A stretch of DNA of 64,000 nt from Candidatus Cloacimonadales bacterium (GCA_963663475.2 CAXXJV010000001.1:224001-288000); one strand, 5' to 3'; shown: positions 1 to 64,000, counted from the first letter of the stretch. Translations and numbers: made by a program. The notes: a model not told the origin generated them from the sequence alone.

Positions 1-18
1 TGCAAGCCAAAGGCGAGC

Positions 19-130
19 TAACTGGGAAGGAGGGCATCCCTGCCCGCACTAGGCACGAAGTGCGTGGTAAACTTAAGAATTCCAGCACTTTCGTGCTGGA
101 CGCGGGCAAGGATGCCCGCATTCCCAGTTA
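19..130. repeat. REP-like nested palindrome (GCGGGCAAGGATGCCCGC family)
   Basis: taactgggaa...gggcatccctgcccgc at the left end is inverted relative to gcgggcaaggatgcccgcattcccagtta at the right; internal gcacgaagtgc / ccagcactttcgtgctgg hairpins. Confidence 0.6.
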
Positions 131-412
131 GTAGGCAGATTTCCAGTTAGAATCTTCTCTTTTTTCTTTTTTTTCTATTTTTTTCTATATAGTGGACCAA
201 AAATCAAAAAATGTCCTCTTAAATATTATGAAGGCTTGCCTTGGAGAAAGAAATTTTTGAAGAGAGATGTTAAGAAAAAGTTAATTTGACAACTAGTATC
301 TTTTACTACAAGCAGTCTTGCTTATTATATAATAAATAATTTATGTAAAATATTCATTCTTATATTTGGCTCAGACAAGAGTCTTTCATTTTAGCGAGAC
401 AAGTGTTTCTTA

Positions 413-576
413 AACCAGAAAGTGTAGTAAAGCTTTAATGAAGAGTGCAGATTATTCTAGTAAAATAGCTTACAGAATTTTGACGCATATATTTTATATA
501 TTCGGAAAAATTATGGATCTTACTTTTGCAGAAGAATATTCTGCTATTCACAAAGGTCTACTGTACTATCTGGATT
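413..576 (+). mobile_element. MITE copy (~165-bp non-autonomous element, IS982-like ends)
   Basis: Near-identical core gaagagtgcagattattctag...ttacagaattttgacgcatat...gcagaagaatattctgctattcacaaaggtctac recurs at 3043, 48491, 53655, 57795, 60065. Confidence 0.8.
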
Positions 577-646
577 AAAATTCTTTATTGACAAAATGTC
601 TCAAGTTATGTAATTTTGAACATGCTATTAATTATAGGAGAGAAAG

Positions 647-1306
647 ATGAAAAAATATTGTGTATTATTGTCAGGATGTGGTCATAGAGATGGTTCGGAA
701 ATCTATGAAGCTACTTTTAGTCTCTTAGCTTTATCAAGTCAAGGAATAGAATATGATATTTTTGCACCTAACAGACAACAATATGATACAATTGATCACT
801 TAAGTGGAGCTGAAATAGAGCCTAAGCGTAATATTTTACTAGAATCAGCTAGAATTGCCAGGGGAAATATTAGGCCTCTAGAGGACTGCCAGGCAGATGA
901 ATATGCAGCCTTAATCCTTCCTGGAGGTTATGGTGCTTTGAAGAATTTCACTAACTTTCCTGCTGAAGATGGTAAATGGCAGGTTAAAGATGATATAAAA
1001 AAAGTAATCTTGAGTTTTCATAATTCTCAGAAGCCTATCGGTGCTATCTGCATCTTCCCTTCTATCTTAGCTATATTATTTAAAGATAAGCAAATCCAAG
1101 TTACTACTGGTTTAAATCCTGAATCTAAGAAATTAATTGATTTTACTAAAGCTAAAGTCCATTTAATTGATTCAGATGATCTTGTTATCGACGAGGAGAA
1201 TTTAATCTACTCAACCCCAGCCTTTATGAATGATGCCTCCTTAGATAAAGTATTCATTGGAATTCAAAAGCTAATCAGTGAAATTAAAAATAGGACACAT
1301 AAATGA
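647..1306 (+). CDS. elbB: ElbB / ES1-like glyoxalase (DJ-1/PfpI superfamily)
   Basis: LSGCGxxDGSEIxE, RNILxESARIARG, PGGYG, GAICIxP and STPAFM motifs; GGAG RBS. Confidence 0.9.
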   Translation: MKKYCVLLSGCGHRDGSEIYEATFSLLALSSQGIEYDIFAPNRQQYDTIDHLSGAEIEPKRNILLESARIARGNIRPLEDCQADEYAALILPGGYGALKNFTNFPAEDGKWQVKDDIKKVILSFHNSQKPIGAICIFPSILAILFKDKQIQVTTGLNPESKKLIDFTKAKVHLIDSDDLVIDEENLIYSTPAFMNDASLDKVFIGIQKLISEIKNRTHK

Positions 1307-2979
1307 ATATAAATGAAATTCTTGCCAAAATAAATGAAGGTCAGCAAAACGTAAGCACTTTAAATTACTTAAAGACATATATTAATTATTTGATTCAAGA
1401 AGAAAAAACATCTGATATTGAAAAATACTTAAATCGTGCTATTAAATTAGCTGGAGATTTGCAGTTGCCAAGAGAAGAGGGAACCCTGCTGATTGAATTA
1501 GGAGTCCATTATTGGAATCAGATTGATTATAAGAGTGCACTCAATATGTTCAGGCTTTCCTGTGGTATCTTCAAACAGAGTAAAAATGAATATGATTTAG
1601 TAGTTGCAACTCATAATGTTGGCGAGACATATACCAAGATTGGTGACTTCAATAATGCTATTTCATTCTTAAAACTTTCACTTGATTTTATCTCAAAAAT
1701 AAAAGATCATGACAAAGTAGAAGTTGATAGCTTATGTTCTGATATTAACAATTCTCTAGGTACAGCTTATCGTAAATGCAAATCTTATGCCTTAAGTATG
1801 AGTACTTATTTTAAAGCTTTAGATTTACAAGAAAGACATGACCTTAAAGCAAAAATATGCACAACAAACCTAAACATTGGCAAAATGTTTATTGATATAG
1901 GCAACTACGAACGAGCCCTCCGTTACTTCAATAAAGCTTTAGAAATATCTGTAGTCCTAAATGATATTTCACTTAAATCTCAAACTCATGCTCTGATTGC
2001 CAAAGTATATTTCAAAAACGCAAAATATTCACAGGCTATACCCTTCTATGAAGAAGCACTTTCTTACATTGATGAGGCAAATTCTAAACTCCTCTACCAT
2101 AAGATTAGAACAAAATACCAGATGGCCTTAAACTATAGTAAATTAAAAAAATATGACAAGGTAATTGAAGTTTGCCAAGATAGCTTAACTTGTATGCAAA
2201 ACAATGACTACCCTGCCTTAGCTTCTAAGATTAAATTCCTTATCGGAAAAACTTTAGAAATACAAGAAAAATATGACCAAGCAATGCCTATGTTAGAATC
2301 AGCCCTCACTCATATAGCTAGTGAAGATGCTAGCAATAGCCTAAAATTTAAAATTCTCCATACTATCTCACAAATTTATGAAAAACAAGAAAACTACTTA
2401 CAAGCCTACTCTCATCTGGTAAGAGCCAATGAATATGTTGATTTGCTTATTCAAGAAAAACAAGATAAAGCTCTTTCAGAGATTGAAGCTAAGTATGAAA
2501 GTCAACAGAAAGTTAGAGAAGAAATTATGCTCAAAAAAGCAAATAAAGAAGTTGAAGAACTTAAAGAAAAAGTTAATAATCTGTCAGGACTAATCCATGA
2601 CTATCAAGAAATTGAACATTTCTTTGGACTAATACCTAAAGAACAAATAATGACTGCAATCAAAAAGAGTAAAGACTTGCATTTACAAGAAGGTAGTGAT
2701 GTTGCTGTAGTTAAAATTACTCTAACTAGTCAAGATGAGTTCTCGCAAGACTTGCTTACCCAAACCCTCAAGGATATATCAAAAGTTGTTATGTTCTATA
2801 CAAGAGCTAATGATGAGGTTGGCTTCTGGGGAGATGACTCTCTTATTCTCATTCTCTCAAATGTGAAAAGCCAGTTTGTTGATAAAGTTATTGAGAAAAT
2901 TAAACTACCTATTTATAGTGATATTCTTTATAAGGTCCCTGAGGCCCGTTTCCAAGTTGACTTTAGTCTGATGGACTAA
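1303..2979 (+). CDS. Tetratricopeptide repeat protein with coiled coil and degenerate GGDEF-like C-terminus
   Basis: Multiple TPR units (NNSLGTAY, NLNIGKMF), EIEAKYE coiled-coil linker, C-terminal DEVGFWGDDSLILIL; ATGA overlap with elbB. Confidence 0.8.
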   Translation: MNINEILAKINEGQQNVSTLNYLKTYINYLIQEEKTSDIEKYLNRAIKLAGDLQLPREEGTLLIELGVHYWNQIDYKSALNMFRLSCGIFKQSKNEYDLVVATHNVGETYTKIGDFNNAISFLKLSLDFISKIKDHDKVEVDSLCSDINNSLGTAYRKCKSYALSMSTYFKALDLQERHDLKAKICTTNLNIGKMFIDIGNYERALRYFNKALEISVVLNDISLKSQTHALIAKVYFKNAKYSQAIPFYEEALSYIDEANSKLLYHKIRTKYQMALNYSKLKKYDKVIEVCQDSLTCMQNNDYPALASKIKFLIGKTLEIQEKYDQAMPMLESALTHIASEDASNSLKFKILHTISQIYEKQENYLQAYSHLVRANEYVDLLIQEKQDKALSEIEAKYESQQKVREEIMLKKANKEVEELKEKVNNLSGLIHDYQEIEHFFGLIPKEQIMTAIKKSKDLHLQEGSDVAVVKITLTSQDEFSQDLLTQTLKDISKVVMFYTRANDEVGFWGDDSLILILSNVKSQFVDKVIEKIKLPIYSDILYKVPEARFQVDFSLMD

Positions 2980-3042
2980 GATTTCCAGCTTGGATGAAGA
3001 TACTTGCCACTTATTTCACCAATTACACAAAGAGGTGGATTA

Positions 3043-3236
3043 AAACCAAATAAGGCAGTAGATCTTTGTGAATAGTAGAATATTCTTCTGCAAAAGTAAG
3101 ATCCATAATTTCTCCGAATATATAAATTATATGCGTCAAAATTCTGTAAGCTATTTTGCTAGAATAATCTGCACTCTTCACCTGTGATACGTAGTTTTAG
3201 TCAAGTATTACTAAAGCTCTACTCCACTATTTGGAT
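3043..3236 (-). mobile_element. MITE copy (long subtype with ~30-bp insert)
   Basis: Reverse complement of the MITE core; extra cctgtgatacgtagttttagtcaagtatta segment also present in the partial copy near 56160. Confidence 0.8.
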
Positions 3237-3672
3237 TAAAAATTGCTAGAGTTCCCATAAAATCCCTGCAAGAGATAAATACTTTAGACAAGGATAATAA
3301 TTTTGCAGATGGATTTTACTAGAAAAACTTTGGAAAATTCTTCTCTCCTACTTGAGATGTTATTTGTTAATATTTACTTAATGATTATTCCTTGACAAGT
3401 ATCTTAACAATTCTAAATTTAGTATGTAAAAGAAGTTAAATATGCCTTATGGCGTATTATAAGTAGAAAACAATACCACACCATTCTACACAGATCTTTT
3501 AGAAGGATAGATAAGTCTATTTGAGAGCTATAGTTAAAAAATATTTTAGTATAGTAAAAGGGGACTGTTTTGCCTCAGATATGATTAAACTATCACATGA
3601 TTTAGTTAGATAATTTATTAGTTATGAATGAAAATTATTTAACAACAAATAATACAAAAATTTGGAGGATAT

Positions 3673-6600
3673 GTGAAAAGATATCTGAATGTTTTTATCG
3701 TACTAATGATGATGTTAGGCATCACTTCGCTGATGGCTGATACATGGACTGAGACCTTTGATGATCAAACATCAAATACTTATAGTATCACTACATGGAC
3801 AATAAATGGCAGGACATGGACTTCAAACCAAGGTGGAAATTTCGCTTTTGGAAATTCTACCATGGGTTCACCTGCATTTACCATAAATGATAATATAGCA
3901 AATGCAAGTATTACTACCCCAGCTCTAAATACTATTGGAACTGTAAGTTTCAAACATGCAAGTAATGGTCCTGGGGTTGGAGATGTATTTGTTTTACAAA
4001 AGTCTTATGATGGAACTGTTTTTGTTGATGTAGATACTGAAGATTTAGGACCTGATGAAGTATATTTGAATTATACTTTTGATATTAATGATAATGCTTC
4101 ACTAATATACTTAAGAATTGTTAACGACAATCAAAACTCTCATCTCTTCATAGATGATTTTTCTGTTACAGATTATTCTGGTGGCACAGAACCAACTCCT
4201 CTTTCAGTTGATTTCTCAGCTGATGTTACTGCAGGAGAAAGCCCTTTAACAGTTAACTTCACCCCATCAGTATCCGGTGGTACAGAACCTTACGGTTATG
4301 CTTGGGATTTTGATAATGATGATAATGTAGATTCAACTGATGAAAACCCATCCTACACTTACAGCACAGCTGGCACTTACTCGGTTAAACTAACAGTTAC
4401 AGATGGCGCTTTAGCAACTGATATTGAAGAAAAAGTAGATTATATAACAAGTGTTGAGCCAACTAGTGATGATGAATTAATGACTAATGGTAATTTAGAA
4501 TTATGGGATAATTCTACTACACCTTCTGGTTGGGACAAGAGAGAAAGTATAGACCAAGAAGGAACTATTGTTCATTCAGGTTCTTACTCTGCTAAACAAA
4601 CTGCAGGTACTAAAGACTTAGGTCAGTATGTTGAAGGTATTGTAGGTGGAGAAACTTACACTATCTCCTATTGGTTCCTAGATAATGATCCTAATGCAAA
4701 AGGAAGAATTTATTCTTACTGGCGTGAAGGTACAAACACATTATCTGATAATGCATTAGAACTAAGACCAAGTGGATATTCTACAGATAGTTCTGAGTGG
4801 CAACAAATTTCTCATACTCTCACTGCCCCTGCTACTGCTGATAACTTCTATTTTGAAGTTAGAACTTATAATGATAATTCAGGTGGTGGAGTCATCTATT
4901 ATGATGATTTCTCTGTCATGGGTGCAGGTGGAACAAGCCCTGAAATCCTAACTGTTGATTTCGAGGCTGATGTTCTTACTGGTCAAGTTCCTCTTACAGT
5001 AAACTTTACTAACTTAGTTACTGGTGGAACAAGTCCTTATTTATATAGCTGGGATTTTGATGGTGATAATAATGAAGATTCTGATGTTGCAAATCCATCT
5101 TTCACTTATTATGCAGTTGGAACTTATCCTGTGAAACTTTATGTTATAGATTCAGGAACAAGTGATGGAACAGAATATAAGACAGCTTATATTACTGTAA
5201 CTACCTCAGGTGGAGACTCTTACTATAGTGGAATTACAGCTACAGAAGGTGCTACATTAAAGAGCCAACTTAAAACTTTAATTTCAACTAATACAAATAC
5301 AAGCTATGATGGTGCTCGTGCAGCTATGTATAGCAATATTGATAATATAAACAATACAGTAACATGCGTTTATACTGGTTTAGAAGTTGCGCATAATTAT
5401 GGTGATACTACTGCTCCAACTGATATAAACTGTGAACACTCTTATGCCCAAAGCTGGATAGAAGATTATGATAGCCAGAATGAAGAATTAAGAGCAAAAG
5501 CTGATGTACACCATCTTTTCCCAACGGATTCAGGAGTAAATTCTTCTCGTGGTAATTTATCATTTGATGATGTAAACTCAGTTGAATATTCTTATAGTGA
5601 AGCTACCGGTTATGTATCTTATCGTGGTACTAATGGTGAAGCTGTAACAGTATTCGAGCCAACAGACCAACATAAGGGTGATTTAGCTCGTGCCTTGCTC
5701 TATATGAATGTTCGTTATGATTTACCTCTTGCTCCTCCAGTACCTAACCCAGGTCCTATCAATGTTAATATGTTAGCGACCTTGTTAGAATGGCATGGAC
5801 AAGACCCTGTTGATGCTGCAGAAATTACCCGTAATGACGAAATTCATGACTATCAAGGTAATAGAAATCCATTTGTAGATTATCCTGAATGGGTTAATGC
5901 TATCTATGGTGGCGAGCCTGTTTATACCTGTGCTACCCCAACCATGAATCCTGCAGGTGGTACTTTTGACTCAGTTCAAAATGTTACTCTTGAAACAACA
6001 ACTGCTGACGCAGATATCTATTATACAACTAATGGGGATACTCCAACTTCAGCTTCTAGTCTTTATTCTGGAGCAATCGAAGTTGCCACTGATATGACTA
6101 TCAAAGCTATTGCTGTTAAAGCTGGCTGGAATGATTCGCAAATGGCATCAGAATCATATATACTCAATATCATTCCTAGTGTTTCAATCTATGATATCCA
6201 GTATGTTGCAGATCCTGCCACTTCTGACGCTTCTGATTATGAAGGACAGACTGTTAATGTTACAGGTATCGTAACTGCTGTAAATAGCTCAGGTTTCAAT
6301 ATCTCTGCTCCAGCAGGTGGTGCTTGGAATGGAATTCTTGTTTATAATAATACAGCTAATCCAACCATAGGTGATGAAGTTACCTTTAATGGACAAGTTG
6401 TTGAATATAATAATTTAACAGAATTAAGTAATATCAATGGTTTCCAAGTTCTTTCTCAAGGCAACTCAGTTACTCCTACAGTAATTACTACTGCTCAGGC
6501 ATCTACTGAAGCCTATGAAGGTGTCTTAGTTACTGTTGAAAATGTTTCTGTTACTCAAGCTCCATCAAACTACAATGAGTGGTATGTTACTGATGGTTCA

Positions 6601-9600
6601 GGAGATGCTCAAATTGATGATGAATATGGATATATTCCAGAACCAGCACCAAGCATTGGACAGGTTTATTCTTCAATTACAGGTATCCTAGACTACAAAT
6701 ATGGTTCTTTTGGTATTAGTCCAAGAAATGAAGATGATGTTATTCTTGATGTTACTGCTAATCAACTTCCTGTTGTATCAGATGTAGCTCATGCTCCTCT
6801 TACAATTTATCCTACTGATGCTGTAACTGTTACTGCTGATGCTGTAGATAATGATGGTACTATTGCTACTATCAATCTTAAATGGGGAACTGAAACTGGT
6901 GTCTATACTACAACTACTGCTATGACTCCTTCACGTGCAACTTATACAGCTGACATTCCTGCTCAAGTTGCAGAAACTACTGTATATTATGTAGTTGAAG
7001 CTACTGATGATGATAATGCAACATCAACTAGCCAAGAAGCTTCTTTTACTGTAAGCCCAGAAATAGGTGATATACCAACTGGTATGATTATCTCTGAATA
7101 CATTGAAGGCGGATCTAATAATAAAACTATCGAAATCTACAATGGAACTGGTGCAGATGTTGATTTAACACCTTATAGTGTTAAATTAGGTTCTAATGGT
7201 GGTGATTGGGGTAATAATTATGATATGACTGGCACACTTACTGCTGGCGATGTTTTTGTTATCTCAAATTCTCAATCTGCAGCAGAAATTCTTGCTGTTA
7301 CAGATGCTACTAGTAATGTTTGTTTCTTCAATGGTGACGATGCTATTGGTTTATTCTACAATACTACTCTTATTGATGTAATTGGTGTTCCGGGAGTAGA
7401 TCCTGGTTCTTCTTGGGATGTGGCTGGTGGTGCTGGTACTACTGTTAATTACACTCTTGTAAGAAAAATTGAAGTTACTGAAGGAACAACTGACTGGGCG
7501 ATCTCAGCTGGTACAGATGAAACAACTTCACAATGGAGCATTTATCCTCAAGACACCTTTACCTATTTAGGAAGTCATGGCTTGGATCCATCACAAATAG
7601 TTGCAACACCTGAAATAAGTCCTCTTGCAGGGTCTTATAACGACCAAGTTGAAATTACTATAACTTGTGCAACTGATGGTGCAAATATCTATTATACTAT
7701 AGATGGAAATGACCCAACTACAGCTTCTGATGTTTATTCAGCTCCATTTACCTTAACAGCTGATGCAAGTGTCAAAGCTTTTGCTACTAAGGCTGATATG
7801 GATGATTCTGCTATTATAACTGCAGAATACACTATTGTTGATACTGGAGATATGCCAACTGGTATGATTATCTCTGAGTATATTGAAGGTTCAGGTTCTA
7901 ATAAAGTAATCGAAATTTATAATGGAACTGGTGCTGAGGCAGACTTAACACCTTATGCTATAAAAACTGCCTTCAACGGTGGTGATTGGGGTACTACTTT
8001 AGATTTAAATGGTACACTAGCAGCTGAAGCAGTATTTGTTATTGCTAACTCAAGTGCTGATGCAGCTATTCTTGCTCTTGCAGATGCTACAAGTGGTGTA
8101 TGTAACTTTAACGGTGATGATGCTGTAGGTCTCTTCTATAATGACATAGCAATCGATATGATCGGAGTACTAGGTACAGATCCAGGTTCTGAATGGGATG
8201 TAGCTGGTGGCCTTGGTACTACTGCAGATTATACTCTTGTTAGAAAATTAACAGTTACTGAAGGAACTACAGATTGGGCTCTCTCTGCTGGTACAGATGA
8301 CGCTTCTTCTCAGTGGAATATCTATCCTCAAGATACAATTACTTATCTAGGATCTTATGGCGTGGAACCAACCCCTACTGTAGCTACACCTGAATTTACT
8401 CCTGTTGCTGGTTCATACAATGACCAAGTTCTTGTTACTATCACCTGTGCAACTGACGGTGCAACTATTTATTATACCTTAGATGGTACTGATCCAACCA
8501 CAGGCTCATTTGTATATTCTAGTGAAATTACTATTACAGAAGATACAACTCTTAAAGCCTTCGCGACATTAACAGATTATGATGATTCAGCTATTGCTAC
8601 TGCTGAATATACTATCACATCAATTTCTGCTACTGATGTTGCTGATATTGCAAGCTTAAGAGCTGGTGCTACTGATGGTACTATTTATAGATTAACTGGG
8701 GAAGCTATCTTAACTTATCAAAGAGATTCTCGTAATCAAAAATATATCCAAGATGCTACCGCTGGTATCTTAATCGATGATAACTCTGGCCTTATCACAA
8801 CAACTTATAATCAATATGACGGTATTACAAACATTGAAGGTAGTCTTAATGAATATAATGGTGTCCTTCAATTTGTACCTACTGCAGACCCTGGTTCTGC
8901 TACTTCAACAGGAAATACTGTTACTCCTTTAGTAGTCTCAATTACTGATATTACTTCAGCTATTGATACTTATGAATCAAGACTAGTTAAATTAGAAAAT
9001 GTTAACTTCTCTTCCACAGGTACTTTTGCTAGTGGTCAAAACTACACTTTAACTGATGGAAGTAATAACCTTACCTTCAGAACTTCTTTCTCAGAAGCTG
9101 ATTATATTGGACAGGCTATCTTTACTTCAGCTTTAGATCTAGTAGTTTTAGTAGGAGAATATAATGGTAGTGGTCAAGTTGTTGCTAGAAACCTTGCTGA
9201 CTTTACTGAATTAGCTGGCCCTTCAACTGTTGCTACTCCTGAAATCACACCTGTAACAGGTATATACTACGAAAGCCAAGAAGTTACTATTACTTGTGCT
9301 ACTGATGGTGCTACTATCTATTATACTTTAGATGGTAATGACCCAACTACTGGATCAAGTGAATATACCCTTCCTTTCACTGTCGATGCTACTACTACTG
9401 TGAAGGCTATGGCTGTTAAAACTGACTGGCTTGATAGTTCTATTGCTGAATCTATAATCACAATCGAAGAAATTGTGGTACCTGCTGGTATGATTATTTC
9501 TGAATATATTGAAGGTTCTTCAAATAATAAAGCTATTGAAATCTATAACGGTACTGGTGCTGATGTTGATTTAACACAATATAATCTTCAAAAAGGTTCT

Positions 9601-21935: not shown

Positions 21936-23693
21936 ATGGAACAAATTATAATATATATCACACTCATTTTTTTATTAATCATGTTTTTATGGAATAAGTT
22001 AAGGTATGACTTTGTTGCATTAATAGGCTTATTCATCATATCAATAAGTGGAGTTATTCCCATAAACAGTGCTTTTTTAGGATTTTCTAATCCGGCAGTA
22101 GTAACTGTTGTTGCTATAATGATAATCAGTAAGGGAATGCAGTATAGTGGTCTCCTTGATATGATAGTTCGCAAGTTAAATTGGTTTGGTACTAAGCCAA
22201 TAAGTTTAATATTTCCTTTATCCATATTCACTACAGTAGCATCAGCTTTTATGAATAATGTTAGCGTCATCATGCCAATTTCTATAAAACTAGCTAAGAA
22301 GAGAAAGCAATCTCCCTCCTTAATATTAATGCCATTAGCTTATGCTACTCTTTTAGGTGGTATGTTAACATTAGTAGGTTCTTCTCCTAATATAATAGTA
22401 TCAGCTATTAGGAAGGAAAGTTTTGGATTTTCATTTCAGTTATTTGATTTCTTTAAGGTTAGTATCTTCCTAGTAATTTTAGGTATTCTATATATTAGTC
22501 TTATTGGTTGGAGATTTATTCCCAAGATTAAAAGTCCGGTTAAACTAGAAGAAACCACCAAGATAGAGGATTATTGCACAGAGCTTTTAGTTCATAAGGA
22601 ATCTAAAATCATTGGCAAGACTTTAAGAGAGATAAGTCAGAGTGATGTTTATGCTATTGATATAATTGGAATAATCAGGAATAAGAAATACCTTCACCAT
22701 ATAAGTTTAAATGAAAGTGTTCAAGTTTATGATATATTAATGATAGAAGCGGATGCTGAAGATATGAAGTCTTTTATTGAAGATAATAATTTAATGTTAA
22801 TGACTGAAGATTTACCTATTATAGACGAATTAAAAGATAAGAAGCTATCTATGGTAGAGATGGTAGTGATGAAAGATTCTCCTATAATTGGAAAAAGCGC
22901 TTATGAACTGAGATTAAGGGAGAAATATGATATAGCCTTATTGGCAAAAACAAGTAGAAAGACAAACTCTATAAAAAGAATATACAGTCAGAGAATCAAT
23001 GCAGGCGATGTACTTCTAATCCAAGGTAACACAAGTAGGTTACCAGAGCAAATTATTAATCTTGGTTGTATGGCTTTAACTGAGCAGAACAATATGTTAG
23101 CCGACAGCAAGAAAATGGTTACTTATGCAAGCCTTTTAGTATTAGGTATTGTAGCAGTAGCCCTGAGACTTGTCCCAGTGCACATAGCTTTTCCCTTACT
23201 AGCCCTCTTATTAGTTATCTTTGATATAATTCCTTACAGAGATGTTTATAAAGCTGTTGACTGGTCTGTTATTGTTATGATTGGTTCTTTGATTCCATTA
23301 GGTAGAGCTATGACAACTTCTGGAGCAGCAGATCATCTAAGTCGTTTACTTACCTCTATCACATCCTTTTCTCAACCTTGGTTTACTGTAGGAATTTTAC
23401 TCTTACTAACTATGTTAATAACTAATCTCCTTCATAATGCAACTGCAGCTATTATCTTAGCCCCTGTGGCTTTAGAATTAGCTAAATCTCAGGCCCTATC
23501 ACCTGATTTATATTTAATGACTGTTGCCATTGGAGCCTCATCTGCCTTTCTGACACCTATAGGCCATCAAGCTAATACATTAGTTATGGGACCAGGTGGT
23601 TATCACTTTAATGATTATTGGAAAGTAGGTCTTGGTTTGATGCTTATTAACCTCTTCCTTGGGGTACCCCTATTACTTTATTTCTGGGGATAA
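21936..23693 (+). CDS. SLC13/CitMHS-family permease with two TrkA-C (RCK_C) domains
   Basis: GFSNPAV, SAFMNN, GGMLTLVGSSPN, AFLTPIGHQANTLVMGPGGY motifs; ATG 21936 with AGGAG RBS preferred over TTG 21918. Confidence 0.9.
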   Translation: MEQIIIYITLIFLLIMFLWNKLRYDFVALIGLFIISISGVIPINSAFLGFSNPAVVTVVAIMIISKGMQYSGLLDMIVRKLNWFGTKPISLIFPLSIFTTVASAFMNNVSVIMPISIKLAKKRKQSPSLILMPLAYATLLGGMLTLVGSSPNIIVSAIRKESFGFSFQLFDFFKVSIFLVILGILYISLIGWRFIPKIKSPVKLEETTKIEDYCTELLVHKESKIIGKTLREISQSDVYAIDIIGIIRNKKYLHHISLNESVQVYDILMIEADAEDMKSFIEDNNLMLMTEDLPIIDELKDKKLSMVEMVVMKDSPIIGKSAYELRLREKYDIALLAKTSRKTNSIKRIYSQRINAGDVLLIQGNTSRLPEQIINLGCMALTEQNNMLADSKKMVTYASLLVLGIVAVALRLVPVHIAFPLLALLLVIFDIIPYRDVYKAVDWSVIVMIGSLIPLGRAMTTSGAADHLSRLLTSITSFSQPWFTVGILLLLTMLITNLLHNATAAIILAPVALELAKSQALSPDLYLMTVAIGASSAFLTPIGHQANTLVMGPGGYHFNDYWKVGLGLMLINLFLGVPLLLYFWG

Positions 23694-23708
23694 GCAATAC
23701 TTGTTAGA

Positions 23709-23851
23709 ATTGAGAGATGGAGAAATAGAGATTGAGAGATTGAGAGATTGAGAGATTGAGAGATTGAGAGATTGAGAGATTGAGAGATGGAGAGATGGAG
23801 AGATTGAGAGATTGAGAGATTGAGAGATAGAGAGATAGAGAGATGGAGAGA
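23709..23851 (+). repeat. Octanucleotide microsatellite (ATTGAGAG)n with variants
   Basis: Tandem attgagag / atggagag / atagagag units directly visible. Confidence 0.9.
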
Positions 23852-24233
23852 CAATTCTTACACTAATTAACGCGAATTAAAACGAATTTCACGAATGTAG
23901 GGGCAAAATATTTTTTGCCCAAAAATTAATTGACCACCGAAAATCCTGAAAGAATGACATAGAAAAAGAATTGAGAATTGAGAGTTGGGAGTTGAGAATT
24001 GAGTTTTTGAATCTACGAAAGGAATAATTCTTGCAATAATCATAATTAAGTTAGAAGATAAACTGCATTTGGGAAGGATAAAATGATAGTTTATCATAAA
24101 TTACTTTACTTAGATAAGTATTTGTAATAATTTGCAATTAACCTAAGTAGTAGTAGAATTTTTTGAGGAATGTACAAATTCTACAGCACTACAAAGTATA
24201 AATAGAATATTCAACAAAAGGGAAGGATAAATA

Positions 24234-27200
24234 ATGAAACGACTTGTTACGACCATAGCTATAATACTATCATTTATAGCCTTAACTGCTGATATTACTT
24301 TAAGTGTAGAGATTGAACAAGCAAGAATGCGAGGGAATTCTTTTACAAAAGATTTACCTCTTAGACAGGAAGCTGGAGCCCCTTTACTTCCTTTCTATCC
24401 TGTAAAAGTTCTGCTACCCCAAGGTGAAGATGTTGAGAATATTGAAATACTTTTCTCTGAAAGTAAAATAGTTAGAGAGAAAATTGAGATTGAACACACA
24501 CAGGAACAGAGACCTATTAGTCTTGAGCAAGTAAGTTTAACTAAAAAAGATGAGGCTATTTATAATAATAATATGAATTATCCATATGAGGATTTTAAGT
24601 ATCTTGGTTTACAGAAACTAAAAGGCTATTCAATTGCTCTGATTAACATTTATCCTTATAAATATAACCCTGTTAGCAAAGTTTTTTCTTACTCTGACCT
24701 AGCTGAAATTAAGATAAAAACAAAAGTAACTAATAAGAAAGCAGATGTTCAAATCTCTGATTTTAGTTTAGTTGAAAAGGCTTTTAATAGACCAATTTTA
24801 AATAGTTCTGCTTCTTCTACCTACTCAGCTATTAACTTCAATCCTTCAAGAAATATAGATTTAACAAGTCCACATGAAATGATAATCATTACTAATAGTA
24901 GTTTAGTTGAAATCTTGCAAGAATATGCTAATTGGAAGAACAGTCAAGGTATATCAGCTATGATAGCAACAACAGAAGATATATATTCAGGATATAATGG
25001 CATAGATAATCCAGCAAAAATTAAAAACTTTATAAGAGAAGCCTATAACACTTGGGCTAACACTTCCAATCCTTTAGAATATGTAATCCTTGCAGGTGAT
25101 GATGAAGTAGTTCCTTACAGAGGTGTTTATGGATCTGTTGGTTCAACTATTGATTATTCAATGCCTTCTGACCTCTATTATGCTTGTTTAGATGGTTCAT
25201 GGGATGATAATAATAACGGTATCTATGCTGATGAATATGAGACTATTGATTTAACTCCTGAGTTATCGGTTGGTAGAATGCCTGCCGAAACTCCTAGCGA
25301 GTTCAACAGAATCTTCCACAAAATCATATCTTATGAATCAGCTAATAATTATGCAGATAATGTAGCCGTAATGTTTGGTGAAAACTTGAACAATGATCCT
25401 CTTACCTGGGGTGGAGATTATAAGGATGAGATTAAGGATAGAATGCCAGATGATTATTTAATTAAGACTAGATATCAGAGAGATGGCAACTATTCTACAC
25501 CTGCAGTTATTGAAGTAATAAATGAGAATGCGACTATTATGAATCATATGGGACATGCTAATGAGAATACTGTATGTGGCTTAAATTCTTCTACAGCTCA
25601 AAACATGTTAACCAATACTCAATACGGTTTCCTCTATACCCAAGGTTGTTATCCTGCTGCCTTTGATAGTGGAACTAGTGGTGGAACTTCTGGTGCTGGT
25701 GAATCTGTAGCAGAGCATTTAGTTATTGCTGAGCATGGACTTCATACTTTCATTGGTAACACTAGATATGGTTGGTATTATCCTGGTTCTACTGATGGAG
25801 CTTCCCAATTCTTTGATAGATCTTTCTTTGATGCTATGTTTATTTATGATATGAAGGGGATTGGTCAAGCTCACTCTTATTCACTTTTAGATAATTTAAA
25901 TGCAGCTTTAGAATCTAGTGTGATGAAGTGGTGTTACATGGAAATTGTTATCTTCGGTGATCCTTCCTTACAGGTTAAAGACTTTAATTCCGACTTAGCC
26001 TTTATTCAACTAGATAATATAAACTATAATGAAATTGAAGGTGATGGTGATGGAAACATTAATCCAGGTGAATCAATAGAACTTGAGATTGAGTTAAGCA
26101 ATCTTCCTGGTTGGGGTACTGCAGACTCCATTGATATAAGTCTGGAAATTGCTGATGACCGTTTTGAGATAATTAATAGTCAAACTACTACTGGTCCTTT
26201 ACCTACAGGTAGTAACCTCTTAGTTACTTCTGATGGACCCTCTTTCTCAGTTCCACAAGAAATCCCATTCTCTAATTTTCAATATACTTTAACAGTAACT
26301 GGCTACAATACTTCAAATGAGGTTATCTTTTCAAAAGCTTTTGATTTAAGCTTTGATATTACTCTCATGGCTAATAACTTCCCTCTTGAATTTTCTATAG
26401 GATCTCGTTCTGCACCAGCATTCATAGACTATAACAATGATGGTGAAAATGAATTAATCTACTTAGATACTTATGGAAATCTTAAACTAATTGACCTTAG
26501 TGGTGAGATAATTCTAGCCCAAGATAGCAATATTGAAGAAAATATATATTCAAGCTATGCTCTAACAACTATAGAAGATGAAAACGTAATTGTGTATGCT
26601 TCTCGTAGCAACGATCTAGTAGCTCAAGAAATTGGTGGAGACTTGCTCTTTAGGTATGATTCAGGAGCCCAGTTTATAACTTCTCCAATTATTGCTGATA
26701 TTAATGGTGATGGTGAAAATGAAGTTATTGCTATTAATTTAGCCAAAGAACTTATTGTTATGGATTTCCAAGGGAACATGTTACCAAACTTCCCTATTGA
26801 ACTTGATGCTTTCATTGTTCACGAAATGGCTTGTGCAGATTTAGATAACGATAATAAAGCTGAAATAATAGTAGCAACTAATAATAATCAACTACATGCA
26901 ATAAATTATCAAGGTAATAATATTCAAAATTATCCAGTTACCCTACCTGCTAATAATGCCACAGCTCCTCTTATTACCAGTGACAGACTTGTTGTAGGAA
27001 GCCATAATCATCTTTATTCATTAGATTACTCAGGTAACATTATCCATGATTTTGAGTTAGATGGCTCTCCAATTATGCCTATAGCAAATGACTTCAACAA
27101 CGATGGCTATATTGATTACGCCTTCGTAACTACTACTAGATATCTTTACCTTGCTTCTGAAAATGGGAATATCATGGATGGTTTCCCTATTAGACTTGAT

Positions 27201-27836
27201 AAAAGTTCTCAAACCCCTCCTTTAGCAACAGATGTTAATAACGATCAGTTCCCTGAAATAATCTGTTTTGATAGTAGTAATAGTATCTACATCTATGATG
27301 GCCAAGGTAACTCTCTTCCTAACTTCCCATTTGCAGCTAATCTTACTACTGCAACACCTGCTACAGTAGGTGATATCTACAATGATGGACAAGTCAGTTT
27401 TGTCCTTGGCTATACTCAAGGTATTGCTATGGCTAACCTAAAACTACCCTTGAACAGTCAAGTCCCTTCTTGGTTAACCTACCGTAATAATTATCACAGA
27501 AGTGGTTTTATGGATACCTCCTTTGCTGTTTCTAGTGATGATAATGATGCTCAAATAGTTAATACTGCCTTGTTAGGAAACTATCCTAACCCATTTAATC
27601 CTGAGACTACTATTTCCTTTGCTCTTGCTAAAAAGGGAAATGTTAAGGTCGATATTTTCAATATTAAAGGTCAGAAAGTGAAAACTCTCTTTAATGGAAA
27701 TTTGGATAAAGGTAAACATAATCTTGTTTGGGATGGAAGTGATAAGAATAACAGAAAAGTAGCATCTGGTATTTATCTTTACAGGTTAAAAACTGCTAGA
27801 AAAGAATTTAATAGTAAGATGATTTTAATGAAATAG
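24234..27836 (+). CDS. Peptidase C25 (gingipain-like) with propeptide, FG-GAP/VCBS repeats and FlgD-Ig/T9SS-like C-terminal domain
   Basis: Signal peptide; SDLYYACLDG, VGRMP, catalytic NHMGHA and TQGCYP; IADINGDGENE repeats; NYPNPFNPETTI...WDG...ASGIYLY. Confidence 0.9.
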   Translation: MKRLVTTIAIILSFIALTADITLSVEIEQARMRGNSFTKDLPLRQEAGAPLLPFYPVKVLLPQGEDVENIEILFSESKIVREKIEIEHTQEQRPISLEQVSLTKKDEAIYNNNMNYPYEDFKYLGLQKLKGYSIALINIYPYKYNPVSKVFSYSDLAEIKIKTKVTNKKADVQISDFSLVEKAFNRPILNSSASSTYSAINFNPSRNIDLTSPHEMIIITNSSLVEILQEYANWKNSQGISAMIATTEDIYSGYNGIDNPAKIKNFIREAYNTWANTSNPLEYVILAGDDEVVPYRGVYGSVGSTIDYSMPSDLYYACLDGSWDDNNNGIYADEYETIDLTPELSVGRMPAETPSEFNRIFHKIISYESANNYADNVAVMFGENLNNDPLTWGGDYKDEIKDRMPDDYLIKTRYQRDGNYSTPAVIEVINENATIMNHMGHANENTVCGLNSSTAQNMLTNTQYGFLYTQGCYPAAFDSGTSGGTSGAGESVAEHLVIAEHGLHTFIGNTRYGWYYPGSTDGASQFFDRSFFDAMFIYDMKGIGQAHSYSLLDNLNAALESSVMKWCYMEIVIFGDPSLQVKDFNSDLAFIQLDNINYNEIEGDGDGNINPGESIELEIELSNLPGWGTADSIDISLEIADDRFEIINSQTTTGPLPTGSNLLVTSDGPSFSVPQEIPFSNFQYTLTVTGYNTSNEVIFSKAFDLSFDITLMANNFPLEFSIGSRSAPAFIDYNNDGENELIYLDTYGNLKLIDLSGEIILAQDSNIEENIYSSYALTTIEDENVIVYASRSNDLVAQEIGGDLLFRYDSGAQFITSPIIADINGDGENEVIAINLAKELIVMDFQGNMLPNFPIELDAFIVHEMACADLDNDNKAEIIVATNNNQLHAINYQGNNIQNYPVTLPANNATAPLITSDRLVVGSHNHLYSLDYSGNIIHDFELDGSPIMPIANDFNNDGYIDYAFVTTTRYLYLASENGNIMDGFPIRLDKSSQTPPLATDVNNDQFPEIICFDSSNSIYIYDGQGNSLPNFPFAANLTTATPATVGDIYNDGQVSFVLGYTQGIAMANLKLPLNSQVPSWLTYRNNYHRSGFMDTSFAVSSDDNDAQIVNTALLGNYPNPFNPETTISFALAKKGNVKVDIFNIKGQKVKTLFNGNLDKGKHNLVWDGSDKNNRKVASGIYLYRLKTARKEFNSKMILMK

Positions 27837-27850
27837 AATCTAAAAACATT

Positions 27851-27881
27851 AAAGAGACGCTTTTAAATGCGTCTCTTTTTT
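27851..27881. terminator. Bidirectional intrinsic terminator
   Basis: aaagagacgc-ttttaaat-gcgtctcttttt between convergent genes. Confidence 0.65.
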
Positions 27882-27910
27882 TATCTCTCAAGTAGAGAGA
27901 GCCATATCTA

Positions 27911-29002
27911 TTAAGCACCACAAGCAGCTAAAGAATACTCACTTTTTAAAGTTTCAATTAAATCATGAACCGAAACAATCTTATCGTTTAAGTAGGCATT
28001 AGCTCCTGCGAAAGCGAAACCATTTTTTAGATGACCAAGTTTAGCATTTAAAAGTGCTGCAGCTATACAGTAAGGAGATTTTTTATAATCACAAGTTTTT
28101 AAACACTTCCATGGGCAGGAGAAAGGAATCTTATTACCAGACTCTACCAATTCTAAGAAGGAATTTTTTAGAGCTCTACCAGGTAAACCCACAGGACTCT
28201 TAATAATAGTAATATCTTCTTTTTTTGCTTGAATATAGCTTTGTTTGAATTCGTCAGAAGCATCACATTCGTTAGTGGTAACAAAACGTGTTCCCATCTG
28301 AACTCCATCTGCACCTAATTTCATAATATCATAGATATCTTTTCCGCTATAGATACCACCACCTGCAATCAGAGGTATATGTTTAGCAAACTTATCACTC
28401 CATGGTTTAATAGCTTCTTTAATTTCTGGGACTAGTCTTTCTAATTGGAAGTTTTCATCCTCTAACTGTTCTAAGCTAAAGCCTAAGTGACCACCAGCTT
28501 TTGGGCCTTCTACAACCACAGCATCTGGAACAGCTGAAAACTTACGAGCCCATGTTTTAAATATTACATTTACTGCTCTTACTGAAGAGACTATTACCGC
28601 AAACTTTGTCTTACTTTCTTGCATGAAGTCTTTATCCATTATTTGAGGCATCTTGAGTGGTAAGCCTGCTCCAAAGAAAAGAATATCAATTTTCTCATCT
28701 AAAGCTGTTGTAACTAGTTCATCAAAATTTGTAAGAGCTACCATAATATTTAGCCCTAGAATACCATCTGTTAAGACTCTTGCTTTTTGGATTTCTTCTT
28801 TCAAAGCTAAAATTTCAGTCTCTTTGTTTATTTTTCCTTTTAAAGCTCCTAGCCCTACAGCAGACAAAACACCTATTCCACCTTCATTAGCCACGGCAGA
28901 GGCAAGTCCAGAAAGAGAGATTCCTACTCCCATTCCACCTTGAATGATCGGTATTTTAGCCAAGAGATTACTAATTTTAAGTTCAGGTAATTTAAATTTC
29001 AT
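27911..29002 (-). CDS. Nitronate monooxygenase / FabK-like FMN oxidoreductase
   Basis: PIIQGGMGVG, EGPKAGGHLG, IAGGGI, GVQMGTRF; start moved to ATG 29002 with GAGG RBS. Confidence 0.85.
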   Translation of the reverse strand: MKFKLPELKISNLLAKIPIIQGGMGVGISLSGLASAVANEGGIGVLSAVGLGALKGKINKETEILALKEEIQKARVLTDGILGLNIMVALTNFDELVTTALDEKIDILFFGAGLPLKMPQIMDKDFMQESKTKFAVIVSSVRAVNVIFKTWARKFSAVPDAVVVEGPKAGGHLGFSLEQLEDENFQLERLVPEIKEAIKPWSDKFAKHIPLIAGGGIYSGKDIYDIMKLGADGVQMGTRFVTTNECDASDEFKQSYIQAKKEDITIIKSPVGLPGRALKNSFLELVESGNKIPFSCPWKCLKTCDYKKSPYCIAAALLNAKLGHLKNGFAFAGANAYLNDKIVSVHDLIETLKSEYSLAACGA

Positions 29003-29214
29003 TTTACATCCTCTATGATTGATAGTATAAACAATCAATTAGTATAATATTAATTAGCAAATATTTATGGATATGTTAATAGTGGGTTATAAGGTTGTAA
29101 ATAAATCTTTCCTATAAAATCCCTATTTATGAATGTCCACATTATATATTTAACATTTTCTTTCAAAGGAGATATTGTGTCAAATAAATTAAAATAAATA
29201 AAATCTTATACACT

Positions 29215-29652
29215 TCACCTTATTCTCTTTTCCTCAAATATTAACAAAGTTTCAGTTTTGCTAATATATTCAAAAGAGGTTAAATTTTCTATTAAAAAAT
29301 GTTGTAGTTCTTTATTATCTTCAACATAAATCTTAAGCATATAATCATATTGCCCAGATATATGATATAGTTCTGTTACTTCTTTTAGACTAGAAATATG
29401 CTTGATAAACTTGTTAATAATCTCTCGGTTATGACGTTCCAAAGCAATCTGAATAATTGCAGTAGTTGTATAACCCATTTTATTATAATTTAGATTAGCA
29501 GAGTAGCCTGTAATTATTCCTCTCTCTTCTAATTTTTTTACCCTCTCTAAAGTAGAAGAAGGATTAAGTCCTATCATTTCAGATAGATTTTTATTGCTTA
29601 TTCTTCCATTGTCTTTTAATATCTCAACTATCTTGCAATCAATACTATCCAT
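29215..29652 (-). CDS. Lrp/AsnC family transcriptional regulator
   Basis: N-terminal HTH (D.ID..I...L..NGR.S...L...IGL..S...ERVKKLE..GII.GY) and RAM domain SGQYDY. Confidence 0.92.
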   Translation of the reverse strand: MDSIDCKIVEILKDNGRISNKNLSEMIGLNPSSTLERVKKLEERGIITGYSANLNYNKMGYTTTAIIQIALERHNREIINKFIKHISSLKEVTELYHISGQYDYMLKIYVEDNKELQHFLIENLTSFEYISKTETLLIFEEKRIR

Positions 29653-29876
29653 CTTGTTATCCTTTAGTACAAGTAATGCAGTAGAGCTTAAACAAAAACC
29701 TTAATAAGTCTTGCTTTATTAAAGATACTAGATCATTATCTTGCTTTAATTATTCTTTAGATTCGCACTATTCTCGAATATAATTTGATAAAGTTGAATT
29801 TTTGTCAAATATTATTTGCTAAAATTTCCCACTTATAATATTTTGGCATCATATAAATATTTTAAAGGAGTCAGAT

Positions 29877-30428
29877 ATGATAGAAATCAGATGGCATGGA
29901 CGTGGAGGTCAAGGTGGCTTTACAGTCTCCAGACTTCTCGGCATGGCTGCTTCCCTTTTTGAGGGTAAGAATGCAATAGCTTTCCCAGCATTTGGACCTG
30001 AAAGAAGAGGAGCACCAGTATTAGCTTTCACTAAAATTGATGATCAGAAGATTGATGATAGAAGTGAAGTTCAATTTTGTGACTATGTAGTAATAATGGA
30101 TGAAACTTTGATAAATGCTTCTCTAACTTCTGGTTTAAAAGCTGAATCAGTAATAATAATTAACACTCAAAACCCAGAGAAATACAGTCAAATATTCCCC
30201 CAAGAAAATAGAATATTCTATATTGATGCTACTCAAATCGCTTTAGAAGTCTTAAAAAGACCAATAACCAACACAAGTATGCTTGGTGCTTTAGTTAAAG
30301 TATCTCAAGTTACAGACTTAGATGCTTGTTATAAAAGTATTGATAAAGAACTAAATCCAGCCATTGCTAATAAAAATAAGCTGGTAATCGAAAGAGCATT
30401 TAATGAAGTTAAGGAGTATCAGAGGTAG
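29877..30428 (+). CDS. porC: Pyruvate/2-oxoacid:ferredoxin oxidoreductase gamma subunit
   Basis: EIRWHGRGGQG, FGPERRGAPV, NTSMLGA. Confidence 0.9.
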   Translation: MIEIRWHGRGGQGGFTVSRLLGMAASLFEGKNAIAFPAFGPERRGAPVLAFTKIDDQKIDDRSEVQFCDYVVIMDETLINASLTSGLKAESVIIINTQNPEKYSQIFPQENRIFYIDATQIALEVLKRPITNTSMLGALVKVSQVTDLDACYKSIDKELNPAIANKNKLVIERAFNEVKEYQR

Positions 30429-30431
30429 ATT

Positions 30432-30770
30432 ATGAAAAAGACTAAAGATATGTTATCCCAAGATGGAACTAGACCAGTTAAACAAGAATTTACTAAAAGA
30501 AAGCATATTTCTGAATATCCTACAGGCCCTGGTTTTACTGCAGGTCATCTAGCCGAAATAAATGCTGGCTGGAGAGTATTTAAACCTTCTATAGATTTAG
30601 AAAAATGTATTGCTTGCTATAAATGTTATATGGTTTGCCCTGACGGAGTTATTTATAAACAAGGTCCAAAGGGTGTGGCTGTTGATTATGATTATTGCAA
30701 AGGGTGTGGCGTTTGTGCCCATGAATGCCCTGTTAAAGCAATTGAAATGATTAAAGATAAGAGAGATTAA
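30432..30770 (+). CDS. porD: Pyruvate/2-oxoacid:ferredoxin oxidoreductase delta subunit (2x[4Fe-4S])
   Basis: GWRVFKP, CIACYKCYMVCP and YCKGCGVCAHECP. Confidence 0.9.
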   Translation: MKKTKDMLSQDGTRPVKQEFTKRKHISEYPTGPGFTAGHLAEINAGWRVFKPSIDLEKCIACYKCYMVCPDGVIYKQGPKGVAVDYDYCKGCGVCAHECPVKAIEMIKDKRD

Positions 30771-30779
30771 GGAGTAAAC

Positions 30780-31985
30780 ATGAAATTAGATAATTCAAAA
30801 CAATTGTTTGTTTCAGGTGATGAAGCAGTTGCTTTAGGTGTTAGATTAGCTCGACCCCATGTTATTTCTGCCTATCCAATTACTCCGCAAACTATAGTAG
30901 TTGAAAGACTTTCAGAAATGGTGGAAGATCAAAGTTTAGATGCTGACTTCATGCACGTGGAATCAGAGCATTCTGCTCTTTCTGCTGCTATGGGGGTTTC
31001 TGCTGTTGGTGCTCGTGCCTTCACGGCAACCTCTTCTCAAGGACTGCTCTACATGGCAGAAGTTCTTTCCTACTGTAGTGGTGGTCGCTATCCAGTAGTA
31101 ATGATGAATGCTAATCGTGCCTTAGCCCTTCCTTGGAGTATTTTTGGAGATCAATCAGATTCCCTACTCCTCCTAGGTTCTGGCTGGATTCAATGCTATG
31201 TGGAAGATGCCCAAGAAGCATTAGACATGATGATTCAAGCTTATAAAATTGCTGAACATCCAAGAGTATTAACTCCTTTTATGGTTAATTTAGATGGTTT
31301 TATCCTTACTCATACTTACGAGCTTGTGGATGTTCCTCACCAATCAGAAGTTGATGAATTCCTACCACCTTTCTCAACTCCTAACAAGATGTCTATAGAA
31401 AATCCAATGAATCTAGGTTTCTCTTCAACTCCTGCTGATAATCTAGAATTTAAGTACCAACAACATAAAGCTATGTTAGATGCCCTTCCAATTATAGAAG
31501 ATGTGGATACAGAGTTTGGCGATAGATTTGGAAGATATTATGGCGGTTTATTAGAAACTTATCAAACTGATGATGCCGACCATATCATGATTACTGTTGG
31601 TACTATTACTGGAACAACTAGAGTAGTAGTAGATAGATTAAGAGACCAAGGTAAGAAAGTTGGATTAATCAAGCTTAGATACCTTAGACCAATGCCTGAA
31701 GAAGCACTTGTTGAGGCTATTGGAGATGCAAAAAGTGTTGGGGTTATTGATAAAGATATTTCTTTTGGACACGAAGGAACTATCTTTACTAATGTTAATT
31801 CTGCCTTATCTAAATCTTCCTTATGTCCTAAAAAACATAACTTTATCTGTGGTATGGGCGGAAGAAATATTTCCAAGAATGATATTATTGAAATGTTTAA
31901 TTTACTAGAAGATTCATGTCAGGGTAAAGATGTTCCTCTAGTTAAATTTATTAACTTAAACACTTGTGTGTCAGAAAAGGAGTAA
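30780..31985 (+). CDS. porA: Pyruvate/2-oxoacid:ferredoxin oxidoreductase alpha subunit
   Basis: AYPITPQT, VESEHSALS, TATSSQGL, DGFILTH. Confidence 0.9.
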   Translation: MKLDNSKQLFVSGDEAVALGVRLARPHVISAYPITPQTIVVERLSEMVEDQSLDADFMHVESEHSALSAAMGVSAVGARAFTATSSQGLLYMAEVLSYCSGGRYPVVMMNANRALALPWSIFGDQSDSLLLLGSGWIQCYVEDAQEALDMMIQAYKIAEHPRVLTPFMVNLDGFILTHTYELVDVPHQSEVDEFLPPFSTPNKMSIENPMNLGFSSTPADNLEFKYQQHKAMLDALPIIEDVDTEFGDRFGRYYGGLLETYQTDDADHIMITVGTITGTTRVVVDRLRDQGKKVGLIKLRYLRPMPEEALVEAIGDAKSVGVIDKDISFGHEGTIFTNVNSALSKSSLCPKKHNFICGMGGRNISKNDIIEMFNLLEDSCQGKDVPLVKFINLNTCVSEKE

Positions 31986-31988
31986 AGA

Positions 31989-32888
31989 ATGCAAAATTTA
32001 GAAAGAATAAATCCCCGTAACATAGATTCTAAAGAATACTTTTATGGCCATAAAGCTTGTGCAGGTTGTGGCTGTGCATTGGCTGTTAGACTAGCCTTAA
32101 AAGTTGTAGGAGATGGAGCATTTTCTATTTTACCAGCAGGATGCATGTCTGCTGTTGGCTTCATTTACCCTCAAATGGCCTTTGTTAATAACTCAATGAT
32201 ATCTACCTTCCCAGGTGCAGCATCTTTAGCTTCAGGTGTGGCTGCTGGTAATAAAGCTCTTAAAAGACAAGGTACCAAAACTCTTGTTTTTGCTGGTGAT
32301 GGAGGAACTGCTGACATAGGTCTGCAAGCCCTTTCAGGTATGATAGATAGAGATGATGATGTTCTTTATATCTGTTATGATAATGAAGCCTATATGAATA
32401 CTGGTATTCAAAAAAGTGGACTGACACCTTTTGGAGCAAAGACTACTACTACTCCTGCCGGAGAAAATATCAGAGGCTCTCAAACTACTAAAAAACAGCT
32501 GTTTGAGATTATTGCTGCCCATAATATTAAATATGCTGCAACCGCTTCTATTGGCTATTATCAAGATTATATAAATAAAGTGCAAAAGGCTGCTTCTATT
32601 AAAGGTGCAACCTTCATCCATGTGGCAGCTTCCTGTCCTACTGGCTGGGGTACTCCTACTGAAACTTCGGTTGAAATAATGAAAGATGCTGTTGATTGTG
32701 GTTTATGGTTCCTAGCTGAATATGAAAACCATAAATTTACTCTTAATAAAGACCCAAAAGAATTTGCTCCAGTAGCTGAATATATTAAAGGTCAAGGTAG
32801 ATTTAAACACCTTACAGATGCTGATATTAAAGATATTGAAGATAGCAGAGACGCTTTCTGGAACAGAGTTAGAAAAGACTGGAAGTAA
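31989..32888 (+). CDS. porB: Pyruvate/2-oxoacid:ferredoxin oxidoreductase beta subunit (TPP-binding)
   Basis: GHKACAGCG, GDGGTADIG, YDNEAYMNTGIQ, CPTGW. Confidence 0.9.
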   Translation: MQNLERINPRNIDSKEYFYGHKACAGCGCALAVRLALKVVGDGAFSILPAGCMSAVGFIYPQMAFVNNSMISTFPGAASLASGVAAGNKALKRQGTKTLVFAGDGGTADIGLQALSGMIDRDDDVLYICYDNEAYMNTGIQKSGLTPFGAKTTTTPAGENIRGSQTTKKQLFEIIAAHNIKYAATASIGYYQDYINKVQKAASIKGATFIHVAASCPTGWGTPTETSVEIMKDAVDCGLWFLAEYENHKFTLNKDPKEFAPVAEYIKGQGRFKHLTDADIKDIEDSRDAFWNRVRKDWK

Positions 32889-32903
32889 AAGATCGTTTAT
32901 AAC

Positions 32904-32929
32904 AAAGGGCAGAAATAATCTGCCCTTTC
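32904..32929. terminator. Bidirectional intrinsic terminator
   Basis: aaagggcaga-aataa-tctgcccttt between convergent porB and osmC-like gene. Confidence 0.65.
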
Positions 32930-32951
32930 TATGTTTTAATAGTAATAATAA

Positions 32952-33386
32952 TTAATCTACTAATTCAAACTCAACTTTAGTTGTAGCTTGAATATTATCA
33001 GAAATAGGACAACGAGCATCAATCTCATGCAAGAATTCCTTTTTCTCTGCTTCTGTCATATCTGCATCAATCTCTACATATGCCTTCATCCATTGGAAAC
33101 CAGCTCTTACATCACAGCATTTCCCCATCAAAACATCTGTATCTAGTTCCCCTTCAACTTTTACATTGCAAGCTCTTAAATCAAATCTCTTCTGTTTGGC
33201 AATAATAAGGGCAATTGAACCTATGCAACCAGCTAAAGCAGAGAAAAAGAATTCTAATGGAGTAGGGCCTAAATCATCTCCCCCACCTGCTTTTGGTTGG
33301 TCTATGATAAATTTATGGTCTCTTGCCGACACTTCAATAGCCATGTTTTTTTGTAATTTGGATTCTACGATTACCTTTTTTAACAT
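32952..33386 (-). CDS. OsmC/Ohr family protein
   Basis: IDQP...GG.D.GPTPLE...ALAGC and second Cys in RCPIS. Confidence 0.88.
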   Translation of the reverse strand: MLKKVIVESKLQKNMAIEVSARDHKFIIDQPKAGGGDDLGPTPLEFFFSALAGCIGSIALIIAKQKRFDLRACNVKVEGELDTDVLMGKCCDVRAGFQWMKAYVEIDADMTEAEKKEFLHEIDARCPISDNIQATTKVEFELVD

Positions 33387-33458
33387 CTTATTTTCTCCTA
33401 ATTTTTTTCACACAAAAAAACGCCTCAGATGAGGCGTCAAGTAAAAATATCTTATATC

Positions 33459-36245
33459 TTACTTTAAAAGTAACATTTTCTTGAATTCTATGTGCTTGCC
33501 TGCTTCCATCTTAGTGTAATATACACCTGAAGCAACTTCCTGATTTCTATTGTCCTTGCCATTCCATAATAAGTTAATTTTCTTATTTGGGGTTGCAACG
33601 AAATCATTAAACATTGTTTTGACTAATTGACCTTTAACATTATATATATTTATTTTAACATTACTTGGGTTAGTAACAGCGAAACTAATGTTAGTTGAAG
33701 GATTAAAGGGATTTGGGTAGTTTTCAAAAAGTTTTGTACCATAAAATACTTCTGGAGTATCATTACCATCTGGATCACCAATACTTACGATTGTAGGTCC
33801 AAACATTTCTGATTCATTAGACAGTTCGACTGTTTTTAACCAATAATAATATACAGTATTGTTTTGGACTTCTCCATCGACAAAACTATATGTATAAGTT
33901 TGTGAAGAATTGATTGAAGGAATCAATACAGGAATTTGATCAGCACTATCAACATCATTCATGGTATTTTTTAAGATATAATAACCTGTTAATGATGTTT
34001 CGGTCTCAACTGTCCATTGAATTTTAACTTGATTGTCAGAAACTAATACAGCATTAAAAGAAGAAAGTTCTACAGGGAGTGTTTGTTCCTCTCCTGTTAA
34101 TGGGAAACCACTGAGTGAAGATTCTGTTTCCACTGTTGTAGTAGAAGTTGTACCAATATAACTTTCTTCAAGAACATCACCACCAATAGTAGCTTCACTA
34201 TTAGCAGTCTCTTTAGTTGTAACTGTAAAGAAGTAATATTTATCATCTGTCGATACTGTAGTATTAAATCCACTAAAGGTTAAAACATCATTATAATTAG
34301 CTGATCCTCCCAACTGGATAGCTTTAGCCTTGCTTGGATCAAATGTTGTAGAGGAGCTTTCCCAAACTTTGAAGCCTGTACTCACTACATCATTTGATGT
34401 TAATGTACCAGTAAGTTTAAGTTTTAGACTTGTTAAAGCTGCTGTACCTTGATTAGTCTTTATATCTAATCTAAAGAAAGGAGCATCTGGACTTCCAGGA
34501 GCAATAGATGGGAAGTTATCAAAATAATTTAATATTAATGCTCGATATAAACATTTATCAGCAAAAACTCCTGGATTAAATGAACTAACTGTTCCTGAAG
34601 TTGTAATCAGAGCATCGTTAGTTGAGATTTCAATTCTGTCTGAATATGTTAAACCTGTAGAATTTAAGGAAACTGCTACAAAGTAATACTTATACTGGTC
34701 TGTAATACTCCTATTATTTATGGAGAAGTTGTAGGTTCCAGTACCTGTGAAAACTATCGGATTAGATATAGATGTCGCGCTTGAGAAGCTAGTTGTACTT
34801 GATTCATAAAGAGCAATATATGCTGCATCATCAGGATCAATAGTACCACTGACAACGATACCAAGATTAGAAAGATTAGCTGTACCAGAAGCTGTTTTCA
34901 AGCCTACATAGCCAATTGGTTGATAGTTACCTAAGTTATAACCTAATAAGGCAACACCTGAATTTATTTCATCTGCCACCGCATCTATGGTAATATTCTG
35001 GTTTAAATATTGGAATGAACCACTGGTTACTGATGTGTTTGTATTGCCAGCGATATCAACCATTTCCACTGAAAATCGATAGAATTCACTGGAATCCAAT
35101 ATATTCAAGCCAGAAACATCAGAGACACTAGCTGAACTAAGTAAATCAGCACCATCTAGGTTAATACTATTACTACCTGAAGAAAACGACCCAATAATAT
35201 CTATAGTTGAGATAACTGCATAAGTATCATTATCTTTGATATAAACAGTTATTCCCCCCGGAGCCGAGTCTTCACCTAAAGTAAAGTTAAGATTAAAACT
35301 AGATCCACTAGCAGAACTACCAGAAACTAAAGTTGGCTTTATGGCAGCATTGTCGTATATTAACTTATTCCATGGGGATGTCTCTTCGGGATTTCCTGTT
35401 TCATCTTGGTAACCAATCGCTAAATAGTATGTATTTAAATGTGTTAATGATGTACTACCTGTTACTGCTTCGATATGGGAAGAAGCTGTTGAAAAATTTG
35501 TTGCATCAAGAGTAATTTGATGCCTTGAAGTATTTTCATATGTACTAGCTAATGTAAGTGTTGTACTTGGAGAAGAACCATCTGAATTTGGTGAAAAGTA
35601 TAGTTTAACACTTCCTCCATTAGGAACTTCAGTAAGTTGAAAATCTATAAGTAAGCTGCTATTATCATAAGTAGCTACTGTAGGAGAGTTTGGACTGTAT
35701 AAAGTTGGCTCTAGTGTTTCCGTATCGTTAAATACTGTAAGATATGTAGAAAATCCAGTATCAGGGTTGCTGGCTGGAAGAATAGTATTATAATATGAAT
35801 CAACTTGGTAACTAGTATAAGATGAAGAATAATTACCTCTACTTGTATAAAGCTGTAAGCCAGCTTGAATTGATACTGCATTACTAGTGAAACTTCCGAT
35901 ATTAAATGTAGATGTCACATCAAAAGTACCATTAGCCGAATTAGAGTCAAAAGGAATATTATAAAAGCTTTCATCTTGCCAAGAACCCTCATCTGGCGTA
36001 GAACTACCATAAAAAATTAGCAAAATATTATTATCATTCCCATCAAAAGAATATCCTTGAATATTCTCCCTGCTTAATCCTGAAACTGTATAGTTTATCT
36101 GTAACGTAATTTCTTCATTTTCAGAAATATCATAATCACCTGCACCATTTTCACCTTGCATTCCAATCGAGTTTATAGTGATAGTCTGAGCAACCACTAT
36201 ATATGCTATAGATATAAAAAACATGGTTAAAATTATTTTTTTCAT
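33459..36245 (-). CDS. Secreted Ser/Thr-rich beta-sandwich repeat protein with TLPVELSSF module and FlgD-Ig/T9SS-like C-terminal domain
   Basis: Signal peptide; TLPVELSSF...WTVETE; NYPNPFNPSTNI...WNGKD...ASGVYY. Confidence 0.8.
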   Translation of the reverse strand: MKKIILTMFFISIAYIVVAQTITINSIGMQGENGAGDYDISENEEITLQINYTVSGLSRENIQGYSFDGNDNNILLIFYGSSTPDEGSWQDESFYNIPFDSNSANGTFDVTSTFNIGSFTSNAVSIQAGLQLYTSRGNYSSSYTSYQVDSYYNTILPASNPDTGFSTYLTVFNDTETLEPTLYSPNSPTVATYDNSSLLIDFQLTEVPNGGSVKLYFSPNSDGSSPSTTLTLASTYENTSRHQITLDATNFSTASSHIEAVTGSTSLTHLNTYYLAIGYQDETGNPEETSPWNKLIYDNAAIKPTLVSGSSASGSSFNLNFTLGEDSAPGGITVYIKDNDTYAVISTIDIIGSFSSGSNSINLDGADLLSSASVSDVSGLNILDSSEFYRFSVEMVDIAGNTNTSVTSGSFQYLNQNITIDAVADEINSGVALLGYNLGNYQPIGYVGLKTASGTANLSNLGIVVSGTIDPDDAAYIALYESSTTSFSSATSISNPIVFTGTGTYNFSINNRSITDQYKYYFVAVSLNSTGLTYSDRIEISTNDALITTSGTVSSFNPGVFADKCLYRALILNYFDNFPSIAPGSPDAPFFRLDIKTNQGTAALTSLKLKLTGTLTSNDVVSTGFKVWESSSTTFDPSKAKAIQLGGSANYNDVLTFSGFNTTVSTDDKYYFFTVTTKETANSEATIGGDVLEESYIGTTSTTTVETESSLSGFPLTGEEQTLPVELSSFNAVLVSDNQVKIQWTVETETSLTGYYILKNTMNDVDSADQIPVLIPSINSSQTYTYSFVDGEVQNNTVYYYWLKTVELSNESEMFGPTIVSIGDPDGNDTPEVFYGTKLFENYPNPFNPSTNISFAVTNPSNVKINIYNVKGQLVKTMFNDFVATPNKKINLLWNGKDNRNQEVASGVYYTKMEAGKHIEFKKMLLLK

Positions 36246-36463
36246 TTATCCCTCACTTTAATCTTAAATTATTACTAACTATAAAAATTATTATTTCTTA
36301 ATAATATCTTCTATTAACATTATAGTTTTGTTTTATGTTTTGTCAAGTTTAATTTTCCATTCTAAAAATATAATACAAACTTTTTAAATACTGTAATGAT
36401 AACTAGATAAGTACCACTACTTTGTAGTTGATGTAGCAAAAATGAGAAAATCAAAAAAACTTC

Positions 36464-36497
36464 TTGACAAGAATAGTGTACTACATAAGTATAACAC
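36464..36497 (+). promoter_or_regulatory. Promoter with overlapping YtrA-type GntR operator
   Basis: TTGACA followed by imperfect palindrome GTGTACTACATAAGTATAACAC directly upstream of the GntR gene. Confidence 0.6.
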
Positions 36498-36514
36498 CAT
36501 AAGAGGTAAAAATT

Positions 36515-36886
36515 ATGAAAAAGTTTCGTGATGACCAACCTATCTATCTTCAAATAAAAGAAGAGATAGAGGAAGCCATAATAGCTAAGCGAATATCAGA
36601 AGGCCAGCAGATATTATCGATAAGAGCTCTATCGACAGAATATCGGGTTAATCCAATTACTATAAGTAACGCTTATGCTGAATTAGAAGCTTCCAATATC
36701 ATTTTTAAGAAGAGAGGATTAGGTTTTTTCGTAAAAGAAGGTGCCCGTAGAATGTTATTGAGAGAAAAAAGATATGAATTTATTGAAAGAGATTTAAAAA
36801 ACATAGTAGATAAGGCAAAAATTGTTGATATCGATATTGATATAATTATAGCAGAGTTAGAAAAACTTTTTGCAAAGGAGGATTAA
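36515..36886 (+). CDS. GntR family regulator, YtrA subfamily
   Basis: PIYLQI, SIR.LS...VNP.TI..AY..LE, RGLGFFV; short C-terminus; precedes ABC transporter. Confidence 0.9.
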   Translation: MKKFRDDQPIYLQIKEEIEEAIIAKRISEGQQILSIRALSTEYRVNPITISNAYAELEASNIIFKKRGLGFFVKEGARRMLLREKRYEFIERDLKNIVDKAKIVDIDIDIIIAELEKLFAKED

Positions 36887-37737
36887 TGGCCTTAGTTAAA
36901 ACAAGAAATGTAACTAAGAGATATAAAGATCTTTTAGCATTAGACAATGTAAGCACAGAGATTCAGAGGGGCCGGATAGTTGGTCTATTAGGAAAGAATG
37001 GGGCAGGTAAATCTACCTTAATGAAGTGTATCATAGGTTTTACTAAATGCCAAGGTGAGATAACTATTGAAGATAAATCAGTTAACTACATGGACCATAA
37101 GGTTTTTGAAGACACAGCTTTTATTCCTGATATAAATTCCTTAGATGGTAGATTAACAGTAAAAGCTTTTATTAAGTTCTTCAAAGGAGTTCATCCTAAG
37201 TTTAATCAAGACAGATTTGAGAAGTTATTTTCCTCAAGCAATCTTCCCTTAACCAGAAAAATAAGCAAACTATCAAAAGGGATGAAAACAAAGTTATATC
37301 TAATTTTGATTTTGTCACTTGATGTCAGCTTTCTTATATTAGATGAGCCAACTCTTGGTTTAGATATAGTTTATCGTAATGAATTCTATAATACAATCTT
37401 GAGTTCTTTTTATAATGAAAAGAGGACAGTCTTTATTTCAACTCATCAAGTAGAAGAGATAGAACACATCTTACATGATTTGATCATTATTGATAATGGA
37501 AAAATCTTAACTAATGATTCAATAGATAATCTTTTAACCTATTATAAGCTTATCACCATAGATGCTAAAGACCGGGAAAAGCTAAGTAATATCCCCCATA
37601 AAGTTGTTACAGAAGGGTTAAGTGCTATTGAGGTAGTTGTTCCTCGCAAAGCCGATATTAAAGGCTTTAAAGAAGCTATACCAAATCTTGCCCACATCTT
37701 CTTATATACCTTGGAGAATTCTCATGAAACAGTTTAA
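36886..37737 (+). CDS. ABC transporter ATP-binding protein
   Basis: GKNGAGKST, LSKGM, ILDEPTLGLD, STH. Confidence 0.92.
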   Translation: MALVKTRNVTKRYKDLLALDNVSTEIQRGRIVGLLGKNGAGKSTLMKCIIGFTKCQGEITIEDKSVNYMDHKVFEDTAFIPDINSLDGRLTVKAFIKFFKGVHPKFNQDRFEKLFSSSNLPLTRKISKLSKGMKTKLYLILILSLDVSFLILDEPTLGLDIVYRNEFYNTILSSFYNEKRTVFISTHQVEEIEHILHDLIIIDNGKILTNDSIDNLLTYYKLITIDAKDREKLSNIPHKVVTEGLSAIEVVVPRKADIKGFKEAIPNLAHIFLYTLENSHETV

Positions 37738-38605
37738 ATCATTAATAGAAAGAGATCTTCACCTTAACAAGTGGTCTCTTCTTCTACCAGTAATTGTCGT
37801 TGCAGTAAGTTATTTATTTATTCTTTTCATAGATTTAAGATGGGGAATAGATTTAGAAAATATTTCTTATAAGATGGAAGGTGCTAATGTACCTTTCATG
37901 GGTTTAGTTGGTATAGTAATTGGTAATATATGGTTGACTTCTGCCTTATTATCTTTAGTTTCTTTGGTAATTTTGACCCCTAATGCCATGAATGATAATA
38001 TCAAACACCAGTGTGAGATATTTTATAAGTGCTTACCAATAGCTCCATGGAAAATTGTTTTAGGAAAAGTAGTATCTTGCTTAGTTTTCCCACTGATCAT
38101 AGTATCACTTTTAGCTTTTCTAAACACTTGGATCGCTTACTTATTCTTAGGTGAAACATCTGTAATTGCCTTAGGTACTTTACTCAAATTTACCCTATCC
38201 AGTATCATATTTATAAGTCCCTATCTCTTGATTTTTGGTTCCTTCTTTATTTTCTTATCTTCTATTATGAAAAAGAAAGTATTTGTTAGGTTCATAGGTC
38301 TTTTGTTTGGAACTAACATAGCAATTCAAATCTTTAGGTCTTTATCAGGAATTAAAATAGCTACTTTATCTGAATACATTAATATGTGGTTAATTAATCC
38401 ATCTTTCACAGGTGCCAAAATCATTGATGTTGATAAATTAGTACAGGGTTTTATGAATCAAATGACCCTAGATAGTGGAATTAATGAGATAAGCAAGTAT
38501 ATTTCCTCAAGCATCTTTAGTTGGGATGGCTTATGCCTGATATTTGCTTCAATAATTTTGTTGACAAGTTCTGTTTATGCTTTCAAATTAAGAAAATTAG
38601 ATTAG
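37724..38605 (+). CDS. ABC-2 type transporter permease
   Basis: About six hydrophobic helices, F...LP......V.GK motif; start moved to ATG 37724 with GGAG RBS. Confidence 0.75.
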   Translation: MKQFKSLIERDLHLNKWSLLLPVIVVAVSYLFILFIDLRWGIDLENISYKMEGANVPFMGLVGIVIGNIWLTSALLSLVSLVILTPNAMNDNIKHQCEIFYKCLPIAPWKIVLGKVVSCLVFPLIIVSLLAFLNTWIAYLFLGETSVIALGTLLKFTLSSIIFISPYLLIFGSFFIFLSSIMKKKVFVRFIGLLFGTNIAIQIFRSLSGIKIATLSEYINMWLINPSFTGAKIIDVDKLVQGFMNQMTLDSGINEISKYISSSIFSWDGLCLIFASIILLTSSVYAFKLRKLD

Positions 38606-38614
38606 GAGATAATT

Positions 38615-39469
38615 ATGAAGAAAATAGTATTTCTAGCTGTAATAGCTATTTTGTTTTTAACTGGTTGTGTGGAATATGGTTTAACTATCAAGGTAAATAA
38701 AGATGGTTCTGGAGAAATTGTTGAAGAGATGTTAATGGCAAATCAAATAATTAACATGGCCAAAGCAATGAATACTGACCAAGGAAATATGAATGCTTTC
38801 TCCAAAGAAAGAGTCATGGAGAAAGGTTCTCGCTTTGGAAAAGATGTTGTTTATAAAGATTTTGAAGAAATAAAAAATGAAGTAAAACAAGGTTATAGGG
38901 TGACTTATAAATTCGATGATATTAATAATATTCAACTATCTGACAAAGTCTTTAGTGAATCAGTAGAATCAGTTACTGAAAATGTCAAAATGGGTAATGA
39001 TGAAGACCTTGATGAAGAGAGTGAAGACGATGATATTGAGTTAGAGAAATTCTATAATTTTGAATATAATAAGAAAGGTAAGTTAATTATCAAGAATGGC
39101 TTTACTGAAGCTATCAATGAAGCTAAAGCTAAGAAAGATGGAGAAGTTGAAGAATGGAGTGAGGAAGGTGAAAAAATGTCTGATGAAGAGATTGAGCAAA
39201 ACATAAATATGGCTAAAATGTTTGTTCAAGGTATGAAGTTCTTTACTAGAATAGAATTTAATGATATTAAAGATGCCAATATACCTCATGAAAACAATCA
39301 AATAACTCTCTTTGAAATTGATATGGATAAACTACTTGAAAACCCTGAAACTTTCAAAGAATTAATGAAAGACGGTGATACTGAAATCACAAAATTCTTA
39401 AATAATGAAAAGCAGATTGATGGTATTATTTTCCATAATGTTGAAAATATTACTGTTAATTTTAAATAG
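38615..39469 (+). CDS. Lipoprotein of unknown function (LppM-like N-terminus)
   Basis: Lipobox LTGC followed by IKVNKDGSG motif. Confidence 0.7.
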   Translation: MKKIVFLAVIAILFLTGCVEYGLTIKVNKDGSGEIVEEMLMANQIINMAKAMNTDQGNMNAFSKERVMEKGSRFGKDVVYKDFEEIKNEVKQGYRVTYKFDDINNIQLSDKVFSESVESVTENVKMGNDEDLDEESEDDDIELEKFYNFEYNKKGKLIIKNGFTEAINEAKAKKDGEVEEWSEEGEKMSDEEIEQNINMAKMFVQGMKFFTRIEFNDIKDANIPHENNQITLFEIDMDKLLENPETFKELMKDGDTEITKFLNNEKQIDGIIFHNVENITVNFK

Positions 39470-39478
39470 GATGGAATA

Positions 39479-41905
39479 ATGAAAAAATTTTTAATAATTA
39501 CTCTATTGCTTGCAAGTCTTGCAATGTATAGCATGCCTCTAGCATTTAATAACTCTTCAATAGCAAGCCATGAAGATTTTCTTTCAGGCTATATTAATCC
39601 CGCAGCCTTAGGAACTACAAACAATACCTCTTTCACCTTCTTGAAGAGTTATCAAGAAAAAGATTTTAAAAGTCCTTACGCTTTTATCTACAAAACAAAG
39701 GGATTCTCCTATATGATAGAAGATGATAATGGTACTTATCAAACAATAGCTACTGGTAACAACTTAGGAAGCAACAAAGTTCTAAGAAACTTCTACTTAG
39801 GTTCTTCCTTTGGTTGGAAATCTGGTTCCCTTGAAGATTTTGATTTCTCTAATTCAATCCTCTATAGACCAATAAATCATTTATCATTTGCCTATATTCT
39901 CTCCCACCCTAATGATTTAAAGCCACAGCACAGAGCTGCTATTGCAATCAGACCTTTCGCCTCTACAAGTATGGGAGATGTCTTAGAATTAACTAGTGAC
40001 CTTGGTTGGGGAAATTATGGTGATTTTAACGAGACTAGAGGTTTTATCAAACCTATAGTCGGGGTAAATACTAATTTTCTTGGCGGACTTAGTCTAGGTG
40101 CAAATTACGATATAGACAAAGATCAAGTTGGTATCAGGTTTAGTATCAGTAATTTTAATGCAGTAATTGGTTCCATATCTAACATTCAAGAACAAGCTGA
40201 TGATAGTAAGAAAAATGTAGGATATGGCTATGTCTCTATAAATTCTGATATCATGGGAATGCTAAAGGGTACTGAAAGAAAGAAGATTCTAGACTTGAAT
40301 ATTAAGGGTGATATTGTTGATGAAAATACTAAGTTTAGCATTGGCTTTGTCTCTCTAAAAATGGATGAAAACACAACAATGCTTAGTCTTTTAAAGAAAA
40401 TTAAGCAAGCTAAAAATGATCCAGAAATAAGAGGATTAATCTTCAAAAACAATAACTTTGGTGCTTCATTGGCTAAAAGACAAGAGCTACTAACTGCTTT
40501 GCAAGACTTCAAATCCTCTGGGAAAAAAATAGTTTTCTACTATGAAAATATTTCTAATACTAACTACGCTTTTGCAGCTAACATAGGAGATAAAATCTAT
40601 CTCAATCCCGAAGGAATGGTTAACCTGGTTGGTATAGGCGGAGCTAGTCCTTATATAAAAGAATTACTTGATAAAGTCGGAATTGATTTCTATAATTTTA
40701 GAAGTCATCCTTACAAAACAGCTGGTAATATGTTCTCAGAAGGTCAAATGACAACAGAAGAAAGACAAGTAATGGAAAGACTTTATGGCGACCTTTATGC
40801 CGAAATGGTTGAGATGATTCGTCAAGGACGTGGTCATAAATTAGCTGGTCAAGTTGAAGATATTATTGATAATGGCCCTTACTTCATTCCTCAAGATGCT
40901 CTTAATAGTGGCTTAGTTGATGAATTAGTAGAATGGCATCAACTAAATGATAAATTAGAAGAAGAATTTGGAAGTCATAGCATTACTAAAGAAATTCCTC
41001 GCAGAGTTGATAAAAACTGGTCAAAACCTGGACTAGATAAAGTAGCTATTATCTATGCTTCTGGTAACATAATCAGCGGTAAAGGACAAGCAGGAAGAAT
41101 GATAGGTTCAGAAACAACTGCTAAAGCTATTAGAAAAGCCAGACAGGATCCTCAAGTTAAAGGTATTATCTTGAGAGTTGACTCAGGTGGAGGATCAGCT
41201 TTAGCCTCCCATATCATAGCTGAAGAAGTTAGATTATGTAGTCAAGGAGAAAACAAGAAACCTATTATTGCCTTGATGTCTGGTGTAGCTGCTTCTGGTG
41301 GTTATTATATATCTACCTGGGCTGATGAAATAATAGCTGAGCCAACCACTATCACTGGTTCAATTGGAGTTATTGGCATGATACCTAATTTTGCTAAACT
41401 CTCTAGCAAACTTGGTGTAAACTGGTCTGAAGTTAAGTTCGGTGAAAATGCTACCCTGGGTAGTGTCACTAGAGAATGGACTAATGATGAAAAAGAAATG
41501 TTTAAGAACTTTATTAAAGATTCATATGACAGATTTGTTAATACTGTTGCCACAAGTAGAGCTGCAAGCTATCAAGAAATCAACAAGATAGCAATGGGAC
41601 AAGTATGGACTGGTAATCAAGCATTAGAAAATGGTTTAATTGATAAGATTGGTGGTTATGAAACAGCCCTTCAATCAATGTCAGAAATGCTAGATTCTGG
41701 TAATGAAATCAGCTTAGTTACTTATAGTGGACATGACAAAGCTCAGATTGAAGTTAGTGTTAGTTCTCTAGTAGCTCCTCTATTTACATGGTATAACAAG
41801 TCTTTCTTAAAATCATTAATTGATTTAGATAAGCAAGTAAAGCTTAATACAGATGAAGTAATTCTCTATAAATCACCATATAATTTTAATCAAAACAATC
41901 ATTAA
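39479..41905 (+). CDS. sppA: Signal peptide peptidase SppA (S49, tandem domains) with ~250-aa N-terminal extension
   Basis: YKTAG, LRVDSGGGSA, VAASGGYY, TITGSIGV, GQVWTG.QA...GLIDKIGG. Confidence 0.9.
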   Translation: MKKFLIITLLLASLAMYSMPLAFNNSSIASHEDFLSGYINPAALGTTNNTSFTFLKSYQEKDFKSPYAFIYKTKGFSYMIEDDNGTYQTIATGNNLGSNKVLRNFYLGSSFGWKSGSLEDFDFSNSILYRPINHLSFAYILSHPNDLKPQHRAAIAIRPFASTSMGDVLELTSDLGWGNYGDFNETRGFIKPIVGVNTNFLGGLSLGANYDIDKDQVGIRFSISNFNAVIGSISNIQEQADDSKKNVGYGYVSINSDIMGMLKGTERKKILDLNIKGDIVDENTKFSIGFVSLKMDENTTMLSLLKKIKQAKNDPEIRGLIFKNNNFGASLAKRQELLTALQDFKSSGKKIVFYYENISNTNYAFAANIGDKIYLNPEGMVNLVGIGGASPYIKELLDKVGIDFYNFRSHPYKTAGNMFSEGQMTTEERQVMERLYGDLYAEMVEMIRQGRGHKLAGQVEDIIDNGPYFIPQDALNSGLVDELVEWHQLNDKLEEEFGSHSITKEIPRRVDKNWSKPGLDKVAIIYASGNIISGKGQAGRMIGSETTAKAIRKARQDPQVKGIILRVDSGGGSALASHIIAEEVRLCSQGENKKPIIALMSGVAASGGYYISTWADEIIAEPTTITGSIGVIGMIPNFAKLSSKLGVNWSEVKFGENATLGSVTREWTNDEKEMFKNFIKDSYDRFVNTVATSRAASYQEINKIAMGQVWTGNQALENGLIDKIGGYETALQSMSEMLDSGNEISLVTYSGHDKAQIEVSVSSLVAPLFTWYNKSFLKSLIDLDKQVKLNTDEVILYKSPYNFNQNNH

Positions 41906-41967
41906 CTAATAATAAGTTTATTTATTAATAATTATTTATTATTTGTAAATACTTAATAAATAGTGTT

Positions 41968-42003
41968 ATAGCAGGAATGCAAGTCATTCCTGCTATTTTT
42001 TTC
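41968..42003 (+). terminator. Intrinsic terminator
   Basis: atagcaggaatg-caagt-cattcctgctat followed by T run. Confidence 0.65.
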
Positions 42004-42075
42004 TTGCCTATTTTTCTTCAATAGTCAATTTTTGTGTGTAAACAAATCGGGGAAATACTTAAATAAGGAAATCTG

Positions 42076-44520
42076 ATGAATTTAATCGATGAATTATTAC
42101 TTGAATTAACTTTGTTTGAGGGTAAACAAGATAAATTAGAAGAATTAATAGTAAAACTATTTAATATTATAGGATCCAAGTTCAATATAGAAAGATGTTA
42201 CTGCAAGCTGTTTGATAATCATGCAATCTGTAATCTATCTTATGAATGGAATTATGATAAAACAAACAGAAGTGAAGCTTCAATAGATATCTTTAATTTC
42301 GGTCATTATGAATGGGCTTTGAGTAAGATAAATACTTTTCAAGTTCATGCTATTGATTCTCTTTCTACTTTACCGGAAGAAGCAGAAGCCGAAAGAGATT
42401 TCCTCGAGAAAAATCAAATCAAATCTATGCTGATGAGTCCTATTGAAATTGAAGGTCACTTTGGTGGTATTGTTGGCTTTTCTACCTTCACTTATGAGAA
42501 AGAATGGGATCATGCAGAAAAAACTCTAATCAAGAAGGTATCCAGAGTTTTAAAGCAAGTCTTAACTCCTTTCTATAAAGAATCAATATCTCAAAGACAT
42601 TCAATCCCCATAAGTTATAGTGGGATTTCAGTTATAAACTATATATGTGATTTAAGAACTTTTGAGTTCAAGTATATTAATAAAAGTGCCTATGATGTTT
42701 TTGGTTGTTATCCAGAAGATATAATTAAGCACAAGAATCTATTTGATTATTTTCATAAAGAAGAGAATGAAGAATTCTTTATGCAGATTAGGAACTATAC
42801 CCCCCGCATAAACTACACTTGTGATGTAAAGCTAAAGGATGGTATCAATGGTATAGTTTGGTTAAGAAACAATTATAAGATTTGTAATCATAATGGAAGA
42901 AATTCTATTCAGGGTTTCTGCTACGATGTTACAGATAAGAAATTATTAGATCTTGAACATAGACGTCATAGAGCTTTTCTGGAAAAGTTAATTGATAACA
43001 TTCCTGTTGGTATAACTGTCAAAAACTGTCAAACTGACAAGTATGATATCTGGAATAAAAAGATGGCAAAGATTACTGGAATCTCTAGTCAACAGGCTAT
43101 TAATGCTAGTGATGAGCTAATTTTTCCAGCAGAGTATTTACTGCAGAAAATGCAGAATGAAGATTTAGTAAAAGAAAGTGTTAAGCCATGTTTTTGTGGA
43201 GAAAAGGAATTTATTTCTCTGGAGGGAGAAAAAAAGATTATAACTAATACTATCATTCCAATAGAGTTTGATGGCAAGCTAGACTCTTTATTAACAGTTT
43301 CTCAGGATGTTACTGAAGCTGTTCAAAAAAGACAAGAACTTCAATCTGCAATTACTAAGGCAGAAGAGTCTGATAATTTAAAAACTCAATTCTTATCCAA
43401 TATTTCCCATGAATTTAGAACTCCTTTGAATGCAGTTTATGGTTTTTCAGAATTTCTCAAGAATAACAAATCAATTACCAGCCAGGATAGAGATGAGTAC
43501 CTTACTTTAATTATGCAAGGTGCTCAACGTCTGATTTCTCTTATGGATAATGTCATTAATGTTTCCAAGATTGAATCCAAGAACATTTCTGTAATTCACA
43601 CTAATTTTTCTCTAAGCAATATGTTGAATGAAATTGTAGATCATTACAGACAAGATATTAAAGAGAAGCAAAAGAGTATAGAAATAAACCTGTTTGTTCC
43701 TCAAACTTCTAAGGAAGTTATTTTTGAAAGTGATGAAACAAACATCAGAACTATTTTTGATAACCTATTAAATAATGCTGTTAAATTCACTGAAAAAGGC
43801 ACTATTGATGTAGGATTTTCTATTGATGCTAATAAGAGTATAACCTTCATGATTAATGATACTGGTGTAGGTATTGATCAAGATCAAAAGCAAAATATTT
43901 TTGAATTATTTAGACAGAGTAATGGTTCACACACTAGGGAATTTGGTGGAATAGGTGTAGGTTTAACCATATGTCATAAAATTATTCATCTGCTAGGTGG
44001 ATTTATAACACTTGATTCAGAAAAGGGGAAAGGTTCTTCTTTCATCTTCTCCATTCCAGGCAAGGTAACAGTGGTTGATTTAGCAGATACTAATAATCAT
44101 AATTATTCTCATATTGACATCTATTCTTCAAGTACTTTTGCGGAAAAATGGTCTGGTAAAAATATCTTAGTTGTTGATGATACTATACACATTATTAAGT
44201 TCTTTAAGGCTTTTTTCAAACATATAAAAGTTAATGTTGAATTTGCTCACAATGGTTTAGAAGCTGTAGAAAGATGTAGAAATAACAATATAGATTTGAT
44301 TTTAATGGATGTCCAAATGCCTAAAATGGATGGACTTGAGGCTACACAAAAGATTCGGGAGTTTAATAAGAAGATTCCTATCATAGCTCAGACTGCTTTT
44401 GCTTTTGATTCAGATAGAATGAAGTTACTCAAAGCTGGTTGTGATGACTATATAACTAAACCTATAAATAGAAGAGAATTACTTTTTAAAATGGATAAAT
44501 ATTTTTGGAGTAAAAGGTGA
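42076..44520 (+). CDS. Cytoplasmic hybrid sensor histidine kinase (GAF-PAS-PAS-HisKA-HATPase-REC)
   Basis: H-box SHEFRTPLN, N-box NLLNNAVKFT, DTGVGI, GGIGVGL, receiver ILMDVQMPKMDG...KP; no TM helices. Confidence 0.92.
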   Translation: MNLIDELLLELTLFEGKQDKLEELIVKLFNIIGSKFNIERCYCKLFDNHAICNLSYEWNYDKTNRSEASIDIFNFGHYEWALSKINTFQVHAIDSLSTLPEEAEAERDFLEKNQIKSMLMSPIEIEGHFGGIVGFSTFTYEKEWDHAEKTLIKKVSRVLKQVLTPFYKESISQRHSIPISYSGISVINYICDLRTFEFKYINKSAYDVFGCYPEDIIKHKNLFDYFHKEENEEFFMQIRNYTPRINYTCDVKLKDGINGIVWLRNNYKICNHNGRNSIQGFCYDVTDKKLLDLEHRRHRAFLEKLIDNIPVGITVKNCQTDKYDIWNKKMAKITGISSQQAINASDELIFPAEYLLQKMQNEDLVKESVKPCFCGEKEFISLEGEKKIITNTIIPIEFDGKLDSLLTVSQDVTEAVQKRQELQSAITKAEESDNLKTQFLSNISHEFRTPLNAVYGFSEFLKNNKSITSQDRDEYLTLIMQGAQRLISLMDNVINVSKIESKNISVIHTNFSLSNMLNEIVDHYRQDIKEKQKSIEINLFVPQTSKEVIFESDETNIRTIFDNLLNNAVKFTEKGTIDVGFSIDANKSITFMINDTGVGIDQDQKQNIFELFRQSNGSHTREFGGIGVGLTICHKIIHLLGGFITLDSEKGKGSSFIFSIPGKVTVVDLADTNNHNYSHIDIYSSSTFAEKWSGKNILVVDDTIHIIKFFKAFFKHIKVNVEFAHNGLEAVERCRNNNIDLILMDVQMPKMDGLEATQKIREFNKKIPIIAQTAFAFDSDRMKLLKAGCDDYITKPINRRELLFKMDKYFWSKR

Positions 44521-44582
44521 TAATCTTAGTAAATTAGAAAAATAAAGTGAAGGGCTGAAACAGCCCCTATAAGTTCACTTTA

Positions 44583-44717
44583 TTAAGGTGTAGGTTGCTC
44601 TAGTCTAAGACGTGATTCTTGAGCTTCAAAAGTGTAGTCTATAGGTGCTTCTATAATCTTCTTCACCTTTTGTGCTCGAATCTTTCTTTCTTCTCTTTGT
44701 GTAAGTTTCTTCTTCAT
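44583..44717 (-). CDS. Small basic protein, 44 aa (MKKKLTQREERKIRAQKVKKIIEAPIDYTFEAQESRLRLEQPTP)
   Basis: Read manually; AAGGAG RBS upstream of ATG, TAA stop, followed by hairpin gggctg-aaa-cagccc shared with the convergent kinase. Confidence 0.6.
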   Translation of the reverse strand: MKKKLTQREERKIRAQKVKKIIEAPIDYTFEAQESRLRLEQPTP

Positions 44718-45050
44718 ATCACACTCTCCTTTTTTTTATTTAATCTACAGGTTTTGTACACTAATATTATAATCAAAAATACATTTTTAGCAAGTCTATT
44801 TTAATTATATTTTAAATTTTAGCTATTAATTAACCCATAATTAACATTTAGTTAATTTAATGTTTTTTTTGATGTAAAAATATTATCTTTAATTATATCA
44901 GATTAGTTTGTGTATATTGCTCTCAAGATATTGCTAACTTCTTGAGAATCAGTGAACTGTAACTTATAGTTATATAATGATTTTATCTCAAAATCTGTCA
45001 AGCATTTTTTTCCTCTGATCCCGAATAATGCAGTAGTAAGACCTAGAGGG

Positions 45051-47387
45051 TCAATCTGAAAAACTCTCAATATTAAACTCAACAGTTACTACTTCTGAAG
45101 GTTGCATGCCTACTCTATATGCTCTTGCTTTTACAGTTGTTGTTTCAGAGATAATAAAAGAACCCATATATTGATTAGAAGCTAAATTTGGAATACTGCC
45201 ATCTAAAGTATAATAGATATCTGACCTGCTAGAACCACTAGTCATCGAGATTGTTTGCTCAGATTCATAGCTTCCTGAATCAGGAGAAATTATTGGAATA
45301 GGGGTTACTTCAAAAAGAGTATTCTTAAGTCGTCTAACAAGGCGAAAACCTAAGTGAGTTAAGGTACTATTATCTTGCGAGGCATTTAAACGACGAGTTA
45401 ACTTACAATCATTAGCATTATTGTGAAAGCCACCTCCACGTAGAATACGGACAAAGCCACTATTTGGACCAAGGGGATCAATCTGCGCTTCAGGACTATA
45501 TTCTGCCACTACATCATAACACCACTCAAAGACATTACCCGCCATATCATAAAGACCTAACTCATTTGGTAATTTTCTACCTATTGAGTGTGTTGAACTC
45601 CCTGAATTATCATCATACCAAGCATAGTCTGATAATTGAGCTTCGTTATCTGTACCTGCCCATTGATTATATCCACTAGCATGACTTTCATTTCCCCCTT
45701 TTGCAGCAAACATCCATTCCATCTCGGTAGGTAAACGATAGCCATTAGCATCAAAATCGCATTGCCAGTTACTTGTATCATAACAAGGAGTTAAGCCTTC
45801 CTCAATACTAATGGCATTACAGTAAGTAACAGCATCCTCCCAAGAAACTTTTTCTACAGGTTTGTTTAAACCAATTGAGTTACTGGGATTTTCTCCCATG
45901 ACAGCTTCATATTCTCCCTGAGTAACTTCATACTTACTCATAATAAAGGAAGAAACAGAGATATCAGCATAACCATTATAGAAGGTTCCGCCTTCTACTA
46001 AAACGAAGTTTTCTGGCATTATTTCAATTTCATATTCAATAGTTATAATTTCTGATGGTTGCCAACCGACTCTATAAGCACGAGCTTTAACTGTTGTTGT
46101 TTCAGAGAGAGTAAAAGGACCAGTATAATGTGTGGACATTGAGCTTGGTTCACTACCATCTAAAGTATAATAGATATCGGATCTACCTGAGTCACTAGTC
46201 ATTGTGATTGTTTGTTCTGTTTCATAGAAACCTGCTTGAGGTGAGACTTGTGGTCTAGGAGTAATTTCAATCTGAGTTTCTTCTATTCGACGAACTATAC
46301 GGAAACCAATGCCATAATTAGAAGCAGAAGGCGGTAAAGGGAAAAAACCTGTAATTTTGGTAGAAAATGCAAGAGCACTAAAAAATCCTCCTTTACAAGC
46401 TCTACCTTGACCAGTCAAAGGACCCACAGGGTCAACTTGTGAATAACCTTCACTATAATCTCCAAAAACATCCCAACACCATTCGTTTATGTTACCAGAC
46501 ATATCATATAAACCAAGAGCATTAGGTAGTTTGAGTCCTACTTGGTGAGCCATACTTTCTGAATTATCTACATACCAAGCATACTGAGTTAACTGTGCTT
46601 CATTATTAGTTCCAGCCCAAGCATCATAGTCCGTAGCATCAGTTTGATCACCACCTTTACCAGCATATAGCCACTCTCTTAAAGTTGGTAAACGATAACC
46701 ACTCGCATTAATATCTAAATTATAGTTTTCATGATTGCTTGTAAGGTTCCACCCCTCAGACCAGTTATCAGGATTAGCTCCTTCATTGTTATAGTCATAA
46801 CATGGCGTAAGTCCTTCTTGCATAGATCGAATGTTACAGTATTTGACAGCATCAAACCAAGAAACAAAATATACTGGATAAGCATTGCCAATAGCAAAAG
46901 TATGAACTGGATTTACACCCATCACAGCTTCATATTCGCCTTGGGTAATCTCGTACTTATCCATAAAAAATGTAGAAATTGTAGTATCATAACCTTCTTC
47001 ATAGAAGACACCTCCATTTACTTTCGTGAATGAAAGAAAATTATCATCATCTTCAAGAGGATTATCACGAGCAATGAGTTTAACTTGAAAGTTATTGCCT
47101 GCTTCAATATTATCAGAGAGGTAGTTCCATACAATTTGCTTTCTTCCACCTGGGATAATGTTGCTTCCAACATGACCAGAAAGAGTTGTTGGATAAATAC
47201 TGAATGTAGAGCCACCATCATCGGAGGCAATCACCATTACCTGACATTGTCCATCAGCATCTAATTGGTAATTGATATAGACATTTACAGAATCAGAGGT
47301 GATACCTATGTTACTTATAGTTGGAACAAGTGAGAAAAGGCAAGTTAATGTTATTACAAAGAGTGTTAATATAGTATATTTTTTCAT
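45051..47387 (-). CDS. Secreted protein: N-terminal Ig-like domain + 2 FGE-sulfatase (SUMF1/CLec-fold) domains + 2 CHB/HEX C-terminal domains
   Basis: KYE.TQ..Y, GYRLPT..EW, N.LGLYDM.GN..EWC, GG...GFR motifs twice; IYYTLDGS.P spacers; no sorting domain. Confidence 0.88.
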   Translation of the reverse strand: MKKYTILTLFVITLTCLFSLVPTISNIGITSDSVNVYINYQLDADGQCQVMVIASDDGGSTFSIYPTTLSGHVGSNIIPGGRKQIVWNYLSDNIEAGNNFQVKLIARDNPLEDDDNFLSFTKVNGGVFYEEGYDTTISTFFMDKYEITQGEYEAVMGVNPVHTFAIGNAYPVYFVSWFDAVKYCNIRSMQEGLTPCYDYNNEGANPDNWSEGWNLTSNHENYNLDINASGYRLPTLREWLYAGKGGDQTDATDYDAWAGTNNEAQLTQYAWYVDNSESMAHQVGLKLPNALGLYDMSGNINEWCWDVFGDYSEGYSQVDPVGPLTGQGRACKGGFFSALAFSTKITGFFPLPPSASNYGIGFRIVRRIEETQIEITPRPQVSPQAGFYETEQTITMTSDSGRSDIYYTLDGSEPSSMSTHYTGPFTLSETTTVKARAYRVGWQPSEIITIEYEIEIMPENFVLVEGGTFYNGYADISVSSFIMSKYEVTQGEYEAVMGENPSNSIGLNKPVEKVSWEDAVTYCNAISIEEGLTPCYDTSNWQCDFDANGYRLPTEMEWMFAAKGGNESHASGYNQWAGTDNEAQLSDYAWYDDNSGSSTHSIGRKLPNELGLYDMAGNVFEWCYDVVAEYSPEAQIDPLGPNSGFVRILRGGGFHNNANDCKLTRRLNASQDNSTLTHLGFRLVRRLKNTLFEVTPIPIISPDSGSYESEQTISMTSGSSRSDIYYTLDGSIPNLASNQYMGSFIISETTTVKARAYRVGMQPSEVVTVEFNIESFSD

Positions 47388-47395
47388 GCTATCCC

Positions 47396-48112
47396 CTATT
47401 TCAAAAGAAGTACTTTACTGGTTTTGGAATAAGTAGCAGATTTCATTTTGATAAAGTAAATACCATTACTGCATGCTTTTCCATAGTTATCTAAACCATT
47501 CCATTTTATTGTATGGTCTCCTGCTAAAATCTTATTTTTCCTTACTAACTGCCCTTTAAGATTATAAATACTCAAATCACTTACTTCGTTCTCTTTTACT
47601 CTGACACAAATATTTGTTGAATTACTTCCATTAAAAGGATTAGGATATATTGAAACAAGCTCTGTTGAATTAGGAAGAGAAGGAACATCTCCTTCATCAT
47701 CTATTCGGACATTTACTGGTCCATGAAAGTTAGTGCCATTATATTCAATACTTTGTAGCCAATAATAATAATTTGTGTCTAATTCAACCGCATTATCAAT
47801 ATAAGAATAATTATGGGTTAATGAAGTATTATAAGCAGGAATAATTGTTGAGGATATGATATTTGCCAAGTTTAGATCAGCTACTTCCGCTCTATGAATA
47901 TGATAACCTATCATATCTTGTTCAGATTCACTAGTCCATTTAATATCTACAGTTTGGTTAGAAATATTAGGTATCGCCATAAAAGAAGATAGTGTTACAG
48001 GTAAAGTCTCATCACTAATTGAAAAAGTTGGCGAAATAGTAAAACCTGTTAAAGAATACAATAGTCCAGAATTTAACATCACAGAAATCAACATAATCAA
48101 AACTTGTTTCAT
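47396..48112 (-). CDS. Small secreted protein: signal peptide + short strand + TLPVTLSSF module + FlgD-Ig/T9SS-like C-terminal domain
   Basis: Start moved to ATG 48112 (AGGGAG RBS) giving 238 aa, same length as paralog 52821-53537; IYPNPF...WNG.D..G....NGIYFIKM. Confidence 0.85.
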   Translation of the reverse strand: MKQVLIMLISVMLNSGLLYSLTGFTISPTFSISDETLPVTLSSFMAIPNISNQTVDIKWTSESEQDMIGYHIHRAEVADLNLANIISSTIIPAYNTSLTHNYSYIDNAVELDTNYYYWLQSIEYNGTNFHGPVNVRIDDEGDVPSLPNSTELVSIYPNPFNGSNSTNICVRVKENEVSDLSIYNLKGQLVRKNKILAGDHTIKWNGLDNYGKACSNGIYFIKMKSATYSKTSKVLLLK

Positions 48113-48339
48113 TTGTAACTCCCTACTAAAGTTATTTGTATTTAACTTATATTTATAATTTTGCAATTGTTGTCAAGTTCTTATTCTTGATTATGTAATT
48201 ATTTTACCCAGAGACTGCTCAACCACCAATAATAAAGACAGAAGGATTAAAATTATTTATCACATTTCCCACTCTACTTAGGAGAGAACTCTATTTTACT
48301 TCACAAAAATTACAGAGAAAAAACTATATTCTCCTCTCT

Positions 48340-48420
48340 TCATCCATAATCCTTCCTTTACAGTCTTTCGATGAAAGTCCCAGTTTCATCGAAAGACTGT
48401 AAAGGAAGGATTATGGATGA
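48340..48420. repeat. Long perfect palindrome (37-bp arms)
   Basis: tcatccataatccttcctttacagtctttcgatgaaa-N7-tttcatcgaaagactgtaaaggaaggattatggatga. Confidence 0.85.
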
Positions 48421-48490
48421 TAAGGCTATTGATAAGACCGATGTTCCTTAACCATAGGTAAGGAAGGTCGGGTAAAAAAGGCTCAAGTTC

Positions 48491-48703
48491 AACCCGAATA
48501 GTGCATTTGAACTTTGATGAGGAGTGCTAGATTCTTTTAGCAAAATAAGTTACAGAATTTTGACGCATATAATTTTTATATTCGGAGAAATTAGGATCTT
48601 ACTTTTGCAGAAGAATATTCTGCTATTCACAAAGGTCTCCTGCATTATTTGGGTTGAAGAAGAATATTCTGCTATTCACAAAGGTCTCCTGCATTATTGG
48701 GTT
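48491..48703 (+). mobile_element. MITE copy with tandemly duplicated right end
   Basis: acccgaatagtgca...ctgcattatttgggt; last ~47 bp repeated at 48658-48703. Confidence 0.8.
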
Positions 48704-51700
48704 TAATCCATATTTGAGCGAACCAAACGAATCCCTATCTTAGGAAGTAAGTAATGAGGAAATCCTGAATAACGTCTAGTAATAACCATATTATATGGTG
48801 GTGAATTCCAATCTCCTCCTCTATATACCCTTTTTGGCCCATAGTCAGGTCCAATCGGATTAACCGCAGTTTCGTCAGCAAAGTTTTCATAATAATTCGT
48901 TTGATACCTGTCATAACACCATTCACCTACATTACCAGACATATCATAAAGACCTAACTGATTAGCAGCTTTTAAGCCTGATGGGTGGCTTGACTCATTA
49001 CTATTATCAGAATACCAGGCTATATAATCGACTTCGTTTGAGCCAGAGTAAAGGTAATTAGGTGTCATAGAAGCACCTCTCGCAGCATATTCCCATTCTG
49101 CTTCAGTGGGTAATCTATAGCCATTAGCTGTAAAGTCACATGAGTAATCTGTTAAATCATAGCAAGGAGTAAGTTCTTCAGCAATACTTTTAGCGTTACA
49201 GTAACTAAGTGCTTCTTGCCAAGTAATGTTATCAAGTGGTAAGGAAAAATCATGGTGAGATGATGGGTCAACTTGCATGACTTGATAATAGTCAGCCAAA
49301 GATACTTCAAATTTACTTATATAAAAGGAGTTTAATTGAACTTCATGAGTAGGTTCTTCATCAATTAATCCTCCATAAGGAGCTCCCATTGTGAAGCTCC
49401 CTGAAGGGACATAAACAAAGTCTTGATTTTCAGCAAAATTATATTCATAAGTTAATATTTCAGAGGCTAAAAAGCTATATTCAAAAGCTCTTGCTTTCAC
49501 ACTAGTATCAACAGAGATATAGAAGGGGTCAGTATAGAGGAAAGAATCTCTATCAGGTTCGCTGCCATCGATTGTGAAATAGATCTCAGCATTTTCGTGT
49601 TCACTAGACATAGTAATAGTCTGAACTGAATCATAGTCTCCTCCTAGAGGGCTAATAATCGGATTAGGAGTTGTTTCAGGAATAACAAAAGCTAACGATC
49701 TAGCTAGACGGAAGCCAACATTGTTTATTCTATTAGAAGGTAAAGTAGCTTGGCGATGTAGAACTGTACAATAAGAGACACCTGTATTCCATGCTCCACC
49801 TCTAGTTATTCTATCTTCACCTGTTTCTGCTCCCCATGGATTTAACTGAGGTCCAGGAGGATAATCCCCATAGATATCCCAGGTCCACTCATAAACATTA
49901 CCAGACATATCATACAGGCCTAAAGCATTAGGTTCTAAGAGGCCTACTGGTTTTGTTCCATTAGGAGTATTATTAAAGCTATTCCAACAACCTCCACTTA
50001 TATTATCATAACCCCAAGTAGGAGTTTGATTTCCCCCCTTTGCAGCATACATCCACTCCATTTCAGTTGGAAGCCTATATCCATTAGCTATAAAATCACA
50101 GTTAACATTTTCGTGATTTATTGCAGAGTTCCAACCTGTTGGCCAGTTATCAGGATTAACTCCACTATCACCAACACTATAACAAGGAGTAAGGCCATCT
50201 TGAATAGAACGAATATTGCAAAATTTAATTGCATCAAACCAAGATACCATATAGACAGGAAAATCTGGGTCTATTCCATAAGATTGAACAATTTCAGAAG
50301 GATTATTTCCCATTACTGCTTCATATTCACCTTGAGTAATTTCATATCTATTGATAAAGAAGTTACTAATTGTAATATCTGATGTCCCATTATAAAAACT
50401 TCCACCTTCTATAGATACAAAGTCATTCACAAGTAATTCAATTTCGTAGTCAGCAGAAACTATTTCTGAATATTTTAATCCTTCTTTATAGGCTCTAGCT
50501 TTAACACTTGTAGTTTCGTAAATAGTAAAAGGCTGGTCATAGTGTTCAGACCCCATATTTGGGTCGCTACCATCAAGAGTGTAGTAAATTTCTATATCAG
50601 GGTATTGACTGGATAAAGTTATAGTTTTTGGTATTCTATAGGAATCAGCATCTGGAGAAATATCGGGAGAATCAGTAGGAGAAAGATGAGTGTATCCAAG
50701 CTTTCTAACTGTTCTAAAGCCAATTGAGAAATTACTAGCATCAGGAGTTTCTTGATTCCTAATCATTAACTTAGTATTTGCTGCTGAGTTCAACCAAGAA
50801 CCACCACGATATATACGGTTAATTGCTATTGAACCACCCTGAGGATCTTCTTGAGCCTCACTAGTATAATCTGCATGCTTATCCCAACACCATTCTGCAA
50901 CATTACCTGCCATATCATAAAGTCCTAATTGATTTGGTGTTTTACTTCCTACCGAATGGGTTTGTCCTGAAGCATTAGAATTATACCAGGCATAGTTTCC
51001 TACTTGGGAACTTTCATTAGTACCTGGCCAATCATTAAAATCTACTGGAGGACTAGCAAGTCCACCTTTAGCAGCAAACATCCACTCCATCTCAGTTGGC
51101 AAACGATAACCATTAGCAGCAAAGTTACAGCGATAACGAGATTCATTATTCACTAGATCCCAACCTTGAGACCAGTTATTAGGGTCTGTTCCTTCTCGAT
51201 TATAATCATAACAAGGCTCTAAACCTCTTTCTATAGACTTCAAATTGCAATACTTAACAGCTTCAAACCAACTTACCTGGTCCACAGGTTTATCATCTCC
51301 AGCAAAACTACTCGGATTTGCTCCCATAAGACTTGTATAGTCTGCCTGATTAACTTCGTACTTATTTATATAGAAGGGAGTAATAGCTACATCACCACTT
51401 CCATTGAAAAAACTTCCCCCTTCAAGATAAACAAAGTCAGCTTCAATAACTTCTATTTCTATGTCACTAGTTACAATTTCAGACTGTTTCCAGCCTTGTT
51501 TATAAGCTCTTGCCTTAATTGTTGTAGTTTCAGATATTTCAAAAGGACTGGTATATTTTGTAGAAGTTAGGTCTGGATCTGAACCATCTAAAGTATAGTA
51601 AATTTCAGGTCTTCCCTGTCCCCCATAAAAAGAAATAGTTTGAGCTTGATAATAAAGACCACTAGCAGGACTAATACTTGGATTTGCTACTGCCTGCAAA

Positions 51701-52812
51701 GGAGTAGATTCAATCCCACGAGCTAATCTAAAAGATAGGAAAGGATATTCATTTGATAAACTATAGTAGAATCTATTCGAGACAGAACAGTTTTCTGAAG
51801 AACTACCAAAATCTCCTCCTCTAGCTGTCTTAAAACCACCATTACTTGGTCCTGTAGGATTATCCTGAGCAATATTAGGATAGATTTCTTGCCAAAAGTC
51901 CTGACACCATTCAATTGCATTTCCACTCATATCATAAAGGCCAAGCTCATTTGCTTCTTTTTGTCCTACATCTTTAGTTCCATAGTTGCTATCGGTATTA
52001 TTCTCCTCATACCAAGCATAATCTGATAACTCACCTTGATTATTGGTTCCTGCCCATTGGTTATAGTTGTGAGGACTATTATGATTTCCTCCTTTAGCAG
52101 CAAACATCCATTCCATCTCGGTTGGAAGTCGATAACCATTAGCTTGATAGTCACAATCTAACAAAGAATAATTATTGATTTCAGCTGGCCAATTATCTGG
52201 ATCAGACCCATAAGCACCATACGCGTAACAGGGGGTTAAATCTTCCATTAGAGACCTTGTGTTACAGTATTTAATAGTATCTAACCATTTAACTAAAATT
52301 ACAGGTTTTGTCTCACCTATGAAATCTTGACTCGGATTATAACCCATTACAGCTTCAAATTCACTCTGAGTCATTTCATACTTATCAATAAAGAAGTCAC
52401 TTAGACTTATATCAGCTCTTCCGTTATGAAAAAATCCTCCCTCAACCTTTGTAAAAGAAAGAAAATTATTCTCATCATCAAGCGGGTTATCTCGGGCTAT
52501 TATCTTTATCTGAAAATTATCTCCTGCCTGAATATTATCAGCTGCATAGTTCCAAACAATTTGCTTTCTACCTCCAGGAGACACATTAGCACCTATTGAA
52601 CCTGACAGGTTTCTAGGATATATTTTAAAAGAATTACCCCCATCATTAGAGGCAACAATTGAAACATGACAAGAATTAGCAGAACTTAAACTATAATTAA
52701 TATATACATTTACAGAATCAGAACTTATACCTATTCGTGAAACTTCTGGTACTGTTGAAAAGAGCAGGCTAAAACTTAAAAAAAAGAGGCTTATAATAAA
52801 ATATTTCTTCAT
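48703..52812 (-). CDS. Secreted protein: N-terminal Ig-like domain + 4 FGE-sulfatase (SUMF1/CLec-fold) domains separated by 3 CHB/HEX C-terminal domains
   Basis: Four GYRLPTE.EW / LGLYDM.GN..EW / RGG repeats; paralog of 45051-47387; no sorting domain. Confidence 0.88.
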   Translation of the reverse strand: MKKYFIISLFFLSFSLLFSTVPEVSRIGISSDSVNVYINYSLSSANSCHVSIVASNDGGNSFKIYPRNLSGSIGANVSPGGRKQIVWNYAADNIQAGDNFQIKIIARDNPLDDENNFLSFTKVEGGFFHNGRADISLSDFFIDKYEMTQSEFEAVMGYNPSQDFIGETKPVILVKWLDTIKYCNTRSLMEDLTPCYAYGAYGSDPDNWPAEINNYSLLDCDYQANGYRLPTEMEWMFAAKGGNHNSPHNYNQWAGTNNQGELSDYAWYEENNTDSNYGTKDVGQKEANELGLYDMSGNAIEWCQDFWQEIYPNIAQDNPTGPSNGGFKTARGGDFGSSSENCSVSNRFYYSLSNEYPFLSFRLARGIESTPLQAVANPSISPASGLYYQAQTISFYGGQGRPEIYYTLDGSDPDLTSTKYTSPFEISETTTIKARAYKQGWKQSEIVTSDIEIEVIEADFVYLEGGSFFNGSGDVAITPFYINKYEVNQADYTSLMGANPSSFAGDDKPVDQVSWFEAVKYCNLKSIERGLEPCYDYNREGTDPNNWSQGWDLVNNESRYRCNFAANGYRLPTEMEWMFAAKGGLASPPVDFNDWPGTNESSQVGNYAWYNSNASGQTHSVGSKTPNQLGLYDMAGNVAEWCWDKHADYTSEAQEDPQGGSIAINRIYRGGSWLNSAANTKLMIRNQETPDASNFSIGFRTVRKLGYTHLSPTDSPDISPDADSYRIPKTITLSSQYPDIEIYYTLDGSDPNMGSEHYDQPFTIYETTSVKARAYKEGLKYSEIVSADYEIELLVNDFVSIEGGSFYNGTSDITISNFFINRYEITQGEYEAVMGNNPSEIVQSYGIDPDFPVYMVSWFDAIKFCNIRSIQDGLTPCYSVGDSGVNPDNWPTGWNSAINHENVNCDFIANGYRLPTEMEWMYAAKGGNQTPTWGYDNISGGCWNSFNNTPNGTKPVGLLEPNALGLYDMSGNVYEWTWDIYGDYPPGPQLNPWGAETGEDRITRGGAWNTGVSYCTVLHRQATLPSNRINNVGFRLARSLAFVIPETTPNPIISPLGGDYDSVQTITMSSEHENAEIYFTIDGSEPDRDSFLYTDPFYISVDTSVKARAFEYSFLASEILTYEYNFAENQDFVYVPSGSFTMGAPYGGLIDEEPTHEVQLNSFYISKFEVSLADYYQVMQVDPSSHHDFSLPLDNITWQEALSYCNAKSIAEELTPCYDLTDYSCDFTANGYRLPTEAEWEYAARGASMTPNYLYSGSNEVDYIAWYSDNSNESSHPSGLKAANQLGLYDMSGNVGEWCYDRYQTNYYENFADETAVNPIGPDYGPKRVYRGGDWNSPPYNMVITRRYSGFPHYLLPKIGIRLVRSNMD

Positions 52813-52820
52813 TTTCTCTC

Positions 52821-53537
52821 CTATTTTAAGAGCAATATCTTGCTAATTTTACTATATGTTGGAGACTTCATTTTAATGAAATAAACCCCATTACTACACT
52901 TTCTACCTGCATCATCATAACCATTCCAGTCTAGCCTATGATTCCCAGAATTAATTGTTCTTTTCTGAACTACCTGTCCCTTTAGATTATAAATAGTTAG
53001 AGTACTTGTTTCATTTTCCTTCACCTTTACTTCAATATTTGCAGAAATATTAGCATGGAATGGATTAGGATAAATGGAAACTAATTCTGTACTTTCAGGT
53101 AGAGGACTTACGTCTTGGTCATTTTCTATCTTTACGCTTATAGGTCCAAAGAAATTACTCCCACTATAATCAACACTTTGTAACCAGTAATAATAATTAA
53201 TTTCTGTCTCTAGCTCAAAATCCTGATACATATAATCATTAGATAAGGCAGAGTTTTGACCAGGAATTATTGAAGGTGTTATTATAATAGCTTGGGAAAG
53301 ACTAGGTTCTTGCCCTCGATGAAGGTGATAACCAATTAAATTCATCTCTGATTCACTTGTCCAATTGATAGTAATACTTTGATTATCAGAATTTGCCATT
53401 GCATAAAAAGCAGACAAGGTAACTGGAAGTGTTTCATCAGTTATTGAAAATATAGGTGAAAGAGAAAAGCCTGTAAAAGCATTTACTAATGTAAAATTTA
53501 CAATTAATATAGCTAAAATAATTAAAATCTTCTTCAT
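52821..53537 (-). CDS. Small secreted protein: signal peptide + short strand + TLPVTLSAF module + FlgD-Ig/T9SS-like C-terminal domain
   Basis: 238 aa paralog of 47396-48112; IYPNPF...WNGYDDAG..CSNGVYFIKM. Confidence 0.85.
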   Translation of the reverse strand: MKKILIILAILIVNFTLVNAFTGFSLSPIFSITDETLPVTLSAFYAMANSDNQSITINWTSESEMNLIGYHLHRGQEPSLSQAIIITPSIIPGQNSALSNDYMYQDFELETEINYYYWLQSVDYSGSNFFGPISVKIENDQDVSPLPESTELVSIYPNPFHANISANIEVKVKENETSTLTIYNLKGQVVQKRTINSGNHRLDWNGYDDAGRKCSNGVYFIKMKSPTYSKISKILLLK

Positions 53538-53654
53538 TTTTACCCCACGTAATATTATAGTCTGCTAATATTTATTACTTTGATAAGATATGTCAAGTTT
53601 TTTAATAAAATAAATAATATTCATTGAGTAAAAGTGTTTATTAAGCTAGTGGTT

Positions 53655-53821
53655 AACTCAGATAGTGTAGTAGAGCTTTAGTGAAGAGTGCATATTATTC
53701 TAGAAAAATAGCTTACAGAATTTTGACACATATATTTTATATATTCGGAGAAATTATGGATCTTGCTTTTGAAGAAGAATATTCTGCTATTCACAAAGGC
53801 CTTCTGCATTGTTTTGGGATT
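53655..53821 (+). mobile_element. MITE copy
   Basis: actcagatagtgtagtag...ctgcattgttttgggat with conserved core. Confidence 0.8.
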
Positions 53822-53960
53822 AAATATGGATCAAGTTCAAGTCTGGTGGAAATTATGTTACATTATTTTGCACTAGATATTGTTGTATTACAGTAGTTTA
53901 CTGATTATTAGTTACTATTGATAGTATTATTTTAGCAGAATAAGATATAATCCTGAAAGG

Positions 53961-54076
53961 ATAGGTCTTATATCCCCAGAGGGGATTAATAGATTAGCCC
54001 AGGGTAAAATCCTAAAGGGATTGCAACCCTGGGTTATGATTCATATAAAAAGTATCACCCTGTAAGGGTTTAATAA
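53961..54076 (-). repeat. REP-like element (cccagggttgc...accctgggc family)
   Basis: Diverged reverse-complement of 12344-12462 and 15001-15117. Confidence 0.7.
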
Positions 54077-54192
54077 AAACATATATATCAAAGACTTATT
54101 ATATTACCTTGTTACCATTATATTAACCCATTACAGGGTTCCCATACAGGGTTAGGTCGTAATTTTGGATATTCCCCTTAATTATGATATGA

Positions 54193-54221
54193 GAAAAGCG
54201 GAGATTAATCTCCGCTTTTTC
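54193..54221 (-). terminator. groEL intrinsic terminator
   Basis: aaaagcggagat-ta-atctccgctttt hairpin just past the stop codon. Confidence 0.7.
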
Positions 54222-54243
54222 TTATATTTTACTAAAGTCTTTT

Positions 54244-55902
<1,659 letters not shown>

Positions 55903-55924
55903 TTAATTTTTCTTTATTTTAATT

Positions 55925-55951
55925 TTAGCAATCATATTATCTGTTTGCTAA
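55925..55951. promoter_or_regulatory. CIRCE element (HrcA operator)
   Basis: TTAGCAATC-N9-GTTTGCTAA vs consensus TTAGCACTC-N9-GAGTGCTAA, 40 nt upstream of groEL. Confidence 0.8.
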
Positions 55952-56132
55952 AAAATCATAGTATTAAATTTTGTCAAATACTTTTTTTACTTTTTCTTTT
56001 TTAGGATGAAAAATATATTTGAGAAGTTTATCTTAATGGAATTGATTAGCTTTTCCTTTAGGGTCTAGTGGGCCTTTATTAGACCTTTATTGCTTGTTTA
56101 TAGGGGATTACTACAATAGACACCTGATAGTT

Positions 56133-56232
56133 AAGTCAGAATAGCCCAGTAGGACTTTGATAATACTTCGTTAAAACTACGTATCACAGATGAAGAGTGC
56201 TAGATTCTTTAGCAAAACAAGTTACAGAATTT
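56133..56232 (+). mobile_element. Partial MITE copy (long subtype)
   Basis: Left end plus taatacttcgttaaaactacgtatcacag insert and gaagagtgctagattc...ttacagaattt core. Confidence 0.65.
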
Positions 56233-56263
56233 GAGTAAACTTAGAAAAGCTTAGTTTTAGTTA

Positions 56264-57223
56264 TTATTTTCCTTGAATCACCTTTCCTAAGCTAGGATCG
56301 GTTTCTTTAGTAATATCTCCAATTCTCTGATTATAGACCCCTTTTGAGTTTGTTAGCATTCTCATACCTACATCACCACTGGCATATTGGGGATTTATAC
56401 TTACTACTTTGCGAGGTATAATAGGGATTTCTTCAATTTGAATATTTTTATTATTAATTACAGAAAAAAGTATTCCAAAGACTTTGTTTTGATCATTGGT
56501 ATCCTTATATAATACAGCAAGCCTATAATTACTTCTTGAATAAAAAGTTAATCTATAACCACAAACTTTTTTTATATCTATTTGGGAAATAGAGTCATGT
56601 ATTATGCAATTTCTTGAATAATTTTTAAGTTCATTAAGGTTATTATTCTTTAGAGCACTTTCGATCTTACTTACAAAATTCTTAATGTTAACGTGCATTT
56701 TTGTCCCTGGTATTGTGTCAAAATCAATAACATCTGTTTCAAGAAGTCTATAGAATTTAATTTCTCTAAGAGCTGAATAAATGCGATTCTTTAAAACATT
56801 CTTTTTTATTCTATAACACTTACTTAGTTTAGACAAGCTATATTCCTTGGGTATATACTTCTTTAAAATCTTCTTATCAGTCTCATTTAAGAAAGTGTAA
56901 TTATCTAACTCACCTAGTATAGATTTTACATCTTTCTGACCATGGTCATTATCATCTTCTTGTTGTTCTTCTGCTTGCTTATTAAGCTGGATATTATTTA
57001 TAAGCTTGCTTGTATTTTTATCCGCTTTATGAAAATCAATACATAAGTTTTTAGAAACAGTATAAACCCAATTAACTAGGTTTTCTAAGTTAACACTTTC
57101 TCTATTGAGATAATATTGAATCATTGTCTGTTGTATTACATCATCGACGTAGATATTGCCATAGAGATACTTGAGAGCAACTCTCCGAGAGACATTCTCT
57201 ACTATTTTCAGAGTATCAAGCAT
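56264..57223 (-). CDS. ECF-type sigma-70 factor-like protein with C-terminal extension
   Basis: Region-2-like DDVIQQT...NWVYTVSKNLCIDFHK; region-4-like L...DKKIL....SLSKLS......NVLKNRIYSALREI. Confidence 0.65.
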   Translation of the reverse strand: MLDTLKIVENVSRRVALKYLYGNIYVDDVIQQTMIQYYLNRESVNLENLVNWVYTVSKNLCIDFHKADKNTSKLINNIQLNKQAEEQQEDDNDHGQKDVKSILGELDNYTFLNETDKKILKKYIPKEYSLSKLSKCYRIKKNVLKNRIYSALREIKFYRLLETDVIDFDTIPGTKMHVNIKNFVSKIESALKNNNLNELKNYSRNCIIHDSISQIDIKKVCGYRLTFYSRSNYRLAVLYKDTNDQNKVFGILFSVINNKNIQIEEIPIIPRKVVSINPQYASGDVGMRMLTNSKGVYNQRIGDITKETDPSLGKVIQGK

Positions 57224-57389
57224 TAACGCTCCTTTCCTATCATTTTTAATAGCAATACTTTATAATACCTTTCTATGACTTTTAAAATTTCTCAGTAAAA
57301 ATAGTGAGAGTTAATAATGACTGAAAAAGTATTAATGTAATTATTACTGTTACTAAGCTATGTTTGTATTTTTTCTAGTCAAGTTAATT

Positions 57390-57580
57390 ATCCCAAATGG
57401 GGTAATAGAACTTTCATAAAGAGTAATAGATTCTTTTAGTAAAGTAAGTTACAGAATTTGATGGCAGATAATCCCAGACGTCTAGTAGAACTTTAGTGAA
57501 GAGTAAAGATTCCTCAAGCCAAATAGATTACTTGTGTAAAAGCAAATATTGCTATTCGCCAAAGGTCTACAACATTTATA
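57390..57580 (+). mobile_element. Two degenerate partial MITE copies
   Basis: atcccaaatggggtaatagaacttt...ttacagaattt and atcccagacgtctagtagaactttagtgaagag...gctattcgccaaaggtctac. Confidence 0.55.
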
Positions 57581-57794
57581 AGAATTATAATCAGCTTATA
57601 ATCTTAGCTTTGTCTGGGCTTGCAGAAAAACCCTATGCGAATAATTATCTGAATTTTGAATATAATTTTAGTCTAGTAAAAGCTAATGATTCCGAAGAAT
57701 TATTTATTGTTTTCTGGTAGCTTATATAAATGAAGATAAAATGAAACATATATTTATGGGAATAAGTTTAACCCAGATAGTCTAGTAGAACTTA

Positions 57795-57959
57795 ATCCCG
57801 AATGGTGTAGTAGAACTTTAGTGAAGAGTGCAGATTATTCTAGCAAAATAGCTTACAGAATTTTGACTCATATAACATATATATTCGGAGAAATTATGGA
57901 AGTTACTTTTGCAGAATAATATAGTGCTATTCACAAAGGTCTAATGCATTATTTGGGAT
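57795..57959 (+). mobile_element. MITE copy, preceded by an extra isolated left end (57771-57793)
   Basis: atcccgaatggtgtagta ... taatgcattatttgggat terminal inverted repeats with conserved core. Confidence 0.8.
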
Positions 57960-58247
57960 AATATAGAGCTAATCATAAAGGTTGACTGTATTATTTGGTT
58001 TAAGGAGAGGCATAACTTTCTACTAACTAGTTTTTTATGTTTTTCTGTTGTCATTATTTTCTCTAGTAAGAAGAAAATTTTGCTAGCTCCTTACTTGTTC
58101 CCTTTAGCCTGAGGTAAGATGCTGACTTGTGAAGGCGTAGCTTTAGCGAAGACTCAAAGAAAAATGTGGAAGCAGGGATGCTTCCACTTCATAAGATCAA
58201 CTACATTATTTTGGGTTAAATTCTTAGAAAATCACTCAAGAATACAT

Positions 58248-58640
58248 TTATAGTGAAAAATCTATCTGGTAAAATCCCTGTTGGAAGTTAATATTTTTTA
58301 TAACTATCCCTACTCCCTTGTCTTGAAGGAGCTGATCAGCATTCATTTTAATAAAGTCATCTTCAATTGATATAACGCCCTTAGTTCTATCTTTAATTAC
58401 ATTTTTAAGTAGGTTTAAGAACATTTTCGGTATATTGCAAGAGTAGGTAAAGAGAATCATACCTAGATTATAAGAATCAAATTTTAGATTAATTTTGATT
58501 TCCATAGGAATTTTCTCAATTTTAAGAAGTACTCTAAAAGTATTTTCTTTAATAGAATATTCTTTAATTAGGTCAGGAATATTAGGTATTTTATTGAGTT
58601 TTTCAGTTATTTCGTCTGGTGTAATAATTAATAGTGGCAT
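58248..58640 (-). CDS. Hypothetical protein
   Basis: 130-aa ORF with GGAGG RBS, co-oriented 26 nt downstream of UGPase. Confidence 0.7.
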   Translation of the reverse strand: MPLLIITPDEITEKLNKIPNIPDLIKEYSIKENTFRVLLKIEKIPMEIKINLKFDSYNLGMILFTYSCNIPKMFLNLLKNVIKDRTKGVISIEDDFIKMNADQLLQDKGVGIVIKNINFQQGFYQIDFSL

Positions 58641-58666
58641 AGATCCTCCATAGTTATTTTTACAGT

Positions 58667-60034
58667 CTAAAAGGTTACATCTTCATTATTGAGGATAGCA
58701 TCAGAGATCCTCTCTTTCTCTTGACTTTTAATAGTTACATCACCGACAATATAAACTTCTTTACCAAAAAGGATATTTCCTTCAATTTTAAGGCTATTAC
58801 ATTGAATTAGAGAAGGAACTTCTCTGAAGTGATTTTTTAGTTGTTCAACAGTTTTATAGAAATTATTATCTAATTCTATGGTAGGAGCTTTTTCCAATCC
58901 TTCGGTTAAAACTATTTGATAATCACTATTGATTTTATAAACATCAGACCAGATAAGGAGTAAGTCATTAGTCTTTTTCACAGGTGCAAATCTTGATCTT
59001 GGAACAACAATAGCTTTAGCATCTTTAAAGACACTTATAGCAGCTCCCATAGCAGTTTCAATTTGGTAAACATCAATATCATTAACTTTTTTAGGATTAA
59101 TAATCAGAGGTAATTCGATAGTATTATTATTTTCCAAGAGAGTCTTCTTCAAAACTTTCAAATTAACCCACAAATTATTTGTGTTAAAATAGCTATATTT
59201 CTTTATGTCTTGGAATTCAGAAATTTCATTTTCAGGACACTGAGCAACTTCTCTAAGAATTAAATTACCTTCTTTAGTTTGAGCAAGATGGCCTCCCTTC
59301 TTATCCATTTCAGTTCTCCGACAGACTTCCATTATGAAAGGAATTTCTTCTCTATCCATATAAGTAAGGATTTTAGGGTCAATTACTGCTCCCAAATTAT
59401 CTGAATTTGAAATAAAGGCATAATTATAGTTTTTATCTAAAAGAGAGTCTAACAAACCTGAAGAATAGAGGGCAGAATAGATATCACCATGTCCAGGAGG
59501 ATTCCAATTTTGGTCATCATCTTCAAGTTCTAGAGCTTGCATATTGTCTTGTCTTATGCGTGGATATTTATTCTGCAAGAAATCTAAATCAAGATCATCA
59601 AGTTTAAGATTTTTATAGTTCTCAAGAAGTTCTAAAGTATCTTGTCTAGTCTTGTAGCTATTCATGAAAATTAGGGGTATCTGGGATTGATATTTTTCTC
59701 TCAAAGAGATTATCTGATTAGCTAGAATATCCAAGAAAGTCATTTCTCCTTTTACTGGAAGCAGGGATTTTGCTTTATCAAGTCCCATACTAGTACCTAA
59801 ACCACCATTTAATTTAATTACAGCTAATTGATTAAGCAGGGCATTATCTTGTTTAGTCAAGGCATCATAATTTATTAAATTAAGTCGATTAGGACTTTCT
59901 ATCATATCATTAGATAGTTTTCCTGTATTACCTTCCTGAAGTTGATTATAGTACTTAATAAAAGTATCTATTACATTTTCATCTAGGTCAGCTTGTCTCA
60001 TTTTCAGCTTAAAAGCTTCAATTTTACTTTCCAT
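58667..60034 (-). CDS. UTP--glucose-1-phosphate uridylyltransferase, eukaryote-like UDPGP family
   Basis: KLNGGLGTSMG..KAKS, WNPPGHGD, SNSDNLGA, DKKGGHL, FNTNNLW, RFAPVK. Confidence 0.92.
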   Translation of the reverse strand: MESKIEAFKLKMRQADLDENVIDTFIKYYNQLQEGNTGKLSNDMIESPNRLNLINYDALTKQDNALLNQLAVIKLNGGLGTSMGLDKAKSLLPVKGEMTFLDILANQIISLREKYQSQIPLIFMNSYKTRQDTLELLENYKNLKLDDLDLDFLQNKYPRIRQDNMQALELEDDDQNWNPPGHGDIYSALYSSGLLDSLLDKNYNYAFISNSDNLGAVIDPKILTYMDREEIPFIMEVCRRTEMDKKGGHLAQTKEGNLILREVAQCPENEISEFQDIKKYSYFNTNNLWVNLKVLKKTLLENNNTIELPLIINPKKVNDIDVYQIETAMGAAISVFKDAKAIVVPRSRFAPVKKTNDLLLIWSDVYKINSDYQIVLTEGLEKAPTIELDNNFYKTVEQLKNHFREVPSLIQCNSLKIEGNILFGKEVYIVGDVTIKSQEKERISDAILNNEDVTF

Positions 60035-60064
60035 ATATTGCTCCTAATTAAATCCACTTATACT

Positions 60065-60227
60065 ATCCCAAATAATGCAGTAGATCTTTGCGAATAGCAG
60101 AATCTTATTTTGCAAAAGTAAGCTACATAATTTTCTAGAATATATATTATATGCCTTCAAGTTCTGTAACTTTTTTGCTAAAATAATCTAGCACTCTTCA
60201 TCAAAGTTTTAATCCACAATTCGGGAT
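60065..60227 (-). mobile_element. MITE copy with 6-bp target duplication
   Basis: atcccaaataatgcagta...acaattcgggat; TATACT on both sides (60059-60064, 60228-60233). Confidence 0.82.
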
Positions 60228-60288
60228 TATACTCAAGTTTTTTTAGCAGAGAGTGTGTTCCCACACTCTCTGGCTATTTTTATGTTAA

Positions 60289-62307
60289 TTATTTTAATTT
60301 ATTATCTACTAATTTGTCAATAAGTTTATCATCTGACAGGAATGGGATTGTGATATGTCCCTGTCCTTCATGTTTTTCATTCCATTCAGCTGATGTCTTA
60401 ATAGCATTCTCATTTCTTGCCCAATTACGACGAGCAACACCACCCATTACATCCCAAGAAAGAGCACTTTTAATAATTTCATCCATTCTCTTAGAACCAT
60501 CAAGTACAATACCATTTCCACCATTGATAGATCTACCTATGCCAACTCCTCCACCATTAGAAAGTACTACTAAAGACATTCCTCTAGCAATATTTCCACC
60601 AAAACAGTGGGTTGCCATATCTGCCATTACATTAGAGCCATCATAAATGTTAGAAGTTTCTCTGAAAGGTGAATCTGTACCTGAAACATCATGATGATCT
60701 CTACCAAGCATTACAGGTCCAATGAGACCCTTTCTAATTGCTTCGTTGAATTTAAGGGCAATTTTAACCCTTCCTTCTTCATCAGCATATAAAATACGTG
60801 CTTTTGTGCCAACAACTAAAGCATTCTCTTCAGCTGTTGCTATCCAGTGATAATTGTCTCTATCTAAAGAACATCTCTTAGGGTCAATACAATCCATGGC
60901 AATTTGGTCTGTCTTACGTAAATCTTCATCTTCTCTTGATAAGCAAACCCATCTGAAAGGTCCATAACCATTATCAAAGCAGATTGGTCCCATGATATCT
61001 TCAACATAAGATGGCCATATAAAGCCTTCATTAGTGTTTTGTCCGTTTTTAGCAATATCTTTTGCACCTGCATCAAAAATAGATGCCATAAAACTATTGC
61101 CATAATCCCAGAAATAAGCACCTTTAGCTGTAAGTCTCTTTAAAACTTCATAGTGTCTAATTAGAGAAGCATCTACTAGTTCTTTGAATTTCCCTAAATC
61201 TTCCTTAATTAACTTTCTACCTTCATCGAAAGCTATTCCAGCAGGAGTGTAGCCACCATCATAAACAGCGTGACATGATGTTTGATCAGAAAGAAGTTCA
61301 ACATTTAGATCATTAGCATCAATATATTCTAGTAAGTCAACCACATTACCATGGTAAGCAATTGAGATTGGTTTTTCTAATCTTCTATACTCTTCTATCC
61401 AGTCTTTAATTTCAGCCAAATTATCAGATACTTTTGATACCCAGCCTTGCTCATAACGAGTCTCAATTCTAGATTGGTCAACTTCGGCTACCACACAGAT
61501 ACCACCAGCAATTTCACATGCTTTAGGTTGGGCACCAGACATACCACCAAGACCTGATGTTAAGAATATTTTACCTTTTAAATCTTTATCTTCAGGAATT
61601 CCTAGATACTTTCTACCTGCATTAAGAAGAGTAATATAAGTTCCATGCACAATACCTTGAGGTCCGATATACATCCAACCACCAGCAGTCATTTGACCAT
61701 AATTAGCAACACCAAGAGCAGTTAATCTTTTGAAATCATCAGGATTATCCCATTTACCTACAACTAAACCGTTAGTATTAATCACACGTGGTGCTTCAGG
61801 TTTGGAAGGGAAGAGTCCAACTGGATGACCAGAAGCAACAACTAATGTTTGATCTTCTGTCATTATCTCTAGATATTTTTTAACTAATTGATACTGCATC
61901 CAGTTTTGAAAGATTTGGCCAGTTTCACCATAAGTAACTAATTCATAAGGATAAAGAGCTATATCAAAGTCAAGATTATTATCAATCATAACTTGCATAG
62001 CCTTAGCAGCAGTAATACCTTTATATTCATTAATAGGCTTACCGATTAAGCTTCCTTGAGGACGATATCTATAACCATAGATTCTGCCCATTGTCATAAG
62101 TTCTTCTAAAAACTCAGGAGCAATTTCTTCATGTAAATGCTCTGGAATATAGCGAAGCGCATTCTTCAAAGCAATCTTAATTTCTGTTTTAGAAAGATTC
62201 AATCCCCTATCAGGAGCTCTCCTCTTGCTAGGATCAAACTCTGCTTTGGGAGGTAATTGATCCCCTAATTTTACTTTAATAGCTTTTTTGTAGTCAAAGT
62301 CAATCAT
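60289..62307 (-). CDS. hutU: Urocanate hydratase (long form)
   Basis: GQMTAGGWMYIGPQGIVHGT, GLGGMSGAQ, SDQTSCH, GRDHHDVSGTDSPFRET. Confidence 0.97.
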   Translation of the reverse strand: MIDFDYKKAIKVKLGDQLPPKAEFDPSKRRAPDRGLNLSKTEIKIALKNALRYIPEHLHEEIAPEFLEELMTMGRIYGYRYRPQGSLIGKPINEYKGITAAKAMQVMIDNNLDFDIALYPYELVTYGETGQIFQNWMQYQLVKKYLEIMTEDQTLVVASGHPVGLFPSKPEAPRVINTNGLVVGKWDNPDDFKRLTALGVANYGQMTAGGWMYIGPQGIVHGTYITLLNAGRKYLGIPEDKDLKGKIFLTSGLGGMSGAQPKACEIAGGICVVAEVDQSRIETRYEQGWVSKVSDNLAEIKDWIEEYRRLEKPISIAYHGNVVDLLEYIDANDLNVELLSDQTSCHAVYDGGYTPAGIAFDEGRKLIKEDLGKFKELVDASLIRHYEVLKRLTAKGAYFWDYGNSFMASIFDAGAKDIAKNGQNTNEGFIWPSYVEDIMGPICFDNGYGPFRWVCLSREDEDLRKTDQIAMDCIDPKRCSLDRDNYHWIATAEENALVVGTKARILYADEEGRVKIALKFNEAIRKGLIGPVMLGRDHHDVSGTDSPFRETSNIYDGSNVMADMATHCFGGNIARGMSLVVLSNGGGVGIGRSINGGNGIVLDGSKRMDEIIKSALSWDVMGGVARRNWARNENAIKTSAEWNEKHEGQGHITIPFLSDDKLIDKLVDNKLK

Positions 62308-62324
62308 TGTAATTCTCCATTTTT

Positions 62325-63611
62325 TTATTTATTTTCTTTTTCTAACATCACTTTTAATATTGATTTATCTACCTCTTTCATGCCACCTAGTACGATTTTA
62401 CCAAGGTTTTTAAATGAGTCTTCTACACCTGCTCCATTTATACCTTCATAATCGTTAACACAAATATTAGACATACCTAAAATTGCACTATTTAAAGCAG
62501 TTCTTACACCTGTAGCTACCTTCAAAGAACAACCTAATTTAGCACCATCACAAATCATTCCAGCAATATCTCCAATAACATTCTGAATAGCAGCCTCAAT
62601 ATTTCTCTCTTGACCGCCCAAGATAAAGACTGCTCCAGCACTTATACCAATGGCAGCATTAACAATACCACATAGAGCAGATAATATTCCAAAATAACTT
62701 TTCACATGAATTGAAGTAAGGTGTGAAATTGCTATAGCTTGCAGTAGTTTATGTCTCTCAACTTTTAACCTTTCACCTAAGGCTATCAGAGGTACAGTGA
62801 GAGTGATTCCTTGATTTCCAGAACCTGAATTTGCCATTGCAGGTAGAGGACAACCACTCATTCTAGCTTCGCTACCAGCTACGGTTAGCATAGTTGCATA
62901 ATTCACTATACCATCACCAAAGAGTCCATTATCAATATTTTCTTGGATAGATTTAGCAATTCCATAACCAGAATTATTCTCCATTCCATATTTTGCTATT
63001 TCAAAATTCTTGGAAATAACTTCCTCTAAAAAGGCAAGTTCTTCTTCACCTGCTACTGATACTGCTGAAACAATATCAGAAATCTGCATGACTTGTCTGA
63101 TATCATCACTCTTAGTAATTGCTTCAATTCTATCATTTTCTTGTAAAATCATATCATCAATTGATAATTTATAGAGATTAGTATGTTTACCTTGCATAAT
63201 AGCTACAGCTTTATGATCTTGGGAATAGGCGATGACTTCTATCCAAAACAGTTCATCAGAGGGACTCATCTTGATTTCAATAATATCTCTTTCAATTAAA
63301 TCATAGGCATCTTTAATATTATCTTCATCTACATGCTGAAGGACTTCAAGTTGAAGTTCAGGTAATCCAGCTACAGCAGCTAGTGCTACTGCCATTTTAA
63401 TGCCTCTCTCATTTGTTCCCGGAATACCAACTCCTAGAGCATTTTTTAGTATATTTTGACTAAGAAAAACCTCGATTTTATTTATAGGTTGGGTCAATAT
63501 ACTAGTTACATATGCAGTTGCTAAAGCAATTGCAATTGGTTCAGTACAGCCTTGAGCTGGTGCTATATCTGTTTTTAATATAGAAATAATATCATCTTTT
63601 TTTATCATCAA
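62325..63611 (-). CDS. Serine dehydratase alpha-like / L-cysteine desulfidase (YhaM/CdsB family)
   Basis: PAQGCTEP, KNALGVGIPG, ARMSG...AMANSGSGNQG, SALCG, GMICDGAK.GC. Confidence 0.85.
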   Translation of the reverse strand: MMIKKDDIISILKTDIAPAQGCTEPIAIALATAYVTSILTQPINKIEVFLSQNILKNALGVGIPGTNERGIKMAVALAAVAGLPELQLEVLQHVDEDNIKDAYDLIERDIIEIKMSPSDELFWIEVIAYSQDHKAVAIMQGKHTNLYKLSIDDMILQENDRIEAITKSDDIRQVMQISDIVSAVSVAGEEELAFLEEVISKNFEIAKYGMENNSGYGIAKSIQENIDNGLFGDGIVNYATMLTVAGSEARMSGCPLPAMANSGSGNQGITLTVPLIALGERLKVERHKLLQAIAISHLTSIHVKSYFGILSALCGIVNAAIGISAGAVFILGGQERNIEAAIQNVIGDIAGMICDGAKLGCSLKVATGVRTALNSAILGMSNICVNDYEGINGAGVEDSFKNLGKIVLGGMKEVDKSILKVMLEKENK

Positions 63612-63616
63612 AACCT

Positions 63617-64000
63617 CTATTTATCAATAATTCTTAAATTCTGTTTATATCTCTTGTTGAAAGGATCCAATTCAAGAGCTTTTTTTATATAATCTTTGGC
63701 AGCCTCTTTCTTTTTAAGAGTGAAATGAATAGAAGCTAAATTATTGTAAGCAAGTGCCTCATCTGGGTTAGCCTCTATTGCCTTGTTTAACAAGTCAATT
63801 GCTTGGTCATATTTTTTCTTTAAGGTCTTTTCTTCTGCAGCTTTAATATATTCTTGCCCTACCACAAACTTTTCTCTAATATCTTCATTATTGAGGATAT
63901 CATAAAGATGGATAAATTCTTGATTGGAAGGAAATTGAAGTCTTATTTTCTCACAAATTTCCAGGGCTTCTTCCCACTTACGAAGCATCATACAAACCCA
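63617..64000 (-). CDS. TPR protein, 5' end probably outside window
   Basis: TPR units (AYNNLASIHF...KKALELDP); reading frame stays open to the window edge. Confidence 0.75.
   Translation of the reverse strand, partial: WVCMMLRKWEEALEICEKIRLQFPSNQEFIHLYDILNNEDIREKFVVGQEYIKAAEEKTLKKKYDQAIDLLNKAIEANPDEALAYNNLASIHFTLKKKEAAKDYIKKALELDPFNKRYKQNLRIIDK

Follow-up and report, generated by a model that had tools for sequence, protein, structure and literature searches.

In chaperone-usher pili, Ig-like folds undergo donor-strand complementation and exchange, in which the PapD and FimC chaperones and the N-terminal extensions of the pilins take part. The type V pili of Bacteroidia (FimA/Mfa1) are made from lipoprotein precursors that polymerize after proteolysis. 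With regard to export, type A substrates of the T9SS are anchored via PorU, PorV and PorZ, according to three studies (PMC5445135, PMC8545088, PMC11285876). Hitchhiker (piggy-back) export of folded complexes is described for the Tat system and for peroxisomal import in PMC9251779, where the T9SS translocon is likewise said to move folded proteins. In the literature, we found neither a precedent for piggy-back export through the T9SS nor a description of a split adaptor/cargo system of the kind proposed below.

The window analyzed here is a stretch of 64,000 nucleotides from a Candidatus Cloacimonadales bacterium, and its positions 45051-53537 contain the same two-gene module twice, in diverged copies with all genes on the minus strand. 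Copy a consists of gene 1a, the adaptor (52821-53537, minus strand; 238 aa), and gene 2a, the cargo (48703-52812, minus strand; 1369 aa), separated by 8 nt (52813-52820, minus strand). Copy b consists of a second adaptor, gene 1b (47396-48112, minus strand; 238 aa from the ATG at 48112, or, with the alternative TTG start at 48166, 256 aa at 47396-48166, that is, 18 additional residues), and a second cargo, gene 2b (45051-47387, minus strand; 778 aa), again with an 8-nt gap (47388-47395, minus strand). The duplicated module and both gaps noted in the original prediction are thereby confirmed. A purine-rich stretch, one per copy (TAGGAG and TAGGGG), overlaps the gene 1 stop codon, and that of copy a is ribosome-binding-like. 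The gene assignments draw on ORFs and domain searches, together with the family alignment (A1) for gene 1a, a model for gene 2a and comparison with gene 2a for gene 2b. The two adaptors align over 238 aa at 57% identity and need no gaps, and the two cargo proteins share 50% identity over 797 aligned positions, with 64% identity to gene 2a in the first 125 residues of gene 2b. Small contigs from an RNA library map onto all four genes (weak evidence).

The gene 1 product starts with a putative signal peptide, followed by a peptide of 15 residues and an Fn3-like spacer, and ends in a T9SS type A sorting domain. In gene 1a, the putative signal peptide (residues 1-20; 53478-53537, minus strand) has the typical n-h-c Sec pattern, as judged by eye from the sequence, and by the -3/-1 rule would be cleaved after VNA. 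The peptide that follows, FTGFSLSPIFSITDE in gene 1a (residues 21-35; 53433-53477, minus strand) and LTGFTISPTFSISDE in gene 1b (residues 21-35; 48008-48052, minus strand), is the proposed donor, that is, a G strand supplied in trans; the assignment is based on the modeled interface, conservation and the cis-strand motif described below for gene 1a, and on the comparison of the two copies and the family alignment for gene 1b. The family consensus is LTGFxESPxFxIxD, with T22, G23, F24, F30 and I32 invariant or at least 90% conserved among 30 aligned members. The spacer of gene 1a (residues 36-154; 53076-53432, minus strand), delineated by comparison of cassettes, variants and the model, comprises the TLPVTLS motif and an Fn3-like domain; this motif and the peptide behind the signal peptide both read as quoted earlier. 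The sorting domain (residues 155-238; 52824-53075, minus strand), initially described as 'FlgD-Ig/T9SS-like', proves to be a T9SS type A C-terminal sorting domain above the curated cut-offs of PF18962 (39.1 bits in gene 1a and 36.1 in gene 1b; cut-off 27) and TIGR04183 (45.6 and 46.6 bits, respectively; cut-off 23), with a match to residues 155-235 of 238 that overlaps FlgD_ig. It is the sole Pfam or NCBIfam match in either copy, in keeping with the claim that gene 1 carries no catalytic or cargo domain.

What stays constant across the adaptor variants is the LTGF..S peptide, together with the signal peptide before it and the sorting domain. The Fn3-like spacer is missing from three variants of 131-150 aa in relatives, one adaptor type bears the peptide in triplicate, and two adaptors have extra domains. 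The peptide persists in adaptors that have no Fn3-like domain and therefore does not belong to the latter. A crude pattern search for LTGF retrieved 7 ORFs in the 3.3-Mb genome, of which the two gene 1 copies alone carry a peptide-like motif near the signal peptide of a secreted-looking protein, the other 5 being membrane-protein-like by eye.

The cassette of approximately 205 aa formed by the spacer and sorting domain is also the end of 18 larger proteins in the same genome. Because such a cassette normally is the C-terminal end of large proteins, the pair could be regarded as a decaying, functionless remnant of a rearranged fused gene, but this appears extremely improbable: 28 genomes from four families have intact reading frames, the dN/dS values are 0.19 for gene 1b against its orthologue and 0.38 for gene 2b over the first 625 codons (0.26 for the Ig part), and the RNA-library contigs point, weakly, in the same direction. 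Moreover, the adaptor has its own putative signal peptide and sits upstream of the cargo, so that a simple gene break cannot yield it.

Gene 2a encodes a signal peptide, an Ig domain without strand G, four FGE-fold domains and three CHB_HEX_C domains, and gene 2b a signal peptide, an Ig domain without strand G, two FGE-fold and two CHB_HEX_C domains. As predicted, Pfam and NCBIfam searches yield no sorting domain match in either. The signal peptide of gene 2a contains no cysteine and hence no lipobox in copy a. The N-terminal 90 or so residues of mature gene 2 (P0001) match no Pfam family and form a beta sandwich in the predicted structure; this Ig-like (Fn3-like, Asp-box) acceptor domain spans residues 20-108 in both copies, at 52489-52755 (minus strand) in gene 2a, with strands A-F, as delineated from the model, the interface and homologs, and at 47064-47330 (minus strand) in gene 2b, by comparison with gene 2a. 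In the 3.3-Mb genome, the Ig domain is found in the two cargo genes only. Like the restriction of the LTGF-type motif to the two gene 1 copies, this speaks against a chance arrangement.

The FGE-fold regions match PF03781 (FGE-sulfatase) with 514.5 bits over four stretches in gene 2a and 240.2 bits over two stretches in gene 2b (cut-off 23.3), and the equivalog models for EgtB, PvdO, SenA and OvoA all score far under their cut-offs on gene 2. The best fold match of the first FGE domain of gene 2a is the ligand-binding DGR variable protein TvpA (2y3c; Z 33.5, rmsd 2.1, 245 aligned residues, 34% identity). In two relatives (L041 and L031), Ig-FGE genes adjoin bAvd and a reverse transcriptase and are DGR targets, and one of them has a 124-nt repeat pair of 85% identity. 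At the cargo genes of the window, no template-like repeat and no nearby reverse transcriptase were found; none of the RVT_1 matches of this genome falls within the window, and the one closest to it is at contig position 196728-197357. Rather than an enzyme, gene 2 most likely encodes a protein for multivalent binding, be it an adhesin or a receptor. The FGE fold also resembles PorK of PorKN (9mzu; Z 25.4, rmsd 2.7, 221 aligned), and a search of the whole genome gave no GldK match above the cut-off, which could suggest that gene 2 encodes a structural T9SS part of the PorK/GldK/GldJ kind, with gene 1 as its docking substrate or accessory. We regard this as very unlikely given that the TIGR03525 scores of 239.7 bits (the sum of five stretches) and 105.5 bits fall short of the cut-off of 350, gene 2a lacks a lipoprotein cysteine, the closest fold is that of a DGR variable protein, and the numbers of cargo copies and domains differ among close relatives. 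In addition, better GldK-like candidates, with N-terminal and C-terminal matches, exist elsewhere, one of them adjoining sprA.

The original prediction held that the Ig domain of the cargo ends at its F strand, and several lines of evidence bear this out. Modeled alone, the Ig fragment of gene 2a (mean pLDDT 90.6; 82-96 in the Ig part) consists of strands A-F (fragment residues 4-12, 16-24, 29-36, 50-52, 55-58, 61-69 and 82-89), after which a low-confidence linker leads into the FGE domain. Homologous Ig domains in tandem arrays repeat with a period of approximately 100-116 aa and have one further strand after F; the 12-19 residues past F are peptide-like, for example G.GES..FA[VI].NN.LPV, and in the model of one such array (P0124; pLDDT 84.3) all four repeats show a strand at this segment. 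Among the best 150 representatives, 210 Ig matches are followed by another Ig domain, with the post-F segment seen in those sampled, whereas all 43 junctions between an Ig and an FGE domain have neither room for the segment nor the motif. Accordingly, the domain does not appear complete alone, as it would if that account were wrong.

The cis strand of the tandem-array homologs carries the same motif as the gene 1 peptide, which agrees with the proposal that the peptide is patterned like the missing strand. The peptide HMM yields 11 matches on one tandem protein (P0110), of which 10 immediately follow an Ig match, compared to none on the shuffled sequence, and weak matches on most other tandem proteins. 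Conversely, an HMM built from 197 cis segments only has the N-terminal peptide as its best match in 20 of 29 adaptor relatives and again in three more that are N-terminally truncated. The likeness between peptide and cis strand is that of a short motif. Among the 4578 ORFs of the genome, the gene 1 peptides are not singled out by the cis-strand HMMs: the general HMM places gene 1b at rank 192 among the 273 matches listed, gene 1a not being among them, and neither gene 1 peptide is among the best 12 matches of the subtype cis-strand HMM.

The N-terminal peptide was matched 39 times, 29 of these matches being listed for the order (121 genomes) and another 10, absent from that list, for the phylum (201 genomes). 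In all 37 cases with downstream DNA, an Ig(-FGE) gene is immediately next (28 genomes of one order; these are related genomes, not 37 independent events), and the remaining two peptide-bearing genes are at contig ends. In the genome studied here, there are exactly two copies of the peptide and two of the Ig domain, and these are paired. In the other direction, 16 of 44 Ig ORFs have a class-1 donor and 9 are preceded by a donor-like protein from a different family, which lacks a sorting domain or recognized anchor; for the rest of this set, no donor was seen, though strand G is absent there too. The expected linkage of the cargo to peptide-bearing partners is thus complete when viewed from the peptide and partial, with a second donor type, when viewed from the cargo. 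The donorless Ig-FGE genes indicate that an open edge may be compatible with the fold, and the many Ig-FGE genes without a class-1 donor imply that the T9SS cannot be their general route.

Structure prediction of the gene 1a adaptor with the gene 2a cargo fragment (pair a only; three runs and three controls) gave a median ipSAE of 0.78 (0.83, 0.00 and 0.78), compared to 0.32, 0.00 and 0.00 for the controls, in which the partner or chain 1 was an unrelated one. The ipSAE mark is attained by 58 of 80 solved complexes, as opposed to 2 of 110 mismatched pairs, figures that serve as a rough guide since own alignments were used. Contact agreement between runs is at least 0% and the partner pLDDT at least 69. 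On the adaptor side, the modeled interface consists exclusively of residues 21-35, the spacer making no contact, and on the cargo side of fragment residues 1-14, 17, 19, 21 and 75-89. The cargo:adaptor residue pairs 88:22, 87:23, 84:26, 82:29 and 81:31 place the peptide antiparallel to strand F, in the G position, as an edge strand of the kind anticipated, and it makes further contacts with strands A and B as well as with the beginning of the FGE domain. Structure predictors tend to place strand-prone peptides on free edge strands, and the ipSAE may in part reflect recall of the donor-strand principle, pilin complexes being among the solved structures. The complex model supports binding of adaptor and cargo without showing it, and the earlier interpretation that the adaptor peptide would complete the cargo Ig fold in trans is supported in silico.

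It could also be that the two proteins make no contact and are merely co-transcribed proteins of the surface or periplasm, with LTGF serving signal-peptide processing or the fold of the adaptor itself and the model being an edge-strand artifact. One run in three scored 0.00 with the contact agreement noted, LTGF presumably resembles a lipobox with F replacing C, and a TG..FS.F-like stretch precedes the cassette in four larger paralogs. Nevertheless, the low scores of the control pairings, the gene linkage in 37 of 37 cases, the retention of the peptide where the adaptor Fn3-like domain is absent, and the presence of the same motif as a cis strand in homologous Ig domains make this explanation quite unlikely.

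We consider it moderately probable that the module is a split Ig-like domain, with strands A-F on the cargo and G on the adaptor, which yields a heterodimer that is exported and displayed through the T9SS. Under this scenario, both proteins would enter the periplasm via Sec, as their putative signal peptides suggest, and the adaptor peptide would slot in antiparallel to strand F, completing the sandwich as in the model, to give a stable non-covalent heterodimer. By analogy with known type A substrates, the C-terminal domain of the adaptor would lead the pair through the T9SS translocon and the PorU sortase would anchor the adaptor at the cell surface, where the spacer could keep the cargo, which has no such domain, at a distance from the membrane. 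The genome encodes PorU (571.6 bits, above the cut-off), SprA (above the cut-off) and a PorV-like protein (E 1.3e-40, 139.6 bits, under the cut-off of 250). A rather unlikely alternative is that the peptide completes the Ig domain but the pair is a matter of folding, of stabilization or of docking in the periplasm or at the surface, the cargo traveling otherwise or staying periplasmic. The nine Ig-FGE genes whose upstream donor-like protein lacks a sorting domain or recognized anchor would fit this alternative, as would the lack of any T9SS piggy-back that we could find in print. Its weakness is that class-1 adaptors all keep the sorting domain, including the minimal ones of 131-150 aa, so that adaptor export is hardly irrelevant, and that the cargo has a putative Sec signal peptide with no lipobox (copy a) and no other sorting signal.

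If export of the heterodimer by the T9SS is indeed the function of the module, the substrates of this system are not predictable from sorting domains alone, and proteins lacking such domains may reach the surface by split-domain completion on an adaptor. This would be the first hitchhiker route for the T9SS, and donor-strand complementation would have a use beyond pili. The mechanism would further account for how Ig-FGE binding proteins, which form a large family in this mostly uncultured and little-studied phylum, are positioned on the cell, and a small natural peptide-domain pair would be available as a non-covalent docking tool. A bolder reading, plausible but short of probable, is that of a natural 'tag and catcher' derived from a split Fn3-like domain, by which the T9SS exports and displays proteins without sorting domains and which amounts to a general docking code in the order. 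The 15-residue tag would be modular, and its occurrence on minimal anchors made up of tag and sorting domain alone, in triplicate and on a second donor family that lacks a sorting domain suggests such a code, which would serve binding proteins of the FGE/C-type-lectin fold, some of them DGR-diversified.

Among the described systems, chaperone-usher pili share with this locus an Ig-like fold without its last strand (G), which is supplied in trans by an N-terminal extension, here according to models and homology, and the modeled strand is antiparallel to F, which is also its orientation in the final state of the pilus, after exchange. They differ in that no polymer is formed here, the pair being 1:1, or possibly 3:1 where the peptide is triplicated, in that the acceptor is an Fn3-like Asp-box domain with homologs that are complete in cis, and in that the donor bears a T9SS sorting domain. 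In the genome (99.24% complete), there are no matches to the PapD-like chaperone (PF00345, for which a control search matched E. coli) or to the outer-membrane usher (PF00577). Type V pili, from the same superphylum, also involve strand exchange between secreted proteins, but no lipobox, protease step or polymer is indicated here. The DGR variable proteins exemplified by TvpA provide the best fold match of the first cargo FGE domain and have Ig-FGE counterparts among the DGR targets of two relatives, whereas the two cargo genes of the window have no reverse transcriptase or template repeat nearby. Like type A substrates of the T9SS, the adaptor has a C-terminal domain that scores above curated cut-offs, in a genome with PorU, SprA and a PorV-like protein; unlike them, it has no functional domain of its own, and what is one chain in known cargo is split here into a functional and a sorting part on two chains. 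Finally, as in Tat and peroxisomal hitchhiking, a subunit without the relevant signal is proposed to ride on a signal-bearing partner through a translocon for folded proteins; the distinctive features of the present case would be that this translocon is the outer-membrane T9SS and that the coupling is by completion of a split domain rather than by an ordinary subunit interface.

The duplicated two-gene module with 8-nt gaps that was originally described is real: four open reading frames (ORFs) lie on the minus strand of the window, namely gene 1a (52821-53537, 238 aa) with gene 2a (48703-52812, 1369 aa), and gene 1b (47396-48166 as an ORF from TTG, or 238 aa from the ATG at 48112) with gene 2b (45051-47387, 778 aa). 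In both copies, the gap between the adaptor (gene 1) and the adjoining cargo (gene 2) is 8 nt, and a purine-rich stretch overlaps the stop codon of gene 1. The copies have diverged, with 57% identity between genes 1a and 1b and 50% between genes 2a and 2b, and both genes are under purifying selection (dN/dS of 0.19 for gene 1b and 0.38 for gene 2b, the latter from a gapped alignment that supersedes the value of 0.60 from an ungapped one). The genome that holds the window comprises 3.3 Mb in two contigs, and among the named homologues of gene 1, the closest carry the label Cloacimonetes or Cloacimonadota in their sources. Eight small contigs from an RNA-library run, with 0-2 differences, fall on all four genes; given that none of the eight bridges a gene junction and that DNA carry-over is possible, co-transcription is not claimed. 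Scans for promoters (45 promoter-like sites vs 40.9 expected) and terminators (5 terminator-like sites vs 4.5 expected) were uninformative.

The regions upstream of gene 1b (48113-48702) and gene 1a (53538-54243) contain dispersed repeats, which together give 829 BLAST pieces within the same genome and at which depth in a DNA run is up ~90-fold. An element at ~48485-48659 is matched by 141 copies of at least 130 nt, and for a long hairpin at ~48332-48428 the matches, all to plant miRNA precursor models, fall below threshold. These intergenic repeats look like a MITE-like or regulatory repeat family.

The adaptor had been described as devoid of a catalytic or cargo domain, and the sole domain recognised in gene 1 is a T9SS type A sorting domain (residues 155-235, above curated cut-offs); judged by its sequence, the adaptor is a genuine member of the type A sorting-domain proteins. 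The final ~205 aa of gene 1, beginning at the TLPVTLS motif, form a cassette with which 18 larger ORFs in the genome also end (466-1775 aa from stop to stop), and only in the two gene 1 copies is it preceded by just a signal peptide and 15 residues, the adaptor peptide (residues 21-35). The larger ORFs, one in the window at 33459-36245 (minus strand) and 17 elsewhere in the genome, encode large secreted proteins ending in a TLPV.LSSF/Fn3-like/sorting-domain cassette; four of these have a conserved ...GSKVT.[ST]GL.[ST]FS.F just before the cassette that resembles the adaptor peptide. When the genome was searched with a crude pattern for this motif near a signal peptide, seven ORFs were picked up, of which only the two gene 1 copies have a secreted look. 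In the adaptor family (30 aligned members), conservation at T22, G23, F24, F30 and I32 is complete or at least 90%. Given that three variants of 131-150 aa consist of signal peptide, peptide, short linker and sorting domain without the Fn3-like spacer, that two others carry extra domains between peptide and cassette, and that a further type found in two genomes has the peptide three times in a row, the constant parts of the adaptor are the peptide and the sorting domain. In the triplicated type (locus L008, 1851-2684, genome G014, and the same gene in locus L063, genome G061), the tandem peptides precede TLPVELSSF; such an adaptor would permit three cargo molecules per anchor.

Pfam and NCBIfam detect no sorting domain in either gene 2 copy, in line with the original description; gene 2a comprises four FGE-sulfatase-fold and three CHB_HEX_C domains and gene 2b two of each. 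The closest fold to the first FGE domain (FGE1) is the variable protein TvpA of a diversity-generating retroelement (2y3c; Z 33.5, rmsd 2.1, 245 aligned residues, 34% identity), followed by CarF, PorK in PorKN (Z 25.4) and PvdO, and all enzyme equivalog models score far under their cut-offs on gene 2. In two relatives, an Ig-FGE gene of the subtype without the sorting-domain (class-1) adaptor is followed directly by a bAvd-like gene and a reverse transcriptase (L041, 4658-7501, genome G040; L031, 2945-5500, genome G001). In L041, two 124-nt repeats with 85% identity (5650-5773 and 7296-7419) connect the Ig-FGE gene, at its 3' end, with a template-like copy within the annotated reverse transcriptase ORF, and the Ig-FGE genes of both loci are targets of diversity-generating retroelements. 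No such neighbours were found for the cargo genes of the window. Given the TvpA-like fold, the low enzyme scores and the retroelement-linked relatives, we read the cargo as a predicted multivalent binding protein. Membership in PorK/GldK was rejected because the GldK model scores under its cut-off on the cargo and better candidates exist elsewhere in the genome, where nothing matches GldK/PorK at the curated cut-off: two FGE-fold ORFs of contig 1 (1087897-1088598, adjoining sprA at 1089911-1094245, and 1027331-1028044) have both N- and C-terminal GldK matches.

The central claim, that the N-terminal Ig domain of the cargo ends without its last strand, is upheld by models and by comparison with tandem homologues. 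In the model of gene 2a residues 20-368 (40 aligned sequences, mean pLDDT 90.6), strands occupy fragment residues 4-12, 16-24, 29-36, 50-52, 55-58, 61-69 and 82-89, and between the last of these and the FGE domain lies a linker of pLDDT 65. Searching 1.84 billion representatives with the Ig domain yielded 534 relatives at E <= 0.001; the best are giant proteins in which as many as 28 copies stand in tandem, with a period of ~100-116 aa, vs ~90 aa covered by the match. In these arrays, strand F is separated from the next strand A by 12-19 residues that bear a motif like the adaptor peptide (G.GES..FA[VI].NN.LPV in the array protein P0110 vs LTGFGESP.FEISD.TLPV in the adaptor family). In the model of another array protein, P0124, which has four repeats (pLDDT 84.3, ~90 in the repeat region), this cis segment forms a strand in every repeat (154-157, 263-266, 373-376 and 482-485), each just ahead of the next strand A. 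In the 150 top-ranked representatives, another Ig domain follows 210 of the Ig matches, the cis segment being present in those sampled, and an FGE match follows within 30 residues in 43 others, with no cis-strand motif at the junction. A fold search with the Ig part returned only generic Fn3-like and E-set domains (Z ~6-7), which neither prove nor disprove the missing strand.

Tests of how far the adaptor peptide resembles this strand gave mixed results. A peptide HMM had 11 matches in P0110, 10 of which directly follow an Ig match, and none in the shuffled sequence, with weak matches in most other tandem proteins; conversely, for an HMM built from 197 cis segments only, the N-terminal peptide was the best match in 20 of 29 adaptor relatives, as well as in three N-terminally truncated ones. 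Against the 4578 ORFs of the genome, a general cis-strand HMM ranked gene 1b 192nd of 273 matches and did not list gene 1a, and a subtype HMM placed neither copy among its best 12; the motif is too short for a test on this scale.

In a complex model of the Ig-FGE1 part of gene 2a with gene 1a residues 21-150, both with alignments, the peptide docks as an edge strand, as proposed. The ipSAE is 0.78 (runs of 0.83, 0.00 and 0.78) vs 0.32 for the best of three controls; the ipSAE mark, reached by 58 of 80 solved complexes and 2 of 110 mismatched pairs, is a rough guide here, our own alignments having been supplied. The runs share at least 0% of contacts, with a partner pLDDT of at least 69. The cargo is touched by adaptor residues 21-35 alone, and the least-error pairs (88:22, 87:23, 86:24, 84:26, 82:29 and 81:31) describe a strand antiparallel to F that also touches strands A and B and, in the FGE domain, residues 100 and 129-149; in the model, the peptide is in the place of strand G. 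Because solved pilin donor-strand complexes exist, recall of the donor-strand principle may raise the ipSAE. PDB sequence searches revealed no relationship to these complexes: the Ig domain gave one chance-level match (E 0.031), no relative of this Asp-box domain with a solved structure being found, and for P0135, another protein searched, the matches were confined to its N-terminal part and to ordinary Fn3 domains. The model supports binding without showing it, and we regard binding in the modelled manner as likely.

The Ig domain matched 22 of 41 related genomes and, in its own genome, is confined to genes 2a and 2b. The proposed linkage of cargo genes to peptide-bearing partners holds in the converse direction but is incomplete in the forward one. 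A profile of the first 60 adaptor residues was run over 121 genomes of the order and 201 of the phylum; at E <= 1e-8 it matched 23 of the 201, all within four families of the same order, and none of the 23 genomes of families f14-f17. Among 39 examined matches starting at an ORF N-terminus, two lie at a contig end, and in all 37 with downstream DNA an Ig(-FGE) gene directly follows the peptide-bearing gene, these pairs coming from 28 genomes that are kin to each other and not representing independent events. In the forward direction, 16 of the 44 Ig-bearing ORFs in loci fetched around the Ig matches have an adjacent upstream gene that starts with a signal peptide and an LTGF-type peptide.

Upstream of nine Ig-FGE genes without the class-1 adaptor lies a gene from a second homologous family of 253-459 aa (L016 7188-7961, L019 2165-2941, L020 2442-3266, L021 1242-2426, L023 1531-2979, L030 2513-3655, L033 1085-2287, L036 2733-3968 and L037 1727-2935). 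These proteins have a signal peptide, a donor-like N-terminus of the form L[IT]G[YE]G.S...x.xDT.NP and Ig-like domains beginning PNGGE.W, with neither a sorting domain nor a recognised anchor (NCBIfam and Pfam gave only sub-threshold Big_7 and Kre9_KNH matches), and may be candidate strand donors with another kind of anchor. No donor was seen for other Ig-FGE genes, including the retroelement-linked ones and the second genes of tandem pairs, and no C-terminal cis strand G was found in single-FGE proteins, partnered or unpartnered. Accordingly, either there are more donor types or an open edge is tolerated, and T9SS display would be only one use of the split-domain principle. In a third architecture (L017, L018, L024, L025 and L042; Ig domain at residues ~183-310 of 536-968 aa), a conserved domain of ~180 aa, whose motifs include W.YTA.P and WDLDN, precedes the Ig-FGE unit in place of the signal-peptide-proximal position, and no upstream donor gene was seen at these loci.

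We propose that adaptor and cargo both enter the periplasm, where the adaptor peptide would complete the cargo Ig domain, and that the adaptor sorting domain would carry the pair through the T9SS and fix it on the surface. The genome encodes PorU and SprA above cut-offs and a PorV-like protein; folded proteins are transported by the T9SS (PMC9251779), and T9SS genes are reported from this phylum (PMC11285876). The split domain, the gene linkage and the predicted docking are borne out by sequence or model, and the original interpretation survives every test run and remains a prediction. The whole mechanism, from split domain and docking to T9SS export and display, appears somewhat more probable than its failure, and a general tag-and-catcher route for T9SS display is a tentative extension that we would not yet favor.

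In the donor-strand exchange of chaperone-usher pili, an N-terminal extension antiparallel to F takes the place of the absent G strand, and the arrangement modelled here is alike. Unlike those pili, the adaptor-cargo pair gives no sign of a polymer, and given also that neither a PapD-like chaperone nor an usher is present in this 99.24%-complete genome, the module is not a member of the chaperone-usher systems. In main texts on the T9SS, Cloacimonadota and strand complementation, represented mostly by search listings, no description of such a pair was found. The adaptor-cargo module is a known principle in a new setting, and the prediction is directly testable.
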